A DNA stretch of 64,000 nucleotides, from contig CAYOCP010000016.1 of assembly GCA_964402505.1 (NCBI GenBank), forward strand, positions 27,853-91,852, read 5' to 3'. Below, piece after piece: positions 1 to 64,000 of this stretch. Positions within the stretch are counted from its first letter, which is position 1. Every line of letters starts with the position of its first letter. This DNA comes from an uncultured Geminicoccaceae bacterium (lineage in GTDB: Bacteria; Pseudomonadota; Alphaproteobacteria; Geminicoccales; Geminicoccaceae). Both the position numbers and the translations under genes were made by a program. The notes under the pieces are model-generated. The model did no database searches, had not been told where the DNA came from, and saw only the letters and a list, made by a program, of their open reading frames with translations.

Positions 1-929
1 AGCACGTTCTGGACATCCCGGGCCTGCGCCTCGGTCTCGGCATGGACGATGTCTCGCACATGGACGAGGAGGTCGGCCTCGAGCACCTCCTCGAGCGTGG
101 CCCGGAAGGCCGCGACGAGCGAGGTCGGCAGGTCGGTGATGAAGCCCACCGTGTCGGAGAGGATGACCCGGCGGCCCGACGGCAGCCGCACGACCCGCAT
201 GGTCGGATCGAGCGTCGCGAAGAGCTTGTCCTCGGCCAGCACGTCGGCACCCGTCAGCCGGTTGAACAGGGTCGACTTGCCGGCATTGGTGTAGCCGACG
301 AGGGCGACGATCGGATAGGGCACGCGCTGGCGGGCGGCCCGGTGCAGGCCGCGGGTGCGCGTCACCTGCTCCAGCTCACGCTTCAGGGCAGTGATGCGGT
401 CGTCGATCCGCCGCCGGTCCAGCTCGATCTGGCGTTCGCCGGGCCCGCCCATGAAGCCGGCGCCGCCGCGCTGCCGCTCGAGATGGGTCCAGGAGCGCAC
501 GAGGCGCGAGCGCTGGTAGGTCAGGGCGGCGAGCTCGACCTGCAGGACACCTTCGCGGGTCCTCGCCCGCTCGCCGAAGATCTCGAGGATCAGCCCGGTG
601 CGGTCGATGACCTTGCACTGCCAGGCGCGCTCGAGGTTGCGCTGCTGGATCGGCGAAAGGCTGCCGTCGACGATGACGAGCGTCGCCTCGAGCGCCTCGA
701 TCCGCGTCTTCAGCTCCTCGATGCGACCGCCGCCGAGCAGGGTGGAGGGGCGGACGTCGCGAAGCGGCACCGTCTCCGCCGCCACCACGTCGAGATCGAT
801 GGCCGCAGCCAGCCCGACCGCCTCCTCGAGCCGCATCCGCGGCGATCGCCTGACGTCGCCGGCGAGATGCGGGTGTATGACGACAGCCCGCTGCCGCTCG
901 GGCAGCCTTGCCTCGCTATCCCCGGAAAT
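1..929 (-). CDS. hflX: GTPase HflX (3' end runs off the window)
   Basis: Minus-strand translation gives ...RAVVIHPHL...IVALVGYTNAGKSTLFNRLTGADVLAEDKLFATLDPTMRVVRLPSGRRVILSDTVGFITDLP... (G1 GYTNAGKS, G3 DTVGF). It lies immediately 3' of hfq, as in the conserved hfq-hflX pair. It is not in the ORF track because its stop is outside the window. The 5' end is uncertain: no in-frame ATG/GTG/TTG lies between the hfq stop and the conserved N-terminus, and ATT at 929 or CTG at 905 are the only candidates. Confidence 0.88.
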   Translation of the reverse strand, partial: MSGDSEARLPERQRAVVIHPHLAGDVRRSPRMRLEEAVGLAAAIDLDVVAAETVPLRDVRPSTLLGGGRIEELKTRIEALEATLVIVDGSLSPIQQRNLERAWQCKVIDRTGLILEIFGERARTREGVLQVELAALTYQRSRLVRSWTHLERQRGGAGFMGGPGERQIELDRRRIDDRITALKRELEQVTRTRGLHRAARQRVPYPIVALVGYTNAGKSTLFNRLTGADVLAEDKLFATLDPTMRVVRLPSGRRVILSDTVGFITDLPTSLVAAFRATLEEVLEADLLVHVRDIVHAETEAQARDVQNV

Positions 930-936
930 GGCCGCC

Positions 937-1212
937 TCAGCCCCGCTCGTGGGCGTGCTCGCGGGCCGCCTCCTCGGCTGCCGCCGGGTCGTAGAGCCGG
1001 ACCGCCGCCGACGGCATCACGGTCGAGACCGCGTGCTTGTAGACGAGCTGGACATGGCCGTCACGCCGCAGGAGCAGGCAGAAATTGTCGAACGAGCTGA
1101 TCACCCCTTGCAGCTTGACACCGTTGATGAGGAAGACCGTGACGGGAATCTTGTTCTTGCGGACGTGGTTGAGGAACACGTCCTGAAGATTTTGCTGCTT
1201 TTCGGCCGCCAT
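937..1212 (-). CDS. hfq: RNA chaperone Hfq
   Basis: 91-aa product [67 protein letters not shown]... is a typical Sm-like Hfq. Start taken at the internal ATG (1212) of tracked ORF 937..1311. Confidence 0.95.
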
Positions 1213-1393
1213 CGATGGAGTCCTTCTGTCATCTTCTTGGTCGCGCGAGCACCCCGCCCCCCAAAATGTCGGTCGGCGAAACGGATGATCAAGCTCACCA
1301 TCGTCACACACACACGCTGACTCCTTAGAGTCAGGGGTCGACGCTTGCTAGCCCAGAAAACGGTGCGGCGTTGTTTTTTTGCCGATGCGGCGA

Positions 1394-2254
1394 TCAGATG
1401 ACGCCGGCGAGGCCCTGCGCCTCGAGATAGGCGTCGAGCAACCGGCAGGTGATCGAGCCGGGCTTGCCGTTGCCGATGCTGCGATCGTCGATCCGCGTCA
1501 CCGGCAGGACGAGGCTCGACGTGCTGGTGAGGAAGGCCTCGCGCGCCTCCTTCGCCTCGTCGACGCTGAAGGCGCGCTCCTCGATCGGAATGCCGAGCGC
1601 CGCGGCCGCCCTGAACAGGTTCTGGCGGGTGATGCCGCCCAGGATCTCGGGCCCGAGCGGGCGGGTGACGATGGTGCCGGATCGGTCGACGATGTAGGCG
1701 TTGGCCGAGCTGCCCTCGGTGACGAGCCCATCGGCGTCGAAGAGCCAGGCCTCGCGGGCACCCGCCTCGGCCGCCTGCTGCTTGGCCAGGACGTTGGGCA
1801 GGAGGCTGATGGACTTGATGTCGCAGCGCTTCCAGCGCTGGTCGGGCAGGGTGATGACGCCGACCCCGTTCTCGATCTCGTCGGGTTTCGGGAAGGGTGC
1901 GCGGCGCACCGTGACGACGAGGCTCGGCACCGCCTTCCTCGGAAAGACGTGATTGCGCGGCGCCGTGCCGCGGCTCACCTGCACGTAGACGATGGCGTGG
2001 CGGATGGCGTTCCGCTTCAGAGTCTCGAGGACGACCCTCTTCAGGGCCGCGCGCGACATCGGCATGGCCATGCGCAGCCCCTCGAGCGAACGCTCGAGCC
2101 GGTCGAGATGCCGCTCGAGGTCGCGCGGCTGGCCGGCCACGGTCTTGACCACCTCGTAGACGCCGTCGGCGAACTGGTAGCCCCGATCCTCGAGCGCCAC
2201 CGCCGCCTCCCCGATCGGAAGGTAACGTCCGTTTGCGTAGGCGATCCGGGCCAT
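1394..2254 (-). CDS. Class IV aminotransferase (D-amino-acid / branched-chain type)
   Basis: 286 aa starting MARIAYANGRYLPIGEAAVALEDRGYQFADGVYEV..., with ...LVTEGSSANAYIV... and ...GGITR..., which fits the fold-type IV PLP aminotransferase pattern. ATG at 2252-2254 lies inside the over-long tracked ORF 1394..3118. Confidence 0.8.
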   Translation of the reverse strand: MARIAYANGRYLPIGEAAVALEDRGYQFADGVYEVVKTVAGQPRDLERHLDRLERSLEGLRMAMPMSRAALKRVVLETLKRNAIRHAIVYVQVSRGTAPRNHVFPRKAVPSLVVTVRRAPFPKPDEIENGVGVITLPDQRWKRCDIKSISLLPNVLAKQQAAEAGAREAWLFDADGLVTEGSSANAYIVDRSGTIVTRPLGPEILGGITRQNLFRAAAALGIPIEERAFSVDEAKEAREAFLTSTSSLVLPVTRIDDRSIGNGKPGSITCRLLDAYLEAQGLAGVI

Positions 2255-2295
2255 TGAGTTCCTTTCCTCAATTTCGGGTCCAATACGGGCGCCGG

Positions 2296-3672
2296 TCAGA
2301 AATAGTCGAGCCGCACGGCGAAGAGCTGCTCGACCTTGCGCACCACATCGCTCCGCGCCACCATGATCACCCGGTCGTGCGCCTGCACCACGGTGTCGCT
2401 CCGCGGCATGATCACCTGACCCTCGCGGATGACCGCGCCGACGATCATGCCGCCCGACGCCCTGAACTCCTTGAGCGGCTTGCCGACCAAAGGCGAGGTC
2501 TCGAGCGCGACCGCCTCGTAGATCTCGGCCTCGCCGTCGCGGATGGAGTGCACCGACTTGAGCCGCCCGCGGCGGACGTGCTGGAGGATGCTCGAGACCG
2601 TCGTCTCGCGCGGATTGATGGCGACGTCGAGGCCGATCAGCCGGACAACGAGGTTGTAGGTGCTGTTGTTGACGAGGGCGAGGGCGCGCTCGCAGCCCAG
2701 GCGCTTGCCGAGCAGCGCCGCCATGATGTTGACCTCGTCGTCGTTCGTCACGGTGACGATGGCCTGGGCGCTTCGGACGTTGGCCTCGTCGAGCAGGGTG
2801 CGGTCCCGGGCGTCGCCGCACAGAACCACGGTCCGCTTCAGCTCGTCGGCGATCCGCTCCGCGCGCTCGGCGTTGTTCTCGATCACCTTGATCGAGAGGT
2901 GCTGGTAGCGGCGCTCGAGCTCGCGGGCGAGGAAGAGGCCGATATTGCCGCCGCCGACGATGATGACCCGGTCGCTCATCCGCTCCTCGTAGCCGAAGGC
3001 GGGCAGCGCACGCTCGAGATGCGCGGTCTCGACCACGAAATGCACCTCGTCCTCGGCTCGGAGCTGGTCGTCGGCATGGGGGATGAAGAACTGGTCGCCG
3101 CGCGCCACGCCGACGCACACCAGATGCAGATCCGGGAAGAGGTAGGTGAGCTGCCGGAGCGGCGTGTTGATGATCGGCGTGTCCTCGTTGCAGCGCAGGG
3201 CGATGAGGCGCACCCGGTCGTCGGCGAAGGGCACGACATTGAGGGCGCCCGGCACCTCGAGCCGCAGGGCGATGGCGTGCGCCACCTCGACCTCGGGCGA
3301 GATCACCACGTCGATCGGCAGATGGTCGCGGCGGAAGAGGTCCTGCCAGCGGCTCTGCAGGTAGTCCTGCTGGCGCACCCGGGCGATCTTGGTCGGCACG
3401 TTGAAGAGGGTGTGGGCGACCTGGCAGGCCACCATGTTGACCTCGTCCGCCTGGGTCACCGCGATCAGCATGTCGGCATCGTCGGCGCCGGCATGCTCCA
3501 GCGTCGAGGGATGCGAGGCGTGGCCGACCATCGCCTGGATGTCGAGGCTGTCGCCGATCTTGCGGACCAGCTCCGGCCGCTGGTCGATGATCACCACGTC
3601 ATTGCCGGCGGCCGCCAGATAGCGCGCGATGTTGAAGCCGACGAGGCCGGCCCCGGCGACGATCACCTTCAT
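2296..3672 (-). CDS. trkA: Trk potassium uptake system protein TrkA
   Basis: 458 aa with two Rossmann TrkA-N repeats (MKVIVAGAGLVGFNIARYL..., ...VIIVGGGNIGLFLAREL...) and TrkA-C segments. Conserved position next to ntrYX in alphaproteobacteria. Confidence 0.9.
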   Translation of the reverse strand: MKVIVAGAGLVGFNIARYLAAAGNDVVIIDQRPELVRKIGDSLDIQAMVGHASHPSTLEHAGADDADMLIAVTQADEVNMVACQVAHTLFNVPTKIARVRQQDYLQSRWQDLFRRDHLPIDVVISPEVEVAHAIALRLEVPGALNVVPFADDRVRLIALRCNEDTPIINTPLRQLTYLFPDLHLVCVGVARGDQFFIPHADDQLRAEDEVHFVVETAHLERALPAFGYEERMSDRVIIVGGGNIGLFLARELERRYQHLSIKVIENNAERAERIADELKRTVVLCGDARDRTLLDEANVRSAQAIVTVTNDDEVNIMAALLGKRLGCERALALVNNSTYNLVVRLIGLDVAINPRETTVSSILQHVRRGRLKSVHSIRDGEAEIYEAVALETSPLVGKPLKEFRASGGMIVGAVIREGQVIMPRSDTVVQAHDRVIMVARSDVVRKVEQLFAVRLDYF

Positions 3673-3699
3673 GCTGTGCCCGTGTCCCTGCCGGCCAGT

Positions 3700-5079
3700 T
3701 CAGTCCTCGCTGTGCAGACCCAGCGTCTTCAGCTTGCGGTGCAGCGCCGACCGCTCCATGCCGACGAAATTGGCGGTGCGCGAGATATTGCCGCCGAACC
3801 GCTGCAATTGCGCCTGCAGGTAGGTGCGCTCGAACTGCTCGCGCGCCTCGCGCAAGGGCATGGACACGAACTCGCCGTTGGCCCTCGGATCCATGCCCCT
3901 GGCGGCGCTGTCGGTGAGCTCGGGCGGCAGGCCGGCGACGCCGATCGGCGCCCTGGTCTCGCCCGCCATGATCAGCATCCACTCGATCGTGTTGCGCAAC
4001 TGGCGGATGTCCCCCGGCCATTCGGCGGTCTGCAGCACCGCCATGGCGTCGTCGGCGATGTCGTGCGGCTGCAGCCCGGATTCGGCGGCGGCGACGGTCA
4101 TGAAGTGGCGGGCCAGCTCCGGAATGTCCGTCCGGTGCTCGGCTAGGGGTGGAATCTCCACCGGCACCACGTTGATCCGGTAGTACAGATCCTCGCGAAA
4201 GCGGCCGGCGGCCATCTCGGCCTGCAGGTCGCGATTGGTGGTGGCGATGACGCGGACGTCGACCTCCCGGCGATTGTTGCCGCCCGGCCGGATGAAGCTC
4301 CGCTCCTGCAGTGCCCTGAGCACCTTGCCCTGGGTGTCGAGCGGCATGTCGGCCACCTCGTCGAGCAGAAGGGTGCCGCCATCGGCCCGCTCGAGAAGCC
4401 CTATCACGCGCGGCTGGTCGGGTGCGAGCCAGCCCGGCTCGCAGCCGAAGAGCTCGACATCGACCCGCTCCGGCGCCAGCGCCGCGCAATTGAGGACGAC
4501 GAAGGGTCCGTCGGCCCGGCGCGACTGCATGTGGATCATGCGCGCCGCCACCTCCTTGCCGGCACCGGGGGGGCCGGAGATCAGGATCCGGCTGTTGGTC
4601 GGCCCGACCTTCTGGATGGTGGCGCGCAGCTTGCCGATGATGGCCGAGCTGCCGATGAGCTCCACCTTCTGGGCCCGGCTGCGCAGCTCCTCGTTCTCCC
4701 GCCTGAGCCGGCTCAGCTCCATGGCCCGCTCGACCGCATGCAGGAGGCGGTCGGACTTGAAGGGCTTCTCGATGAAGTCGAGGGCACCCTTCTTGATGGC
4801 CGCGACCGCGGTCTCGATGGTGCCGTGGCCGCTGAACATGACGACGGGCAGGCCCGGATAGCTCGCCCGCACCTGGTCCAGGATCTGCACGCCGTCCATG
4901 CGGCTGCCCTCGAGCCAGATGTCGAGCAGGAGCAGGGCCGGGGGCTTGCGCGCGACCTCGCGGAGCGCCTCGTCGCTGGTCGCGGCCTGACGCGGCACGT
5001 AGCCCTCGTCCTCGAGCACCGCGGCGACGACCTCGCGGATCGCGGCCTCGTCATCGACGATCAGTACTTCCTTGCTCAT
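3700..5079 (-). CDS. ntrX: Sigma54-type AAA+ response regulator NtrX
   Basis: N-terminal receiver (VLIVDDEAAIREV...LLLLDIWL), AAA+ core (ISGPPGAGKEVAARMIH) without a GAFTGA loop, and a C-terminal HTH (GGNISRTANFVGMERSALHRKLK). Follows ntrY. Confidence 0.85.
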   Translation of the reverse strand: MSKEVLIVDDEAAIREVVAAVLEDEGYVPRQAATSDEALREVARKPPALLLLDIWLEGSRMDGVQILDQVRASYPGLPVVMFSGHGTIETAVAAIKKGALDFIEKPFKSDRLLHAVERAMELSRLRRENEELRSRAQKVELIGSSAIIGKLRATIQKVGPTNSRILISGPPGAGKEVAARMIHMQSRRADGPFVVLNCAALAPERVDVELFGCEPGWLAPDQPRVIGLLERADGGTLLLDEVADMPLDTQGKVLRALQERSFIRPGGNNRREVDVRVIATTNRDLQAEMAAGRFREDLYYRINVVPVEIPPLAEHRTDIPELARHFMTVAAAESGLQPHDIADDAMAVLQTAEWPGDIRQLRNTIEWMLIMAGETRAPIGVAGLPPELTDSAARGMDPRANGEFVSMPLREAREQFERTYLQAQLQRFGGNISRTANFVGMERSALHRKLKTLGLHSED

Positions 5080-5121
5080 CCGCTTCGCCCGTCTCCACTG
5101 CGGGGGCCGGCCGGCCCGCGC

Positions 5122-7419
5122 TCACGATGCCCGCCCACCAGCCGGCCGCGGCCGGCCCTCGACGATCCGCTCCGCCGGAAACACCAGCTTGACCAGGGCA
5201 CCGCCGAACTCGCTCCGGTCGAGCTCCACACGGCCCGCATGTTCCTCCATAATCTTGTGGACGATGGCAAGCCCCAAGCCCGTGCCCTTGGCCTTCGTGG
5301 TGACGTAGGGCTCGAGAAAGCGCTGCCGCTCGCCGGGCGGAAAGCCGCTGCCGCTGTCGGCCACCAGAACGGCGAGCTCGTGATCGCCGCGCCGCACCCG
5401 GACCTCTACCACACGCTCGGGAAGGGGGCCACCGTCGCCATCCGGCCCGGCCGGTGCGAGGGCGACCTCCTCGACCGCCTGCACCGCGTTCTGGAGGACG
5501 TTGGTCAGGGCCTGGCTGATCTTCTCGCCGTCGCAGTCGAGGTAGACATTCGCCTGGCCGTCGAGATCGACGGTGAGGCGAATGTCGGGATGGGCGCCCT
5601 GCTGGAGCTCGACCGCATGATGGACGAGCTCCGCCAGCGGCTCCGGGCGCATGCTGGCGTTGGGCATCCGCGCAAACGCGGAGAACTCGCGGATCAGCCG
5701 TCCGATGACGTCGACCTGACGAATGATGGTGTCGATCGCCCGATGGAAGGACGAGCGGTCGGCCTCGTCGATCTGGCCCGCGAACTTGCGGCCGAGCCGC
5801 TCCGCCGAGAGCTGGATCGGCGTCAGGGGGTTCTTGATCTCGTGCGCGATGCGTCGTGCCACCTCCGCCCAGGCTGCCTGCCTCTGGGCGCTCAGAAGTG
5901 CCGTGATGTCGTCGAAGGTCAGGACGTATCCCACGATCTCCTCGCCCTCGCGCTGGGCCGCGAGGCGCACGAGCAGCGTGTACTCGGCCTGTCCGCGACG
6001 CACCGTCACCTGCTGCTGGACCGTCTGCCCGGCCGAGAGCTCCGCCCGCTCGAAGAGCGGCAGCGTCTCCGGCAGGGCCTTGCCGATGTCGACGCCGGCG
6101 ATCTCGTCGCCGGCCGGTGAATCGAGGAACTGGCTGGCGGCGCGGTTGGGCAGCACGATCCGGCGCTCGGCGTCGAGGCCGATCACGCCGGCGGTGACAC
6201 CGGCGAGCACCGCCTCGGTGAAGCGGCGGCGGGCGTCGAGCTGGTGGTTGGCATCGATCAGCTCACGGCGCTGGCTGTGCAGCTGCGTCGCCATCCGGTT
6301 GAAGGCGCGGATGAGGACGCCGATCTCGTCGTCGCTCGCCCCTTCCGGCACCCGCGCCAGAAGATCGCCCGTGCGCACCCGGTCGGCGGCGCCGATGAGC
6401 TGACCGATCGGCGCAACCAGCCGGTCGGCGACCGCCATGCCGGTCCAGACGGCGGCGAACAGGAGCAGGAGGGCGACGAGGCCGAAGAGGATGCCGGAGG
6501 TGATCTGGATGCCGCGCCTCTGGGTCGAGAGCTGCTGGTACTCGCGCACCACGCTCTGGGTGCGCTGCATGAAGCCCAGGACCTCGGCATCGACGAAGCG
6601 GCCGACGAAGAGATAGGCGTCGCCGAAGCCGAAGAGCTGGACCAGCGCCCTCACCCGATCGTCGGCCGACGAGGTGACGGTGACCACCTCGCCCGCCTCG
6701 GCCCGGGTCAGGGCACCGGGCGGCAGGTACTCCATCTCGAGGCCGAAGCTGAGGCCGGTGCGGGCGAGGACGTTGCCGAGCCGGTCGAAGACGATGGCCT
6801 CGGTGAGCGAGCGGACCGCCGCCTGGCCCGCGACGAACTGCTGCAGCCTGGCCGGGTCGCCGAGCAGGTAGGGGGCCTCGCGGTTGAGATCGGCCGCCAT
6901 GGCCAGGGCATCGGCGCGGATGTTCTCCTTGTGCTCCTCGAGATAGGCCTCGGCGACGTTCATGGAGGTGTCGAGGGCGGTCCTGATCCGGTCGCCGAAC
7001 CAGGCCTCGAGGCCGGAGCTGAGGAAGAGCACCGAGAACACCGAGACGATGATCGCCGGCGCCACCGCCACCACCGCGAAGAGCGCCACCAGCCGGCCAT
7101 GCAGCTTCGAGCCGGCGCGGCCCTGCCGGTGCTCCAGCACCAGCATGACGAGCCGCCGGGCGATGATGACGCCGAGCAGCAGCAGCAGGACGAGGTCGAT
7201 ATTGAGCAGCAGCACGACCGTCTGCACGCTGCGCCCGTAGGGCGGTGCGGTCGAGATCACGACGTAGGTCGCGATGCCCGAGATGACGGCGAGGATCGAC
7301 AGGAGCAGCGCCAGCTTGCGCTCGAGGTCGAAGCGGCGCAGCCGCTCGAGCAGCGACCGGTCCTTGCCGCGCAGGCCCTGGAGCAGGCTGCCGAAGGTCG
7401 ATGAGGAGGGTGTGTCCAA
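5122..7419 (-). CDS. ntrY: Sensor histidine kinase NtrY
   Basis: 765 aa with N-terminal TM helices, HAMP and PAS domains, H-box IAHEIKNPLTPIQLSAERL and an ATPase motif GTGLGLAIVHKIMEEH. Lies between ntrC and ntrX. Confidence 0.85.
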   Translation of the reverse strand: MDTPSSSTFGSLLQGLRGKDRSLLERLRRFDLERKLALLLSILAVISGIATYVVISTAPPYGRSVQTVVLLLNIDLVLLLLLGVIIARRLVMLVLEHRQGRAGSKLHGRLVALFAVVAVAPAIIVSVFSVLFLSSGLEAWFGDRIRTALDTSMNVAEAYLEEHKENIRADALAMAADLNREAPYLLGDPARLQQFVAGQAAVRSLTEAIVFDRLGNVLARTGLSFGLEMEYLPPGALTRAEAGEVVTVTSSADDRVRALVQLFGFGDAYLFVGRFVDAEVLGFMQRTQSVVREYQQLSTQRRGIQITSGILFGLVALLLLFAAVWTGMAVADRLVAPIGQLIGAADRVRTGDLLARVPEGASDDEIGVLIRAFNRMATQLHSQRRELIDANHQLDARRRFTEAVLAGVTAGVIGLDAERRIVLPNRAASQFLDSPAGDEIAGVDIGKALPETLPLFERAELSAGQTVQQQVTVRRGQAEYTLLVRLAAQREGEEIVGYVLTFDDITALLSAQRQAAWAEVARRIAHEIKNPLTPIQLSAERLGRKFAGQIDEADRSSFHRAIDTIIRQVDVIGRLIREFSAFARMPNASMRPEPLAELVHHAVELQQGAHPDIRLTVDLDGQANVYLDCDGEKISQALTNVLQNAVQAVEEVALAPAGPDGDGGPLPERVVEVRVRRGDHELAVLVADSGSGFPPGERQRFLEPYVTTKAKGTGLGLAIVHKIMEEHAGRVELDRSEFGGALVKLVFPAERIVEGRPRPAGGRAS

Positions 7420-7459
7420 GGCGCTCCGGATGACGGGCCCGCCCCGGGGATCGCCGGAA

Positions 7460-8896
<1,437 letters not shown>

Positions 8897-8937
8897 CCGA
8901 ACCCCGCTCTCGAGCCCATCGCCATGTCCGCCGCCGT

Positions 8938-10065
8938 TCAGCGCGCCGTCGGCAGGCGGACCCGGAAGATCGACCCCGGCTGGCCGCGCGCGTAGGCGAC
9001 GAGCCCGCCATGCTCGCCCACGATCTTCGCCACCAGCGAGAGGCCGAGCCCGCTGCCCTTCGCCTTGGTCGTGACGAAAGGCTGGAAGAGATGGTCCACC
9101 ATGTCGGCCGCCACGCCAGGCCCCGTATCGCGCACCTCGACCGTGATCGGCAGCTCCAGCCGATCGCCGGCGGCGCCGACCGTCATGCGCAAGCCGTGCC
9201 GGTAGTGGGTCGAGAGGGTGATCTGGCCGCCCTCGGCGGGAAGCGCCTCGGCCGCGTTCTTGACCAGGTTGAGAAAGACCTGGACGAGCTGGTCGCGGTC
9301 GCCCTCCACCTCCGGCAAGGACGGGTCGTAGAGCTCCAGGATGCGGAGATGCCGGCCGAAGCCGTTCTGTGCCAGGCGCCGGACATGCTCGAGCACGAGA
9401 TGGATGTTGACCGGCCGGCGTTCGATGCGGGCCTCCTCGCTGAAGGCATCCATGCGGTCGACGAGGGCGCAGATGCGGTCGGTCTCGTCGCAGATGAGCC
9501 GCACCAGCGAGCGGTCCTCCTCGTCGAGCGCGGGTGCGAGAAGCTGGGCGGCCCCCCTTATGCCGGAGAGCGGGTTCTTGACCTCGTGCGCCAGGGTCCG
9601 GGCCAGGCCCGCTATGGACCGGCCATTGCCGCGAGCGGCCGGGCCCCGGTCGAGCCGCTCCGCCATCGAGCAGGGGTGAAGCACCACGAGGACGTGATCC
9701 TCCGCCTCGGGGATGGGCGAGATATGGGCATCGACCGTCACCATCAGGCCCCGCTGGAGGGCGAGCTCGATGCCGTATTCCGAGATCGAGCCGCCCCCGC
9801 CCCTGAGCTGTGCGATCAGCGCCATCAGCGTGCTGTGCGGCGCGAGCAGGTCCTCGAGCGGCCGGCCGAGCAGAACCGGGCGGCCGAGCGAGAAGAGCTG
9901 CTCGGCCGCGGGATTGGCCATGACCAGCACGCCGCGCGCCAGCACCAGCACAGGGCTCGGCAGGTTGTCGAGCACGATCTCGGGCAGGATGGCGGAACCC
10001 GGCTGCGACCGTCCATCCTCGAGCACGCGCATGCGGGTTTCCGCTACTGATGAAATTTCAGGCAT
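8938..10065 (-). CDS. ntrB: Nitrogen regulation sensor kinase NtrB
   Basis: PAS domain, H-box [19 protein letters not shown] and ATPase motif [18 protein letters not shown]. Start set at the ATG at 10065 (MPEISSV...). The tracked ORF extends to 10170, and ATG 10032 is also possible. Confidence 0.85.
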
Positions 10066-10190
10066 TCTCCGACACCTGCCTGCCGGCTGGGCACGCTTTA
10101 GCGGATCCCGCGGACGCGCACAATGTTCCCGATTGCCGACGGGCCTGCTAGGCTTCGCCTTTCGGGGCACGCGGGAGCGGACAGAGGCCG

Positions 10191-11345
10191 ATGGAGTGGG
10201 TGGCGCTGGTCATGGCGGCGGGCAGCGGCTCAAGGCTCGGAGGCGATCTGCCCAAGCAGTATCGGTCCCTGGCCGGCCGGCCGATGCTGCGCCGCACGCT
10301 CGACGGCCTCATCACCTGCCCGGGGGTCGGGCAGATCCGGGTGGTGATCGGCGCCGGGCAGGAGGACCACTACGCGGCGGCGACGCAGGGTCTCGACCTG
10401 CCGCCGCCGGTGATCGGCGGCGCCACGCGGCAGGACAGCGTCCGCCGCGGCCTCGAGGCGCTGGCGACGCAGGCGCCGGCGCACGTTCTCGTCCACGACG
10501 CCGCCCGGCCCTTCGCCTCGCCCGCGCTGATCGAGCGGGTGCGCGCCGGCCTCGCCACCGAAGCGGCCGTGCTGCCGGTGCTGCCCGTGGTCGACACGTT
10601 GAAGAAGGTGGACGAGGACGGCAGGGTCGGGGCCGACGTGCCGAGGACCGGCCTCGGCCGGGCACAGACCCCGCAGGGCTTCGCTTTCGCGACCCTGCTC
10701 GACGCCCATCGCCGCCATGCCGGCCGGGACTGCACCGACGATGCCGGTGTCGTGGCCCTGGACGGCGTGTCGGTGCTGGCAATCGAAGGTGACGAGGCGA
10801 ACTTCAAGGTGACGACCGAAGCCGACCTCGCCCGTGCCGAGAGGCTTCTGGCCCAGCGGCCGCGCCGCTGGATCAGCGCTTCCGGCTTCGACGTGCACGC
10901 CTTCGCCGAGGGCCGGCCGCTGGTGATCTGCGGCATCGTCCTGCCGCACGAGCGCGGTCTCGCCGGCCACTCGGACGCCGACGTCGCCCTCCACGCCGTC
11001 ACCGACGCGCTTTTGGGTGCTGTCGCCGAGGGCGATATCGGCAGCCATTTCCCGCCCTCCGACGCGCGCTGGCGGGACGTCGCCAGCGCCCGCTTCCTCG
11101 CCCATGCGGCCGGGCTCGTGCAGGCCAAGGGCGGCCGTATCGAGCATGTCGACCTCACCATCATCGGCGAGCGGCCGAAGATCGGCCCGCACCGCGAGGC
11201 GCTGCGCGCCAGCCTCGCCGGCCTTCTGGCGCTCGATCCGGCCAGGGTCAGCGTCAAGGCCACGACCACCGAGCGGCTCGGCTTCTGCGGCCGCGAGGAA
11301 GGCCTCGCCGCCCAGGCCACCTTGAGCCTGAGCTTTCCCGCATGA
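10191..11345 (+). CDS. ispDF: Bifunctional MEP cytidylyltransferase / MECDP synthase IspDF
   Basis: N-terminal IspD (VMAAGSGSRLGGDLPKQY) fused to IspF (GFDVHAF...GHSDADVALHAV). Confidence 0.92.
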   Translation: MEWVALVMAAGSGSRLGGDLPKQYRSLAGRPMLRRTLDGLITCPGVGQIRVVIGAGQEDHYAAATQGLDLPPPVIGGATRQDSVRRGLEALATQAPAHVLVHDAARPFASPALIERVRAGLATEAAVLPVLPVVDTLKKVDEDGRVGADVPRTGLGRAQTPQGFAFATLLDAHRRHAGRDCTDDAGVVALDGVSVLAIEGDEANFKVTTEADLARAERLLAQRPRRWISASGFDVHAFAEGRPLVICGIVLPHERGLAGHSDADVALHAVTDALLGAVAEGDIGSHFPPSDARWRDVASARFLAHAAGLVQAKGGRIEHVDLTIIGERPKIGPHREALRASLAGLLALDPARVSVKATTTERLGFCGREEGLAAQATLSLSFPA

Positions 11346-11842
11346 CCTCGACCCTGCCGGACCCGTTCCTCGAGGCGGCCTTTCGCCTGCTCGATCTCTG
11401 CCGCCGGCGGCGGCTCACCATCGCCACGGCCGAGAGCTGCACCGGCGGGCTGATCGCCGCCTGCCTGACCGAGATCGCGGGCTCATCCGACGTGGTGGAG
11501 CGCGGCTTCGTCACCTACTCCAACGCCGCCAAGCGGGAGCTGCTCGGCGTCCACGCCGCCACGCTCGAGCGCCACGGCGCCGTCTCCGCCGAGGCCGCCG
11601 TGGAGATGGTGGAAGGGGCGCTCGCCCACTCCCCCGCCGACCTCGCCGTCGCCGTCACCGGCATCGCCGGCCCCGGCGGTGCCACGGCGGAGAAACCGGT
11701 CGGGCTCGTGTTCCTGGCGGCACGGCGTCGAGGTGCCCCACCGGTCGTCGAGCGCCACGTCTTCCCGGGCGACCGTCGGCAGGTGCGCACCGCCACCCTC
11801 GATCGCGCCCTCGCCATGCTGGAGCGGATGGCCGCGGGCTGA
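11342..11842 (+). CDS. pncC: CinA C-terminal domain / nicotinamide-nucleotide amidohydrolase PncC family
   Basis: 166 aa with TIATAESCTGGLIAACLTEIAGSS and GIAGPGG motifs. ATGA start/stop overlap with ispDF. Confidence 0.85.
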   Translation: MTSTLPDPFLEAAFRLLDLCRRRRLTIATAESCTGGLIAACLTEIAGSSDVVERGFVTYSNAAKRELLGVHAATLERHGAVSAEAAVEMVEGALAHSPADLAVAVTGIAGPGGATAEKPVGLVFLAARRRGAPPVVERHVFPGDRRQVRTATLDRALAMLERMAAG

Positions 11843-11853
11843 GGCACCGGCGC

Positions 11854-12336
11854 TCAGCCGGGTGAATGGACCGGCGTTTCCAGCCGCTCGCCCGACGCCT
11901 GCCGCTCGCCGTAGAGCTGCTTCGCGCGGGCCTCGAAGGCGGCCACCATGCGCTGCACCGCCTGGTCGAAGAGGAGGCCGATCAGCTTTTGCAGCATCTT
12001 CGAGCGGAACTCGAAATCGACGTAGAAATCGACGACGCAGCCGCCTTCCGGTGCCGGCAGGAAGCGCCAGTGATTGTTGAGATAGCGAAACGGGCCGTTG
12101 ATGTACGCGACATCGACGCCCGTCTTCGGGATCAGCGTCACCTTGGAGGTGAAGCGCTCGCGAAAGACCTTGAAGGCGATGACGAGGTCGGCCCAGAAGA
12201 CGTCGCCCTCGCGCCGCGTGATGCGCGCCGCCTTGCACCAGGGCAGGAACTCCGGATATCGATCGACCCCCGCCACCAGCTCGTAGAGCTGCTCCGGCGT
12301 GTAGGGCAGGCGACGCTTCTCGGCATAGGTCGGCAT
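11854..12336 (-). CDS. ratA: SRPBCC-fold RatA / COQ10-like protein
   Basis: 160 aa: MPTYAEKRRLPYTPEQLYELVAGVDRYPEFLPWC... is the typical polyketide-cyclase/RatA family N-terminus. Conserved neighbour of lipA. Confidence 0.78.
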   Translation of the reverse strand: MPTYAEKRRLPYTPEQLYELVAGVDRYPEFLPWCKAARITRREGDVFWADLVIAFKVFRERFTSKVTLIPKTGVDVAYINGPFRYLNNHWRFLPAPEGGCVVDFYVDFEFRSKMLQKLIGLLFDQAVQRMVAAFEARAKQLYGERQASGERLETPVHSPG

Positions 12337-12354
12337 GGCGGGTCCGGCCGGTCG

Positions 12355-13263
12355 TCAGGCGGCCGCACGAGCTTGGCGCGCCTCGCGCAGCCGCTCGAAA
12401 TCGGCACCCGCATGATGCGACGAGCGGGTCAGGGGGCTGGCCGAGACCATGAGGAAGCCCTTGGCCCGCGCCGACCGCTCGATGCCCGAGAACTCCTCGG
12501 GCGGCACGAAGCGCGCGACCTCGTGATGGCGCGGCGTCGGCTGCAGGTACTGGCCCACGGTCAGGAAATCGATGTCGGCCGAGCGCATGTCGTCCATCAC
12601 CTGCAGGATCTCACGCTTCTCCTCGCCGAGGCCGACCATGATGCCGGACTTGGTGAAGATTGCGGGATCCAGCTCCTTCACCTGCTGCAGCAGGCGCAGC
12701 GAATGGAAGTAGCGCGCCCCCGGCCGCACCGTCCGGTAGAGCCGGGGCACGGTCTCGAGGTTGTGGTTGTAGACATCGGGCCGCGCCGCCACGACCTTCT
12801 CGATCGCCCCGGGCTTGCGCAGGAAATCAGGTGTCAGGATCTCGATCGTGGTCGAGGGCGACGCCGCCCGGATCGCCTCGATGCAGCGCACGAACTGGAA
12901 GGCGCCGCCATCCGCCAAGTCGTCACGATCGACCGAGGTGATGACCACGTGCCGCAGGCCCATGGTCAGGACCACCTCGGCCAGATGTGCCGGCTCCTGC
13001 GGGTCGACCGCGCGCGGCAGGCCGGTCTTGACGTTGCAGAAGGCGCAGGCGCGCGTGCAGGTGTCGCCGAGAATCATCACCGTGGCGTGCTTCTGCGTCC
13101 AGCACTCGCCGATGTTCGGGCAGGCCGCCTCCTCGCAGACCGTGTGCAGACGCTTCTCGCGCATCAGCTTCCTGGTCTCGTGATAGCTGTCCGAGGAGGG
13201 CGCCTTGACCCTGATCCAGGCGGGCTTGCGGGTGATCTTGCGATCGAGGGTGACGGTGGCCAT
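12355..13263 (-). CDS. lipA: Lipoyl synthase
   Basis: Auxiliary cluster [12 protein letters not shown] and radical-SAM [10 protein letters not shown] motifs; 302 aa. Confidence 0.96.
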
Positions 13264-13607
13264 CAGGCTTCCGGTGCTTCGGGTTGGTGGAGGATCTCGA
13301 GCTTGGCGGCGAGGTCGGAAGGCAGCTTCGTCGTCTCGTCGATGACGGCCCTCCGGAGCTGCTCGACCGTGAGGTTCCTCGCATCGGTCAAATCCGCGCC
13401 GCGGAGATCGGCACCCTCGAGGTTCGTGCCGCCCAGATCGGCGTTCCTGAACGAGGACCCTCGGAACGAGGCGTGCCGGGCATCCGCTCCAGCAAAATTG
13501 GCGTTCTCGAGGTCGACACGATCGAGCTCGACACGACGAATGAAAGCGCCATGCAGGTCGAGCCGAAAGCCGCCCTGTCTCAGTCGCTCGCCAATCGCCG
13601 TCCTCAT
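13263..13607 (-). CDS. Pentapeptide-repeat protein
   Basis: 114 aa dominated by A(D/N)LxX repeats ([41 protein letters not shown]). Its stop overlaps the lipA start by 1 nt (TGATG). Confidence 0.8.
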
Positions 13608-13780
13608 CGCCGCTCCCGAAGGTGATCCGCCACCATCGTCATGATCGTTCGGATATCGACAGGCGGCCCCGCCTCGTCCTCATCCGGCTCTCTGTTCCTA
13701 ACATAGGCCACCAGCAGCTCGAACGCATCCCCCGCGAGATCGGGGAAGTCACCGGCGATCTGCCACCCGATATCGCCCAT
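13604..13780 (-). CDS. Hypothetical 58-aa protein (below the ORF-track cutoff)
   Basis: [58 protein letters not shown]. Its ATG directly abuts the lpdA stop (TAGATG) and its TGA overlaps the ATG of the pentapeptide gene (ATGA). No family recognised. Confidence 0.35.
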
Positions 13781-15181
13781 CTAGAAATGAATGGCGCGTC
13801 CATAGGCGTCGAGCACCGATTCGTGCATCATCTCGGAGAGGGTCGGGTGCGGGAAGATGGTGTGCATCAGGTCGAGCTCGGTCGCCTCGACCTGCCGGGC
13901 GATGACGTAGCCCTGGATCAGCTCGGTCACCTCGGCACCGATCATGTGGGCACCCAGGAGCTCGCCGGTCTCGGCATCGAAGACCGTCTTGACCAGCCCC
14001 TCGGGCTCCCCGAGCGCTATGGCCTTGCCGTTGCCGATGAAGGGGAACCTGCCGACCTTGACCTTGTGGCCCTTCTCCTTGGCCGCCGCCTCGGTCAGGC
14101 CGACCGAGGCCACTTGCGGGTTGCAGTAGGTGCAGCCCGGGATCTTGGTCACGTCCATCGGGTGCAGGCCCTTCACGCCGGCGATGCGCTCGACGCACAT
14201 GACACCTTCGTGGCTCGCCTTGTGGGCGAGCCAGGGCGGGCCGACCACGTCGCCGATGGCGTAGACGCCGGGCTCGCCGGTGCGGCACCACTCGTCGACG
14301 ACGATGTGGGTGCGGTCCACCTTCACGCCGGTCTTCTCGAGCCCGAGATTCTCCACATTGCCGACGATGCCGACCGCCATGACCACCCGATCGAAGGTCT
14401 GCTCCTGGCTCTTGCCGCCGGCCTCGATGGTCGCGGTCACCTTGTCCCCGCCCTTCTTCAGGGCCTTGACCTGGGCCTTGGTGATGATCTTGATGCCGCG
14501 CTTCTCGAACCGCTTCTGGGCGAAGGCCGAGATCTCGGCATCCTCCACCGGCAGCACCCGGTCGAGCACCTCGACCACCGTCACCTCCGCACCGAGCGAG
14601 CGGAAGAAGCTCGCGAACTCGATGCCGATGGCCCCGCTGCCGACCACGAGGAGCGACTTCGGCATGACGTCCGGCACCATCGCCTCCTTGTAGCTCCAGA
14701 CGAGCTTGCCATCAGATTCGAGCCCGGGGAGCTGTCGCGCACGGGCGCCCGTGGCGAGTATGATGTGCTTGGCGTCGAGCGTGACGTCATCGCCCTTGGT
14801 CGCCTTGACCGCGACCCTGCCCTTGCCGGCGAGCGACCCGGCACCGTCGAAGACGGTGACCTTGTTCTTCTTCAAGAGATGCGCCACGCCCTTGCTGAGC
14901 TGGCTCGCCACGCCGCGCGAGCGCTTGACCACGCGGGCGAGATCGAAGCCGAACTTCTCGACCGTGAGCCCGAACGATTCCGCATGACCAAAATAATCGT
15001 GTATCTCCGCCGTGCGCAGCAGCGCCTTGGTCGGAATGCAGCCCCAGTTGAGGCAGATGCCGCCCAAATGCTCCCGCTCGACCACCGCCGTCTTCAGGCC
15101 GAGCTGCGCGGAACGAATGGCGGCGACATAGCCCCCCGGCCCCCCACCGACGATGACGACATCGAACGAGGTCTCGGCCAT
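13781..15181 (-). CDS. lpdA: Dihydrolipoyl dehydrogenase (E3)
   Basis: FDVVIVGGGPGGYVAAIRSAQLG FAD motif, redox disulfide GGICLNWGCIPTKALL and a C-terminal dimerisation HAHPT-like HPHPTLSE. Start at ATG 15181 (MAETSFDVV...) inside tracked ORF 13781..15280. Confidence 0.95.
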   Translation of the reverse strand: MAETSFDVVIVGGGPGGYVAAIRSAQLGLKTAVVEREHLGGICLNWGCIPTKALLRTAEIHDYFGHAESFGLTVEKFGFDLARVVKRSRGVASQLSKGVAHLLKKNKVTVFDGAGSLAGKGRVAVKATKGDDVTLDAKHIILATGARARQLPGLESDGKLVWSYKEAMVPDVMPKSLLVVGSGAIGIEFASFFRSLGAEVTVVEVLDRVLPVEDAEISAFAQKRFEKRGIKIITKAQVKALKKGGDKVTATIEAGGKSQEQTFDRVVMAVGIVGNVENLGLEKTGVKVDRTHIVVDEWCRTGEPGVYAIGDVVGPPWLAHKASHEGVMCVERIAGVKGLHPMDVTKIPGCTYCNPQVASVGLTEAAAKEKGHKVKVGRFPFIGNGKAIALGEPEGLVKTVFDAETGELLGAHMIGAEVTELIQGYVIARQVEATELDLMHTIFPHPTLSEMMHESVLDAYGRAIHF

Positions 15182-15294
15182 GGTATTGCTCCCCGGCGGT
15201 GGTCGTTGCGGCGCTGCCCTTGGTTGTGGCGGGTTCACCCGGCTTGTCAACCGGCGGCGCCAATCGCATATGTGAGGCAATTCCGCAATCGGTG

Positions 15295-15561
15295 ATGCGC
15301 ATGCGCCACGTCTCGATCCGCGAGGCCAACCGGAGCCTCTCGCGCCTCCTCGAGGAGGTCGAACGAGGCGAGACCGTCGTCATCACCCGCGAGGGCAAGC
15401 CGGTCGCCCAACTCGCCCCCAGCCCCGCCAATCGGCGGGACGACCCCGAGGTCCGCGCGGCCCGTGAGCGGTGGTGTGCTCATCTGGACCGCTGGAAGGG
15501 CGACGGCTACCGGGTCGGGAGGATCACCGAGGACGACAAGTACGGCAACGCCGACACCTGA
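15295..15561 (+). CDS. Phd/YefM-type antitoxin
   Basis: MRMRHVSIREANRSLSRLLEEVERGETVVITREGKPVAQLAP is the canonical prevent-host-death N-terminus. Its stop overlaps the start of the PIN gene (TGATG). Confidence 0.72.
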   Translation: MRMRHVSIREANRSLSRLLEEVERGETVVITREGKPVAQLAPSPANRRDDPEVRAARERWCAHLDRWKGDGYRVGRITEDDKYGNADT

Positions 15562-16013
15562 TGTTGGCCGCCTTCGACTCCAACATCCTGATCTATGCGC
15601 ATCTGGAGCCTGATTCGGCAAAGGGCGCCCGCGCCAAGACGCTCTTGAAGGCTGCCGGCGCCAGCCGCGCGGTCGTTGCCGCGCAGGTGCTCGGCGAGCT
15701 TCTCTGGGTCGTCCGTCGACGTCGGCCGGACCTTCTCGATCTTGCGCTGGGAAGCGTCGAGCTGTTGCCACCGACGATCGAGGTGCCGCGTTCCGACCGC
15801 CACTCGATGACTGAAGCGGCCCGACTGGCGGAGCGGCACCGGCTGCAATTCTGGGACGCATTGATTCTTGTTGCGTCGGCCCGCGCGGGCGCAACCCACC
15901 TTCTCAGCGAGGACCTTCAGGACGGCGCTGTCATCGCCAACGTACGCCTCATTGATCCGTTTGCAGCTGCCAATCGCGAGTTGGTCGACCGCCTGCTGCC
16001 GCCGCTGCCATAG
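15561..16013 (+). CDS. vapC: PIN-domain toxin (VapC-like)
   Basis: 150 aa: MLAAFDSNILIYA... (first acidic residue), ...FWDALILVASARAGATHLLSEDLQDG... (distal acidic residues). Follows the antitoxin with a 1-nt overlap. Confidence 0.75.
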   Translation: MLAAFDSNILIYAHLEPDSAKGARAKTLLKAAGASRAVVAAQVLGELLWVVRRRRPDLLDLALGSVELLPPTIEVPRSDRHSMTEAARLAERHRLQFWDALILVASARAGATHLLSEDLQDGAVIANVRLIDPFAAANRELVDRLLPPLP

Positions 16014-16063
16014 GCCGATGGCGCATCCAGAGGCCGGTGCCCGGATCCGCCTTCCCGAGGCGC

Positions 16064-17413
16064 CTACAGCATCAGGCTGATCGGGTCCTCGACGAGCCTC
16101 TTGAAGGCCTGCAGCCATTCGGCGCCGAGGGCGCCGTCGACGACCCGATGATCGACCGAGAGCGTGGTGCTCATGACGGTGGCGATGGCGAGCGCGCCGT
16201 TCTTGACCACCGGGCGCTGCTCGCCGGCGCCGACGGCGAGGATGCAGGCCTGGGGTGGGTTGATGACGGCGGCGAAGTCCTTGATGCCGAACATGCCGAG
16301 ATTGGAGAGCGAGAAGCCGCCGCCCTGGAACTCCTCCGGCTTGAGCTTGCCTTCCTTGGCGCGGCCGGCGAGGTCCTTCATCTCGGCGGAGATCGTCGCC
16401 AGGCCCTTCTGGTCCGCCTTTCTGATGATCGGCGTGATCAGGCCGCCCTCGATGGCGACCGCCACCGAGACGTCGATGTCGGTGAGCTGATAGATCTTGT
16501 CGCCGCCCCAGATCGCATTGACCGCCGGCTTCTGCCGGATGGCGATGGCGGTCGCCTTGATGATCAGGTCGTTGACCGAGAGCTTGTAGTCGGCCCCCGG
16601 CCGCTCGTTCAGCTCCTTCCTGAGCTTGAGCAGGGCGTCGAGCTCGATGTCGACCGTCAGGTAGAAATGCGGGATCTGCTGCTTCGCCTCGGTCAGCCGG
16701 CGGGCGATCACCTTGCGCATGTTGGAGAGGCTGATCTCCTTGTGCGGCGCGTCCGGCGCACCGGCCACCGGTGCCGGTGCCGGGGCGGCGGCTTGCGCCG
16801 GCTTGGCCGCGGCGGGCGCCGCCTTCCCCACACCCTTCTCGAGTGCCGCCTCGATGTCGACCTTGATGATTCGGCCGCGCGGTCCGCTGCCGGAGAGCGC
16901 CGCCAGATCGAGACCGGCCTTCTCGGCCATCCGCCGGGCGAGCGGGCTCGCGAAGATGCGGCCGTTGCCGCCGCCCTTCGAGGGGGCCGGCGCCGGCTTC
17001 GCCTCCGCCGCGCCGGACGGCGCTTCCTGCCCTTCGGTCCGCGGCGCCCGGGCCCGCTCCTGGTCGACCGGCGGCGCCCCTCCCGGTGCCGCCTTGGCCT
17101 CGCCATTGCCGCCATCGGGGCCGCCATCGGGGCCGCCATCGAGGGCACCCTCGAGCGCCGCCTCGTCCTCGCCCTCCTCGAGCAGGAGGCCGATCACGTC
17201 GTTGACGGCGACGCCCTCGGTGCCGGCCGGCACGACGATCCTGCCGAGCCGACCCTCGTCGACGGCCTCGACCTCCATGGTCGCCTTGTCGGTCTCGATC
17301 TCGGCGATGACATCGCCTGGGGCGACGCTGTCGCCCTCCTTCTTGAGCCAGGTGGCGAGGTTGCCCTCGGTCATGGTCGGCGAGAGCGCCGGCATCAGGA
17401 TCTTGATTGGCAT
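16064..17413 (-). CDS. pdhC: Pyruvate dehydrogenase E2 (dihydrolipoamide acetyltransferase)
   Basis: Lipoyl domain ([11 protein letters not shown]), Ala/Pro/Gly-rich linkers, a peripheral subunit-binding domain (ASPLARRMA) and a catalytic DHRVVDGA motif. Confidence 0.95.
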   Translation of the reverse strand: MPIKILMPALSPTMTEGNLATWLKKEGDSVAPGDVIAEIETDKATMEVEAVDEGRLGRIVVPAGTEGVAVNDVIGLLLEEGEDEAALEGALDGGPDGGPDGGNGEAKAAPGGAPPVDQERARAPRTEGQEAPSGAAEAKPAPAPSKGGGNGRIFASPLARRMAEKAGLDLAALSGSGPRGRIIKVDIEAALEKGVGKAAPAAAKPAQAAAPAPAPVAGAPDAPHKEISLSNMRKVIARRLTEAKQQIPHFYLTVDIELDALLKLRKELNERPGADYKLSVNDLIIKATAIAIRQKPAVNAIWGGDKIYQLTDIDVSVAVAIEGGLITPIIRKADQKGLATISAEMKDLAGRAKEGKLKPEEFQGGGFSLSNLGMFGIKDFAAVINPPQACILAVGAGEQRPVVKNGALAIATVMSTTLSVDHRVVDGALGAEWLQAFKRLVEDPISLML

Positions 17414-17434
17414 ATCGGACCTCCCGGCGAACCC

Positions 17435-18844
17435 CTAGCTCTTGTAGCAGACGGCCCTGGCCGCCTCGATCACGTCCTCGGTCTGCGGCAGCACCATGCG
17501 CTCCAGATTGGCGGCATAGGGCATGGGCACGTCCTTGCCGGTGACCCGGACGACCGGCGCATCCAGATAATCGAACGCGTCCTCCATCATCACCGCGGCG
17601 AGCTCGGCGCCGATGCCGCTCTGCGGCCAGCCCTCCTCGAGGCTGACCAGCCGGTTGGTCTTCTTGACCGAGTTGACCACGGTGGCCTTGTCGAGCGGGC
17701 GGATGGTGCGGAGATCGATGACCTCGGCCGAGATGCCCTCCTCGGCCAGGGCCTCGGCGGCCTCGAGGGCTCGGGTCATCATCAGCGAGAACGAGACGAT
17801 GGTGACGTCCTTGCCCGGGCGCACGATCTTCGCCTTGCCGATCGGCAGGACGAAGTCGTCGAGCTTCGGCACCTCGAAGGTCTGGCCGTAGAGCACCTCG
17901 TTCTCGAGGAAGACCACGGGATTGGGATCGCGGATCGCGGCCTTGAGGAGCCCCTTGGCGTCGGCGGCGCTGTAAGGCGCGATCACCTTGAGCCCCGGGC
18001 AGTGGCTGTACCAGGAGCTGTATTCCTGGCTGTGCTGGGCGGCGACCCGGGCGGCAGCACCGTTGGGCCCGCGGAACACGATGGGGCTGCCCATCTCGCC
18101 GCCGGCCATATAGAGCGTCTTGGCGGCCGAGTTGATGATGTGGTCGATCGCCTGCATGGCGAAGTTCCAGGTCATGAACTCGACGATCGGCCGAAGGCCG
18201 GCCATGGCGGCGCCGACGCCGAGCCCGGCGAACCCGTACTCGGTGATGGGCGTGTCGATCACCCGCTTCGCGCCGAACTCCTCGAGCAGTCCCTGGCTGA
18301 TCTTGTAGGCGCCCTGGTACTCGGCCACCTCCTCGCCCATCAGGAAGACGTCGCCATTGCGCCGCATCTCCTCGGCCATGGCATCGCGCAAGGCCTCCCT
18401 GACGGTCATCTTGACCATCTCGGTGCCTTCGGGAACCTCCGGCTCCTCCGGCTGCACGACCTCGGTCGGCAGGGTGGTCCGCTCGGGCTCATGCCGCTTC
18501 GCCTGCGGCTCCGCCTTCGCCTTCTCCGCCGGCGCTTCCGCGGCGGCCCCGGCACCATCGCCGCCGCCGGCGGCATAGCCGTCGAGCGCCGATTCGTCCT
18601 CGCCGTCGCCGAGCAGGAGCGCGATGGGCGTGTTGACGGCAACGCCCTCGCTGCCCTCGCCGATCAGGATCTTTCCGAGCGTGCCCTCGTCGACCGCCTC
18701 GACCTCCATGGTGGCCTTGTCGGTCTCGATCTCGGCGATGACATCGCCGGGTGCGACGCTGTCACCCTCCTTCTTCAGCCAGCGCGCCAGATTGCCTTCG
18801 GTCATGGTCGGCGAGAGCGCCGGCATCAGGATTTCCGTGGGCAT
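17435..18844 (-). CDS. pdhB: Pyruvate dehydrogenase E1 beta subunit with N-terminal lipoyl domain
   Basis: N-terminal lipoyl domain fused through an acidic/Ala linker to a transketolase-like E1 beta ([29 protein letters not shown]). Confidence 0.95.
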
Positions 18845-18909
18845 CGTTTCAGCTTTCCCGGATCAGTCGAAGAATGGCCCCCATGGCGCAAGCCGATAGA
18901 GGAGCCGGA

Positions 18910-19944
18910 TCATACGGTGGCGACCTCGGCCTCGAGCAGAACGTCCGTCCAGAGCTCGGCGGGATCGGGCTCGGGGCTGTCCTGGGCGAAGCGGGCCGCC
19001 TCGTTGATGCTGTCGCGGACCTCCTTGTCCATGGCCTTCAGCTCGTCCTCGCTCGCGAGCTTCTCCTCGATGATCCGCTTGCGCAGCGTCTCGATCGGGT
19101 CGTGATGCTCGCGGTACTCCTGGACCTCCTCCTTCGTCCGGTACTTCGCCGGGTCGGACATCGAGTGGCCGCGATAGCGGTAGGTCATGGCCTCGAGGAT
19201 GTAGGGGCCCTTGCCGCCGCGGATGCCGGCGACCACCTCCTGCGCCTTCTCGTGCACCGCCACGACATCCATGCCGTCGACCTGCTCGCCCGGTATGCCG
19301 TAGGCGGAGCCGCGCTCGCAGAGCTTCTGCCCGGCCGAGGAGCGTGCCTGGGAGGTGCCCATGCCGTAGCGGTTGTTCTCGATCACGTAGAGCACCGGCA
19401 GCCCCCAGAGTGCCGCCATGTTGAAGCTCTCGTAGACCTGACCCTGGTTGGTGGCGCCGTCGCCGAGATAGGTGACGCAGAGCCCGCCATCCTCGCGATA
19501 CCTGTGGGCGAAGGCAATGCCGGTGCCGAGCGGCACCTGGCCGCCGACGATGCCGTGCCCGCCATAGAACTTCTTGTCCTTGGCGAACATGTGCATCGAG
19601 CCACCCTTGCCCTTCGAGTAGCCGGTGGCACGGCCCGTGAGCTCGGCCATGACCCTGCGTGGCTCCATGCCGCAAACCAGCATGTGCCCGTGGTCGCGAT
19701 AGCCGGTGATGACGGAATCCTCGTCGGAGAGCGCGTGCTGGATGCCGACCGCCACCGCCTCCTGGCCGATATAGAGATGGCAGAAGCCGCCGATCAGCCC
19801 CATGCCGTAAAGCTGGCCGGCCTTCTCCTCGAAACGGCGGATCAACAGCATCTCGCGATAGAATCCGAGCCACTGCTCGCCGGCGGCGGCCTTCTTGCTG
19901 CTCCGGCGGGCCGCCGGCTTCGTGCTGCTACTGGTCGCGTTCAT
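18910..19944 (-). CDS. pdhA: Pyruvate dehydrogenase E1 alpha subunit
   Basis: TPP-binding GDGATNQG and the phosphorylation-loop-like YRYRGHSMSDPAKYR; 344 aa. Confidence 0.95.
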   Translation of the reverse strand: MNATSSSTKPAARRSSKKAAAGEQWLGFYREMLLIRRFEEKAGQLYGMGLIGGFCHLYIGQEAVAVGIQHALSDEDSVITGYRDHGHMLVCGMEPRRVMAELTGRATGYSKGKGGSMHMFAKDKKFYGGHGIVGGQVPLGTGIAFAHRYREDGGLCVTYLGDGATNQGQVYESFNMAALWGLPVLYVIENNRYGMGTSQARSSAGQKLCERGSAYGIPGEQVDGMDVVAVHEKAQEVVAGIRGGKGPYILEAMTYRYRGHSMSDPAKYRTKEEVQEYREHHDPIETLRKRIIEEKLASEDELKAMDKEVRDSINEAARFAQDSPEPDPAELWTDVLLEAEVATV

Positions 19945-20070
19945 GAATGGACGGCCCTCCCGGTTGCGTTGCTGCTGCAGCCTCTGGGGTCAACTATAGC
20001 GAAGCGGCGCAGTTCCGCCAGCCAATTGCCGCGCACGCAAGCCATGCAGGAATGATTTCTCGCCTCGACC

Positions 20071-20409
20071 TTACCGCGTTGTCGGCTGGTCGAAGATCAC
20101 GACCTCGTTCTTGTGGACGAAGCCGAGGCCGAGCAGCGTCTCCTCGAGCAGATCCGGCGCCAGATGGTCGGGGCCGAGCGCGTTCACGCGCTGCTCGAGC
20201 CACTGCCGCTCGTCGCGGATCCGCGCGAGCTCGAGGCGCTTGGTCTCCAGCTCGTGCTGGCGATCGATCCAGGCAAAGAGGCCGCGGCTGCCGTGGATCG
20301 AATGGTAGGCGAAATAGGCGAGCACGACGACGAGGGCGGCCCCCAACCAGTGCCGTGCCGCCTGCTTGCGCAGGACGTAGGTCCGATAGGCGAGGCGATC
20401 GACCGTCAA
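20071..20409 (-). CDS. ftsB: Septum formation initiator (FtsB/DivIC family)
   Basis: Single N-terminal TM helix (WLGAALVVVLAYFAYHSI) followed by a coiled coil (ELETKRLELARIRDERQWLEQRVNAL). Start set at TTG 20409 so that it does not overlap eno; the tracked ORF runs to 20460. Confidence 0.68.
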   Translation of the reverse strand: MTVDRLAYRTYVLRKQAARHWLGAALVVVLAYFAYHSIHGSRGLFAWIDRQHELETKRLELARIRDERQWLEQRVNALGPDHLAPDLLEETLLGLGFVHKNEVVIFDQPTTR

Positions 20410-20425
20410 GCTGCCGCCCCCCGCC

Positions 20426-22563
<2,138 letters not shown>

Positions 22564-22567
22564 CGGT

Positions 22568-24196
<1,629 letters not shown>

Positions 24197-24294
24197 CAGG
24201 CGGAACTATCCATGCTGCGCATCACCAGGGCAAGCCCAAAGGTCGGGCCGTCTTCTCCATCCGGCCCCTCGCAACAGCCCGACCCGGGCTGATC

Positions 24295-24633
24295 TCAGTC
24301 GGCGACCGGCGCGGCCGGGGCGGCCGGTGCCGCGGGTGCCGCGGGCTCGGCCGGGGCCGCCGGGGCCGTCGTGCGCTGGGTGTCGAGGATCGAGACCGGA
24401 CCGCTGCCGCTGCTGGCGACATAGGCGAGGAGCAGGCTCATCAGCATGAAGCCCGCGGCCAGGATCGCCGTCGTGCGGGTCAGAAGGTTGGCGGTGCCGC
24501 GCCCGCTCATGACGCCGCCCATGGCGGTCCCGCCGAGCCCGCCGAGCGCTCCTCCCTCGCTGCGCTGGATCAGGATGACACCGACCAGCGCGATCGCGAT
24601 CAGCAGGTGGATGACGAGAAGGATGGTGGTCAT
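24295..24633 (-). CDS. secG: Preprotein translocase subunit SecG
   Basis: MTTILLVIHLLIAIALVGVILIQRSEGGALGG... is the typical SecG N-terminus, with a second TM helix and an Ala/Pro-rich tail. Confidence 0.85.
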   Translation of the reverse strand: MTTILLVIHLLIAIALVGVILIQRSEGGALGGLGGTAMGGVMSGRGTANLLTRTTAILAAGFMLMSLLLAYVASSGSGPVSILDTQRTTAPAAPAEPAAPAAPAAPAAPVAD

Positions 24634-24669
24634 GTCGAGAGACTTTCGAAGAGGCTTCGCAACGCGGAA

Positions 24670-25422
24670 TCAGGTCCCGCCTCCGGCGACGTAGATGCTC
24701 CAGAAGGAATCGGCATCGAGGCTGGCGCCGCCGACGAGCGCGCCGTCGACCGCCTCGAGAGCCATGATGTCGGCCGCGTTCTCGGGCTTGACGGAGCCGC
24801 CGTAGAGCAGGGCCACATCGTCGCCGCCGGCGATCCGCTCCCTCAGGAGCCGGCGGAGCTCGGCGTGGGTGTCGCCGATCTCGGCGAGGCTCGGCGTCCG
24901 GCCCGTGCCGATCGCCCAGACGGGCTCGTAGGCCAGAACCAGGGTCTCCGGCGTCGCCCCGTCCGGCAGGCTCTCCTTGATCTGGCGTGCCAGCACCTCG
25001 CTCCGCTCGCCGGCCGTGTACTGCGCCTCGGTCTCGCCGATGCAGAGGATGACGGCGAGTCCGGCGGCCAGCGCCGCCTCGCCCTTGGCGCGAACCTCCG
25101 CGTCGGTCTCGCCGAGCCCGTGCCGCCGCTCGGAATGGCCGAGGATCACCGCCCGGGCACCCGCGTCCTTCAGCATGGCGGCGCTGATCGAGCCGGTGAA
25201 GGCGCCGCTCTCGGCGGCGTGGCAATCCTGGCCGCCGACGAGGATTCGGCTCTTGCCGACCCGCTGCGCCACGGCCGCGAGCAGCGTCGCCGGCGGGAAG
25301 ATGCCGAGCGTGCCGGTGGCGTGCGCGGCCCGCGCCTCGAGTCGGCCGGCCAGCGCCAGGCCGTCGGCACGGAGCCCGTTCATCTTCCAATTGCCGAGCA
25401 CCACCGGACGTGCCAGAGGCAT
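24670..25422 (-). CDS. tpiA: Triosephosphate isomerase
   Basis: GNWKMNG, ILGHSERR and AYEPVWAIGTG motifs. Confidence 0.95.
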   Translation of the reverse strand: MPLARPVVLGNWKMNGLRADGLALAGRLEARAAHATGTLGIFPPATLLAAVAQRVGKSRILVGGQDCHAAESGAFTGSISAAMLKDAGARAVILGHSERRHGLGETDAEVRAKGEAALAAGLAVILCIGETEAQYTAGERSEVLARQIKESLPDGATPETLVLAYEPVWAIGTGRTPSLAEIGDTHAELRRLLRERIAGGDDVALLYGGSVKPENAADIMALEAVDGALVGGASLDADSFWSIYVAGGGT

Positions 25423-25566
25423 CCCAGGACCTCACCGAGTTGCGGGAACGCGCGCCTCCTAGCACAGCGGCCGGTCCCTGTCCAAGCGCCCCGGGCACCT
25501 TCGGGATTGCCCCGAGGGCCGGCAGCCCATACTGTCGGATCGCGTTCTCGAAGGGTTCCGTCCGTC

Positions 25567-27456
25567 ATGCTCGATGCGATGCGCAAACGCGCCAATAGCT
25601 GGTTCGTTCGCGGGCTCCTCCTCATCCTCATCGCCAGCTTCGCCGTCTGGGGCATCGGCGACACCTTCTTCGGCCGGCCGGACACGGCCGTCGCCGTGCA
25701 GGTCGGCGATGTCGAGGTCCCGCTCCAGGAGGTCGACCGGGCCTTCGAGCTCGACCGCCGCGCCTTCGGCGACCAGCTCGGGACCACGCTCGACCGGCGC
25801 CAGGCCGCGTCCCTCGGCATCCTCAACCGCAGCCTGCAGAACGTCATCGCCCGTGCCCTGGTCGACCAGCATCGCCGCGACCTCGGCATCGGGGTCACCG
25901 ACGACGAGGTGAGGACGGCGATCCAGAACGACCCGCGCTTCTCCACCGGCGGCAGCATCGACCGGGTGCGCTTCGACATGTTCCTCCGCTCGCAGGGCCT
26001 GAGTGAGGCCGGCTATGTCGAGCAGGTGCGGGCGGATATCGGCCGGGCCCGGATCCTGGATGCGCTGACCGGCCCGATCGAGGCGCCGGCGGCGCTCACC
26101 CAGCGGCTCGGCGCCTGGCGCGGCGAGACCCGCAGCGGCACCGCCCTCGAGGTGGCGAGCGCCTCGATGACCGCCCCGGAGCCGACCGAGGCCGAGCTCG
26201 AGGCCTTCCTCGAGAGCCACACCGAAAGCTTCGAGGCACCGGAATACCGGACCGTCAGCCTGGTCATGCTCACCCCCGACGATCTCGTCGACGAGATCCA
26301 GATCGACGAGGCGAAGCTCCGGGAGGAGTACGAGGCCAGGGCCGATTTCTACACCACGCCCGAGCGTCGCCGCGTCGGGCAGTTGCTGGCGAGCGACCGC
26401 GAGGCCATCGAGGACGCCCGCCGGGCGCTCGAGGAGGGTGCCAATTTCGCCGAGGTCGCCGACCGGATGGCCGATCGGGGCGTCACCTACAGCGTGCTCG
26501 GGCCGACCGCGCGGACGGACCTTCCGCCCGCCTTCGGCGATGCCATCTTCGCGCTCGAGCCGGGCGGCCTCAGCGAGCCGGTCGAGAGCGCCTTCGGCTG
26601 GCATCTCTTCCGCCTGATCGAGGTCGAGCCCGCGACCGTTCGTCCCTTCGAGGAGGTCCGGGACGAGATCCGCCACGATCTCGCCCTGGACCAGGCGATC
26701 GACCAGCTCCCCGACCTCGCCACAGCGCTCGACGACGGCATCGCCGCCGGCGAGAGCCTCGAGGAGGCGGCGGCGGCCGTAGGCGTCACGGCGAGGCGGT
26801 TCCCGGCCATCGACGCCGAGGGTCGCGACGCCGGCGGCGCGGCCGTCGAGGGCGGAGCGCCGCCGGCCGAGGTCCTGCAGGCCATCTTCGCCGCACCGGT
26901 GGACGAGACGTCGCTCCTCCAGGAGACGCCGGACGGCATCTTCTACATGTTCCGGGTCGACGCCGTCGAGCCGGCCCGCCCGCGCCGCCTCGACGAGGTC
27001 AGGGACGAGGTGGCGGAGCTCTGGCACCAGGAAACGCGCCAGCGGCTCGCGACCGAGCGTGCCGGGGAGATCATGCTGGATGCGCGCGCCGGGAAAACGC
27101 TGGAGGCGCTCGCGGCGGAGCTCGGCCCGGCGGTCACGCTCCGCCAGCTCGGCCCGCTCGGCCGCTTCGCCGACGGCAGCGAGGCGGGCCTGACGCGGCA
27201 GGCGGTCGAGGCGCTCTTCGCCACAAACAAGGGCGAGCTCGCGCGCGAGCCGGTGGCGACCGAGACGGGCAGCGCCATCCTGCGGACCGATTCGGTCACC
27301 GTGCCCGAGAGTGTTCCGCCCGAGCTCAGGGACCAGCTCGACCGGGCGGTGCGCAACGACATCCTGATCCAGTACGAGGCGGCGCTGCGCCGCCGCTATC
27401 CGGTCGAGATCAACGAGGCGGCCATCGCCACGCTGTTTCCGGCCGACGAACCCTGA
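25567..27456 (+). CDS. Periplasmic chaperone / peptidyl-prolyl isomerase, PpiD/SurA-N family
   Basis: 629 aa: MLDAMRKRANSWFVRGLLLILIASFAVWGIGD... (N-terminal anchor, SurA_N-like) and a parvulin-like segment (ESAFGWHLFRLIEV). ATG 25567 lies inside tracked ORF 24607..27456. Usual tpiA / trpE neighbour. Confidence 0.78.
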   Translation: MLDAMRKRANSWFVRGLLLILIASFAVWGIGDTFFGRPDTAVAVQVGDVEVPLQEVDRAFELDRRAFGDQLGTTLDRRQAASLGILNRSLQNVIARALVDQHRRDLGIGVTDDEVRTAIQNDPRFSTGGSIDRVRFDMFLRSQGLSEAGYVEQVRADIGRARILDALTGPIEAPAALTQRLGAWRGETRSGTALEVASASMTAPEPTEAELEAFLESHTESFEAPEYRTVSLVMLTPDDLVDEIQIDEAKLREEYEARADFYTTPERRRVGQLLASDREAIEDARRALEEGANFAEVADRMADRGVTYSVLGPTARTDLPPAFGDAIFALEPGGLSEPVESAFGWHLFRLIEVEPATVRPFEEVRDEIRHDLALDQAIDQLPDLATALDDGIAAGESLEEAAAAVGVTARRFPAIDAEGRDAGGAAVEGGAPPAEVLQAIFAAPVDETSLLQETPDGIFYMFRVDAVEPARPRRLDEVRDEVAELWHQETRQRLATERAGEIMLDARAGKTLEALAAELGPAVTLRQLGPLGRFADGSEAGLTRQAVEALFATNKGELAREPVATETGSAILRTDSVTVPESVPPELRDQLDRAVRNDILIQYEAALRRRYPVEINEAAIATLFPADEP

Positions 27457-27484
27457 GCACCTGCCCGATCCTGGAGCTTTCGCC

Positions 27485-29011
27485 TTGGCCTTCACCGAAG
27501 AGGTCCTGCCGCACCGGGCGGCCTTTCGCGACACCTATCGGGCCGGCCGCAGCCAGGTGGTCTGGACGACCGTGGTCGCCGACCTCGAGACCCCCGTCTC
27601 GGCCATGCTCAAGCTCACCGGCGGAAGGCCCTACAGCTTTCTTCTGGAGAGCGTCGAGGGCGGTGCCAAGCGCGGTCGCTACTCGATCATCGGCACCAAG
27701 CCCGACCTCGTCTGGCGCTGCCACGGCGAGGCGGCCGAGATCAACCGCCAGTGCCGGTTCGACCGGCGGGATTTCCGGCCGGAGCCGCTGCCCACCCTCG
27801 AGAGCCTGAGGGCGCTGCTCGCCGAGACGCGCATCGACGTGCCGGAGCAGCTGCCGCCGATGGCGGCCGGGCTTTTCGGCTTTCTCTCCTACGACATGAT
27901 CCGCCTGGTCGAGCCGGTGCCCCTGACCAACCCCGACCGCATCGGCCTGCCGGACGCCCTTTTCCTCCGGCCGACGCTCATCGCCATCTTCGACAACATC
28001 AAGGACATCATCACGATCGTCACGCCCGTCTTTCCCGCTTCAGGCGGGCGGGTGGGACCGGATGCCGACGCGGCCTACGACCAGGCGCTCGAGCGGCTGG
28101 CCGACGCGGTCGCGGACATGGGCCGCGGCATCGGTCAGGCGCCGCCGGCGCATGTCGAGAAAGCACCCGAGCCCGTGGCCAACATGAGCCGCGAAGCCTA
28201 CCACCGGATGGTCGAGCGGGCGAAGGAGTACATCCTCGCCGGCGACATCTTCCAGGTGGTCCCGTCGCAGCGCTTCGCCGTGCCGTTCGGCCTGCCGCCC
28301 ATGGCCCTCTATCGGGCGCTCCGCCGGCTCAACCCCTCCCCCTTCCTCTTTCTCCTCGACCTCGACGGCGCCACGCTCGTGGGCTCGAGCCCGGAAATCC
28401 TGGTTCGCGTGCGCGACGGCCGGGTCACCATCCGGCCGATCGCCGGCACCAGGCCACGCGGTCGGGACGCCGCCGAGGACACGGCACTGGCCGAGGAGAT
28501 GCTGGCCGATCCCAAGGAGCTGGCCGAGCACCTGATGCTGCTCGACCTCGGCCGCAACGACGTCGGCAGGGTCGCCCGGATCGGCTCGGTCGAGGTCACG
28601 GAGAAGATGATCGTCGAACGCTACAGCCACGTCATGCACATCGTCTCGAATGTCGAGGGCGATCTCCGTGCCGACTGCGACGTGATCGACGCGCTCCTCG
28701 CCGGCTTTCCCGCCGGCACCACCACCGGCGCCCCCAAGGTCAGGGCGATGCAGATCATCGAGGAGCTCGAGCCCGAGCGCCGCTCGTTCTATGCCGGTGC
28801 GGTGGGCTACCTCTCGGCCGACGGCAACATGGACACCTGCATCGCGCTCAGAACCGCCCTCGTCAAGGACGGCACCATGTACGTCCAGGCCGGCGGCGGC
28901 GTGGTCGCCGACAGCGACCCCGAGGCCGAGTACCAGGAAAGCCGCAACAAGGCCCAGGCCCTGATCCGCGCCGCCGAGGAGGCGGTCCGCTTCGCCACGC
29001 GGGGGCGGTAG
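27485..29011 (+). CDS. trpE: Anthranilate synthase component I
   Basis: 508 aa with the chorismate-binding core (IFQVVPSQRF, GTRPRG, GAVGYLSADGNMDTCIALRT). TTG start. Confidence 0.95.
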   Translation: MAFTEEVLPHRAAFRDTYRAGRSQVVWTTVVADLETPVSAMLKLTGGRPYSFLLESVEGGAKRGRYSIIGTKPDLVWRCHGEAAEINRQCRFDRRDFRPEPLPTLESLRALLAETRIDVPEQLPPMAAGLFGFLSYDMIRLVEPVPLTNPDRIGLPDALFLRPTLIAIFDNIKDIITIVTPVFPASGGRVGPDADAAYDQALERLADAVADMGRGIGQAPPAHVEKAPEPVANMSREAYHRMVERAKEYILAGDIFQVVPSQRFAVPFGLPPMALYRALRRLNPSPFLFLLDLDGATLVGSSPEILVRVRDGRVTIRPIAGTRPRGRDAAEDTALAEEMLADPKELAEHLMLLDLGRNDVGRVARIGSVEVTEKMIVERYSHVMHIVSNVEGDLRADCDVIDALLAGFPAGTTTGAPKVRAMQIIEELEPERRSFYAGAVGYLSADGNMDTCIALRTALVKDGTMYVQAGGGVVADSDPEAEYQESRNKAQALIRAAEEAVRFATRGR

Positions 29012-29019
29012 GCGAAGTG

Positions 29020-29359
29020 TCCCGAGCGGTATTCTCCATGTGCTGCGGTCCGGCTGCCGCTGGCGCGACTGCCCGCCCGGATCGGGACCTGCAAGCGCTT
29101 CATCGCCGACCGCGCCTACGATGCCGACGCCCTGCGACGGAAGTTGCGCGACAGTGGCATCAAGCCGATCATTCCGGGCAGGAAGAACCGAAACGTCAAG
29201 ACCCGCCACGGCAACGAAGCCTACAAGCAGCGCTGGCGGGTCGAGGCGGCGATCGGCCGCCTCGAGGACTTCCGTCGCGCGCTCACCCGCTACGACAAGC
29301 TCGCCCGAACCTTTCGTGATACCGTCGCGCTCGCCTCCATATACATGTTCTGGCTGTGA
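29020..29359 (+). mobile_element. IS5-family (IS427/IS1031-like) transposase remnant, internally deleted and frame-shifted
   Basis: One frame reads GILHVLRSGCRWRDCPP..GP (N-terminal W-RD-LP motif of this transposase group). It then switches frame to ...CKRFIADRAYDADALRRKLRDSGIKPIIPGRKNRNVKTRHGNEAYKQRWRVEAAIGRLEDFRRALTRYDKLARTFRDTVALASIYMFWL* (C-terminal DDE region). The whole middle of the protein is missing, and no terminal inverted repeats were identified. Confidence 0.7.
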
Positions 29360-29538
29360 TTGAGTCCATACCCAAATAACAGCTGATATAGCGGCAAGAT
29401 AATTTTTTTATGAAATTTTATCGGAATATTCCAGTGAAAGAGCAAGGCCGAGCATCGTCCTTGCAGCAAATTTGCACTTTGGAGACAAAGTCCATGCGCC
29501 AAATTTCTGGCTTCCGCAAATCATGCATATGTCTTGGG

Positions 29539-29844
29539 TCATGTCCTTACCTCGGGCCGCTCCACATGGCGGACGGTCGCGACGATCTCCGCCTCGCGCT
29601 GCTTCACCTGCGCCAGGTCGTAGTTGGCCTGCATCCTGACCCATGCCTCGGCACCACCGCCGAAAGCGGCGGCGAGGCGCACGGCCATCTCGGCGGAAAT
29701 GCCCGCCTTACCGTTGACCAGGTTGTTGAGGGCCTGCCGCGTGACGCCAAGCGCCTTCGCGCCTTCCGTGACGCTCAGGGCCAGCGGCTCCAGGCACTCT
29801 TGCCGGACCAGGCGGCCCGGATGGGGGGGATTGAGCATTGCCAT
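29539..29844 (-). CDS. higA: HigA-family antitoxin (XRE HTH)
   Basis: 101 aa: MAMLNPPHPGRLVRQECLEPLALSVTEGAKALGVTRQALNNLVNGKAGISAEMAVRLAAAFGGGAEAWVRMQANYDL is the classic HigA pattern. GAGGAG lies 6 nt upstream of ATG 29844. Confidence 0.86.
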   Translation of the reverse strand: MAMLNPPHPGRLVRQECLEPLALSVTEGAKALGVTRQALNNLVNGKAGISAEMAVRLAAAFGGGAEAWVRMQANYDLAQVKQREAEIVATVRHVERPEVRT

Positions 29845-29857
29845 AGCGGGCTCCTCG

Positions 29858-30143
29858 TTAATGGTAGTCGGTGAGTTCCACATCGAAGGCGGTCCCGTTC
29901 TCGAAGCGCAAGATGACGCGCCAACTGGCCCGCACCGTGACGCTCCAGAAGCCCTTGAGGTCGCCTTTCAGGGGATGCAGCCGGAAGCCGGGGAGGTTCA
30001 TGTCCTCCACGGCGGCAGCCGCCTCCAGAGCCGCCAGGATGTTCTCGACCTTCTCGACGTGCTCCGGCGCTATCCGGCTTCGGTCGTCCGTCTCGTAGAG
30101 CCGCTTCAGCCTTCGGTCCTTGAAACTCCCAATCGTTCATCAT
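29858..30143 (-). pseudogene. higB: HigB-like (RelE/ParE superfamily, plasmid-maintenance killer) toxin with a 1-nt frameshift after the start codons
   Basis: The frame ending at TAA 29858-29860 reads (T)IGSFKDRRLKRLYETDDRSRIAPEHVEKVENILAALEAAAAVEDMNLPGFRLHPLKGDLKGFWSVTVRASWRVILRFENGTAFDVELTDYH. It is preceded in-frame by TGA TGA. The only ATGs (ATGATG, 30143-30138) are one base out of frame, so ATGATGAACGATTGGG would read M-M-T-I-G if one A were removed. Confidence 0.65.
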
Positions 30144-30147
30144 CCAA

Positions 30148-30327
30148 ATGTATAGTGACAAGCGTCACTTGTCAATTTCTCTTCCCAGGCTCTCCGAGGA
30201 GCGGTTTATCGAGATCGTGATCAATGGTCGCCAAGGCACGCAGATGCCCACGTTCGGCTACATCCTGTCGCCCAGCGACGTGGCGAAGGTCTACGCCTTC
30301 GTCACGACCCGCAAGAGCGCGTTCTAG
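30148..30327 (+). pseudogene. C-terminal fragment of a class I c-type cytochrome
   Basis: 59-codon frame ending ...EERFIEIVINGRQGTQMPTFGYILSPSDVAKVYAFVTTRKSAF*. This is the Met-ligand (G..MP.F) tail of monohaem cytochromes c, but there is no CxxCH and no signal peptide. The tracked ORF 30224..30490 is in a different frame and has no recognisable content. Confidence 0.4.
30149..30175 (-). promoter_or_regulatory. Putative higBA promoter with overlapping operator palindrome
   Basis: On the minus strand, TTGACA (30175-30170) and TATACA (30154-30149) are separated by 15 nt. The inverted repeat TGACAAG-N5-CTTGTCA (30156-30174) spans the -35 and spacer. Confidence 0.45.
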
Positions 30328-30523
30328 GTATTTTATCCGAAAGCTCGAGCAATTCGGGACGCGACGGGGGACGGCTCTCCTCGTCGCGGGCCTCGCCCTC
30401 GATCGTCACCGCAGCCGAGGTTCGAGAGTGACCATTGACAAGGCCACCCACAGCGTCTTACGTGAAATAAAAGAAAATACAAAATTATAGACAGAACTCC
30501 GTGTGAAAAAGAGGGGACAGCGG

Positions 30524-31051
30524 GTGAGCGAAGCACTCAGGCAACTGATCAGCGAGACGCAGAGCAGGTTCAAGACCGAGCCGGGGCGAGCGAACGTGAC
30601 CTTCGGGTCGCGGTCCGCATTGCAGGAGGGACTGCGCTCCGAGATATCGATCCGCGAGCACCGGATCGTGGTGGACGAGCCGTCCGAGCTGGGAGGAACC
30701 GACGCCGGGCCTAATCCGGTGGAGCTCATCCTGGCTGCGCTCGGCAGCTGTCAGGAGATCACCTATCGAGCGTATGCGACAGCTTTGGGCATTCCTCTGG
30801 ACAGCGTTTCGGTCACCCTCTCCGGCGCGATCGACCTGAAGGGTTTTTTCGCGGTCGACGAGAACGTACGCGCCGGCTATCAGGCGATCACCGGCACTGT
30901 GCGGCTGGAGTCGTCGGCGAGCGACGAGCAGCTCGAGATGCTGCGAACCGTAGTCAACGCGCACTGCCCGGTGCTCGACATCATCAACAAGCCGGTGCCG
31001 GTGGCACTCGATCTGGTTGTCGAACGGCCCGTGGCGGTTGCAGCGGGGTAA
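30524..31051 (+). CDS. OsmC/Ohr-family peroxiredoxin-like protein
   Basis: ELGGTDAGPNPVELILAALGSCQEITY and NAHCPV motifs. GTG 30524 follows AGAGGGGA; the tracked start at 30503 (GTG) is the alternative. Confidence 0.85.
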   Translation: MSEALRQLISETQSRFKTEPGRANVTFGSRSALQEGLRSEISIREHRIVVDEPSELGGTDAGPNPVELILAALGSCQEITYRAYATALGIPLDSVSVTLSGAIDLKGFFAVDENVRAGYQAITGTVRLESSASDEQLEMLRTVVNAHCPVLDIINKPVPVALDLVVERPVAVAAG

Positions 31052-31212
31052 CGCTCTTGGCGCTTCCTGCACGGTAGAGACCATCATCGAGCCACCCGCT
31101 CGGGCCGATGACCAGCACGTCCCCTTGCCGGATCCCTGCACCCTGATCAGCGCCGACGAAGAGGCAGTCCGCTTCGCCGGCGGGCGGCGGCAGGAACGCC
31201 GTCGGGGCCGGC

Positions 31213-31722
31213 TCAGCCGTGCTCGGACCAGGTGTCGTCGGCATTCCGGCAGGCGGTGCCGACCAGGGTCTCGGACTTGCCGCCGACCTTGATCTTGGTC
31301 GTGTATTCGCGGCAGGTCTGGCCTGTGGCCGGCAGCGTTCCCTGCCGATTGGCCACCGAGTAGCCGCTATTGCCGGTATTCGGGTTGTCCCAGACGATCT
31401 CTTGGCCGATCGGCGCATTCATGGCCCCGTTCCAGCTGCGCTCGGCATAGAGCCGGTCGGCCTTGTCCAGGCTCTCGCCCATGGCCGAGCCTGCGAGCAG
31501 ACCGGCAATGCCGCCGAGGGCAGCGCCCGCACCGATCGCGACGGCATTCTTGCCGCCGCCGCCGAGCGCATTGCCGGCGAGGCCGCCGATCACCGCTCCA
31601 CCGACCGCGCCGACCGCCGCTCCCGCCGTCTGCTTGGGCCCGGGCCGGCCCGCCTCGGGCATGGCGCAGGCAGCCAGCAGCATGGCCAGCAGGGTGATCG
31701 AAGCGAGATGACCATGTCGCAT
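31213..31722 (-). CDS. Outer-membrane lipoprotein, glycine-zipper / 17-kDa surface-antigen-like
   Basis: Signal peptide with lipobox LLAAC, a Gly-zipper stretch (GAAVGAVGGAVIGGLAGNALGGGG...GAGAALGGIAGLLAGSAMG) and a C-terminal Cys pair (TCREY...GTACRN). Confidence 0.78.
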   Translation of the reverse strand: MRHGHLASITLLAMLLAACAMPEAGRPGPKQTAGAAVGAVGGAVIGGLAGNALGGGGKNAVAIGAGAALGGIAGLLAGSAMGESLDKADRLYAERSWNGAMNAPIGQEIVWDNPNTGNSGYSVANRQGTLPATGQTCREYTTKIKVGGKSETLVGTACRNADDTWSEHG

Positions 31723-31915
31723 CGCAAGGCTCCTCCGCCAGGGTCAGAACAGCGCAAATGTCGAGCAGACCGGCGGACGGACCGGCAATCCATCGCTCCC
31801 GCCACGCACGGATCGAGAATACCACGAGGGGCCACCGGTATTGCGATCGATCCGACGCGTGTTGCCGCACCGAGGGATGCTTTCATGCTTCTGAGGCGGA
31901 ACGGGCGCCCGAACC

Positions 31916-32308
31916 CTATGTCTCGAAACGCCCTTTGGTGTCACGATCGCGCGCGTAGCGTCGCCCGAGCGGAAAGGGCGGCAGCCAGGACTCCCGCCGA
32001 ACGGTCCAGCTCTCGTAGGTCGGCACGAGCCGGTCCGGCGCATCGAGGCATCCCAGGCTCACCTCGACCTCGTCACCGGTGCGGGCGAAGACCGACGAGC
32101 CGCAGCGGGGACAGAAGAACCGGCCGGCGAAGTCGCGCGTCTCGCCCTCGATCGTCACCGCATCCCCGGGGAACACCGCGATCGCCTGGAAGAGGGCCCC
32201 GTGATGCTTGCGGCAGTCGAGGCAGTGGCAGATACCGACCCGGTAGGGCCGCCCCGACGCAACGAGCCGCACGTCACCGCAGAGACAGCCGCCCGTGAAC
32301 CTATCCAT
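31916..32308 (-). CDS. GFA-family (CENP-V/glutathione-dependent formaldehyde-activating) zinc protein
   Basis: GGCLCGDVR..., ICHCLDCRKHHG, FCPRCGS cysteine pattern; 130 aa. Confidence 0.85.
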   Translation of the reverse strand: MDRFTGGCLCGDVRLVASGRPYRVGICHCLDCRKHHGALFQAIAVFPGDAVTIEGETRDFAGRFFCPRCGSSVFARTGDEVEVSLGCLDAPDRLVPTYESWTVRRESWLPPFPLGRRYARDRDTKGRFET

Positions 32309-32322
32309 GCTTGCGGGTCACC

Positions 32323-32562
32323 TCAGGCGATCGCTGGCGCCGCGTATATCGCCGGCCGATAGCGCGGCTCGGGGATCGGGTCGCCGTGCTCCATGGCGCT
32401 TTCGAGCCATGCCTGCACGGCGACCTGCACCTCGCGGGCAGCCATCTCCGGGCTGTCACCGAAAGCGGAGCAGAAGCGGAGATCCGGGACGTCCGCGACC
32501 CAGCACTCGTCCTCCGCCGACCAGAAGATATTGATGTGATAGGGCGTCGATCTGTCAGTCAT
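32323..32562 (-). CDS. hicB: HicB-family antitoxin
   Basis: 79 aa: YHINIFWSAEDECWVADVPDLRFCSAFGDSPEMAAREVQVAVQAWLESAMEHGDPIPEP is the HicB/UPF0150 RNase-H-like fold pattern. Overlaps the hicA stop by 8 nt. Confidence 0.8.
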   Translation of the reverse strand: MTDRSTPYHINIFWSAEDECWVADVPDLRFCSAFGDSPEMAAREVQVAVQAWLESAMEHGDPIPEPRYRPAIYAAPAIA

Positions 32563-32803
32563 CGAGGGTCAATCCCGCGGCTTCGACGAGTTGGAAGAGC
32601 TGGCGCACCTGGTAGGGCGTCGCCCGCCCCCCTTGCGGCTGCACATTCATCCGCTGCCGCAGTGGCGGATGATACCAGATTCGATGGCTGCCCGTCTGGC
32701 GATCGAGCACGAAGCCGAAGGCCACCAGGGGCCGTTCGAAGTCAGTGAAGCGAACATTCCTGCTGCCGTCGAGGATCGACTGCCAGACCCGACTGGGCCT
32801 CAT
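32555..32803 (-). CDS. hicA: HicA-family mRNA interferase toxin
   Basis: 82 aa: ...VRFTDFERPLVAFGFVLDRQTGSHRIWYHPPLRQRMNVQPQGGRATPYQVRQLFQLVEAAGL (GSH...KPYQV-type HicA). ATG 32803 lies inside tracked ORF 32555..32851. Weak RBS. Confidence 0.72.
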   Translation of the reverse strand: MRPSRVWQSILDGSRNVRFTDFERPLVAFGFVLDRQTGSHRIWYHPPLRQRMNVQPQGGRATPYQVRQLFQLVEAAGLTLDD

Positions 32804-32819
32804 CAGAAAATGGTGCCCG

Positions 32820-33521
32820 CTACTCGACCTCGCGGAACCGTCCGGACGCACTCAGCGCCGCCCAGAAATCGGGCTGCTTCAGCCCCCCCTTGACCCGCGC
32901 GTCCATGGCCGCCTCGGCCGCCTTGATCAGGGGCAGCTTCTCGATGGTGGCGGCGATCCAGGCATGCGGCACGACCACGACGCCGTCCTCGTCGCCGACG
33001 GCGATGTCGCCCGGGCCGATGGCGAGGCCGCCCGCCTGCACGGGAAGGCCGACCGTGCCCGGCCCGCTCTTGGCCGGCGAGTTCGGCGTGACGCCGGAGG
33101 CGTAGCAGGGCAGGCCCACGGCGCGGATGCCGACGATGTCGCGCACGAAGCCGTCGGTGACGAAGGCCACGACCCCCTTGTTCCGCAGCATGCCGAGCAG
33201 GAGGTCGCCGATGATGGCCGCCTCGGCGAAGGAATCGGCTGCGGCGATCACGACGTCGCCGGGCTCGGCGATCTCGAGCGCCCCGAAGACGGCGAGGTTG
33301 TCGGCCGGCCCCGCCTCGCAGGGCACGACGACGCCGGTGAAGGGGCCGCTTTTGTCGATCGGCTTGATCCGACCGTCGAGGGCACCCCGGCCGCCGCCGC
33401 GCGCCGCGAGCAGCGCGTCGGCCACGAAGCCGGTGGGAAGGCCGGCGAAGGCCTCGACCTGCGCAGGGGTCGGCCGCGCAAAGCGCCGGCGGATGGTGAG
33501 CAGCGGAACTTCGTCGATCAT
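32820..33521 (-). CDS. RraA-family protein (HMG/CHA aldolase-like / RNase E regulator fold)
   Basis: 233 aa: ...FGALEIAEPGDVVIAAADSFAEAAIIGDLLLGMLRNKGVVAFVTDGFVRDIVGI...GLPVQAGGLAIGPGDIAVGDEDGVVVVP. ATGA overlap with the upstream oxidase gene. Confidence 0.85.
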   Translation of the reverse strand: MIDEVPLLTIRRRFARPTPAQVEAFAGLPTGFVADALLAARGGGRGALDGRIKPIDKSGPFTGVVVPCEAGPADNLAVFGALEIAEPGDVVIAAADSFAEAAIIGDLLLGMLRNKGVVAFVTDGFVRDIVGIRAVGLPCYASGVTPNSPAKSGPGTVGLPVQAGGLAIGPGDIAVGDEDGVVVVPHAWIAATIEKLPLIKAAEAAMDARVKGGLKQPDFWAALSASGRFREVE

Positions 33522-34699
33522 GGCTCGATGCCTCCAAGGCTGATCCGGTTGCCCCGATGGGCCAGAAGATCGGGGCCGATATCGGCGATGCGCGCAACGC
33601 CCGAGAGGCCCATGGCGCGGTCGAGCTCCTCGTGCAACAGCGCCAGCACCCGGGCGACCCCGGCTTCGCCCGCGACCGCGAGCCCCCAGAGCTGCGGCCG
33701 GCCGATCAGGCAGCAATCGGCGCCGAGCGCCAGGGCCTTCAGGACGTCGACGCCACGCCGCACGCCGCCGTCGAGCAGGATGGGCATCCGGCCGCCCACC
33801 TCGCGCGCGATCTCGGGCAGTGCGTCGAGCGCTGACGCCGCCCCGTCGAGCTGCCGCCCGCCATGGTTCGAGACGATGATGGCATCCACGCCGTGCTCCC
33901 GGGCGCGGCGCGCCTCGTCCGGATGCAGCACGCCCTTGAGCACGAGGGGCCCCTTCCAGTGCTCGCGCAGCGCCTCGACATCGCGCCAGCTCATCGCCGG
34001 ATCGAGCAGGCCCGCCATGCGGCCGGCGAGCGTCTTGATGTCGGCGCTCTCGCCGGCACGGACATAGTTGCCGAAGGTCAGCTTCGGCAACTCCTTGCGC
34101 ATCCGCCAGAGCCAGGGCACCCGCGTCGCCATGCCGAGATAGTCGAGCGGGCGGAAGCGCGGCGGGATGCCGAAGCCGTTGACGATGTCACGTTCGCGCT
34201 TGCCGAGAAGCTGGTTGTCGATGGTCAGGACGAGCGCGTCGTAGCCGGCGGCGGCGGCACGGTCGGTGAGCTCCCTCGTGAAGCCGCGGTCCCGGTAGAC
34301 GAAGACCTGCATCCAGCGCGGCGCCGCACCCGTCTCGGCCAGCCGCTCGAGCGTGCAGACCGAGCCGTGGCTGAGGCAATAGGCGGTGCCGGCGGCGGCC
34401 GCGGCGCGCGCCGCGCAGAGCTCGCCATCGGGCCAGTAGAGACCGGCGAGCCCGGTCGGGCCGATCATCAGAGGCATCGACAGCCGGCGGCCCAGAAGCT
34501 CGATCGAGGTATTGCGCTCCGCCGCTCCCTCGAGCGGGCGCGGCAGCAGCGCCACATCGAGAAAGGCTGCCTCGTTGCGGCGGAGCGTGCGCTCGTCCTC
34601 GGCACCGCCATCGGCGAAGTCGAAGACCGGCCGCGGCAGCACGCGCCGCGCCCGCCTTCGCATCTCGCTCACATTGAACGCACGCTCGAGCCCGGACAT
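33518..34699 (-). CDS. FMN-dependent alpha-hydroxy-acid oxidase/dehydrogenase (LldD / glycolate oxidase family)
   Basis: 393 aa: PVFDFADGGAEDERTLRRN, PLMIGPTG, VLKGV, IIVSNHGGRQLDG, LLDGGVRRGVDVLKALALGA. Confidence 0.9.
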   Translation of the reverse strand: MSGLERAFNVSEMRRRARRVLPRPVFDFADGGAEDERTLRRNEAAFLDVALLPRPLEGAAERNTSIELLGRRLSMPLMIGPTGLAGLYWPDGELCAARAAAAAGTAYCLSHGSVCTLERLAETGAAPRWMQVFVYRDRGFTRELTDRAAAAGYDALVLTIDNQLLGKRERDIVNGFGIPPRFRPLDYLGMATRVPWLWRMRKELPKLTFGNYVRAGESADIKTLAGRMAGLLDPAMSWRDVEALREHWKGPLVLKGVLHPDEARRAREHGVDAIIVSNHGGRQLDGAASALDALPEIAREVGGRMPILLDGGVRRGVDVLKALALGADCCLIGRPQLWGLAVAGEAGVARVLALLHEELDRAMGLSGVARIADIGPDLLAHRGNRISLGGIEP

Positions 34700-34721
34700 G
34701 TCGGTCGCGGCTCCCGGTCCG

Positions 34722-35843
34722 TCAGAGCGGATAGCGCAGGATCGCCGCGAGCGACGCACCCTCCGGCAAATCCGCCCGGCGCACGCCCAGAACCCTCGCC
34801 CCGCCCGCCAGGGCCCGGATGGCGATCTCGTCGACTACGCCGTAGGAGGTGGCGTCCTCGGCCTCGGCGAAGCGCACCTTGCCGTCGGCCTCGTCGACCC
34901 AGCCCGGCACCACGGCGTCGATGTCGACCATGAGCGATTCGATGGCGCAGAAGGTCGCGGCACGCGCGGCCTGGGCGATATCGGCGGTGGCCCGCCCCTG
35001 GTTGGCACGGGCGGCGTAGAGCCGCCGCAGCTCCTCGACCTCCCCGGCATAGAGCGCATCGAGCAGCGGCCGCGCCGCCTCGGCGAGCTCCGCATCGGTC
35101 ATCCGGTCGGGGCTCTTCGTGATCTGCGACGGGGCGAGATGGGGGTAGGTGTTGACCGAGCGGAAGATGTCGTCGACCGGCCGCGTCGCCGCCAGGATCA
35201 GCGGCGTCTCGCGACCGGAGAGGAGAGGCCGAAGTGCGGTGTTGACGGCCCGCGCGAACTGGCGGAGCCGCACCTTCTCGCCTTCGGCGGCGTGAATCCG
35301 TCCGCTCGGCGAGCGATGACCGATCGCCGCCTTGCCGACGGCGCTCGCGGCATCCTTCGGCATGCCGGGCACCCTGACCTCCTGCGGTGGCAGCTCGGCG
35401 AAGACCTCGACGAGGCGCACCGCGTTGTGCGAGAGCGCGAGGACGAGCGCCTCGTTGGGAAAGGTCACCGCGCGCAGCAGCGGCTTCAGGTGGAACCGGT
35501 CGGCGACCTGCGCCGTGGCATGCAGGCTGTTCGGCAGCCGGAACGTCCAGTGCCGCTCGGGCGTCAGGAAGACGGCGAGGCTGCGCGCCTGCAGCCGCCA
35601 GAATTCGTCGTCGTCGTGCAGCTCCTGGAGCTGCTCCTCGATCGCCGCCATTCGCCGCTTGTCGCCACCGGCCGCCTCGAGCTGGGCCAGGGCCTGCGCT
35701 CCGAGATTCTTCAAGGCGATGCGGTCGGCCTCGGCCTCCTGCGTCAGGGGCGTTGTCGGCAGGTAGATCGAGACCCGCGCCGCGCCGCGCGCCTCGGCAA
35801 GGTGGCGGATTTCGGCAGGGGTCGGCATGTCGACATGCAGCAT
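34722..35843 (-). CDS. Hypothetical protein, probable bacterial eRF1/Pelota-like (baeRF-type) fold
   Basis: 373 aa from ATG 35843: MLHVDMPTPAEIRHLAEARGAARVSIYLPTTP..., RFHLKPLL, central HRSPSGR...RLRQFARAV, and C-terminal ...ESLMVDID...GVVDEIAIRALAGGARVLGV...LAAILRYPL. The pattern matches what I remember of baeRF families, but no HMM could be run. Coding confidence is high; functional confidence is moderate. Confidence 0.55.
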   Translation of the reverse strand: MLHVDMPTPAEIRHLAEARGAARVSIYLPTTPLTQEAEADRIALKNLGAQALAQLEAAGGDKRRMAAIEEQLQELHDDDEFWRLQARSLAVFLTPERHWTFRLPNSLHATAQVADRFHLKPLLRAVTFPNEALVLALSHNAVRLVEVFAELPPQEVRVPGMPKDAASAVGKAAIGHRSPSGRIHAAEGEKVRLRQFARAVNTALRPLLSGRETPLILAATRPVDDIFRSVNTYPHLAPSQITKSPDRMTDAELAEAARPLLDALYAGEVEELRRLYAARANQGRATADIAQAARAATFCAIESLMVDIDAVVPGWVDEADGKVRFAEAEDATSYGVVDEIAIRALAGGARVLGVRRADLPEGASLAAILRYPL

Positions 35844-35972
35844 GGCGGAGCGGCTTCCTCGTGCTTGGCGATGCGTGGCGTTTAGCCCCGGCCCGCCGAA
35901 AAGGCACGCGGTTTCGCGCCGGGCGCCAAGCGTGCCCGGCTTGGCAAGGTCCGGTCGTTGCGCCAAGATGTG

Positions 35973-36731
35973 ATGACGAGGACATCATATCAGGGCACCG
36001 GCCGCATTCCGATGGCGCCGATCGCACCCATCCAACGTCGCAAGCTCTTCCAGGAGGTGCTCGATCGCCTGCTCGAGCGGCTGAGCCGGGGCGAGTTCCA
36101 GCCGGGCGACCAGTTGCCGAGCGAGCGCGAGCTGATGCAATTCTATGGCGTCGGCCGGCCGGCAGTGCGCGAGGCGCTGCAGGCGCTCGAGCGCGACGGC
36201 ATCGTCACCATCACGCATGGCGAGCGGGCTCGGGTCGCCATGCCTTCGGCCGAGCGGGTGATCGAGCAGATCGCCCACAGCACGCGCCATCTGCTGCGCG
36301 CCGGCCCCGGCAATCTCGACCACCTGAAGGACGCGCGCCTGTTTCTCGAGACGGGGCTCGCCCGCCGCGCCGCCCTCGCCGCCACGCCCGAGGCCGTGGC
36401 CCGCCTGCGGGCGCGCTTCACCGCCCACGAGGAAGCCGGGCGGCAGGATCGAGACGCGTTCCTGCGGCGCGACATGGAGTTCCACCGCGAGATCGCCACA
36501 ATGGTCGGCAATCCGATCTTCCCGGCGCTGATCGAGGCGATGTTCGACTGGCTCGGCAGCTACTACGTCCAGCTCGTGCGCGTGCGGGGTGCGGAGGACC
36601 TGACCATCGCCGAGCACCGGCGCATCCTCGAGGCCATCGCCGCCGGTGACGGCGAGGCGGCGGCAGCCGCCGTTCACGACCACATCTCGCGCGCCAACGC
36701 GCTCTATCGCCAGTTCGAGGTGAGCGGCTGA
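35973..36731 (+). CDS. GntR-family (FadR-subfamily) transcriptional regulator
   Basis: wHTH ...GEFQPGDQLPSERELMQFYGVGRPAVREALQALERDGIVTITHGERARV plus an all-helical FCD-type C-terminal domain. ATG 35973; the tracked ORF starts at TTG 35958. Confidence 0.85.
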   Translation: MTRTSYQGTGRIPMAPIAPIQRRKLFQEVLDRLLERLSRGEFQPGDQLPSERELMQFYGVGRPAVREALQALERDGIVTITHGERARVAMPSAERVIEQIAHSTRHLLRAGPGNLDHLKDARLFLETGLARRAALAATPEAVARLRARFTAHEEAGRQDRDAFLRRDMEFHREIATMVGNPIFPALIEAMFDWLGSYYVQLVRVRGAEDLTIAEHRRILEAIAAGDGEAAAAAVHDHISRANALYRQFEVSG

Positions 36732-36759
36732 GCGGCGCGGGCAAGGGAGGGAAGACAGC

Positions 36760-38679
36760 ATGGCTGCAACGGGCGATCCGATCCTTTACGGCACGGCGCA
36801 GCCGCCGACGGCGGCGCAGCGGCTCGAGGCCGGCCCCTTGTCGATCGACCTCGAGGGGGGTGCGGTCCGCTACGTCCGCTATGCCGGGCTCGAGGCGATC
36901 CGCGGCATCGACTATCTCGTGCGCGACGCGAGCTGGCGCACCCCCCCGGCGGCGCTCACCATCCGCCGCCGGGAGCAGTCCGAGGAGGGCTTCGTGGTCG
37001 AGCTCGATGGCGTCGTCCGCCAGGACGGGATCGACTACCGCTACAGCCAGACCATCACCGGCGGCGTCGACGGCAGCCTCGAGGTGCTGGTCGAGGCCGA
37101 GGCCGGGAAGGGCTTTCTCACCAACCGCACCGGCTTCGTCGTCCTCCACCCGATCGAGGGCACGGCCGGCCGGCCGGTCAGGGTGACGCACAAGGACGGC
37201 TCGACCAGCGAGACGACCTTTCCGGCGCTCATCAGCCCGGGCCAGCCGATCCTCGACATCAGGGCGCTCCGCCACGAGGTGGCACCCGGGCTCTTCGTCA
37301 CCTGCCGCATGGAAGCGGCGCTGCCGCAGGATGCGGAGACCATCTTCGAGATGGAGGACCAGCGCAACTGGACCGACGCCTCCTACAAGACCTATGTGGG
37401 CTCGCTGCTCGACCCTTGGCCCTACCGCATTGAGCCGGGCACGCGCCTGCGCCAGCGCGTCACCGTGACCTTCGAGGGCGAGGTGCCGGCCGGATCGGGC
37501 GGCGCCGCGGAGGGCGCCGGGCTCCGTCTCGGCCAGCGCACCGGCGGTCGTATGCCGGCGATCGGCCTCGGGCTGATGCCGGCTGGCCTGGCCGCCGCCG
37601 CTGCCGGCAATCCGGCGACAGGGCTGCGCCCCTCGTTCATCACGGCCTATGTCGAGATCGGCACCGGCGATGCCGCCCGCACGCTCGCCGACTATGCCGC
37701 CCTCGCCGGCAAGCTCGGATGCGAGGTGCAGCTCGAGCTCGTCCTGCCGGCCGGCCGACCGCCGGCCGAGCTCCTCGACGAGGCTGCCGCCGCCTGCCGG
37801 TCCGCCGGGCTCCGGCCGGCCCGGGTCCTCGCCTGCCCCGCCCCCTACCTCAAGAGCATCCAGCCGGTGGGTCCCTGGCCGGACGTTTCCGATCTCGGCC
37901 ACATCTACAACCAGGTGCGCCGCGCATTTCCCGATGCGGCGGTGCTCGGCGGCATGTGCAGCTACTTCACCGAGCTCAATCGCAAGCGGCCGCCGGCCGC
38001 CACCATCGACGGCATCGCCTGCACGACCACGCCCATCGTCCACGCCGCCGACGATCGCTCGGTCATGGAGACGCTGGAAGCCTTGCCCGCCGTGCTCGCG
38101 AGCATGCGGGCGATCGCACCGGGCAAGCCCGTGCATATCGGCCCCTCCGCCATCGCCATGCGCCACAACCCCTATGGGGCGGCCACGGCCGCCAATCCCG
38201 AAGCCGGGCGCATCGCCATGGCCCACGACGACCCGCGCCAGAGAGGCCTCTTCGCCGCCGCCTGGAGCGTCGGCTATGCCGCCGCCATGGCGAGGGGCGG
38301 TGTGGCCAGCCTCGCCCTCAACCACCTGGCCGGCCCCTCCGGCCTCGCCAGCGAAAGCGGCGAGCTCTGGCCCGTCTTCCACGTCATGGCGGCCCTCTCC
38401 CGGGCCAGCGGCGCCGAGATCGTGCCGACGGAGATCACCGGCGAGGGCATCGCGGCCCTCGCCTGGCAGATCCCGGACGGCACGCGGCTGCTCCTCGCGA
38501 ATCTGCGCCCCGAGGTCGCCGAGGTGACGTTCGACCGGCCGGTGGCCGGGCACGTTCTCGACGCCGCGGCCGCCGCCGGGCCGGCCCGATCCGCCGACTG
38601 GCCGCCCACCGGCACGCCTGTCACGCAAACAGGCGCCATGAAGCTGCCACCCTTCGCCGTGCTCTTCGCCGAGGCTTGA
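36760..38679 (+). CDS. Uncharacterised 639-aa protein (two-domain; first gene of the catabolic locus)
   Basis: Strong RBS (GGGAGGGAAG, its last base 6 nt before the ATG). The N-terminal ~250 aa look beta-rich (…FLTNRTGFVVLHPIEG…EMEDQRNWTDASYKTY…). The C-terminal ~380 aa alternate helix and strand like a barrel. No family recognised by eye. Confidence 0.75.
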   Translation: MAATGDPILYGTAQPPTAAQRLEAGPLSIDLEGGAVRYVRYAGLEAIRGIDYLVRDASWRTPPAALTIRRREQSEEGFVVELDGVVRQDGIDYRYSQTITGGVDGSLEVLVEAEAGKGFLTNRTGFVVLHPIEGTAGRPVRVTHKDGSTSETTFPALISPGQPILDIRALRHEVAPGLFVTCRMEAALPQDAETIFEMEDQRNWTDASYKTYVGSLLDPWPYRIEPGTRLRQRVTVTFEGEVPAGSGGAAEGAGLRLGQRTGGRMPAIGLGLMPAGLAAAAAGNPATGLRPSFITAYVEIGTGDAARTLADYAALAGKLGCEVQLELVLPAGRPPAELLDEAAAACRSAGLRPARVLACPAPYLKSIQPVGPWPDVSDLGHIYNQVRRAFPDAAVLGGMCSYFTELNRKRPPAATIDGIACTTTPIVHAADDRSVMETLEALPAVLASMRAIAPGKPVHIGPSAIAMRHNPYGAATAANPEAGRIAMAHDDPRQRGLFAAAWSVGYAAAMARGGVASLALNHLAGPSGLASESGELWPVFHVMAALSRASGAEIVPTEITGEGIAALAWQIPDGTRLLLANLRPEVAEVTFDRPVAGHVLDAAAAAGPARSADWPPTGTPVTQTGAMKLPPFAVLFAEA

Positions 38680-38708
38680 ACGGCGGGACCATGTGGTATA
38701 ATCAGCAG
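38676..38708 (+). promoter_or_regulatory. Putative sigma70 promoter with extended -10, copy 1 of a shared 15-mer
   Basis: TTGAAC (38676-38681), a 15-nt spacer, then TGGTATAAT. The 15-mer TGGTATAATCAGCAG (38694-38708) recurs identically at 44740-44754. Lies 55 nt upstream of the SBP gene. Confidence 0.5.
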
Positions 38709-38762
38709 CCAACCAACGCCCGGCAGCGAGCGTCCCGTTCAACCCGGACAAGGGAGGCCACC

Positions 38763-39776
38763 ATGTCCAAGACGAACCTCAATTCGACCCGCCGCACGTT
38801 CACCATAGGCGCTCTGCTCGCCGCCGGCACCGCCGGCCTGCCGGTCCTGGTCAAGGCGGAAGGCGACAAGACGGTGGCGCTCCTCTTCGACAGCCTCGTC
38901 TCGCCCTTCTGGGTGTCCGGCATCGAGATCATGCGCGAGGAGGCCGCCAAGCGCGGCTGGCAGACCCTGGAGGCCATCTCGGACTTCGACGACAACCGTC
39001 AGTTCGAGCAGGTCCGCGCGATGATCGAGCGCAAGGTCGACGGCATCCTGATCATCCAGACCGACGCCAACGCGGTGATCCCGGCCATCCGCGCCGCCAA
39101 TGAGGCCGGCATCCCCATGGTCCACTTCAACCGCCCCCCGGCCGAGAGCGACGCCTACTCGGTCGCGGTCCAGGCCGACAACCGCGCCATCATGGCCGAA
39201 ACGGTCCAGTTCCTGGTCGACCAGGCCCAGGCCAAGGGCGGGACCTACAAGGCCTGCATCCTGATCGGCGATCTCGGCGACGTGAACGCCATCCAGCGCC
39301 GCGACGGCTTCTTCGACGTTGTCGACCAGCATCCCGACCTCATCGAGGTGGTGGCGCGTGTCGCGACCGAATGGAACGCCGACAAGGCCTTCGCCGGCCT
39401 CACCAACGCGCTGCAAGCCAATCCGGACATCAACTTCCTCGTCACCTCGTCCGACTTCATGTTTCCGCAGATCGAGCAGGCGCTGAAGATCGCCGGCAAG
39501 TGGCACAAGCGCGATGAGGAGGGCCACGTCCTCTTCGGCGGCTTCGACGGCGATGCCGGCGCCTACCAGCTCCTGGTCGACGGCTACCTCGACGCCGACG
39601 GTGTGCAGAACCTGTTCCTCGAGGTCGACATGGCATTCGATGCCTTCGAGGAGATGTGGGCCGGCAACAAGCCCGACAAGCTGCTGCTCGACCCCGGCTT
39701 CGTCATCACCGCCGACAATCTCGAGGAGGTGCGCGACCAGATGTGGGGCTACATCGTCTGGAAGCAGAAGCAGTAG
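38763..39776 (+). CDS. Sugar ABC transporter substrate-binding protein (RbsB / periplasmic-binding type 1)
   Basis: 337 aa with a twin-arginine-like signal (STRRTFTIGALLAAGTAG) and a PBP1 fold pattern (VALLFDSLVSPFWV..., DGILIIQTD...). GGGAGG RBS. Confidence 0.88.
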   Translation: MSKTNLNSTRRTFTIGALLAAGTAGLPVLVKAEGDKTVALLFDSLVSPFWVSGIEIMREEAAKRGWQTLEAISDFDDNRQFEQVRAMIERKVDGILIIQTDANAVIPAIRAANEAGIPMVHFNRPPAESDAYSVAVQADNRAIMAETVQFLVDQAQAKGGTYKACILIGDLGDVNAIQRRDGFFDVVDQHPDLIEVVARVATEWNADKAFAGLTNALQANPDINFLVTSSDFMFPQIEQALKIAGKWHKRDEEGHVLFGGFDGDAGAYQLLVDGYLDADGVQNLFLEVDMAFDAFEEMWAGNKPDKLLLDPGFVITADNLEEVRDQMWGYIVWKQKQ

Positions 39777-39791
39777 TCCCCAAGCGGATGG

Positions 39792-39820
39792 CGGCTCGCG
39801 TTCCTATCTGGCGCGAGCCG
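39792..39820 (+). promoter_or_regulatory. Intercistronic GC-rich stem-loop after the SBP gene
   Basis: CGGCTCGCG-N11-CGCGAGCCG (9-bp stem) 16 nt after the SBP stop, with no U-tract. Fits an mRNA-stabilising or attenuating hairpin rather than a full terminator. Confidence 0.45.
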
Positions 39821-39882
39821 TCCGGCTAACGGGAGGGCTTGGCCGAGTTGTCAATAACGACACGCCCGGGAATGTCAGGAAG

Positions 39883-40932
39883 ATGGCGCTGAAGACGGCT
39901 GCCACACCCGCCGCCGCGGTGGCCGGGGGCCGCGGTGGTGCTCGCGCGCGCGACTGGCTCGAGCGGGTAGTGCTCTCCGAATATCTCGTCTTCTACCTGA
40001 CCATCGCCTACTTCCTCGCGGTCTGGCCGATCGTGCCGGAGATCGCGACCTGGAGCTCGGCCTACAACATGCTGACCGACATGCTGCCCCTCTTCGTGGT
40101 GGCGATCGGTCAGACCTTCGTCCTCATCGTCGCCGGCATCGATCTCTCTGTGACCAGCATCATCGCCATGGCGAGCGTCATCGGCGCCTCGGTCATGACG
40201 GCCGATGGCGGCTATCTCGGCGGCAGCTTCCTCGCGGTGCCGGCGGGGATAGCGGCCTTTCTCCTGATCGGCGGGCTCGTCGGCTGGTTCAACGGCTTCT
40301 GCTGCACCCGTCTCGGCATGCCGCCGATCATCGTCACCCTGACCGGGCTCATGTTCCTGAGCGGTGCCGCCATCTGGTACACGACCGGCCACAGCGCCAC
40401 GAGCAGCATCGCCGGCCTGCCCAGAAGCTTCGTGCTGATCGGCCAGGGCAGCGTCTACGGCCTGCCGAACGCGCTCTGGGTGGCGCTCGTGGCCGGCATC
40501 GGCGCCCACCTCCTCCTCGGCCATACCGTCTTCGGCCGCTGGCTCTACGCCATCGGCATCAATCGCAACGCCGCCGAGATTTCCGGCGTGCCGGTGGAGA
40601 AGGCCGTCCTTTGGACCTTCGTCATCTCCGGCGTCTGCGCCTCGATTGCCTCGATCCTCTACACCGGCCGGCTCGAGACCGGCACGCCGGTGCTAGGCCA
40701 GCGCATCCTGCTCGACATCATCGCGGCCGTGGTGATCGGCGGCACCAGCCTCGCCGGCGGCAAGGGCAAAATCGTCTGGACGCTGGGCGGCGTGCTCTTC
40801 CTCGTGGTCATCGACAGCAGCCTCAAGCTGCTCGGCATGTCGCTGTTCGTCGTCTTCGCGGTCAAGGGCGGGGTGATCCTCTTCGCTGCGATCATCGACG
40901 CCATGCGCCAGCGCATCATGTTGCGGAGCTGA
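39883..40932 (+). CDS. Sugar ABC transporter permease (RbsC/AraH family)
   Basis: 349 aa, multi-TM, GIDLSVTSIIAMASV and IGGTSLAGGKGK motifs. ATG 39883 follows AGGAAG. Confidence 0.88.
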   Translation: MALKTAATPAAAVAGGRGGARARDWLERVVLSEYLVFYLTIAYFLAVWPIVPEIATWSSAYNMLTDMLPLFVVAIGQTFVLIVAGIDLSVTSIIAMASVIGASVMTADGGYLGGSFLAVPAGIAAFLLIGGLVGWFNGFCCTRLGMPPIIVTLTGLMFLSGAAIWYTTGHSATSSIAGLPRSFVLIGQGSVYGLPNALWVALVAGIGAHLLLGHTVFGRWLYAIGINRNAAEISGVPVEKAVLWTFVISGVCASIASILYTGRLETGTPVLGQRILLDIIAAVVIGGTSLAGGKGKIVWTLGGVLFLVVIDSSLKLLGMSLFVVFAVKGGVILFAAIIDAMRQRIMLRS

Positions 40933-40935
40933 GCC

Positions 40936-42459
40936 ATGGCGGAGGAGATCCTGCGCCTCGACGGCCTCTCGAAGAGCTTCTTTGGCGTCGAGGTGCTGCA
41001 TGCCGTGAGCCTCGCGCTGCATCGGGGCGAGATCCTCGGCCTCGTCGGCGAGAACGGCTCGGGCAAGTCGACGACCATGAACATCCTCGGTGGCATCCAC
41101 CAGGCGGATGCCGGCAGCATCACCCTCGACGGCCGATCCTACCGACCAACCGGGCCACGCGACGCCCAGGAGGCGGGTCTCGCCTTCATCCACCAGGAGC
41201 TCAACCTCTTCGAGAACCTTTCGATCGAGGAGAACATCTTCATCAGCGGCTTCCCGAGACGGCTCGGGCGGCTGCCGCTGATCGACCGGGGCCGCATCGG
41301 CCAGCGGACCCGTGAACTGCTAGACATGGTCGACATCCCCTACCCGCCGACGATGCCGGTCGCCAAGCTCAGCCAGGGCGAGCGGCAACTGGTCGAGATC
41401 GCCAAGGCACTGAGCCAGGACGCCCGCATCATCCTTCTCGACGAGCCGACCACCTCCCTGACCCGGCGCGAGACCGAGAAGCTCTTCACCATCATGGAGC
41501 GGTTGCGGGCACAGGGCATCGCCCTCATCTACATCAGCCACATCCTGGGCGACGTGCTGCGCATCTGCGATACGATCCGGGTGCTGCGCGACGGCCATCT
41601 GGTCGGCGGCGGGACGCGCGACGAGATGAGCATCGACACGCTGATCTCGCTCATGGTCGGCCGCAAGATCGAGAACCTCTTCCCGACGCGGGACACGGTG
41701 CCGACCACGACCCCGGCGCTCGAGGTCGCGGGCATCACCCAGCCGGGCGTGGTCAAGGACGTCAGCTTCACCCTGCACACCGGCGAGGTGCTCGGTCTCG
41801 CCGGGCTGATGGGTGCCGGTCGGTCCGAGCTCGCCCGCATCCTCTTCGGTCTCGATCCCTTCGAGCGCGGCAGCATCCGCATCGACGGCGCCCCATTGGT
41901 CGAAGCCTCGCCCGAGGCCTGCATGCGACTCGGCATGGCGTTCCTCACCGAGGACCGGCGCGGCGAGGGCCTGATGATGGAAGCACCGATCACCGACAAC
42001 ATCGCGCTGCCCTCGCTCGGCGCCTATGCCGGCAACGTCGCGGGCTGGATCGCCCGGGGCCGCCTCGAGGAGGACGTCGCCGAGGTCAGCCGCCGGGTCC
42101 GGATCAACACCACCGACTACGGGCGAATGCTGGTCAAGAACCTTTCCGGCGGCAACCAGCAGAAGGTCGTGATCGGCAAGTGGCTCCTGCGCCAGCCCAG
42201 GGTCTTCATCCTCGACGAGCCGACCCGGGGCATCGATGTCGGCGCCAAGCTCGAGGTCTATAAGATCGTCAACCAGCTCGTCGCCGAAGGCAGCGCCGTC
42301 CTTTTCATCTCCTCCGAGATGGAGGAGCTGATCGGCATGTGCGACCGGATCCTGGTCATGAACCACGGCGAGATCACCGGCATCCACGAGCGCGGCGCGT
42401 TCGACAGCGAGCGCATTCTCGAGACCGCCATGCGCAAGAGCCTGGTCGAGGCTTCATGA
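40936..42459 (+). CDS. Sugar ABC transporter ATP-binding protein (duplicated ABC domains)
   Basis: 507 aa: Walker A GENGSGKST, signatures LSQGERQ and LSGGNQQK, Walker B ILLDEPT / FILDEPT. Confidence 0.92.
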   Translation: MAEEILRLDGLSKSFFGVEVLHAVSLALHRGEILGLVGENGSGKSTTMNILGGIHQADAGSITLDGRSYRPTGPRDAQEAGLAFIHQELNLFENLSIEENIFISGFPRRLGRLPLIDRGRIGQRTRELLDMVDIPYPPTMPVAKLSQGERQLVEIAKALSQDARIILLDEPTTSLTRRETEKLFTIMERLRAQGIALIYISHILGDVLRICDTIRVLRDGHLVGGGTRDEMSIDTLISLMVGRKIENLFPTRDTVPTTTPALEVAGITQPGVVKDVSFTLHTGEVLGLAGLMGAGRSELARILFGLDPFERGSIRIDGAPLVEASPEACMRLGMAFLTEDRRGEGLMMEAPITDNIALPSLGAYAGNVAGWIARGRLEEDVAEVSRRVRINTTDYGRMLVKNLSGGNQQKVVIGKWLLRQPRVFILDEPTRGIDVGAKLEVYKIVNQLVAEGSAVLFISSEMEELIGMCDRILVMNHGEITGIHERGAFDSERILETAMRKSLVEAS

Positions 42460-43445
42460 AGACGGGCGCGGCCGGCCGCCGCCTTGCGCTGCTGCTCCTG
42501 CGGAACGCACCGCTGGTCGCCTTCGTCATGGTCCTCGTGGTCTTTGCCGGCCTCTCCGACCGCTTCCTCACGCTCGCCAACTTCACCAACATCGTCACCC
42601 AGTCGTCGCACGTCGCGATCATGGCGATCGGCATGACCTTCGTCCTGCTCACCGCCGGGATCGATCTCTCGGTGGGTGCGGTCATGTATGTCGGCGTCGC
42701 CATCCTCGCCCTCTATCTGGGCGATTTGCCGGTGATGGTCTCCTTTCCGCTGATCGCCGTGCTCGGGCTGGCACTCGGCGCCGTCAACGGCTTCTTCGTC
42801 GTCCAGCTGCGCGGGCTGCATCCCTTCATCATCACCCTGGCGACGCTCTTCATCCTGCGCGGCGCTGCACTCTACCTGACCGACACCCGCATGGTCTTCG
42901 CCGAGGAGCCGATCATGAGCCTCGGCCGGACCAGCTATCTGGGCGTGCCCTGGGCCATCTGGATGTTCGCGCTGGTCTTTCTCGTCGCCTGGGTGATCCT
43001 GCGCGAGACCCCCTTCGGCCGCCAGATCTACGCCGTGGGTCAGGATCCGGTCGCGGCCGGCAAGGCAGGAATCAACGTGCCGCTCGTGCTCTTCGCCGTC
43101 TATTGCATTTGCGGTCTCTGCGCCGCATTGGGCGGCCTCGTATCGATCGCCCAGGTCGCGGCCGCCTCCTCGACCTTCGGCTTCCAGAAGGAGTTTCCCG
43201 TGATCGCCGCCGCCGTGCTCGGCGGAACGAGCCTCTTCGGCGGTCGCGGCGGGGTCGTCGGCACCGTCTTCGGCGCCATCCTCATCCAGACGGTCGAGAA
43301 CGGCCTCGTGATGACCAACGCCAACCCCTATGTCTACCCCCTGGTGACCGCCGCCATCATCTTCCTTGCCGTCTTCGTCGACAGCCAGCGCACCCGCATC
43401 CTCGACGCCATGGGCCGCCGCAAGATCCGCGTCGAGGAGACCTGA
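42456..43445 (+). CDS. Sugar ABC transporter permease (second RbsC-type subunit)
   Basis: 329 aa, GIDLSVGAVMYV and LGGTSLFGGRGG motifs. ATGA overlap with the ATPase stop. Confidence 0.88.
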   Translation: MKTGAAGRRLALLLLRNAPLVAFVMVLVVFAGLSDRFLTLANFTNIVTQSSHVAIMAIGMTFVLLTAGIDLSVGAVMYVGVAILALYLGDLPVMVSFPLIAVLGLALGAVNGFFVVQLRGLHPFIITLATLFILRGAALYLTDTRMVFAEEPIMSLGRTSYLGVPWAIWMFALVFLVAWVILRETPFGRQIYAVGQDPVAAGKAGINVPLVLFAVYCICGLCAALGGLVSIAQVAAASSTFGFQKEFPVIAAAVLGGTSLFGGRGGVVGTVFGAILIQTVENGLVMTNANPYVYPLVTAAIIFLAVFVDSQRTRILDAMGRRKIRVEET

Positions 43446-43459
43446 CCGCCGCCATCGGG

Positions 43460-43753
43460 CTAGGAGCCTGCCCGTCCATCGAGCGCCTGCTCGAGAGCCA
43501 GGATGCGACGCTCGAGGGCGCCGAAGCGGCGGTCGAGTTCGTCCACGTGCATGTAGCGCGGCACCGGGGTCTCCTGGACGAACTCCCGCACCCGCTGCTC
43601 GAACTCGAGCCCGCCCTCGCGCAGCCTGAGCACCAAGAGGCGCACGAGCTCCTCCTGCGCCGGTGTCAACGCCAGATTGACCTGCCGCGTCGCCGCCGAG
43701 CGGGTCGCGCGGACCGGCGCGCGCCGGGCGTCATTCGTGGGTGCTGTCGCCAT
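43460..43753 (-). CDS. Hypothetical 97-aa protein, possible ribbon-helix-helix DNA binder
   Basis: A basic N-terminus, then RQVNLALTPAQEELVRLLVLRL (beta-strand plus helix, as in CopG/Arc-type RHH) and a C-terminal coiled coil. Divergent from the MAPEG-like gene across two perfect palindromes. Confidence 0.45.
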   Translation of the reverse strand: MATAPTNDARRAPVRATRSAATRQVNLALTPAQEELVRLLVLRLREGGLEFEQRVREFVQETPVPRYMHVDELDRRFGALERRILALEQALDGRAGS

Positions 43754-43811
43754 GTGTCATCCTTACCTCACCGGCGATTCCAGAGGCAATCGGTGCCCGA
43801 GGGCGGCGAAC

Positions 43812-43833
43812 AAGTCTAGACTTTTGCTAGCAA
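43812..43833. promoter_or_regulatory. Two abutting perfect palindromes in a divergent intergenic region
   Basis: AAGTCTAGACTT (43812-43823) is immediately followed by TTGCTAGCAA (43824-43833), in a locally AT-rich patch between the 97-aa ORF (-) and the MAPEG-like ORF (+). Confidence 0.45.
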
Positions 43834-43876
43834 TAGCCTATGGATGCGTCCGCCCGCCCCCGGAGACCCGAAGCCG

Positions 43877-44305
43877 ATGCTCACCCCGCTCTATGTCGTC
43901 GTCATGGCGACGCTCTACATCGGCCACACTTGGTACCTCATCCTGCTGAAGCGCCACGCCCGCAAGAAGCGCGTGGACTGGCCGATGCGCCGCTACGACC
44001 GCGCCTCGCACGGCCGCAACTTCATCGCCCAATACACGCCTTTGGCGCTCCTCCTGCTCGCCGTGGTCGAGCTCGGCGGTGCGCCCGCAACGATCGTCCA
44101 CGCACTCGGCCTCATGCTGGTCGCCGCCGCCCTCCTGCACTGCCACGCCTTCGGCTTTCCGGCACGCAACGCCAGCGGCGTCGCCGCCATGGTGCTGGTG
44201 ACCACCATGTACGGGACCACGGCGCTCCTCGCCCTCGCCCAGTATGTCGGGATCGCCGACATGCCGCCCGCGTCCATCGTGGCGCATCTCGGGCGGGCAT
44301 GGTGA
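43877..44305 (+). CDS. MAPEG-family (YecN-like) inner-membrane protein
   Basis: 142 aa with the hydrophobic helices and central motif ...RASHGRNFIAQYTPLALLLLAVVELGG...HALGLMLVAAALLH, resembling the R.HGN..EY.P signature of bacterial MAPEG proteins. ATG 43877 lies inside tracked ORF 43844..44305. Confidence 0.55.
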   Translation: MLTPLYVVVMATLYIGHTWYLILLKRHARKKRVDWPMRRYDRASHGRNFIAQYTPLALLLLAVVELGGAPATIVHALGLMLVAAALLHCHAFGFPARNASGVAAMVLVTTMYGTTALLALAQYVGIADMPPASIVAHLGRAW

Positions 44306-44691
44306 ACCCGGCGCCCGACGGCGATGCCGCCCTCGCCTACATCCTGCAGAAGCTCCGCGAGCAGGGGCCGGCAACCCACGGCCAGCACGGCTACCATTTC
44401 ACCGTGGTCGATCTGGCGTCGCGCTACGTGGCCGAGGTGCTCGGGCGGCGCCATCCCGATCCGATCGAGAACGCCGACACCTACGCCGTCTCGACGCCGC
44501 TCTACGACGCCGCCTGGGAGCTGGCGCGGCGCGGCATCGTCCGGCCGAGCGTCCAGACCTCCTTCATGCAGTTCGACGCCTACCAGAGCACGGGCGGCGG
44601 CTACACCCTGACCGCCATCGGCGCCCAATGGCTCGAGACGCTGGGCGAAGCCCGCCTCGCGCTTCGCGATCCCTGGGGTCCTTTCCCCTGA
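44299..44691 (+). CDS. Hypothetical 130-aa protein
   Basis: MVNPAPDGDAALAYILQKLREQGPATHGQHGYHFTVVDLASRYVAEVL... Overlaps the MAPEG-like stop by 7 nt. No family recognised. Confidence 0.45.
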   Translation: MVNPAPDGDAALAYILQKLREQGPATHGQHGYHFTVVDLASRYVAEVLGRRHPDPIENADTYAVSTPLYDAAWELARRGIVRPSVQTSFMQFDAYQSTGGGYTLTAIGAQWLETLGEARLALRDPWGPFP

Positions 44692-44720
44692 CCCACGCCT
44701 CGCCCCGCTTCCCCATCACC

Positions 44721-44754
44721 TTGCGTCGGCGCGTCACGCTGGTATAATCAGCAG
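44721..44754 (+). promoter_or_regulatory. Putative sigma70 promoter with extended -10, copy 2 of the shared 15-mer
   Basis: TTGCGT (44721-44726), a 16-nt spacer, then TGGTATAAT. The 15-mer TGGTATAATCAGCAG (44740-44754) is identical to 38694-38708, and the next four bases also match 3/4 (TCAA vs CCAA). Confidence 0.5.
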
Positions 44755-44786
44755 TCAATGGGGCCTGGAGGACCTCGGGAGGGAAG

Positions 44787-45806
44787 GTGCAGCATGAACC
44801 GGGCGATCCGCCGATGCTGAAGGGTGGGGTCATCGGCTGCGGGTTCTTCGCCGCCAACCATCTGGCCGCATGGCAGCTCCTCGACGGCGTCCAGATCGTC
44901 GCCGTCTGCGACCGCGACCCCGAAAAGGCCCGATGGAACGGTGCCGGAAGCTATTCCGATGCCGCCGCGATGCTGGAGGCCGAGGAGCTCGACTTCGTCG
45001 ACATCGTCACGACGGTCGGCTCGCACCGGCCGCTGGTCGAGCTGGCCGCGTCCCATGGCGTCGCGGCGATCTGCCAGAAGCCCTTCGCGGCGAGCCTCGA
45101 GGACGGTCGCGCCATGGTCGAGGCCTGCGAGCGGGCCGGCGTGCCGCTCATGGTGCACGAGAACTTCCGCTGGCAGTCGCCGCTCATGGCCGTCAAGGCC
45201 GTGCTGGATTCGGGCGAGATCGGCGAGCCGACCTACGCGCGCCTCAGCTTTCGCCACGCCCACGACATCTATGCCGACCAGCCCTATCTGAAGACCGAGC
45301 CCAGGCTCGCCATCATGGATCTCGGCATCCACCTGCTCGACCTCGCCCGCCATCTCCTCGGCGAGGTCAGGCGGCTGCACTGCCGGACCCAGCGGATCAA
45401 CCCGGAGGTCACGGGCGAGGACTGCGCCACCATCGTCCTCGATCACGCGGACGGTGCGGTCAGCCTCGTCGACTTCTCCTTCAGCACGAAGCTCGAGCCG
45501 GACCCCTTCCCCCAGACACTGGCGCGGATCGAGGGCACCCTGGGCACGGTCGAGCTCGGGCAGGGCTACCGGCTCAAGGTCTCGGGCGAAGGCTGGTCGC
45601 GCGAGAGCAGCGTCGAGCCCGAGCCGCCGGCCTTCGGGGCAAAGCCCTGGCATGTCATCCAGGAGAGCGTCTTGAACATCCAGCGCCACTGGCTCGAATG
45701 CCTGCGCACCGGTGCGGCACCCTCGACCTCGGGCGCCGACAATCTCGAGACCCTCGGGCTCGTCTTCAAGGCCTACGAATCGGCGGCGACCGGGAGGGCG
45801 CTTTGA
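44787..45806 (+). CDS. Gfo/Idh/MocA-family NAD(P) oxidoreductase, paralogue 1
   Basis: GVIGCGFFAANHLAAW Rossmann N-terminus, ICQKPFA, MVHENFRWQSP, DLGIHLLDLARHLLGEV. GTG 44787 (the GGGAGGG motif ends 3 nt before the GTG) or ATG 44814. Confidence 0.88.
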   Translation: MQHEPGDPPMLKGGVIGCGFFAANHLAAWQLLDGVQIVAVCDRDPEKARWNGAGSYSDAAAMLEAEELDFVDIVTTVGSHRPLVELAASHGVAAICQKPFAASLEDGRAMVEACERAGVPLMVHENFRWQSPLMAVKAVLDSGEIGEPTYARLSFRHAHDIYADQPYLKTEPRLAIMDLGIHLLDLARHLLGEVRRLHCRTQRINPEVTGEDCATIVLDHADGAVSLVDFSFSTKLEPDPFPQTLARIEGTLGTVELGQGYRLKVSGEGWSRESSVEPEPPAFGAKPWHVIQESVLNIQRHWLECLRTGAAPSTSGADNLETLGLVFKAYESAATGRAL

Positions 45807-46819
45807 GCGTGCTTCGGGGTGCGGTCATCGGCTGCGGCTTCTTCGCCCAGAACCACCTTAAGGCCTGGGGCGACGTCGAGGGCGCCGAGCTCGTGGCGGT
45901 TTGCGATCTCGATCCCGCCAGGGCCGAAGCCGCGGCGACGATCACCGGGGCGACGCCCTACACCGATGTCGAGGCCATGCTGGTGGCGGCGCAGCCGGAC
46001 TTCATCGACATCGTGACCACCATGGAGACGCACGAGGCGTTGGTCCTCGAGGCCGCGGCCGTCAAGGCCCATGTCATCTGCCAGAAGCCCTTCGCCACCG
46101 ACATCGACGCGGTCCGTCGCATCCTCGACACCGCCGAGGCCGCCGGCATCCGCCTCATGGTGCACGAGAACTTCCGCTTCCAAAGGCCGCTCGTCGAGCT
46201 GAAGCGGGCGATGGCGGAGATCGGCCAGCCCTTCTTCGCCCACATCGCCTGGCGCACCGGCTACGACGTGGTGGCGGGCCAGCCCTACCTCGCCGAGGTC
46301 GAGCGCTTCATCGTCCTCGATCTCGGCATCCACGTCCTCGATGTCGCCCGCTTTCTCCTCGGCGACGTCGAGGACCTCTACGCCCGCACGCAGCGGACGA
46401 TGCCGCGCGCGATTGGCGAATCGCAGGCGACGATGTCGCTCCGCCATCGCTCCGGCGCCGTCTCCGAGGTGGCCTGCACCTACACCAACCGCATCGACCC
46501 GGACCCCTTCCCCGAGACCCTGATCGAGGTCGAGGGCACCGCCGGAACGCTGCGTCTCGGACGCGATTTCCGGCTCGAGCTGCACCGACCGGGCCATGTC
46601 GAGGTGCGCGAGGTCCACCCGAGGCCGCCCGCCTGGGCCGATCCCCGATGGGCGCTGGTCCAGGAATCGGTGCTCAACACGCAGCAGCATTTCATCGACT
46701 GCCTGCGCTCGGGCGACGAGTTCGCCACCTCCGGCCGCGACAACCTCAAGACCTTCGCCCTGGTCGAGGCGGCCTATGCATCGGCCGAATCGGGCCAGCC
46801 CGTGGTGCCCGAGGAATGA
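45803..46819 (+). CDS. Gfo/Idh/MocA-family NAD(P) oxidoreductase, paralogue 2
   Basis: AVIGCGFFAQNHLKAW, ICQKPFA, MVHENFRFQRP, DLGIHVLDVARFLLGDV. The TTG 45803 start overlaps the upstream TGA by 2 nt (TTGA); GTG 45809 is the alternative. Confidence 0.88.
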   Translation: MSVLRGAVIGCGFFAQNHLKAWGDVEGAELVAVCDLDPARAEAAATITGATPYTDVEAMLVAAQPDFIDIVTTMETHEALVLEAAAVKAHVICQKPFATDIDAVRRILDTAEAAGIRLMVHENFRFQRPLVELKRAMAEIGQPFFAHIAWRTGYDVVAGQPYLAEVERFIVLDLGIHVLDVARFLLGDVEDLYARTQRTMPRAIGESQATMSLRHRSGAVSEVACTYTNRIDPDPFPETLIEVEGTAGTLRLGRDFRLELHRPGHVEVREVHPRPPAWADPRWALVQESVLNTQQHFIDCLRSGDEFATSGRDNLKTFALVEAAYASAESGQPVVPEE

Positions 46820-48063
46820 GCTCGCGCATCCACGCGCACTATCTGGTCGAGACGGCCGACGACCCGCGTCGGGCTGTCGAGGTGATGGCCGGCGAGCAGT
46901 CGTCCGGAACCTTCATAGCCCTCCCCGGCGAAACGCCCGAGCTCAAGGAGCGCTTCGGCGCGCGGATCGAGAAGCTGGATCTCCTCGAGGAGGTGGCCGA
47001 ACCGAGCCTGCCCGGCGCCCGATCCGGCCCCGTCCATCGCCGCTGCCGGGCCGAGCTCTCCTGGCCGCTCGACACTGTCGGCCCGTCGCTCCCCAACCTC
47101 GTCGCCACGGTCGCGGGCAATCTCTTCGAGCTGCAGCAGCTCTCGGGGCTGCGCCTGCTCGACATCGACCTGCCGCCGGCCTTCGGCGAGCGCTATCCGG
47201 GCCCCGCCTTCGGCATCGAAGGTACCCGGCGCCTCGCCGGCGTGGCGGAAGGTCCCCTCATCGGCACCATCATCAAGCCCTCGGTCGGCCTCTCGCCCGA
47301 GGCCACGGCGGAGATGGTCGAGACGTTGGCCCGGGGCGGCATCGACTTCGTCAAGGACGACGAGCTGCAGGCCGACGGCCCCGCCTGCCCGTTCGAGGCG
47401 CGGGCGCGGGCGGTCATGCGGGTCATCGACCGGCACGCCGAGCGGACCGGCAAGCGGGTCATGTTCGCCTTCAACCTGACCGGCGAGATCGACGAGATGC
47501 GCCGCCGCCACGACCTCGTCCTCGAGCTCGGCGGCACCTGCGTCATGGCGAGCCTGAACTCGGTCGGGCTCGCCGGCATGGTCGAGCTCGGGCGCCACAG
47601 CCGGCTGCCGATCCACGCCCACCGCAATGGCTGGGGCTACCTCTCGCGCCATCCGCTGCTGGGCTGGTCCTACCCCGCCTGGTCCAAGCTCTGGCGGCTG
47701 GCGGGCGCCGACCACATGCACGTCAATGGCATCCGCAACAAGTTCTGCGAGCCCGACGAGAGCGTGATCGCCTCGGCGCGGAGCCTCCTGACACCCTTGT
47801 GGGACAAGAACCCCTGCATCGCCATGCCGGTCTTCAGCTCGGGCCAGACCGCGGCCCAGGCGCACGACACCTTCGCGGCGATCGGCACGACCGACCTGAT
47901 CTTCGCCGCCGGTGGCGGCATCATGGGACATCCGGGCGGCATCGAGGCAGGTGTCGCGAGCCTGCGCCAGGCCTGGGAGGCGGCCGCCCTGGGCATCCCT
48001 CTCGCGACCGCCGCGGCCGAGCATGCGGAGCTGCGCATCGCCCTCGGGGCGCTCGGCCGGTGA
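46816..48063 (+). CDS. RuBisCO large-subunit-like protein (form IV RLP)
   Basis: 415 aa: GTIIKPSVGLS (cf. KPKLGLS), GIDFVKDDE (carbamyl-Lys/metal motif KDDE), PIHAHRNG (HxHR), HMHVNG...NKF, VFSSGQ, FAAGGGIMGHPGG (phosphate-binding GGG). ATGA overlap with the upstream gene. Confidence 0.9.
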   Translation: MSSRIHAHYLVETADDPRRAVEVMAGEQSSGTFIALPGETPELKERFGARIEKLDLLEEVAEPSLPGARSGPVHRRCRAELSWPLDTVGPSLPNLVATVAGNLFELQQLSGLRLLDIDLPPAFGERYPGPAFGIEGTRRLAGVAEGPLIGTIIKPSVGLSPEATAEMVETLARGGIDFVKDDELQADGPACPFEARARAVMRVIDRHAERTGKRVMFAFNLTGEIDEMRRRHDLVLELGGTCVMASLNSVGLAGMVELGRHSRLPIHAHRNGWGYLSRHPLLGWSYPAWSKLWRLAGADHMHVNGIRNKFCEPDESVIASARSLLTPLWDKNPCIAMPVFSSGQTAAQAHDTFAAIGTTDLIFAAGGGIMGHPGGIEAGVASLRQAWEAAALGIPLATAAAEHAELRIALGALGR

Positions 48064-49436
48064 GCCTGCCGCAAGGCTGCCTCGTCGCCTTCTACGGCGA
48101 CGACTTCACCGGCTCCTCGGCGGTCATGGAGGTCCTGACCTTCGCCGGTCTGCCGACCGTGCTCTTCACCGAGGCGCCGACAGAGGAGCGGCTCGCCGGC
48201 TTCGCCGGCCACCCTGGCATCGGCATCGCCGGCGTGGCGCGGGCGAGGTCGCCGGCCTGGATGGACGCCAATCTGCCCTCCACCTTCGCGGCCCTGAAGG
48301 GACTCGCCGCGCCCATCGCCCACTACAAGGTCTGCTCGACCTTCGATTCGAGCCCGTTTCTGGGCTCGATCGGCCGCGCCATCGACCTCGCGGCCCCCGT
48401 TCTCGGCGGCGTCTGGTACCCGCTTCTGGTCGCGGCGCCGGAGATCCAGCGCTACCAGCTCTTCGGCAATCTCTTCGCCGCCGTCGACGGTGTCGGCTAC
48501 CGGCTGGACCGCCATCCGACCATGGCGCGTCATCCGGCGACACCCATGGACGAGGCCGATGTCAGGCTGCATCTGGCGAAGCAGACCGCCCGGCCCGCGG
48601 GCCTCGTCGACTACCTGGCCCTCCTCCGCGACGGTGGACGGCAGGCGCTGGAGCGGGAGCTGGCGCGAGGTGCCGAGATCATGGCCTTCGACGCGCTCGA
48701 CGAGGCGAGCCTCGAGGCTGCGGGCCGCCTCATCTGGGAGGAGCGCGGCGAGCGCCTTCTCGCCATCGGCAGTCAAGGGGTCGAGTACGCGCTCGTGGCA
48801 CACTGGCGCAAAGCCGGCCTGCTCGGCCCGCCACCGCCGCGCCGCACCGCCGGCCGCCGGAGGATCGCCGTGGCGTCCGGAAGCTGCTCGCCGGTGACGG
48901 CACGGCAGATCGAATGGGCCGAGGCGAACGGCTTCGAGGCCATCCGCCTCGACGTCGCGCGGGCGGTCGACGAGGCAGCCTGGCGGGTGGCGCTCGACAT
49001 GGCGATCGCCGCGGCCGGCACCGCCTGCCGTGCCGGCCGCGAGCCTCTGGTCTTCACCGCCCGCGGCCCCGACGATCCGGCCATTCCCGCCCTGGCCGCC
49101 GCCATCGAGGCCAGCGGTGCCGATGCCGAAACGGTCAACACCCGCATCGGCCACGGGCTCGGCAGCGTGCTGCAGGCGCTCGTCGCCACGCACGATCTCG
49201 GCCGCGTCGCCATCGCTGGCGGCGACAGCTCGGGCCACGCCCTGGCCGGCCTCGGCGTCTACGCGCTCGAGGCCGAGATCGAGCTCGCCCCCGCCTGCGC
49301 GCTCAGCCGGGCCTTCAGCGACCACTCCCGCTTCCACGGCATCGAGATCGCCCTGAAGGGCGGGCAGATGGGACCCGTCGATTACTTCGGCCTGATCGCC
49401 AACGGTCGGCCATCCGCGAGGGAGACACGGACATGA
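48060..49436 (+). CDS. Four-carbon acid-sugar kinase family protein (DUF1537)
   Basis: 458 aa: N-terminal AFYGDDFTGSSAVMEVL (DDFTG motif), two-domain size and a C-terminal ...IAGGDSSG...LKGGQMG. GTGA overlap with the RLP stop. Confidence 0.85.
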   Translation: MSLPQGCLVAFYGDDFTGSSAVMEVLTFAGLPTVLFTEAPTEERLAGFAGHPGIGIAGVARARSPAWMDANLPSTFAALKGLAAPIAHYKVCSTFDSSPFLGSIGRAIDLAAPVLGGVWYPLLVAAPEIQRYQLFGNLFAAVDGVGYRLDRHPTMARHPATPMDEADVRLHLAKQTARPAGLVDYLALLRDGGRQALERELARGAEIMAFDALDEASLEAAGRLIWEERGERLLAIGSQGVEYALVAHWRKAGLLGPPPPRRTAGRRRIAVASGSCSPVTARQIEWAEANGFEAIRLDVARAVDEAAWRVALDMAIAAAGTACRAGREPLVFTARGPDDPAIPALAAAIEASGADAETVNTRIGHGLGSVLQALVATHDLGRVAIAGGDSSGHALAGLGVYALEAEIELAPACALSRAFSDHSRFHGIEIALKGGQMGPVDYFGLIANGRPSARETRT

Positions 49437-50281
49437 CGAGGATCGCGCTGCTCGGCGCCGGCGGCAAGATGGGGGTGCGGCTCGCCACCAACCTCGAGGG
49501 ATCGCCCTTCGAGGTCGCCCATGTCGAGGTCAGCGAGGCCGGCCGCAAGCGCCTCGAGGCGGCCATCGGTGCCGTCTGCGTCGACGAGAAGGAGGCGCTG
49601 GAGCGCGCGGACGTGGTCGTGATGGCCGTGCCCGACGCGCTCATCGGCAAGATCGCGCATACCTTCGTGGACCGGCTCGAGCCCAACACCGCCGTCATCA
49701 TGCTCGATGCCGCGGCGCCCCATGCCGGCGAGCTGCCCGAACGCGCCGACATCACCTATTTCGTCACCCATCCCTGCCATCCCTCGATCTTCCGCTACGA
49801 GCCGACGCTCGAGGCGCAGAAGGACTATTTCGGCGGCGTGGCGGCGCGGCAGGCGATCGTCTGCGCCCTGATGCAGGGACCGGAGGAGCACTACACGCTC
49901 TGCGAGGAGATCGCGAAGACCATCTTCAAGCCGGTCAGCCGCTCGCACCGCGTCACCGTCGAAGGCCTCGCCCTGCTCGAGCCCGGCCTCTCGGAGACCA
50001 TCGGCGCCACGCTGGTGACGGCACTGCGCGAGGCGACCGACGCCGTGGTCGCCAAGGGCGTGCCCAGGGACGCCGCCATGGACTTCATGCTCGGCCATAT
50101 CGGCATCGAGATGGGCATCCTCTTCGAGGATTTCCCGGGCCAGTTCTCGGACGGTGCGAAGCTGGCGATCGAGCAGGCGAAGCCGAAGCTCCTGAAGGAC
50201 GACTGGCTCGCCGTGCTCGAGCCCGACGCCATCATCGCCAGCGTGCGGGAAATCTGCAATCCGCCGAAGGCTCCGAGGTGA
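49433..50281 (+). CDS. NAD(P)-binding oxidoreductase, 6-phosphogluconate-dehydrogenase-C-like / prephenate-dehydrogenase-like fold
   Basis: 282 aa: Rossmann IALLGAGGKMGVRLA, ...VVVMAVPDALI..., helical C-terminal domain. ATGA overlap with the kinase stop. Confidence 0.7.
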   Translation: MTRIALLGAGGKMGVRLATNLEGSPFEVAHVEVSEAGRKRLEAAIGAVCVDEKEALERADVVVMAVPDALIGKIAHTFVDRLEPNTAVIMLDAAAPHAGELPERADITYFVTHPCHPSIFRYEPTLEAQKDYFGGVAARQAIVCALMQGPEEHYTLCEEIAKTIFKPVSRSHRVTVEGLALLEPGLSETIGATLVTALREATDAVVAKGVPRDAAMDFMLGHIGIEMGILFEDFPGQFSDGAKLAIEQAKPKLLKDDWLAVLEPDAIIASVREICNPPKAPR

Positions 50282-51078
50282 ACGCCGGCGTCGGCGAGCT
50301 GCTCGAAGGCCGCAAGCTCAGGCTCGGCCACTACGTGGGCGAGTTCACCACCCCCGGCATCGGCTACATCATGCGCGAGGCCGGGGCGGAGTTCGTCTTC
50401 CTCGACATGGAGCACAGCGGCAACTCCTTCGAGACGCTGCACCGCGTGCTCCGCTATTTCGAGGCGGCGGGCGTGCCGGCCTTCGTGCGGGTGCCGTCGG
50501 ACAGCTACGACCACATCGCCCGCGCCCTCGACTGCGGTGCCGAGGCCATCGTCATCCCCATGGTCGGATCGGCGGCCCAGGCGCGCGCCATCGTCGAGAA
50601 GATGAAGTACACGCCGAGAGGCAAGCGCGGCCTGGCGCTCGGCCTCGCCAACGACCGCTACAAGGTGGCACCCGTCGCCGAAGCGCTCGCCGCCGCCAAC
50701 GGCCGGACCCGGCTCGTCTGCCTGATCGAGACGGCCGAGGGTGTCGCCGAGGTCGAGGCCATCGCCGCGGTGGATGGTGTCGACGTGCTCTGGGTCGGTC
50801 ATCTCGACCTCACGGCGAGCATGGGCATCCCGGGTGAGTTCGACCACCCGGACTTCGAGAAGGCGCTGCGGAAGGTCCTCGAGGCCGGGCTCGGGCACGG
50901 GAGGGGCCTGGGGCGCATGGTCGGCGACAGCGCCGCCGGCGTGGCGCTCGCCCGCGAGGGCTGGAACCTCATCGCCTATAGCGGCGATGTCTGGCTCTTG
51001 CAGGCGGCCCTGCGCCAGGGCCTCGACGGCATTCGCTCGGGCTATGCGAGCGGCGCGAAAGATGCCACCAAGGACTGA
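50278..51078 (+). CDS. HpcH/HpaI-family aldolase (2-keto-3-deoxy-acid aldolase type)
   Basis: 266 aa: FVFLDMEHS, VRVPS, IVIPMV, PRGKRG, ETAEGVAEVEAIAAVDGVDVLWVGHLDL. GTGA overlap with the upstream gene. Confidence 0.85.
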   Translation: MNAGVGELLEGRKLRLGHYVGEFTTPGIGYIMREAGAEFVFLDMEHSGNSFETLHRVLRYFEAAGVPAFVRVPSDSYDHIARALDCGAEAIVIPMVGSAAQARAIVEKMKYTPRGKRGLALGLANDRYKVAPVAEALAAANGRTRLVCLIETAEGVAEVEAIAAVDGVDVLWVGHLDLTASMGIPGEFDHPDFEKALRKVLEAGLGHGRGLGRMVGDSAAGVALAREGWNLIAYSGDVWLLQAALRQGLDGIRSGYASGAKDATKD

Positions 51079-51118
51079 ACCGCAAGACCTGATGAGAAAG
51101 CCCGGGGAGGCTCTCGAG

Positions 51119-52168
51119 ATGGCGACCTTCGAAGTGGCGCTCAGCGGCGACTTCCGCCTGCCGGACGGCAGTGCTGCCTATCCCTCCTTCGATCTCGGCC
51201 CGCTTCGGAACCATCCCGGCGTGCGCCTGCGCTACGTCGATCCGATCGAAGGCGCCATGCCGGGCGAAGCGCTCGAGGACGTGGATGCGCTCATCCTCCT
51301 GGTCCCGCGGTTCAATGCCAAAAGCGTGCCGAAGAGCCGCCGGCTCGCCGTCGTGGCGCGCTTCGGCGTCGGCTTCGACAGCGTCGACGTGCCGCTCTGC
51401 ACGAGGAACGACATCGCCCTCGTCACCACGCCCGACGGCGTGCGCCGGCCGGTCGCCGTCGCCATCCTCACCTTCGTCCTGGCCCTCGCGGGCAGGCTCA
51501 TGGTCAAGGACCGGCTGGTCCGCCAGGGACCCGAGGGCTGGAGTCGGCGCAGCGCCCACATGGGCGTGGGCCTCGTCGGCCGCACCCTCGGCCAGCTCGG
51601 CATCGGCAATATCGGTGCGGAGGTCTTCCGCATCGCCCGGCCGCTCGACATGCGCTTCATCGCCTTCGACCCTTACGCCGACCCGACCGTCGCCGCCACG
51701 CTCGGCGTCGAGCTGGTCGATCTCGAGACGCTTTTTCGGGAGAGCGACTTCCTCTCGGTGAGCTGCCCCCTGAACGAGGAGACCCGGCACATCGTGAACG
51801 CGGAGCGCCTCGCCCTGATGAAGCCGTCGGCCTTCCTCATCAATACGTCACGCGGGCCCGTGATCGACCAGAAGGCGCTCTTCGAAGCACTGAAGGCGGA
51901 CCGGCTCGCCGGGGCCGGGCTCGACGTGTTCGAGCACGAGCCGACGCGGGCGGGCGAGCCGATCACGACGCTGGAGAACGTGATCCTGGCGCCGCACGCG
52001 CTCTGCTGGACGGACGAATGCTTCGCCGGCATCGGTGCCGCCGACGTGGCGGCGGTGCTCACGCTGATGCAGGGAGAGGTGCCGCGCGGCATCGTCAATC
52101 GCGAGATCACCGAACGCCCGGGCTGGCAGGCCAAGCTCGCGGCCCTGGGCAAGAGCTTCGCCGGCTGA
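51119..52168 (+). CDS. D-isomer-specific 2-hydroxyacid dehydrogenase
   Basis: 349 aa: NAD motif GQLGIGNIGAEVF, SVSCPLNEETRHIV, LINTSRGPVID, GLDVFEHEP, APHAL. ATG 51119 lies 8 nt after GGGGAGG. Confidence 0.88.
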   Translation: MATFEVALSGDFRLPDGSAAYPSFDLGPLRNHPGVRLRYVDPIEGAMPGEALEDVDALILLVPRFNAKSVPKSRRLAVVARFGVGFDSVDVPLCTRNDIALVTTPDGVRRPVAVAILTFVLALAGRLMVKDRLVRQGPEGWSRRSAHMGVGLVGRTLGQLGIGNIGAEVFRIARPLDMRFIAFDPYADPTVAATLGVELVDLETLFRESDFLSVSCPLNEETRHIVNAERLALMKPSAFLINTSRGPVIDQKALFEALKADRLAGAGLDVFEHEPTRAGEPITTLENVILAPHALCWTDECFAGIGAADVAAVLTLMQGEVPRGIVNREITERPGWQAKLAALGKSFAG

Positions 52169-52196
52169 GATCAGCCGGATCAGAAGGGAGGCAGCA

Positions 52197-53639
52197 ATGA
52201 TGAACCGCAGAACCACCTTCGCCACCATGGCGGGCGCCACGGCCCTCCTCCTGGGCCAGCCGGCGCTGGCCCAGTCGGCGGCCGAGCGTGCCGTCGAGGC
52301 GGCGAAGCCGTACGCCGGCACCGAGATCAGCATCGTCTGGGAGGCGGGGCTGCAGGCGCTCGATCCCCTGAACTTCTCGGGGCCGGAGTGGAAGGAGCTC
52401 ACCGGCATCGACGTCAAGGTCATCGAGGTGCCGACCGCCGAGATGTTCACCAAGATCCTGCAGGAGCACCGGGCCGGCACCGGCGCCTATGACGCGCTCA
52501 ACGTCATCCCGTCCTGGATGCCCGACCTCGCGCGCGCCGGCGCCCTCGAGCCGCTCGACGCCTATGTCGACGAGTACGGCTACCGGGACGAGCTGGAGAC
52601 CATCGCCCCGGTCTACCGCGACAACCAGATGAAGGTCGGCGACACCATCTACGGCCTGCCCGACGACGGCGACGTCTTCGTCCTCTACTACCGCACCGAC
52701 GTCCTGAACGATCCCGGGATCCAGGCCGCCTTCAAGGAGGCAAAGGGCTACGACCTGCCGGTGCCGCCCACCGACTGGCAGGAGTTCGACGACGTCGCCT
52801 GCTTCATCACCGACCACACCGGCGGCAAGCCCTACGGTGCCGGGCTCTTCCGCGACCCGCCCTACGCGCAGCAGATGTTCCAGGAGCGCTTCCGCACGGC
52901 CGGCGGCAAGTTCTTCGATCCCGAGACCATGCAGGCAACCGTCAACAGCGAGGCCGGTGTCAGCGTCTTCCAGAGCATGCTCGCGGAGAACAAGTGCATG
53001 CCGCCCGGCGTGGAGACCTGGGGCTTCGTCGAGAACCTCGCGGCCTTCCTCCAGGGCGACACGGCGATGACCATCTCCTGGCCCCCCTACGGCCGCTGGG
53101 CCGCCGGATACGGCCTCGAGCAGGAGGCCTTCTCGTGGGTCCCCAAGTCCGAGATCGCCGGCAAGGTCGGCTACGCCCTGACACCGGGCGGCCACCCGGA
53201 GCTCGCCTCCGGCTTCTCGCTCGCCGTCTCCAGCGATTCTCGGCACAAGGAGGCGGCCTACCTCTTCATCCAGTGGCTGAACTCCGAGGACATCAGCATC
53301 CAGCGGGTGCAGCTCCCCTACGCGCTGCGCGACCCCTTCCGCGAGAGCCACTTCACCAGCGAAGAGTACCGCTCGCGCTGGCCCGAGGCGCCGCAATATC
53401 TGGACACCCTGCAGGCGGCGGCCCGAAGCGGCATCCTCGACCTCTCGATCCTGCAGACCGACCGCTACGAGGAGGCGCTCCGGCAGGGCATCTCCAGGCT
53501 CTGGGCCGGCGACGACCCCAAGGCCATCCTCGACGACGTGGCCGCCCAGTGGGACGCGATCACCGAGCGGGTCGGCGTCGACGCCCAGCGCGCGGCCTAC
53601 GAGGACTGGGCATCCAAGCCCAACGCCTACCCGAACTGA
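52197..53639 (+). CDS. ABC transporter substrate-binding protein (extracellular solute-binding family 1, carbohydrate type)
   Basis: 480 aa with signal peptide MMNRRTTFATMAGATALLLGQPALAQS and the typical SBP_bac_1 pattern (YDALNVIPSWMPDLA..., GLPDDGDVFVLYYR). Confidence 0.85.
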   Translation: MMNRRTTFATMAGATALLLGQPALAQSAAERAVEAAKPYAGTEISIVWEAGLQALDPLNFSGPEWKELTGIDVKVIEVPTAEMFTKILQEHRAGTGAYDALNVIPSWMPDLARAGALEPLDAYVDEYGYRDELETIAPVYRDNQMKVGDTIYGLPDDGDVFVLYYRTDVLNDPGIQAAFKEAKGYDLPVPPTDWQEFDDVACFITDHTGGKPYGAGLFRDPPYAQQMFQERFRTAGGKFFDPETMQATVNSEAGVSVFQSMLAENKCMPPGVETWGFVENLAAFLQGDTAMTISWPPYGRWAAGYGLEQEAFSWVPKSEIAGKVGYALTPGGHPELASGFSLAVSSDSRHKEAAYLFIQWLNSEDISIQRVQLPYALRDPFRESHFTSEEYRSRWPEAPQYLDTLQAAARSGILDLSILQTDRYEEALRQGISRLWAGDDPKAILDDVAAQWDAITERVGVDAQRAAYEDWASKPNAYPN

Positions 53640-53651
53640 GCCCTCGATTCC

Positions 53652-53674
53652 CGGGGGCGGCAGCACCGCCCCCG
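53652..53674 (+). promoter_or_regulatory. Intercistronic GC-rich stem-loop after the second SBP gene
   Basis: CGGGGGCGG-CAGCA-CCGCCCCCG (9-bp stem, 5-nt loop) 13 nt after the SBP stop, with no U-tract. Confidence 0.45.
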
Positions 53675-53695
53675 CACCTTCCGGGCCCCCTGCCC

Positions 53696-54583
53696 ATGCA
53701 TCCAGCCTCAGGACAGGCCTTCGTCGGCCGCGGCTTCAAGTACGGCATGATCTGGCCGGCCGTGCTGGTGATCCTGCTGATCGGGCTCTTCCCGGTTCTC
53801 TACACGGGCATCGTCAGCTTCCAGGGCATCGACATGTTCGCCGAGGATACGGGCTTCAAGGGTGCGATCCACTACCGGCGGCTGATGACCGACCCGCGGT
53901 TCTGGGAGTCGGTGCTGCACACAGGCATCTTCCTCGCTTTGGCCCTGCCGCTCGAGCTGGTCCTGGGCCTGCTCCTGGCCCTCCTCCTGCTCGACCGGCT
54001 GCCGGGCAAGCAGATCTTCGTCGCCCTCCTGATCCTGCCGGTCGTCACCTCGCCGATCATCGCGGGCTCGACCTGGCGGCTCCTCCTCGACAACCGCTAC
54101 GGGCCCATCAACCAGATCCTCTCCTGGCTCTGGACGGAGCCCGTCACCATCCTCTGGACCGTCAACCCGGCGTTCGTGTACGCGGCCATCCTGCTCGCCG
54201 AAATCTGGCAATGGACGCCCTTCATGTTCCTCCTGCTGCTCGCCGGGCTCGCCAATGTCGACCCGTCGCTGGCCGAGGCGGCCGAGCTCGACGGGGCGGG
54301 CTTCTGGAAGACCTTCTGGTACGTCACCCTGCCGGTCGTCCGGCCGGTCATCCTCATCGCCTGCCTGATCCGCGCCCTCGATCTCTTCCGCCTCTTCGAC
54401 GTGGTATGGGCGCTCACCCGGGGCGGCCCCGGCACGCTCACCGAGACCGTCTCGATCTACGCCTACGTGCTCGCCTTCAAGCAGTTCGAGACGAGCTACG
54501 CCGCCGCCCTCGCGGTCGTCGTCATCGTCCTCCTCTCGCTCGTCGTCATGGCAGCGCTGCGCCGCGTCGAGTTCACCCGATGA
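53696..54583 (+). CDS. Carbohydrate ABC transporter permease (MalF/UgpA type)
   Basis: 295 aa, 6 TM helices, EAA loop AEAAELDGAGFWKTFWYVTLP. Confidence 0.87.
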   Translation: MHPASGQAFVGRGFKYGMIWPAVLVILLIGLFPVLYTGIVSFQGIDMFAEDTGFKGAIHYRRLMTDPRFWESVLHTGIFLALALPLELVLGLLLALLLLDRLPGKQIFVALLILPVVTSPIIAGSTWRLLLDNRYGPINQILSWLWTEPVTILWTVNPAFVYAAILLAEIWQWTPFMFLLLLAGLANVDPSLAEAAELDGAGFWKTFWYVTLPVVRPVILIACLIRALDLFRLFDVVWALTRGGPGTLTETVSIYAYVLAFKQFETSYAAALAVVVIVLLSLVVMAALRRVEFTR

Positions 54584-54590
54584 GGCGCTC

Positions 54591-55412
54591 ATGAGGCAGT
54601 CGACCGGCACGCTCGTGATCCGCTACCTGCTCGTCGCGCTCGCCCTCCTCTTCTTCCTTTTCCCGATCTACTGGCTGGTCGCCATCTCGCTCAAGACGCC
54701 GGACGAGATCTTCGCGAGCCCGCCCATCTGGGTGCCGGGCCAGCTCCAGCTCCAGAACTACGCCGTGCTCTTCAAGGACGGCGATGTCTGGACCATCTGG
54801 AACAGCCTCGTCGTCGCCACGGTCAGCACCGTTGCCGCCATGCTGCTCGGCACCATGTGCGCCTACTCGATGGCGCGCTTCCGGACCGGCGGCGACCACT
54901 TCGCCATGTGGGTCATCTCCAACCGCATGATCCCGCCGATCGTCATCGTCTTTCCGGTCTTCCTCCTCTACGTGAAGCTCGGCTGGGTCGACACGCGGCT
55001 CGGGCTCACCATCCTCTACACCGCCTTCAACCTGCCCTACGTGATCTGGATGATGCGCGGCTACATCCAGGACGTGCCGATCGAGCTCGAGGAATCGGCG
55101 CTCGTCGACGGCTGCACGCGGCTGCAGACCTTCCGCCTGATCGTCCTGCCGGTGATCAAGGGCGGGCTCTTCGCCACCGCCGTCTTCACCTTCGTCTTCG
55201 CCTGGAACGAGTTCGTCTTCGCCCTCGTCCTCACCCGCAACGCCGCCACCACCTTCCCGGTCCAGGTCACCCACTATTTCGGCGGCCAGTCCAATTTCTG
55301 GGCCAAGATCGCCGCCATGAGCACGCTCGGCACGATCCCGATCTTCATCGCCGTCGCCATGCTGCAGAAATTCCTGGTGCGCGGCGTCTCCATGGGGGCC
55401 GTCAAGGGGTGA
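54591..55412 (+). CDS. Carbohydrate ABC transporter permease (MalG/UgpE type)
   Basis: 273 aa, EAA loop EESALVDGCTRLQTFRLIVLP. Confidence 0.87.
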   Translation: MRQSTGTLVIRYLLVALALLFFLFPIYWLVAISLKTPDEIFASPPIWVPGQLQLQNYAVLFKDGDVWTIWNSLVVATVSTVAAMLLGTMCAYSMARFRTGGDHFAMWVISNRMIPPIVIVFPVFLLYVKLGWVDTRLGLTILYTAFNLPYVIWMMRGYIQDVPIELEESALVDGCTRLQTFRLIVLPVIKGGLFATAVFTFVFAWNEFVFALVLTRNAATTFPVQVTHYFGGQSNFWAKIAAMSTLGTIPIFIAVAMLQKFLVRGVSMGAVKG

Positions 55413-55422
55413 GCGGCGGGCG

Positions 55423-57174
55423 TCAGGCGGGCGCCGCGGGCTCGCCCGCAGCGCCGGCGCGACGCGCCAGAAGCTGCTCCACGACCGCGAGCAGCCGCTC
55501 GTGGCTGAAGGGCTTGGCGAGGAGCGGCGCATCCCGGCAGGATGCCGGCAGCGCGTCCCGGCCGTAGCCGGTGGCGAAGGCGAAGGGGACACCCCGGGCC
55601 GCCAGCGCCACGACGACCCCATCGACCGGCCGGCCGTTCAGATTGGCGTCGACCAGCGCCGCCTCGAACTGGTGCTCGGCGATCAGCCGAAGCGCCCGCT
55701 CGGTGCTCGGGGCCGGTCCCAGAACCTCGTAGCCGGCTGCCTCGAGCTCGTCCTCGATCAGCATCGCCACCAAGGGCTCGTCCTCGACCACGAGAATGCG
55801 CGCGGCCCGCCCGCCGCCGGTCGGCCGCTCGCCCGCCGGTGCCGGGGTCGATGGCCGGAAGGCCTTCGGCGACGGCGGAGCCCCGGACGGTGCCGCGGCA
55901 GCGGTGGTGACCAGCGGCAGTCGAATCTCGCAATGGACACCGTCGCCGGTGTAGGCATGCCTGGTCGTGCCGCCATTGGCCTCGAGGCCGCGCTCGATCA
56001 GGGACGAGCCGAAGCCTCGCCCCGCCCGCGGGGCGAGGCCGGCCCTGCCGCTCTCGCGCCAGCTCAGATGCAGCTCCGGCACCTCGTCCCCCGCCACGCG
56101 CCAGGTGACGGCGAGGTGCCCTTCGGGCACGGCCAGGGCGCCATGGAGGCGCGCATTGGTGGCGAGCTCGTGCAGCACCAGCGCCAGCTGCAGCGCCACC
56201 GGAGCTTCGAGCAGCACCGAAGGCCCCGAGCAGGAGGCGCGCGACAGCTCGCCGTCATCGGGACCGAGCTGATCCCTGATCAGCGCCTCCAGCTCTGCAC
56301 CCCGCATCCCGTTCCGGCCGAGCCGGTCGTGCGCCCGGGCCAGCGCCTGCACCCGGCCGTTGAAGGCGGCGACGAACGATCCGGTGTCGGTGGCGCCGCG
56401 CATCGACTGGCTGGCGATCGCCTGGATGGTCGCCAGCAGATTCTTGACCCGGTGATCGAGCTCGTTGAAGAGCAGGGCCTGCATCTCCTCGCTCCGCTTG
56501 CGCTCGGTGATGTCGCGGGCCACCTTCGAGGCGCCGACGATGGTGCCCTGGCTGTCGCGGATCGGCGAGACGGTGAGCGAGACCACGACCCGCCGGCCAT
56601 CCTTGGCGAGGCGCACCGTATCGAAATGCTCGATGCGCTCGCCGGCCCGCAGCCGCGCCAGGATCTCCTCCTCCTCCCCCTGCAGCTCCGGCGGGATGAT
56701 CTGCCTGATGGAGCGGCCGATCATCTCCCCTTCCTCGTAGCCGAAGATGCGTCCGGCGGCGGCGTTCCAGGAGGTGACGACGCCCTCCAGGGTCTTGCCG
56801 ACGATAGCGTCGTCGGACGAGTCGACGATCGCCGCCAGCCTCGCGGCGGCGAGCTCGGCCTGCCGGTGATCTCCCACCTCCGCCAGGAGATTGACGGAGC
56901 CCGTGATCCGCCCCTCGCCGTTTCCGCCCTCCGGCTGCGCCCCGAGCACCCCCGCCCCCTCCCGCAGCGGGCTCGCGTAAGCCATCAGCGCCACCCGCGT
57001 GTCGTCCGGTCGCCGCGCGACCACCTCTTTCGCACCGACCGCGCGTCCCTCCCGGAGCGCCGCCGACATCGGCCATTCCTCCGCGCGGAGCATCCGGCCG
57101 TCCGGCCAGAAGAGGCGCCAGCCATCGCCGGGAACGGGGCTCCCCCGTGCCGGCCGCCCGCCCCAGAGCGCCAC
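55423..57174 (-). CDS. Hybrid HWE-family histidine kinase with PAS domains and C-terminal receiver
   Basis: PAS repeats, H-box ELDHRVKNLLATIQAIASQS, N-box HELATNARLHGAL, LSWRESGRAG...GRGFGSSLIE (HWE W-x-E / GFG), and a receiver ILVVEDEPLVAMLIEDELE...DANL...AKPF. The tracked GTG start at 57174 cuts into a PAS domain; see the frameshift finding (likely true 5' end near 57263). Confidence 0.82.
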   Translation of the reverse strand: MALWGGRPARGSPVPGDGWRLFWPDGRMLRAEEWPMSAALREGRAVGAKEVVARRPDDTRVALMAYASPLREGAGVLGAQPEGGNGEGRITGSVNLLAEVGDHRQAELAAARLAAIVDSSDDAIVGKTLEGVVTSWNAAAGRIFGYEEGEMIGRSIRQIIPPELQGEEEEILARLRAGERIEHFDTVRLAKDGRRVVVSLTVSPIRDSQGTIVGASKVARDITERKRSEEMQALLFNELDHRVKNLLATIQAIASQSMRGATDTGSFVAAFNGRVQALARAHDRLGRNGMRGAELEALIRDQLGPDDGELSRASCSGPSVLLEAPVALQLALVLHELATNARLHGALAVPEGHLAVTWRVAGDEVPELHLSWRESGRAGLAPRAGRGFGSSLIERGLEANGGTTRHAYTGDGVHCEIRLPLVTTAAAAPSGAPPSPKAFRPSTPAPAGERPTGGGRAARILVVEDEPLVAMLIEDELEAAGYEVLGPAPSTERALRLIAEHQFEAALVDANLNGRPVDGVVVALAARGVPFAFATGYGRDALPASCRDAPLLAKPFSHERLLAVVEQLLARRAGAAGEPAAPA

Positions 57175-57722
57175 GGCAGCCGGATTGCAGAACGTGAGAC
57201 GGCCTTGCCGGTCGCGAACATCGCGACCGGCAAGGCCTGGAGAAGCTGTTTGCCAACCATCATGCGCTCGGCTGTTGCAGCAAAGTATCGAACCCGCCCC
57301 GCCGCATCGGGTTCCTCGTTCCCTACACCAATTGCCGGCAGTGTTGCAGAGGGGATCGCATCACATCATCCAGAGCCGTCGGGGAGCTCGCCAGGGCGCA
57401 AGCTTGGAGCGAGACGGGCGTGGATTCCCTCTCCGTCGCATTGGCAAGGCGCACCCTTCCCCTGATCCGGTCCGCATGAGCGCCGTGCTTCGCGAATATC
57501 GACGCCTCGTTGCGCAGGTGATTCGCCCGCCGGGCGGAATGCGGTCGTCGTCCTGCACGCGACCGATGATCTCCTCCCTGCGAAGACGGTCCGATCCCCT
57601 GGCCGGCGCCCGATCGCGACAACGCGCGATAATCGACCGATCGCACGCCCTCGATCGGAGGTGGTGTCGGTTTCTGCGACAGGGGCATGAGGTGGATCGC
57701 CCGACGAGAAGGACGATCCAGG

Positions 57723-57959
57723 ATGAAGGCACGCAGACAGTTTACGGCCGCGTTCAAGGCCAAGCTCGCGCTTGAAGCGATCCGCGGCGAGCTGACGATC
57801 TCGGAGCTGGAGACGAAGCACCAGCTTCACCCGAACCCGATCACGCGGTGGAAGCGGCGGGCCATCGACAAGCTGGGCAAGGTCTTCGACGAGGCCTTCG
57901 ATCGCCGAGCCGGTGCGAACGAACCCGGGCAGCTCGACCTTGCGACCGAAATGGGATGA
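57723..57959 (+). mobile_element. IS3-family transposase OrfA remnant (no OrfB)
   Basis: MKARRQFTAAFKAKLALEAIRGELTISELETKHQLHPNPITRWKRRAIDKLGKVFDE... is the HTH_Tnp_1 / IS3-IS911 orfA pattern. It stops inside the leucine-zipper region, and the next gene (SDR, opposite strand) begins 31 nt later, so orfB and the right end are absent. Confidence 0.7.
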
Positions 57960-57990
57960 GCATCCTTGATCTGGCCGCGCTTCCCGCCAC

Positions 57991-58749
57991 TCAATCCTGC
58001 CGCTCGCCGATGACGAAGCCGCCGCCCGAGGCGTCGAGGTGGGCGCCGCTGATGAAGGAGGCGGCGGGGGAGAGCAGCCAGCGTATGGCCTCGGCGATCT
58101 CGCCGGCCTCGCCGACGCGGTGCATGGCGATGGTCGAGGCGAGCCCGGCCTCGATCCGGGGATCGCCGAGCTGGCCGCTCGTCATGTCGGTGCGGGTCAT
58201 GCCGGGACGGACCGCGTTCACGCGGATGCCGCTTTTGGCCACCTCCCTGGCGAGGCCGGTGGTGAAGGCATCGACGGCCGCCTTCGAGGCCGCATAGGCA
58301 CTGGCCCCGGCGCGCCCGCCGATGGTGGCCGCCATCGAGGAGACGTTGACGATGGCCCCACCGCCTTCCGGCATCCGCCGCACCGCCTCGCGGCAGCAGA
58401 GCATGAGGCCGATGACGTTGACCGCCATCAACCGCTCGAGCCCGCCCCTCTCGAGATCCCGGACCCGCGAGCGCATGCTGATCCCGGCGCTGTTGACGAG
58501 GCCGTCGACCGGCCCGAGCGCCTTCTCGGCGGCGTCGAAGAGGGCGATCACGTCGGCCTCCTGCGCCACGTCGCCCCGCACCGGCGCCGCGCGGCCGCCG
58601 GCCGCCTCGATCTCGGCCGCCAGCGCCAAAGCCGCATCGGCCCGGTCGCGATAGCCGATGGCGACGGCGACACCGTCCCTCGCCACCAGCCGCGCCGTCG
58701 CGGCGCCGATGCCCCTGGCCCCTCCGGTGATCAGGCAGACGCTCGTCAT
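57991..58749 (-). CDS. Short-chain dehydrogenase/reductase (SDR)
   Basis: TGGARGIGAATA cofactor motif, NSAG, catalytic YAASKAAV; 252 aa. Confidence 0.9.
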   Translation of the reverse strand: MTSVCLITGGARGIGAATARLVARDGVAVAIGYRDRADAALALAAEIEAAGGRAAPVRGDVAQEADVIALFDAAEKALGPVDGLVNSAGISMRSRVRDLERGGLERLMAVNVIGLMLCCREAVRRMPEGGGAIVNVSSMAATIGGRAGASAYAASKAAVDAFTTGLAREVAKSGIRVNAVRPGMTRTDMTSGQLGDPRIEAGLASTIAMHRVGEAGEIAEAIRWLLSPAASFISGAHLDASGGGFVIGERQD

Positions 58750-58779
58750 GGTCGTGCTTCCCTTGCTCTCGATGGCGGA

Positions 58780-60390
58780 TCAGCGAAGTCGGGCGGCGAC
58801 CAGATCCGCCGCCTTCTCGCCGATCATGATGCAGGTGGCGTTCGTGTTGCCGGAGATCATGGTGGGCATGATCGAGGCATCGGCGACCGAGAGCCCCTCG
58901 ATGCCGCGCACCCGAAGCTCGGGGTCGACCACGGCACTCGCGTCCGTGCCCATCCGGCACGTCGAGACCGGATGATACTGGGTCGAGCCCACCCGCCGGG
59001 CCACATCGAGCAGCTCCGCGTCCGTTTGCGGGCCATCGTCGGGCAGGTACGCCTCGGGCCGGAAGCGCGCCAGGGCGGGCTGGGCCATGATCCTGCGGAC
59101 GATGCGCATGCCCCTCACCACCACCGCCCGATCGGTTTCGTGATCGAGGTAATTGGCCAGCATGGCCGGCGGGTCCGTAGGCTTCGGACCCTTCAGCCAG
59201 AGTCTTCCCCGGCTCAGCGGGCGAAGCTGCGAGACGATGGGCGAGCAGCCCGGAAAATCGTGCAGATGCGCGGGACGATCGCCCGAGAGAGGGTTGAAGT
59301 GCAGCTGCAGGTCGGGCAGGTCGAGGGCCGCATCGCTTCTGATGAAGCCGCCGCAGAAGGAGGGTCCCGCCGCCAGGGCACCCTTGCGCAGAAAGGCGTA
59401 GCGGAGCGCTTCCCGCGCCTGCAGGAGGGGGCTGCGCATCACCTCGTTCAGCGTCTCCACGCCGTGCACGCGAAAGATCAGCTTGACCTGCAGGTGGTCC
59501 TGCAGCCCCTCCCCGACCCCCGGAAGGTCGAGCAGGGGGTCGATGCCGAGCTCTTGCAGATCAGATGCCCTGCCGATGCCGCTCAGCATCAGGAGCTGCG
59601 GCGACTTGATCGCACCCGCCGAGAGCACGACGTGGCCGGCCCGAACGATGCCGTCGGCGAGCACCACGCCGGCCGCCCGGCCGTTCTCGATCAGCACGCG
59701 ATGCACCAGGGCGCGCGTGCGGATCTCGAGGTTGGCTCGGCCCTTGACCGGCGCCAGGTAGCCCTTGGCGGTGCTGCAGCGGCGGCCGTTTCTGGCGGTG
59801 AGCTGGTAGTAGCCGACGCCCTCCTGGTTGGCACCGTTGAAATCGTCGGTGCGCGGAAAGCCGGCCTCCGTGGCCGCCTCGATGAAGGCGTCGGAGAGCG
59901 GGTGCGGAGCGCGGGCATCGCTCACCCCGAGCGGCCCGCCCGCGCCGTGATAGGCGTCCGCGCCCCGCTCCTGGTCCTCCGCCCGGCGGAAATAGGGCAG
60001 CACGTCGGCGTAGGACCAGCCCACATTGCCGAGCTGCCGCCACATCTCGAAATCGGCCGCCTGGCCGCGCACGTAGAGCATGGCGTTGAGCGAGGAGGAG
60101 CCGCCGAGCACGCGGCCGCGCGGCCAGATCTGGCTTCTGCCCGAAAGCCCCGGCTCGATCTCGGTCTCGAAGTTCCAGCTCAGGTCCTCGTGCCAGATGG
60201 TCTTGAAGTAGCCGCCCGGGATGTGGATCCAGGGGTTCCAGTCCCTGCCGCCCGCCTCCAGCAGCAGCACCCGCCGCCTCGGATCGGCGGAGAGGCGGTT
60301 GGCGAGGACGCAGCCCGCCGAGCCGGCGCCCACGATGACGACATCGAAGACGGGCTCGCCCTCCGCCGCCACCCCCGCCTCAGCGCGCAT
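58780..60390 (-). CDS. GMC-family FAD oxidoreductase (choline-dehydrogenase-like)
   Basis: FDVVIVGAGSAGCVLANRLS, GGSSSLNAMLYVRG and a C-terminal ...HPVSTCRMG...VADASIMP; 536 aa. Confidence 0.9.
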   Translation of the reverse strand: MRAEAGVAAEGEPVFDVVIVGAGSAGCVLANRLSADPRRRVLLLEAGGRDWNPWIHIPGGYFKTIWHEDLSWNFETEIEPGLSGRSQIWPRGRVLGGSSSLNAMLYVRGQAADFEMWRQLGNVGWSYADVLPYFRRAEDQERGADAYHGAGGPLGVSDARAPHPLSDAFIEAATEAGFPRTDDFNGANQEGVGYYQLTARNGRRCSTAKGYLAPVKGRANLEIRTRALVHRVLIENGRAAGVVLADGIVRAGHVVLSAGAIKSPQLLMLSGIGRASDLQELGIDPLLDLPGVGEGLQDHLQVKLIFRVHGVETLNEVMRSPLLQAREALRYAFLRKGALAAGPSFCGGFIRSDAALDLPDLQLHFNPLSGDRPAHLHDFPGCSPIVSQLRPLSRGRLWLKGPKPTDPPAMLANYLDHETDRAVVVRGMRIVRRIMAQPALARFRPEAYLPDDGPQTDAELLDVARRVGSTQYHPVSTCRMGTDASAVVDPELRVRGIEGLSVADASIMPTMISGNTNATCIMIGEKAADLVAARLR

Positions 60391-61831
60391 CCGCCATCCA
60401 GTCGCGCGTCAGGTAGTTGCTCTCGATCAGCCAGTCGCGAAGCACCGCCAGCAACTCCTCGCGAATGGCCGCACGACCCGGGTCGTCCCAGAGATTTCGG
60501 ACCTCGCCCGGATCCGCCTCGAGGTCGAAGAGCTGGCCGAACGAGGCGCCCTTGAAATGGACGAGCTTGTGCCGCCGGTCGCGGACCATGGTGATGAACT
60601 CCGAGCCCGTGAGGTTGGTGTCGCCCGCCTGCTCGCAGAAGACATGGCTGCGCGCCTGCCAGTCCCGCCCCTCGAGCGCCGGCAGGAGCGAGCGCGCCTC
60701 GAAGCTCTCCGGCACGGCACAACCGGCGAGCTCCAGAATGGTGGGTCCGAGATCGAAGAGCTGGCAGAGCCCCTCCACCCTCCGGCCGGCCTCGAACCGG
60801 CCGGGCGACCAGGCGACGAGCGGCGTGCGGGTGACGCAGTCGTACATCGACCACTTCTGGATCATGCCATGGTCGCCCATGCAGTCGCCGTGATCGGAGG
60901 CGAAGAAGACGACGGCGTTCTCGAGATAGCCCTGGCGATCGAGCGCCTCGAGCAGGGCCTCGATGCCGTCGTCGATCATCGTCACATTGGCACCGTAATG
61001 GGCCCAGAGGCGATGGAGCTGCTCCTCGGTCGGGTTCAGGCTCCAGGCGACCGAATCGTGGTCGACCTCGGCGTCGTGCCGGCGCTTCTCCTTGAAGGGC
61101 GGCGGCAGCGCATCGAGCTCGCCGGCACTCGGCCTCGGGATCGGAATGTCGTTGCGCCGAAGATAGGGCTCCGCATAGCGGCGGGTCGGATCGTAGGGCG
61201 GATGGGGCCCGGGAAAGCCCACCTGGAGGAAGAGCGGCTCGGTCACCGGATAGGTCTCGACCCACCATTTCGCCATGTTGCCGACGAAGACGTCGGAATG
61301 AAGGTGCTCCGGCAGCTCCCATTCGAAGGCGCCGAGGCGCTCCTTGTAGTCGCCGCGCTTGCGGTACTCGACCCGTTGCTGCTTCTTCAGCCCGTGCGCC
61401 GCGAGAGCCTTGTCCCACTCGTCGAAATACCAGCGACCCTCCATGTAGCGGTCCTTGTTCTCGACCACGTAGCGCTCGTGGAAACCGGCCGGCGCGTTGT
61501 AGGGAATGGTGTGCATCTTGCCGATATTGACGCAGCGATAGCCGGCATCGGCGAGCTTCTCCACCCAGGTTCGGGCCCAGGGCTGGCCGTTCCGCAGGAC
61601 ACCCGTGGTGTGCGGGAAGTAGCCCTTGAACAGGCTCGCCCGGCAGGGCACGCAGGAGGCGGCGGTGATGTGGCAGTCGGTGAAGACCTGCCCCTCGCCG
61701 ATCAGCCGGTCGAGCGTCGGCGTCCGCACCCATGAAGCGCCCAAGGCATTGATCGTATCGAAGCGCTGCTGATCGGTCATGATCAGGATGATGTTGGGCC
61801 GCCCGCCGGCTGCCTGCTCTCGGGCCGTCAT
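60380..61831 (-). CDS. Sulfatase-family hydrolase (formylglycine type)
   Basis: NIILIMTDQQR, formylglycine motif C-V-P-C-R (AASCVPCRASL), ...FASDHGD.... ATG 61831 lies 8 nt after GAGG. The tracked ORF extends to ATG 61888 through a 15-nt tandem repeat and has no RBS there. Confidence 0.85.
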   Translation of the reverse strand: MTAREQAAGGRPNIILIMTDQQRFDTINALGASWVRTPTLDRLIGEGQVFTDCHITAASCVPCRASLFKGYFPHTTGVLRNGQPWARTWVEKLADAGYRCVNIGKMHTIPYNAPAGFHERYVVENKDRYMEGRWYFDEWDKALAAHGLKKQQRVEYRKRGDYKERLGAFEWELPEHLHSDVFVGNMAKWWVETYPVTEPLFLQVGFPGPHPPYDPTRRYAEPYLRRNDIPIPRPSAGELDALPPPFKEKRRHDAEVDHDSVAWSLNPTEEQLHRLWAHYGANVTMIDDGIEALLEALDRQGYLENAVVFFASDHGDCMGDHGMIQKWSMYDCVTRTPLVAWSPGRFEAGRRVEGLCQLFDLGPTILELAGCAVPESFEARSLLPALEGRDWQARSHVFCEQAGDTNLTGSEFITMVRDRRHKLVHFKGASFGQLFDLEADPGEVRNLWDDPGRAAIREELLAVLRDWLIESNYLTRDWMADAR

Positions 61832-61839
61832 GTCGTGGG

Positions 61840-61884
61840 CCTCATGGATAAGAGCCTCATGGATAAAAGCCTCATGGATAAGAG
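61840..61884 (-). repeat. 15-nt tandem repeat x3 in the sulfatase leader
   Basis: On the plus strand: CCTCATGGATAAGAG / CCTCATGGATAAAAG / CCTCATGGATAAGAG (61840-54, 61855-69, 61870-84). Each minus-strand copy carries ATGAGG, i.e. an ATG plus a GAGG. Confidence 0.9.
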
Positions 61885-61925
61885 CCATGGGTAGCGTGCC
61901 TGATGGTGCTCTTCGGACCGGCCCT

Positions 61926-63023
61926 TCATTTCGCCGTCTCCTCGATCATGGTGGATCGACCCGCGCGCCGGCAGGATGCCGGCTGTCGGGCCGTGCTGGC
62001 CCGCACGACCAGCTCGGGCTCGAAGAGCCGTTCTTTCGGTGCTGCCCCTTCGATGCGGGCGAGGATGACCGCCGCCGCGGCCCGGCCGAGCTCGGCGCGT
62101 GGCGGACGGAGCGTGGTCAGGGACGGGGTGACGCAGCCGGCGGCCTCGTTGTCGCCGAAGCCGATCACGCCGATCTCGTCCGGCACCGCACGGCCGAGAC
62201 GGGCGAGGCCGCGCAGGGCGCCCATGGCGATGACGTCGCCGTTGCAGGCGATACCGTCGATGTCCGGACGTTCACCGATCAGCCGCCGGACCAGCGCCTC
62301 GCCGAGATCGGCGCTGCCGCCGTCGGCCGCGGTGACGATGTGGGGCTCGCACGCCCGCTCCCGAAGGGCGCGGCGAAAGCCGTCGAGCCGGCGCTGCGCC
62401 CGGTAGTCGTGGCGGCGCACGCAGCCGATGAAGGCGAGCCGCCGGCAGCCCCGCTCGAGGAGGTGCAACGCCTGGCGCCGGCCGATCGCCCCGTGGTCCA
62501 TGCCGACCGCGGAATCGATGCGGCTCGCTCCCGCCTCCCACATCTCGACGACCGGCAGGCCGGCGGCGCGCAGGAGCGCGGCCGCGCGCGGATGATGATC
62601 CGTGCCGACCAGGGCGATGGCCGCCGGCCGCCAGCTCAAAAGGGCGCGGACCAGTCGCAGCTCCTCGTCGAGATCGTAATGGCCGTTGCCGATCATGACG
62701 CTGAGCCCGGCGCGGCCGAGATCGTCCTGGAGCGCGTCGATCATCGCCGCGTACTCGGAATAGAAGAGCGAGGTGACGACGACGCCGACCACCCTGTTGC
62801 GCGCTCCGGCGAGGCCGCCGGCGAGCTGGTTGGGCACGTAGTCGAGCTCGTCGAGCACCGCCTCGATATGCCGGCGCAGCTCGGGCCGCACCGTCTGCGG
62901 CGCGCGGATCGCGCGCGATACGGTGTTGATCGAGACCCCCGCCCGGAGCGCCACGTCCTTGAGCCGCACCGTCCGCCGCGCCAACGCCGGTGCGCCGACA
63001 GGTTCCGGAACGGCGTCGGCCAA
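61926..63023 (-). CDS. LacI/GalR-family transcriptional regulator
   Basis: HTH VRLKDVALRAGVSINTVSRAIR and a periplasmic-binding-like effector domain. The start is uncertain: TTG 63023 lies 9 nt after GGAGG, and the tracked TTG 63050, 62984 and 62969 are alternatives. Confidence 0.85.
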   Translation of the reverse strand: MADAVPEPVGAPALARRTVRLKDVALRAGVSINTVSRAIRAPQTVRPELRRHIEAVLDELDYVPNQLAGGLAGARNRVVGVVVTSLFYSEYAAMIDALQDDLGRAGLSVMIGNGHYDLDEELRLVRALLSWRPAAIALVGTDHHPRAAALLRAAGLPVVEMWEAGASRIDSAVGMDHGAIGRRQALHLLERGCRRLAFIGCVRRHDYRAQRRLDGFRRALRERACEPHIVTAADGGSADLGEALVRRLIGERPDIDGIACNGDVIAMGALRGLARLGRAVPDEIGVIGFGDNEAAGCVTPSLTTLRPPRAELGRAAAAVILARIEGAAPKERLFEPELVVRASTARQPASCRRAGRSTMIEETAK

Positions 63024-63069
63024 GACCACTCTCCTCCCCGGTTGCGCCAACAGGGCAACGATCCCGAAA

Positions 63070-63090
63070 TGAGCGTTGCGTTAGCGCTCA
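63070..63090. promoter_or_regulatory. Candidate LacI-type operator
   Basis: Inverted repeat TGAGCG-N9-CGCTCA, with an internal AGCGCT centre, in the lacI / SBP divergent intergenic region. Confidence 0.35.
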
Positions 63091-63184
63091 CTTTTGTTAC
63101 CCTGCACCAGGATGAGCGGTCGAGGCAAGCGGAACGTCAACGCGGCGCCGACGGAAGACGGCGCTCAACTCGGGGAGGCTCCTG

Positions 63185-64000
63185 ATGGATTTGGACAGAA
63201 AGAACCGGCCGAGCGGCGCTCGCGCCACGCTCGGCGCGGCCCGTCTGCACCGGCGCCGGCTCCTGCAGGGTGCCCTCGCCGGCTCGGCGGCCCTGGCGGT
63301 CGGCCTCAGGGCGCCGGCGGTGCTCGGCCAGGCCAAGCCCTTCGCCGGCGTGACCCTGCAGGGCGCCTCCTTCGCCAGCACCTTCTTCGGCTATCTCGAG
63401 AACTACATCCCGGAATTCGAGGAAGCGACGGGGATGAAGGTCAACTTCGTCACCAACGCCTTCCCTGTCTTCAACCAGCGCACCGACCTCGAGCTCTCGA
63501 CCAAGGGCAGCGCCCTCGACGTCATCAACGTCACCTTCATCTATTCCGGCCGCTGGATCGGCGCCGGCTGGGTCGAGAACCTGAAGCCTTTCGTCGAGGA
63601 TCCCAACCTCACACCCGACGACTGGGCACCCGAGGATTTCGTCGGCGGCACCATGGCCTCGCTCTCGGACGCCAACGGCGATCCGCACGGGTTCCCCTGG
63701 GAGGCCGGGGCCATGATCCTCGGTGCCTCGCGTGCCGACCTGCTCGACCAGAAGGGGCTCTCGCTGCCGACCACCTTCGACGAGCTGATGAACGTCTGCG
63801 AGATGACCAAGGGCATGGAGCGGGTGGCGCCCTTCACCGCCGACAAGCTGCACCACTGGAACTGGATTCCGTATCTCATGGGCTTCGGCGGGCACGTGTT
63901 CAAGGACCCGCCGAGCAACCTCACGCCGACCTGGGACACGCCCGAGGCGGCCGAGGCCGCCGACTATTACGGCCGGCTGCTGAGCGAGTACGGGCCCCCC
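63185..64000 (+). CDS. ABC transporter substrate-binding protein (family 1), 3' end outside the window
   Basis: ATG 63185 follows GGGGAGG. Tat-type signal RLHRRRLLQGALAGSAALAV, then an SBP_bac_1-like sequence (VTLQGASFASTFFGYL...). Not in the ORF track because there is no stop in the window. Confidence 0.8.
   Translation, partial: MDLDRKNRPSGARATLGAARLHRRRLLQGALAGSAALAVGLRAPAVLGQAKPFAGVTLQGASFASTFFGYLENYIPEFEEATGMKVNFVTNAFPVFNQRTDLELSTKGSALDVINVTFIYSGRWIGAGWVENLKPFVEDPNLTPDDWAPEDFVGGTMASLSDANGDPHGFPWEAGAMILGASRADLLDQKGLSLPTTFDELMNVCEMTKGMERVAPFTADKLHHWNWIPYLMGFGGHVFKDPPSNLTPTWDTPEAAEAADYYGRLLSEYGPP

Follow-up and report, generated by a model that had tools for sequence, protein, structure and literature searches.

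A divergent Balon-family protein, predicted to be a ribosome hibernation factor, recently juxtaposed with an oxidase and an RraA-fold gene in a Geminicoccaceae lineage

It was not until 2024 that Balon-type factors were recognised, and only three such proteins have been studied. In that year, Balon of Psychrobacter urativorans and two mycobacterial homologues, Msmeg1130 and Rv2629, were demonstrated to be A-site ribosome hibernation factors; Balon homologues occupy the ribosomal A site and inhibit translation, and the characterised relatives keep the peptidyl-transferase centre inactive (PMC10901736). In 38% of Balon-bearing species the genome holds two or more copies (PMC10901736). Here we describe a 373-aa relative whose orthogroup represents a widespread branch of Balon proteins, unstudied and exceptionally conserved.

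The gene lies in a 64,000-nucleotide stretch of DNA (the window) from an uncultured Geminicoccaceae bacterium. The source of the window is landfill and sludge metagenomes. The Balon-like gene opens a three-gene string, which is immediately followed by a toxin-antitoxin pair:

34722-35843, minus strand: Balon-like gene (baeRF family 11), 373 aa, encoding a three-domain aeRF1-superfamily protein, a predicted ribosome hibernation factor
34700-34721, minus strand: spacer from the Balon-like stop to the FMN_dh start, 22 nt, with a GGGAG Shine-Dalgarno sequence, too short for a terminator
33518-34699, minus strand: gene for an LldD-like FMN-dependent alpha-hydroxy-acid dehydrogenase/oxidase, 393 aa, Pfam FMN_dh
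32820-33521, minus strand: gene for an RraA-fold protein, 233 aa, probably of the HMG/CHA-aldolase / oxaloacetate-decarboxylase branch, Pfam RraA-like
32555-32803 (hicA) and 32323-32562 (hicB), minus strand: hicA and hicB toxin-antitoxin pair immediately after the RraA-like gene, inserted and unique to the window's genome

The stop codon of the Balon-like gene runs to 34722 and the FMN_dh gene starts with the ATG at 34699; the FMN_dh and RraA-like genes have positions 33518-33521 in common as an ATGA overlap. The gene spacing given in the initial annotation, 22 nt and then an ATGA overlap, is thus confirmed from the coordinates. A short spacer between the Balon-like and FMN_dh genes is also present in the loci of four relatives (L001-L004). 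Orthologues are nearly all 373 aa long and start with MLHVD or MLYVD, which identifies the ATG at 35843 as the true start, and not the upstream TTG at 35966. The products of hicA and hicB match Pfam HicA_toxin (E 4.5e-9) and HicB_lk_antitox (E 4.8e-7), and tblastn with hicA gave no match in any of 80 orthologue loci.

Family membership of the 373-aa protein is evident from both sequence and fold. It matches Pfam baeRF_family11 (E 1.4e-56) and family 8 (E 1e-54), and it lies above the gathering threshold for PF18855 (191 bits, cut-off 27.2) and PF18851 (182 bits). The NCBIfam model of the Balon family (NF052287) aligned over the full length with 111.4 bits. Because this score is under the equivalog cut-off of 330, the sequence assigns the protein to a sister subfamily and not to the Psychrobacter-type Balon equivalogs. 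When a profile of 32 orthologues was used to search the PDB, it retrieved Balon of P. urativorans (8RD8_B) with an E-value of 9.1e-24, residues 10-371 aligning with residues 3-369. The single sequence gave no PDB match at E <= 1 in phmmer, so that Balon was reached in the PDB only by the family profile. An AF2 model of the protein (pLDDT 85, pTM 0.75) had Balon (8RDV, 8RDW, 8RD8) and Msmeg1130 (8V9J, 8V9L) as its top Foldseek matches, with TM-scores of 0.70-0.73. Foldseek also recovered aRF1, eRF1, Pelota and Dom34, well behind Balon and Msmeg1130 (TM 0.40-0.47 for aRF1 and eRF1). The initial annotation had recognised a baeRF-type protein of the aeRF1/Pelota superfamily, which both the Pfam thresholds and the Foldseek matches bear out. 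Its description of the class as experimentally uncharacterised is outdated, since the best profile and structural matches belong to the group of Balon, Msmeg1130 and Rv2629, characterised in 2024.

Balon (P. urativorans AOC03_06830; 8RD8/8RDV/8RDW), Msmeg1130 and Rv2629 (8V9J/K/L) have an aeRF1-like three-domain architecture and align end to end with the 373-aa protein, even though identity is just ~18-20%. Shared features include a long, flexible loop in the middle domain with an Arg-rich helix behind it, a C domain with a beta-hairpin insert, and the lack of both GGQ and NIKS. All motifs quoted in the initial annotation were found in the translation of 34722-35843, namely VSIYLPT (24), RFHLKPLL (116), RLRQFARAV (192), GVVDEIAIRALAGGARVLGV (335) and LAAILRY (365). 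Neither GGQ nor NIKS occurs in the 373-aa protein or in any of the 32 orthologues, and the catalytic aeRF1-type motifs are therefore absent. Fold and domain order are those of aeRF1 and Pelota (Dom34), with Foldseek E-values of 1e-13 to 1e-5, but TM-scores reach only 0.2-0.47. Unlike aeRF1 and Pelota, the protein has no NIKS, GGQ or loop A, and its group occurs in bacteria, with lateral transfer as its means of spread.

The 373-aa protein also differs from Balon at the decoding centre. The HP motif of Balon contacts A1492 and A1913, whereas the 373-aa protein contains no HP dipeptide and has a conserved TTPLTQ loop at this place. In two independent alignments, T34-Q35 of this loop take the place of the HP found in Balon and in P0123, a second paralogue from this genome; as in many Balon-bearing species, the window's genome thus has more than one copy. 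In the middle domain, the residue after the invariant E187-G188 is Gln in most orthologues and Glu in the 373-aa protein and its closest relatives. The middle-domain loop of the AF2 model is predicted to be disordered (pLDDT 49-60).

Orthologues with 55-70% identity were found in Alpha- and Gammaproteobacteria, Gemmatimonadota and Myxococcota, and 80 columns of the alignment are invariant. Culturable strains with an orthologue include Paracoccus alkenifer, Arsenicitalea aurantiaca and a Mesorhizobium. Comparison of the Balon-like gene with its four closest orthologues gave dN/dS values of 0.15-0.23, indicating purifying selection. Together, the identity across phyla, the invariant columns and the low dN/dS fit binding to a highly conserved partner. 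Species-level genomes with the orthogroup number more than 590, and its metagenomic matches run into thousands of proteins. The accessible part of the supplementary text of the Balon paper (PMC10901736) contains none of the alphaproteobacterial genus names sought as a sign of this orthogroup in its data set.

The linkage between the Balon-like, FMN_dh and RraA-like genes is not conserved. Our neighbourhood census covered the best 80 of at least 593 orthologue loci. LldD and RraA genes lie downstream of the orthologue in four of these 80 (L001-L004), all at 84-85% identity, and no LldD- or RraA-like gene follows the orthologue in the other 76. Among 22 genomes of the host family with an orthologue, LldD is downstream only in the window's genome and in G043. 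Of two other genomes from the same genus, G022 has a downstream flank without LldD, and in G058 the locus ends at the gene; neither genome contains an LldD match at E <= 1e-60. Outside the clade of five genomes, 44 of 69 loci have a downstream neighbour that is encoded on the other strand. The initial annotation had presented the oxidase/RraA string as a meaningful association that a census of homologue neighbourhoods should bear out. The association is instead limited to the window's genome and four others at 84-85% identity, and the census does not sustain it. The adjacency of the Balon-like gene with the enzymes is a recent local rearrangement in one sub-genus Geminicoccaceae lineage, and the gene string is not a new system. 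Recognition of this recent juxtaposition averts a false association of ribosome hibernation with RraA or oxidase chemistry on grounds of gene proximity.

Balon genes tend, though not strictly, to sit in stress-response operons with RaiA/HPF, Hsp20, OsmC and others. No such stress gene (RaiA/HPF, Hsp20, others) is conserved beside the orthologues of the 373-aa protein. All-versus-all ORF clustering of the 80 loci, together with Pfam tallies of nearest neighbours, revealed no conserved neighbour beyond shadow ORFs of the orthologue itself and a P2A-type ATPase (5 loci), and no neighbour family is common to more than 5 of ~75 loci. Stress-type families do not recur among the nearest neighbours in ~75 loci, with Usp in 2 and Hsp70 in 1. 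The sole HPF gene of the window's genome lies on a different contig.

The oxidase next to the Balon-like gene could be assigned only to the broad FMN_dh family. It has a full-length Pfam FMN_dh domain (E 4e-134), and in the PDB it comes closest to L-lactate oxidase, hydroxyacid oxidase 1 and mandelate dehydrogenase. It shares the SNHGGRQ catalytic segment with the LldD / L-lactate oxidase / glycolate oxidase family, but remains under the cut-off of every named FMN_dh equivalog, including those for L-lactate oxidase and for LldD, the latter with 312 versus 550 bits (NF033901) and 343 versus 376 bits (PRK11197). Its orthologues are found in varied catabolic contexts. The RraA-like protein matches Pfam RraA-like with E 2.8e-33, and its best NCBIfam model is the unnamed subfamily PRK06201 (165 bits). 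It stays below the HMG/CHA aldolase / oxaloacetate decarboxylase equivalogs, with 106.7 bits against a cut-off of 179 for CHA aldolase and 93.8 against 304.5 bits. The best solved relative is the HMG/CHA aldolase 3NOJ (E 1.7e-22; 238 versus 233 aa), whose R-D pair, which we take to be catalytic, is aligned and retained. Among the PDB matches listed, P. aeruginosa RraA (3C8O) ranks last.

The Balon-like gene is preceded by a divergent regulator gene and a conserved sequence element:

35958-36731, plus strand: GntR/FCD (NanR-like) regulator gene, divergent, heading a D-apionate lactonase / sugar ABC transporter locus
35971-35992, minus strand: candidate promoter/operator of the gntR / Balon divergent unit, an extended -10-like TGATATGAT followed by the inverted repeat TGATG-N7-CATCA

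The regulator matches Pfam GntR and FCD and scores 298.6 bits with NCBIfam PRK03837 (NanR), above the cut-off of 260. Its relatives align from residue 15 onward only, and the true start is probably the ATG at 36012. The -10-like part of the element, TGATATGAT in the window and TGGTATGAT in the relatives, is oriented towards the Balon-like gene, and we infer its promoter/operator role from these features. The element is near-identical in the window and in L001-L004, irrespective of whether Balon or a P-type ATPase comes next. Such an ATPase gene lies between the regulator and the Balon-like gene in three of the five clade genomes; a search for a remnant of it in the 117 nt that precede the Balon-like gene in the window gave no convincing alignment. 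A scan of 31800-36900 for consensus sigma-70 promoters and intrinsic terminators gave 0 matches of each and is uninformative because of the 70% GC content of this DNA. Upstream of the 80 orthologues, the EcfG promoter of the general stress response in Alphaproteobacteria (GGAAC-N15-18-CGTT) was found once in strict form and four times in relaxed form, versus ~1.6 expected, and only ribosome-binding-site k-mers were enriched. In the one run labelled RNA-Seq, a 5.9-kb contig of a relative extends across RraA-LldD-Balon-gntR. As the oppositely oriented gntR is also covered, the contig is no proof of co-transcription and may derive from DNA. The three genes are probably co-transcribed in this lineage.

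We favour, at a probability of roughly 0.75, the reading that the 373-aa product is a divergent Balon-family hibernation factor and that the adjoining catabolic module was placed there by recent rearrangement, without a conserved functional link. By homology with Balon, the protein would enter the 70S A site under stress or in stationary phase, with its N domain at the decoding centre, its middle domain by the peptidyl-transferase centre and its C domain towards EF-Tu. It would silence and protect ribosomes without releasing peptide, as it has neither GGQ nor a conserved Gln; with HP replaced by the conserved TTPLTQ loop, its contact with the decoding centre may differ in detail. An orthogroup without the HP motif is for this reason a reasonable target for testing the generality of the Balon mechanism. 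The FMN_dh enzyme and the RraA-fold class II aldolase/decarboxylase would form a small catabolic module, in which a 2-hydroxy acid may be oxidised to a 2-oxo acid that is then cleaved or decarboxylated.

The tight packing of the genes (22-nt gap, ATGA overlap, no terminator found) could instead reflect a true functional operon of the Balon-like gene, the oxidase and the aldolase under the NanR-like GntR regulator, coupling hibernation to a sugar acid or carbon source. The TG(G/A)TATGAT sequence and its palindrome are kept in 5/5 clade genomes, facing Balon, similar TGGTATAAT elements precede two operons in the neighbouring apiose locus, and the 5.9-kb contig spans all the genes concerned. However, the arrangement is confined to five very close genomes, in 3/5 of which the P-type ATPase separates regulator and Balon gene, the conserved element may just as well function in gntR autoregulation, and the contig, including as it does the oppositely oriented gntR, is possibly DNA-derived; we regard such an operon as unlikely. 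A still lower probability attaches to an active role in release or rescue, in the manner of aeRF1, Pelota or Vms1, on stalled ribosomes or in peptidyl-tRNA hydrolysis. In favour of it are the aeRF1/Pelota fold, the rescue roles that Burroughs and Aravind proposed for baeRF proteins (PMC6514570), and the Gln found in most orthologues directly after the invariant E-G of the middle-domain loop. This Gln is not invariant, being Glu in the 373-aa protein itself and in its closest relatives, the loop that carries it is predicted to be disordered, GGQ is absent, and with the characterised relatives bound the peptidyl-transferase centre stays inactive (PMC10901736).

We consider it least credible of all that the RraA-like protein regulates RNase E, cooperating with the baeRF protein in RNA or ribosome protection while the oxidase serves as a redox sensor. 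The RraA fold and translational coupling to the upstream genes could be cited for this proposal, and the initial annotation had hinted at RNase E regulation. The hint is not borne out by the RraA model PRK09372, which the protein matches with 46.9 bits where the cut-off is 136, by its length (233 versus ~161 aa), and by its nearest solved relative being the HMG/CHA aldolase 3NOJ with a conserved R-D pair; we have rejected this candidate function. LldD-RraA pairs also exist without any Balon gene (L160-L162), and in L164 the LldD orthologue lies two genes upstream of an HpcH/HpaI aldolase, that is, clustered with a different aldolase fold instead.

A more speculative and rather doubtful extension of the preferred Balon-family reading is that baeRF11 represents a mechanistically distinct Balon type. 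TTPLTQ may engage the decoding centre differently, in another ribosome state than the coexisting HP-type paralogue, and in this lineage the factor would perhaps be wired to the NanR-like, sugar-acid-responsive unit, coupling hibernation to carbon supply. That paralogue, P0123, keeps HRHHP, scores 171 bits (versus 111 for the 373-aa protein) and adjoins a CBS-DUF2267 gene.

The three genes follow one another in the same orientation.

34722-35843, minus strand: P0001, Balon-like baeRF protein, 373 aa
33518-34699, minus strand: P0002, LldD-like FMN_dh oxidase, 393 aa
32820-33521, minus strand: P0003, RraA-like protein, 233 aa

The tight string described in the initial annotation was confirmed in the sequence: 22 nt, including a GGGAG, separate the P0001 stop from the P0002 ATG, P0002 and P0003 overlap by ATGA, and all five peptide motifs quoted for P0001 were found (residues 24, 116, 192, 335 and 365). 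Because thousands of P0001 homologues are 373 aa long and begin MLHVD or MLYVD, the start was placed at the ATG at 35843, preceded by AGGAAG, and not at the TTG at 35966 where the longest open reading frame begins.

P0001 has the eRF1/Pelota-like (baeRF) fold that had been proposed for it, according to both HMM searches (Pfam, NCBIfam) and an AlphaFold2/Foldseek comparison. Residues 129-266 match Pfam baeRF_family11 (E 1.4e-56) and also family 8 (E 9.4e-54), and residues 13-371 align to all 361 positions of NCBIfam NF052287 ("AOC03_06830 family ribosome hibernation factor", the family of Psychrobacter urativorans Balon), with 111 bits versus a cut-off of 330. P0001 as a single sequence found no match in the PDB; a profile of 32 aligned orthologues gave a whole-length match to 8RD8_B (E 9.1e-24), which is the Balon chain in Foldseek's Balon-ribosome structures, despite its sequence-file label "methyl-accepting chemotaxis protein". 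For the model built from the same alignment (mean pLDDT 85, pTM 0.75), the top five Foldseek matches in the PDB were Balon (8RDV, 8RDW, 8RD8) and Msmeg1130 (8V9J, 8V9L), all ribosome-bound, with TM scores of 0.68-0.73 over about 385 columns. Rv2629 (8V9K) followed at 0.62; aRF1, eRF1, Pelota and Dom34 reached 0.2-0.47, below the Balon-type matches.

The description of such proteins as experimentally uncharacterised no longer holds, as the nearest relatives Balon, Msmeg1130 and Rv2629 were given a function in 2024 (PMC10901736). They sit in the A site of ribosomes that are vacant or translating, inhibit translation and keep the peptidyl-transferase centre in an inactive state, and EF-Tu-GDP is attached to ribosome-bound Balon and Msmeg1130 (PMC10901736). 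Earlier, Burroughs and Aravind had predicted that most baeRF families play a non-catalytic part linked to hibernation (PMC6514570). The Pfam baeRF11 family and the Balon functional class are already known; the specific subfamily of P0001 is itself uncharacterised and has no HP motif.

The HP motif, a defining feature of Balon, touches A1492 and A1913 (PMC10901736). P0001, in contrast, contains no HP dipeptide; in two independent alignments, T34-Q35 of its conserved loop T30-T31-P32-L33-T34-Q35 takes the position of HP in Balon and in P0123, the second Balon-like paralogue of this genome. GGQ and NIKS are absent from all 32 orthologues. The middle-domain loop (around 157-186) is predicted to be disordered (pLDDT 49-60), and the helix that follows is rich in conserved arginines (R192, R198, R205). 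In the C domain, a conserved beta-hairpin (313-325) with invariant G314, D317 and G321 is a candidate counterpart of the unique beta-loop that forms part of the C-terminal EF-Tu-recognition site of Balon (PMC10901736).

The association with the oxidase and RraA-like genes looked unusual, and a gene-neighbourhood census showed that it is not conserved. A scan by pattern, with each GTDB species represented by one genome, yielded at least 593 orthologue-bearing stretches, and the best 80 were taken with 8-kb flanks. By tblastn in these 80, FMN_dh and RraA-like genes directly followed the Balon-like gene only in the closest loci, L001-L004, which are Geminicoccaceae MAGs with a Balon-like protein 84-85% identical to P0001. 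L017 carries an unrelated FMN_dh gene (38% identity) on the opposite strand, and neither enzyme was detected near the Balon-like gene (55-70% identity) in the remaining 75 loci. In a sample of 61 genomes from this GTDB family, the window's genome and G043 alone had LldD inside the 1.5-kb flank of a P0001 orthologue; the whole assemblies of two further same-genus genomes (orthologues 68% and 71% identical) gave no LldD hit at E <= 1e-60.

No other partner is widespread either. When the open reading frames of the 80 loci were clustered, every neighbour family was confined to 10 loci or fewer once antisense shadows of the Balon-like gene were set aside. By crude GC3-based gene calls made in this analysis, no Pfam family exceeded 5 of 77 among nearest neighbours (P-type cation ATPases, mostly Geminicoccaceae), and outside the five-genome clade (the window's genome and L001-L004) the downstream neighbour was on the opposite strand in 44/69 loci; same-strand neighbours within 60 nt were found downstream in only 7/69 and upstream in only 3/73. 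The Balon-like gene is therefore usually stand-alone and moves between contexts, and the Balon-LldD-RraA string is a local novelty.

In five loci of Geminicoccaceae relatives, including the same-genus genome L163, the Balon-like gene is preceded by a P2A-type ATPase gene (913-953 aa) whose end lies 23-51 nt away.

L002:5237-7978, P2A-type ATPase
L003:5228-7978, P2A-type ATPase
L004:6476-7978, P2A-type ATPase
L064:5089-7950, P2A-type ATPase
L163:278-3085, P2A-type ATPase

Its best models are PMR1- and SERCA-like Ca2+ ATPases, and it recalls the P2A ATPase CtpF, a member of the dormancy regulon in mycobacteria. In Geminicoccaceae, this ATPase may be the older and more meaningful partner of the Balon-like gene.

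The enzymes recur elsewhere in the family. P0002, a full-length FMN-dependent 2-hydroxy-acid dehydrogenase/oxidase, scores under the cut-offs of all named equivalogs; 40 of the 61 sampled family genomes have an orthologue (55-73% identity). In a different genus, three genomes show the order transglutaminase-like, LldD, RraA-like, with no Balon gene (L160:5150-7959, L161:5504-8273, L162:1099-3863), and the closest outside orthologue (73%) lies in a string of Amidohydro_2, LldD, D-2-hydroxyacid dehydrogenase (2-Hacid_dh) and HpcH/HpaI aldolase (L164:5255-9219). LldD thus has an RraA-fold aldolase adjacent or an HpcH-fold aldolase two genes downstream, and strings of this kind form small catabolic modules that recur in varying composition. 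Among 300 sampled alphaproteobacterial genomes, RraA-like homologues (33-57% identity) never adjoined an LldD gene; the LldD-RraA pair, too, is therefore only locally conserved.

We assign a probability of roughly 75% to P0001 being a Balon-type hibernation factor of a divergent subfamily, which would occupy the ribosomal A site, with the enzymes forming a separate, unrelated catabolic module, brought behind its gene by a presumed recent rearrangement and, in this lineage, probably transcribed together with it. P0002 would oxidise a 2-hydroxy acid, and P0003 would cleave or decarboxylate the resulting 2-oxo acid, as supported by the clustering of LldD with either aldolase fold. Among solved structures, the HMG/CHA aldolase 3NOJ is the best relative of P0003, and the R-D pair lines up between the two. 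The NCBIfam scores of P0003 are 165 bits for PRK06201 (an unnamed subfamily), 107 for CHA aldolase/oxaloacetate decarboxylase, and 47 for RraA versus a cut-off of 136; a system linked to RNase E seems very improbable. It is also quite improbable that P0001 is an active release or rescue factor: after the invariant E187-G188, most orthologues have Gln and P0001 and its closest relatives have Glu, which counts against peptidyl-tRNA hydrolase activity.

A genuine lineage-specific operon under a NanR-like regulator is unlikely, given a string confined to five genomes. A candidate promoter/operator separates gntR from the next gene, Balon or ATPase, and points toward that gene in all five.

35971-35992, minus strand: extended -10-like TGATATGAT (TGGTATGAT in relatives; overall TG(G/A)TATGAT), then inverted repeat TGATG-N7-CATCA

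The gntR-proximal intergenic part is almost identical in the clade; in the window and L001, which appear to have lost the P2A-type ATPase, the gene next upstream is the divergent GntR gene. The element resembles TGGTATAAT / GGTATAAT before two apiose-locus operons (38695-38702 and 44741-44748, plus strand). The adjacent regulator is NanR-like, and E. coli NanR recognises GGTATA repeats. With an ApnL-like lactonase, a sugar ABC transporter and a Gfo/Idh/MocA dehydrogenase, this regulator belongs to a plus-strand D-apiose/apionate locus. General-stress promoters were not enriched upstream of P0001 orthologues.

P0001 orthologues occur in 22 of 61 family genomes, from 11 of 29 genera. The window's genome (4.48 Mb, 99% complete) encodes one HPF/RaiA, on a third contig, and P0123 on another (G000:C5:39181-40329, equal to L082:1498-2649, minus strand), directly downstream of a CBS-DUF2267 gene. 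P0123 is 29-31% identical to P0001, falls in Pfam baeRF family 3, scores 171.6 bits with NF052287 (above the 111 of P0001) and keeps HRHHP. Since only this genome and one close relative among the 61 carry it, this canonical Balon-like paralogue was probably acquired recently. Several Balon copies per genome are common (PMC10901736).

Some minor observations concern the locus itself. In L004 (8001-10337), the Balon-like gene runs on in the FMN_dh frame owing to a 1-nt indel close to its 3' end, giving a 779-aa fused open reading frame without the conserved LAAILRY tail; the indel is either a true frameshift or an error in sequencing the MAG. The X21 run, a biogas-fermenter library labelled metagenomic RNA-Seq, contains a 5.9-kb contig in RraA-LldD-Balon-gntR order that matches window positions 32911-36100; it comes from a relative about 87% identical, with 114 nt around the Balon-LldD junction replaced. 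Downstream of the string, the window's genome alone has an inserted toxin-antitoxin pair, and its hicA was matched by none of the 80 related loci.

32323-32803, minus strand: hicA/hicB pair, beginning 16 nt past the RraA-like stop, hicB overlapping hicA by 8 nt

In L001, L003 and L004, a GFA gene lies about 600-700 nt past the RraA-like gene. OsmC is a frequent Balon neighbour (PMC10901736); here, an OsmC-like gene (30503-31051, plus strand) lies on the opposite strand 1.8 kb beyond the RraA-like gene, separated from P0001 by the RraA-like and LldD genes, hicAB, GFA and a lipoprotein gene.

Follow-up and report, generated by a model that had tools for sequence, protein, structure and literature searches.

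Seven co-directional ORFs fill positions 44787–52168 on the plus strand of the window, that is, the whole 64,000-nt stretch of Geminicoccaceae DNA analyzed here (Table 1). As read directly from the DNA, five 4-nt start/stop overlaps join the first six genes (TTGA at 45803, ATGA at 46816, GTGA at 48060, ATGA at 49433, and GTGA at 50278), and spacers of 40 and 28 nt precede the ATG at 51119 and the gene at 52197, respectively; the genes, the overlaps and the 40-nt gap are as described in an earlier sequence-only reading of this region. Pfam domains of the seven genes are GFO_IDH_MocA (twice), RuBisCO_large (216 bits), SBD_N with NBD_C, PGDH_C (203 bits), HpcH_HpaI, and 2-Hacid_dh_C, and as the matches span nearly full models, the genes look intact.

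The transcription unit containing these genes extends to 55412, adding an SBP_bac_1 binding protein and two permeases. In the first unit of the same system, at 35958–43445, the gene for a NanR-type regulator is followed by those for an ApnL-family protein and an RbsB-type ABC importer; approximately 1.3 kb of lineage-specific small ORFs lies between the units. The remaining window is occupied by housekeeping genes (ntrYX, trkA, ispDF, the pdh complex, eno, pyrG, tpiA, trpE). No cbb, prk, or small-subunit genes are present among the annotated large ORFs of the window, in agreement with the earlier view that the locus does not serve CO2 fixation.

Table 1. Genes and candidate operators of the two units (window coordinates).
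Feature	Position	Strand	Evidence
NanR-subfamily GntR/FCD transcription regulator	35958..36731	+	Pfam GntR + FCD; NCBIfam NF003011
ApnL-family protein, divergent D-apionate lactonase homologue	36760..38679	+	NCBIfam NF049900
TGGTATAATCAGCAG, probable NanR-type operator	38694..38708	+	exact 15-mer, twice in window
RbsB-type (CUT2) periplasmic sugar-binding protein	38763..39776	+	weak NCBIfam RbsB/AlsB matches; PDB
ABC permease (BPD_transp_2)	39883..40932	+	Pfam; start candidates listed
Sugar ABC ATPase, two ABC_tran domains	40936..42459	+	Pfam
Second ABC permease (BPD_transp_2)	42456..43445	+	Pfam; start candidates listed
TGGTATAATCAGCAG, second copy	44740..44754	+	exact 15-mer
ApsD-like Gfo/Idh/MocA dehydrogenase 1, D-apiose 1-dehydrogenase homologue	44787..45806	+	Pfam; PDB 5uhw-5uib
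ApsD-like Gfo/Idh/MocA dehydrogenase 2, lineage-specific paralogue	45803..46819	+	Pfam; PDB 5uhw
Form-IV RuBisCO-like protein (RLP), OiaT-type clade; inferred 3-oxo-isoapionate-4-phosphate transcarboxylase/hydrolase	46816..48063	+	Pfam; OiaX model; motifs; tree
DUF1537 acid-sugar kinase, OiaK-like	48060..49436	+	Pfam SBD_N + NBD_C; NCBIfam OiaK
ApnO homologue (D-apionate oxidoisomerase; PGDH_C domain)	49433..50281	+	Pfam PGDH_C; PDB 5t57
HpcH/HpaI-family class II aldolase (module 2)	50278..51078	+	Pfam
D-isomer-specific 2-hydroxyacid dehydrogenase, 2-HADH (module 2)	51119..52168	+	Pfam
CUT1-type solute-binding protein SBP_bac_1 (module 2)	52197..53639	+	Pfam
CUT1 permease A (BPD_transp_1)	53696..54583	+	tblastn to module-2 permeases; start candidates listed
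CUT1 permease B (BPD_transp_1)	54591..55412	+	Pfam

Candidate operators of the NanR-type regulator

The regulator belongs to the NanR subfamily (NF003011, 298.6 bits, exceeding the 260-bit cutoff) and is 40–50% identical to regulators of related clusters. The 15-mer TGGTATAATCAGCAG has two exact copies in the window, compared to 0.26 expected even if up to three mismatches are allowed. The first copy overlaps a –10-like box and lies 55 nt ahead of the start of the RbsB-type binding protein (for which ATG 38691 is an alternative start), the second one is situated 33 nt before the first Gfo gene, and the motif is found at the equivalent position before this gene in four other loci (L003, L004, L005, L052). 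About 30 related loci, among them the pRL12 cluster of Rhizobium johnstonii 3841, have kept the core of TGGTATAATCAGCAG upstream of their homologous genes. As a point against, TGGTA-type half-sites are common among FadR/NanR-type regulators in general. Taken as a putative operator, TGGTATAATCAGCAG suggests that the NanR-type regulator probably controls both units jointly.

Core enzymes of the apiose/apionate route

By sequence similarity, each enzyme of the known oxidative D-apiose/D-apionate pathway has a homologue in the locus, and the best match of each core family (ApsD-like, ApnL, ApnO, OiaK, RLP) lies in this route, which bears out the earlier assignment to a D-apiose/D-apionate acid-sugar system. 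The closest known system is the OiaT-type pathway with ApsD, ApnL, ApnO, OiaK, and OiaT (Carter et al. 2018, Nat Chem Biol), represented by the Xanthobacteraceae-like locus L086. Common to both loci are the same five enzyme families, the order of overlapping RLP, kinase and ApnO genes, and a GntR/FCD regulator with a TGGTATAAT operator upstream; identities are 70% for RLP, 59% for the kinase, 68% for ApnO, and 52–56% for Gfo. The window departs from L086 in its two ApsD paralogues, its divergent ApnL, a CUT2 ABC importer in place of a TRAP transporter, and an aldolase/2-HADH/CUT1 module fused downstream. The OiaX-type pRL12 cluster (with OiaX annotated by NCBI) shares with the window the NanR regulator, RLP, DUF1537 kinase, PGDH_C/ApnO, RbsB-type ABC importer, Gfo dehydrogenase, ApnL-family protein, and the operator core, but the identities are lower (43% for both RLP and kinase), the RLP has DQFQ where the window has DHMH, DUF2291 and DhaK/DhaL are added, and the aldolase and 2-HADH are absent.

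Both Gfo dehydrogenases are ApsD-like, given their resemblance to PDB 5uhw–5uib (405.6 bits for the first one, 347.6 bits to 5uhw for the second one) and to the Gfo gene that canonical clusters have in one copy (49–56% identity overall, 53–56% for the first one). They are 48% identical to each other, and the second copy is seen in the closest relatives only. ApnO had earlier been taken for a Gfo/Idh/MocA enzyme, and an “additional Rossmann oxidoreductase” had been placed outside the pathway. Yet ApnO is a PGDH_C protein, and the presumed extra gene is its homologue, with 331 bits to PDB 5t57, named apnO in a preprint, and 58–68% identity to ApnO genes of pRL12 and L086; this match and the presence of the gene in the canonical pRL12 cluster make it a core gene. 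RLP, kinase and ApnO genes are grouped in 56 out of 80 related genome loci.

The ApnL-family protein matches the NF049900 model almost over its entire length (538.6 bits, model positions 5–593 of 595) and is 36–45% identical to proteins with Pfam Apionate_lact_N/M/C. It is more divergent than its counterparts from L086 and pRL12 (539 bits compared to 851 and 1061). The kinase scores 536 bits with the OiaK model and 136 bits with OtnK. In the DUF1537 tetronate pathways (OtnK/OtnC; Zhang et al. 2016 PNAS), a kinase likewise phosphorylates a 3-oxo acid sugar prior to the C–C chemistry, but its partner there is a class II aldolase-type decarboxylase, not an RLP. In descriptions of the D-hamamelose pathway with an RLP oxygenase (Kim, Lim and Lee 2018, as cited in PMC10176493 and PMC8914248), an RLP also acts in the catabolism of a branched-chain plant sugar, with 3-phosphoglycerate and a C2 acid as end products; as far as these descriptions go, the substrate and accessory enzymes differ, and ApnO and ApnL do not feature.

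ApnL, OiaK, and RLP all score below NCBIfam equivalog cutoffs (750 bits for ApnL, 700 bits for OiaK), which speaks against the apiose assignment. The same scores, together with the divergence of ApnL, the two ApsD paralogues, the remote relationship of the RbsB-type binding protein to the apiose-binding structure (80 bits to the best PDB matches, 5ibq and 4ry0), and the occurrence of RLP–kinase pairs in non-apiose contexts, would fit a locus that acts as a whole, with its RLP trio, on some sugar different from D-apiose, the “different branched or acid sugar” considered earlier. We regard this as unlikely: all five apiose-pathway families are found together, as in canonical clusters, the RLP has the same active-site motifs as the wider clade, and the cutoffs are strict, as the canonical pRL12 kinase itself is given merely a generic name by NCBI.

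Among NCBIfam models, the RLP best matches OiaX, the sole named one to do so, at full length (450 bits), and grouping with MtnW, which would have spoken against the earlier reading, is not observed (175 and 135 bits with cutoffs of 409 and 514). An OiaX-like decarboxylase yielding L-erythrulose-1-phosphate is nonetheless a very improbable identity for this protein, since the score falls short of the 700-bit cutoff, the identity to NCBI-named OiaX is a mere 43%, and the RuBisCO-like DHxH motif is retained (DHMH, H325/H327), while both NCBI-named OiaX sequences examined have DQFQ at this position. Moreover, the RLP is 70–73% identical to a clade that JGI names 3-oxoisoapionate-4-phosphate transcarboxylase/hydrolase (OiaT), an assignment based on automated JGI names, clade membership and motifs. 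No L-erythrulose phosphate enzyme is seen among the annotated window genes, and the neighborhoods of most clade members also lack a downstream one. We infer that the RLP belongs to the OiaT clade, with 3-phosphoglycerate and glycolate as predicted products. Of the RLPs named earlier, OiaC and OiaT, the latter agrees with the JGI label of the clade, while NCBIfam uses the name OiaX for the RLP decarboxylase; to our knowledge, OiaC is not an RLP.

The downstream aldolase/2-HADH/CUT1 module

The HpcH aldolase, 2-HADH and CUT1 importer are the sole truly non-canonical genes and, judging by gene neighborhoods, form an independent, conserved and widespread module. Hence, the earlier statement that these genes are outside the described pathways holds as far as it can be checked, and no description of the module was found in the searchable literature, but the tail is not a variant of the RLP route, as had been suggested: it also occurs without any RLP. 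The aldolase is below all NCBIfam equivalog cutoffs, with PDB matches of about 110 bits or less, 2-HADH matches the glyoxylate reductase and PGDH models below their cutoffs (226 and 209 bits), and the PDB search gave no informative relative for the CUT1 binding protein. Identities to the stand-alone modules are 50–60, 62–66, and 44–67%, respectively.

Stand-alone modules lacking RLP, kinase and ApnO are found in five loci (L087, L088, L091, L092, L098), and L099 contains the beginning of one up to the contig end; they consist of the aldolase, 2-HADH, CUT1 transporter, ApnL-family protein, and NanR/FCD regulator, in some cases with an ABM protein. The hosts are Bradyrhizobium (sp. CB82, pCB82_1), Mesorhizobium (M. 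ciceri, pMESCI01), Microbaculum (M. marinum), and several metagenome-assembled genomes. The gene order (aldolase, 2-HADH, SBP_bac_1 binding protein, two permeases) and the NanR/FCD regulator are common to these modules and the window. Unlike the stand-alone form, with its MalK ATPase, own ApnL-family gene and often ABM protein, the window has no MalK-type ATPase beyond the CUT2 ATPase, no ABM protein, and no second ApnL-family gene. All RLPs with the aldolase next in line constitute one clade in the tree: the module was fused once to the RLP–kinase–ApnO trio, in the lineage of the window. Bacterium HR40 has lost the trio through a deletion that left a chimeric ORF, and it retains the tail module.

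The module is linked to apionate by its ApnL-family gene (607–627 bits) and by TGGTATAAT-type operators upstream of its aldolase or regulator gene. If its substrate is D-apionate, the sole retro-aldol reaction open to 2-oxo-apionate releases formaldehyde, which counts against this assignment; no formaldehyde-handling gene was found within the tail module. A linear aldono-lactone or sugar acid, with the 2-oxo-aldonate cleaved to hydroxypyruvate and glycolaldehyde or glyceraldehyde, avoids formaldehyde, and an unrelated module of this kind, adjoining via gene transfer and shared regulation, is a possible though doubtful explanation. It agrees with the stand-alone occurrence in many genomes, with ApnL scores below the 750-bit equivalog cutoff, and with the usual cargo of CUT1 importers, neutral sugars or oligosaccharides. 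However, the aldolase start codon overlaps the ApnO stop codon, the sole lactonase-like protein of the module is of the ApnL family, its regulators are NanR-type, with an 11-mer in L098/L099 identical to the apionate-cluster operator bar one mismatch, and L085 retains a five-gene unit, RLP–kinase–ApnO–aldolase–2-HADH, without transporter or lactonase, which argues for cooperation with the trio and not for a redundant parallel route.

This unit and the fusion monophyly suggest functional coupling, and the aldolase and 2-HADH might act downstream of RLP or clear 2-oxo-apionate leaking from ApnO. The 2-HADH, whose best NCBIfam/PDB matches are glyoxylate reductase and phosphoglycerate dehydrogenase, would in the former case interconvert glycolate and glyoxylate or oxidize 3-phosphoglycerate, with the aldolase condensing glyoxylate and pyruvate. 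Such roles seem improbable, as the pair occurs without a nearby RLP and outlives the trio deletion in HR40, NAD-linked oxidation of glycolate is thermodynamically unfavorable, and an enzyme for the condensation product is absent.

On balance, we favor, with some reservation, the reading of positions 44787–52168 as the enzyme half of a two-unit regulon for D-apiose, a branched plant pentose, whose tail is a separate module that may act on a similar acid sugar. The first unit would provide the NanR-type FCD repressor, the ApnL-family lactonase and the RbsB-type ABC importer, and the second one, two ApsD-like dehydrogenases, the OiaT-type RLP, the OiaK-like kinase, and ApnO, followed by the tail. 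Judging by homology, an ApsD-like enzyme would oxidize D-apiose to D-apionolactone, the ApnL-like enzyme would open it to D-apionate, ApnO would convert the latter to 3-oxo-isoapionate, the kinase would form the 4-phosphate, and the RLP would yield 3-phosphoglycerate and glycolate. The last five genes of the second unit would not extend the RLP route; they may break down a D-2-hydroxy acid sugar, either D-apionate itself or something closely related, by a route that uses neither RLP nor kinase, with 2-HADH forming the 2-oxo acid, the aldolase splitting it by a retro-aldol reaction, and 2-HADH possibly also reducing the resulting hydroxypyruvate to glycerate.

The core route, in which a RuBisCO-like enzyme is used for the plant cell-wall sugar D-apiose, is already described, and the tail module may be a further way to degrade a sugar acid of the same type.

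Gene content of the locus

The locus probably combines an OiaT-type D-apiose/D-apionate catabolic core (OiaT being a RuBisCO-like transcarboxylase/hydrolase) with an appended, independently conserved module. It consists of two units on the + strand (see Table). For the second one, the sequence-only reading had described six genes chained by 4-nt start/stop overlaps (TTGA, ATGA, GTGA, ATGA, GTGA), with a 2-hydroxyacid dehydrogenase (2-HADH) gene following after a gap of 40 nt. All seven + strand ORFs have been found and are intact, with Pfam matches of near whole-model length, all five overlaps lie exactly where it had placed them, and the 40-nt gap precedes ATG 51119. The transcription unit runs beyond 52168 into genes of a CUT1 importer, and is followed by a convergent HWE histidine kinase gene.

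Features of the locus and its surroundings (window coordinates)
Feature	Coordinates	Strand	Basis or remark
DDE transposase fragment	29012-29356	+	few kb upstream of the locus
GFA family (glutathione-dependent formaldehyde-activating enzyme)	31919-32317	-	few kb upstream of the locus
FMN-dependent 2-hydroxyacid dehydrogenase/oxidase	33518-34834	-	447 bits
Bacterial eRF1-like protein	34722-35984	-	baeRF family 11/8, 191 bits
GntR/FCD regulator, NanR subfamily	35958-36731	+	298.6 bits vs cutoff 260
639-aa ApnL-family protein	36760-38679	+	NCBIfam
Putative operator, exact TGGTATAATCAGCAG	38694-38708		55 nt upstream of binding-protein gene
RbsB-type ABC importer	38763-43445	+	end of first unit
Three small ORFs	43460-44691		98-aa (- strand), 153-aa hydrophobic, ~133 aa; between importer and enzyme genes
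Putative operator, exact TGGTATAATCAGCAG	44740-44754		33 nt upstream of first Gfo gene
GFO_IDH_MocA	44787-45806	+	Pfam
GFO_IDH_MocA	45803-46819	+	Pfam
RuBisCO_large	46816-48063	+	Pfam
SBD_N + NBD_C (DUF1537 kinase)	48060-49436	+	Pfam
PGDH_C	49433-50281	+	Pfam
HpcH_HpaI	50278-51078	+	Pfam
2-Hacid_dh_C	51119-52168	+	Pfam
SBP_bac_1 binding protein	52197-53639	+
Two BPD_transp_1 permeases	end 55412	+
SDR, GMC oxidoreductase, sulfatase, LacI regulator	57991-63080	-	unrelated cluster beyond the HWE histidine kinase

The two units are separated by approximately 1.3 kb of small ORFs, shared only with the four closest relatives (loci L003, L004, L005, and L052); a family search with these ORFs gave no matches, and their coding status is supported by the codon-position G+C. 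Scans of 43000-57500 for sigma-70 promoters and terminators found nothing, which is uninformative at 70% GC, the approximate G+C of the window. The rest of the window is chromosomal housekeeping (ntrYX, trkA, ispDF, the pdh complex, eno, pyrG, tpiA, trpE).

Upstream of the locus, the G+C falls to 0.645-0.66 at 28-32 kb; together with the GFA-family gene and the transposase fragment, this dip may be a sign of the border of acquired DNA. The eRF1-like gene is located just upstream of the regulator and directly adjoins the gene of the FMN-dependent enzyme. As the FMN_dh family includes glycolate oxidase, a link of this enzyme to the glycolate formed by an OiaT-type protein is conceivable.

The probable D-apiose/D-apionate core

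D-apiose is a signature sugar of plant cell-wall rhamnogalacturonan-II and apiogalacturonan. Carter et al. reportedly described four bacterial routes of its catabolism, using transketolase, OiaC, OiaX, or OiaT. By homology, the core of the locus is a new member of the oxidative D-apiose/D-apionate pathway, a known one already curated in the form of NCBIfam and Pfam models, and its content matches that of the canonical Rhizobium johnstonii 3841 plasmid pRL12 cluster, where the gene order is NanR, OiaX (a RuBisCO-like decarboxylase, so named by NCBI), DUF1537 kinase, PGDH_C protein, RbsB-type importer, Gfo/Idh/MocA, and a 620-aa hypothetical protein. An apiose/apionate system, as suggested from the sequence alone, is retained, but two of its enzyme types are read differently here.

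Firstly, the Gfo/Idh/MocA enzymes are the sugar dehydrogenases and not ApnO. The two proteins match PDB entries 5uhw-5uib with 406 and 348 bits and share 49-56% identity with the only Gfo gene product of the pRL12 cluster and of the Xanthobacteraceae-like canonical cluster L086, compared to 48% identity with each other; by homology, both are ApsD-like, that is, two copies of a sugar 1-dehydrogenase. Secondly, the "additional Rossmann oxidoreductase", previously placed outside the pathway, is the PGDH_C protein, 58-68% identical to the ApnO gene products of canonical clusters and matching PDB 5t57 with 331 bits. This PDB entry is named D-apionate oxidoisomerase, apnO, in a classification preprint, and ApnO, OiaK, and OiaX are treated as a D-apionate gene triad in a 2026 JBC paper. 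The PGDH_C gene is identified as an ApnO homologue, and its product as a predicted signature enzyme of the pathway.

The 639-aa protein is a member of the ApnL family, as judged by NCBIfam and by precomputed Pfam matches of its homologues, which carry Apionate_lact_N/M/C. On the NCBIfam model NF049900 (ApnL, cutoff 750) it yields a full-length match of 538.6 bits, under the cutoff, while canonical ApnL copies score 851-1061 bits. We considered a division of ApnL-family proteins into a canonical and a module subfamily, and rejected it: pairwise identity all against all is 37-53% with no split, despite the differing NCBIfam scores of the groups.

The kinase is OiaK-like by its best model, NF042436 (536 bits at full length, under the cutoff of 700; 136 bits for OtnK); the kinase of the canonical pRL12 cluster also carries only a generic NCBI name. 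Kinases track their partner RuBisCO-like proteins (RLPs), with 59% identity within the OiaT-type clade (the window kinase and L086 11275-12702) and only 43-46% between the window kinase and that of the OiaX-type cluster (L002 8532-9869), although the kinases of both cluster types presumably phosphorylate one substrate.

RLPs at 80 genome loci of Alpha- and Betaproteobacteria and Acidobacteriota share 64-91% identity with the window RLP, the nearest relatives being from Geminicoccaceae MAGs (86-91%). Identity to RLPs of Ancylobacter and other Xanthobacteraceae, as well as to proteins named OiaT by JGI, is 70-73%. Several close relatives of the Xanthobacteraceae RLPs are named "3-oxoisoapionate-4-phosphate transcarboxylase/hydrolase" by JGI and generically by NCBI. 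In homology searches and cluster look-ups aimed at the characterised OiaT of Xanthobacter autotrophicus, JGI automated names were the only ones to carry the OiaT label. Among NCBIfam models, OiaX (NF042437) fits best, but the score is 450.3 bits at a cutoff of 700; identity to the NCBI-named OiaX is 43%, and the window RLP belongs to a clade separate from OiaX.

The motifs IKPS, DFVKDDE, HAHR, and DHMHVNGIRNK retain RuBisCO-type residues K175, K201, D203, E204, H294, H327, and K334, in what we take to be the spinach RuBisCO numbering. K175, K201-D203-E204, H294-R295, and K334 are also kept in two NCBI-named OiaX sequences; K177 is Ser in the RLP and Ala in OiaX (one sequence aligned), and the H325/H327 segment reads DHMH in the RLP vs DQFQ in both OiaX sequences. 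The DHxH motif is present in nearly all of 91 aligned RLPs, and a kept H327 would be in line with hydrolysis in a RuBisCO-like reaction. The window RLP is quite likely of the OiaT type, and an assignment to OiaX, for which its best model speaks and against which the low score, the identity, and the DHMH segment do, seems improbable.

Two other functions of the RLP are excluded by scores, residues, and gene context. For CO2-fixing RuBisCO (forms I-III), the form III model gives 226 bits vs the cutoff of 497, K177 is replaced, and there are no cbb, prk, or RuBisCO small-subunit genes among the annotated ORFs of the window, so that the initial rejection of CO2 fixation holds. For the DK-MTP-1-P enolase MtnW, grouping with which would have spoken against the apionate reading, NF007095 and TIGR03332 give 175 and 135 bits vs cutoffs of 409 and 514.

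Of the 80 loci, 56 have RLP, kinase, and ApnO side by side, in many cases with no other catabolic genes, which fits a route ending in central metabolites. The order, overlaps, and conservation of the core genes are observed directly; from gene content and homology, we infer that the ApsD-like enzymes would oxidise D-apiose to a lactone (speculatively, the two paralogues might handle two furanose forms of apiose), which the ApnL-like protein would open to D-apionate; ApnO would turn the latter into 3-oxo-isoapionate, the kinase would make the 4-phosphate, and the RLP would yield 3-phosphoglycerate and glycolate.

Variations are observed in other genomes. In Bauldia sp. (L083 5006-8730), a three-subunit molybdenum hydroxylase (Fer2, MoCoBD, FAD_binding_5) adjoins the ApnL-family gene, occupying the place of the Gfo dehydrogenase in other clusters; it may serve as another means of oxidising apiose or an aldehyde. 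Azospirillum and Cupriavidus plasmids (L001, L093, L094) carry RLP and DUF1537-kinase pairs in other contexts, the RLPs being 51-69% identical to the window one and keeping the DHxH motif. The partners are TRAP transporters, a VOC protein, pyruvate kinase, and an SDR glucose 1-dehydrogenase with an alpha/beta hydrolase. Around the Azospirillum pairs, the annotation shows no ApnO, and Cupriavidus has a PGDH_C gene approximately 5 kb downstream of the kinase. These pairs may act on other substrates.

The aldolase/dehydrogenase/importer module

The tail of the second unit, comprised of the aldolase, the 2-HADH, and the CUT1 importer, had been described as non-canonical. It is indeed outside the described routes, as to our knowledge none of the four published ones uses an HpcH aldolase or a 2-HADH, but it is a separate conserved module independent of the RLP-kinase-ApnO trio, found also on its own, without an RLP. 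No description of the module or of its fusion to the trio was found in the searchable literature, nor was any paper in a search for apiose together with HpcH; apionate is mentioned in only five of the searchable papers.

By its fold, the aldolase is assigned at the family level, to HpcH/HpaI class II (108 bits for the Pfam family). All matches of the two enzymes to named specificities are sub-threshold (score of cutoff): HpaI 124 of 369, GarL 108 of 407, and RhmA 88 of 441 for the aldolase; glyoxylate reductase 226 of 455, PGDH 209 of 454, and GhrB 158 of 492 for the 2-HADH, which matches its Pfam family.

The best annotated homologues of the tail are from Bradyrhizobium sp. CB82 (pCB82_1) and Mesorhizobium ciceri (pMESCI01, 350567-360221), where the order is NanR/FCD regulator, small ABM protein, aldolase, 2-HADH, extracellular binding protein, two permeases, UgpC/MalK ATPase, and a protein of ~650 aa; no RLP, kinase, or ApnO is present within 9 kb of these modules. 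Identity to the window proteins is 50-55% for the aldolase, 62-65% for the 2-HADH, 44-67% for the binding protein, and 40% between the ~650-aa protein and the window ApnL-family protein. Stand-alone modules are also observed in L091 (a 4.2-Mb contig), L092, and Microbaculum marinum (L098); in L099 the contig ends after the start of such a module, and L097 has a decayed copy. With the ApnL model, their ApnL-family members reach 607-627 bits.

The trio and the module are combined in several ways. In Bauldia (L083), a module of this kind has the trio between its ABM and aldolase genes. L085 has the five-gene unit RLP-kinase-ApnO-aldolase-2-HADH on its own, a hint that the tail enzymes work together with the trio and are not redundant to it. 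In bacterium HR40, a 304-aa ORF (L090 8090-9004) matches both RuBisCO_large and PGDH_C and looks like a deletion scar, left by loss of the kinase together with the greater part of the RLP and some of ApnO; the module and two ApnL-family genes are intact. RLPs with the aldolase downstream form one clade in a neighbour-joining tree, implying one fusion event. Searches showed that the window has no ABM protein, DUF2291, DhaK, MalK-type ATPase, or second ApnL-family gene. An HpcH aldolase beside the L086 cluster was considered as a counterpart of the window aldolase and rejected (no match in a tblastn screen).

As to the chemistry, a D-2-hydroxy acid would be converted by the 2-HADH into the corresponding 2-oxo acid, which the class II pyruvate-type aldolase would then cleave. 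With its ApnL-family lactonase and NanR regulator, the module might constitute a fifth D-apionate route, independent of RLP and kinase and joined here to the OiaT route, a possibility we regard as rather unlikely. The 2-HADH would convert D-apionate to 2-oxo-apionate, the aldolase would take off its two hydroxymethyl arms by successive retro-aldol cleavages, yielding formaldehyde and hydroxypyruvate, and the same dehydrogenase would reduce the latter to D-glycerate; used both ways, it would make the route redox neutral. For a D-apionate substrate, the only retro-aldol available would be at C3-C4, with formaldehyde released. Hydroxypyruvate as the nucleophile and formaldehyde as the electrophile are known for HpcH-family aldolases (review PMC7610986). 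The module has no formaldehyde-handling gene, which counts against a formaldehyde-releasing reaction, and the GFA-family gene upstream is probably unrelated. The five-gene unit of L085 likewise speaks against such a separate route. The tail may instead act on a linear aldono-lactone, and handling of glycolate or glyoxylate is another possibility.

A putative shared operator and implications

The 15-mer TGGTATAATCAGCAG, which includes a perfect TATAAT, occurs in two exact copies in the window, as against 0.26 matches expected even at a tolerance of up to three mismatches. The core TGGTATAAT(C/G)A, with at most one mismatch, is present in about 30 related loci including pRL12 (e.g., L002 7203, L086 9858, L087 7897, L098 8933, L099 8929), mostly a short distance ahead of an RLP, Gfo, ApnO, or regulator gene, and it precedes the aldolase gene by approximately 70 nt in the modules of L098 and L099. 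By a rough composition-based estimate, there are ~45 matches vs ~3 expected by chance in ~1.7 Mb of loci. Palindromic relatives are seen in other stand-alone modules, TTGGTATAC-TAG-GTATACCAA in L087, CTGGTATAACAGGTATGCCA in L088, and TGGTATTACCA in L092. The element probably serves the FCD regulators of the NanR subfamily as their operator. However, TGGTA half-sites are common to FadR/NanR-type regulators; the presence of the element in both settings supports, but does not prove, related regulators of the core and the module, and possibly a related effector.

With the core of the locus, the OiaT-type route extends to a further lineage, probably Geminicoccaceae, and in the current NCBI annotation the whole RLP clade goes by a generic RuBisCO-family designation. 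A new lead is offered by the conserved aldolase/dehydrogenase/CUT1/ApnL-family module, which also occurs in rhizobia that can be cultured (Mesorhizobium ciceri WSM1271, Bradyrhizobium sp. CB82) and would define either a new breakdown of a branched sugar acid or a dehydratase-free aldonate pathway. If the fifth route is true, one operon would hold two mechanistically unrelated solutions to the branched-carbon problem.
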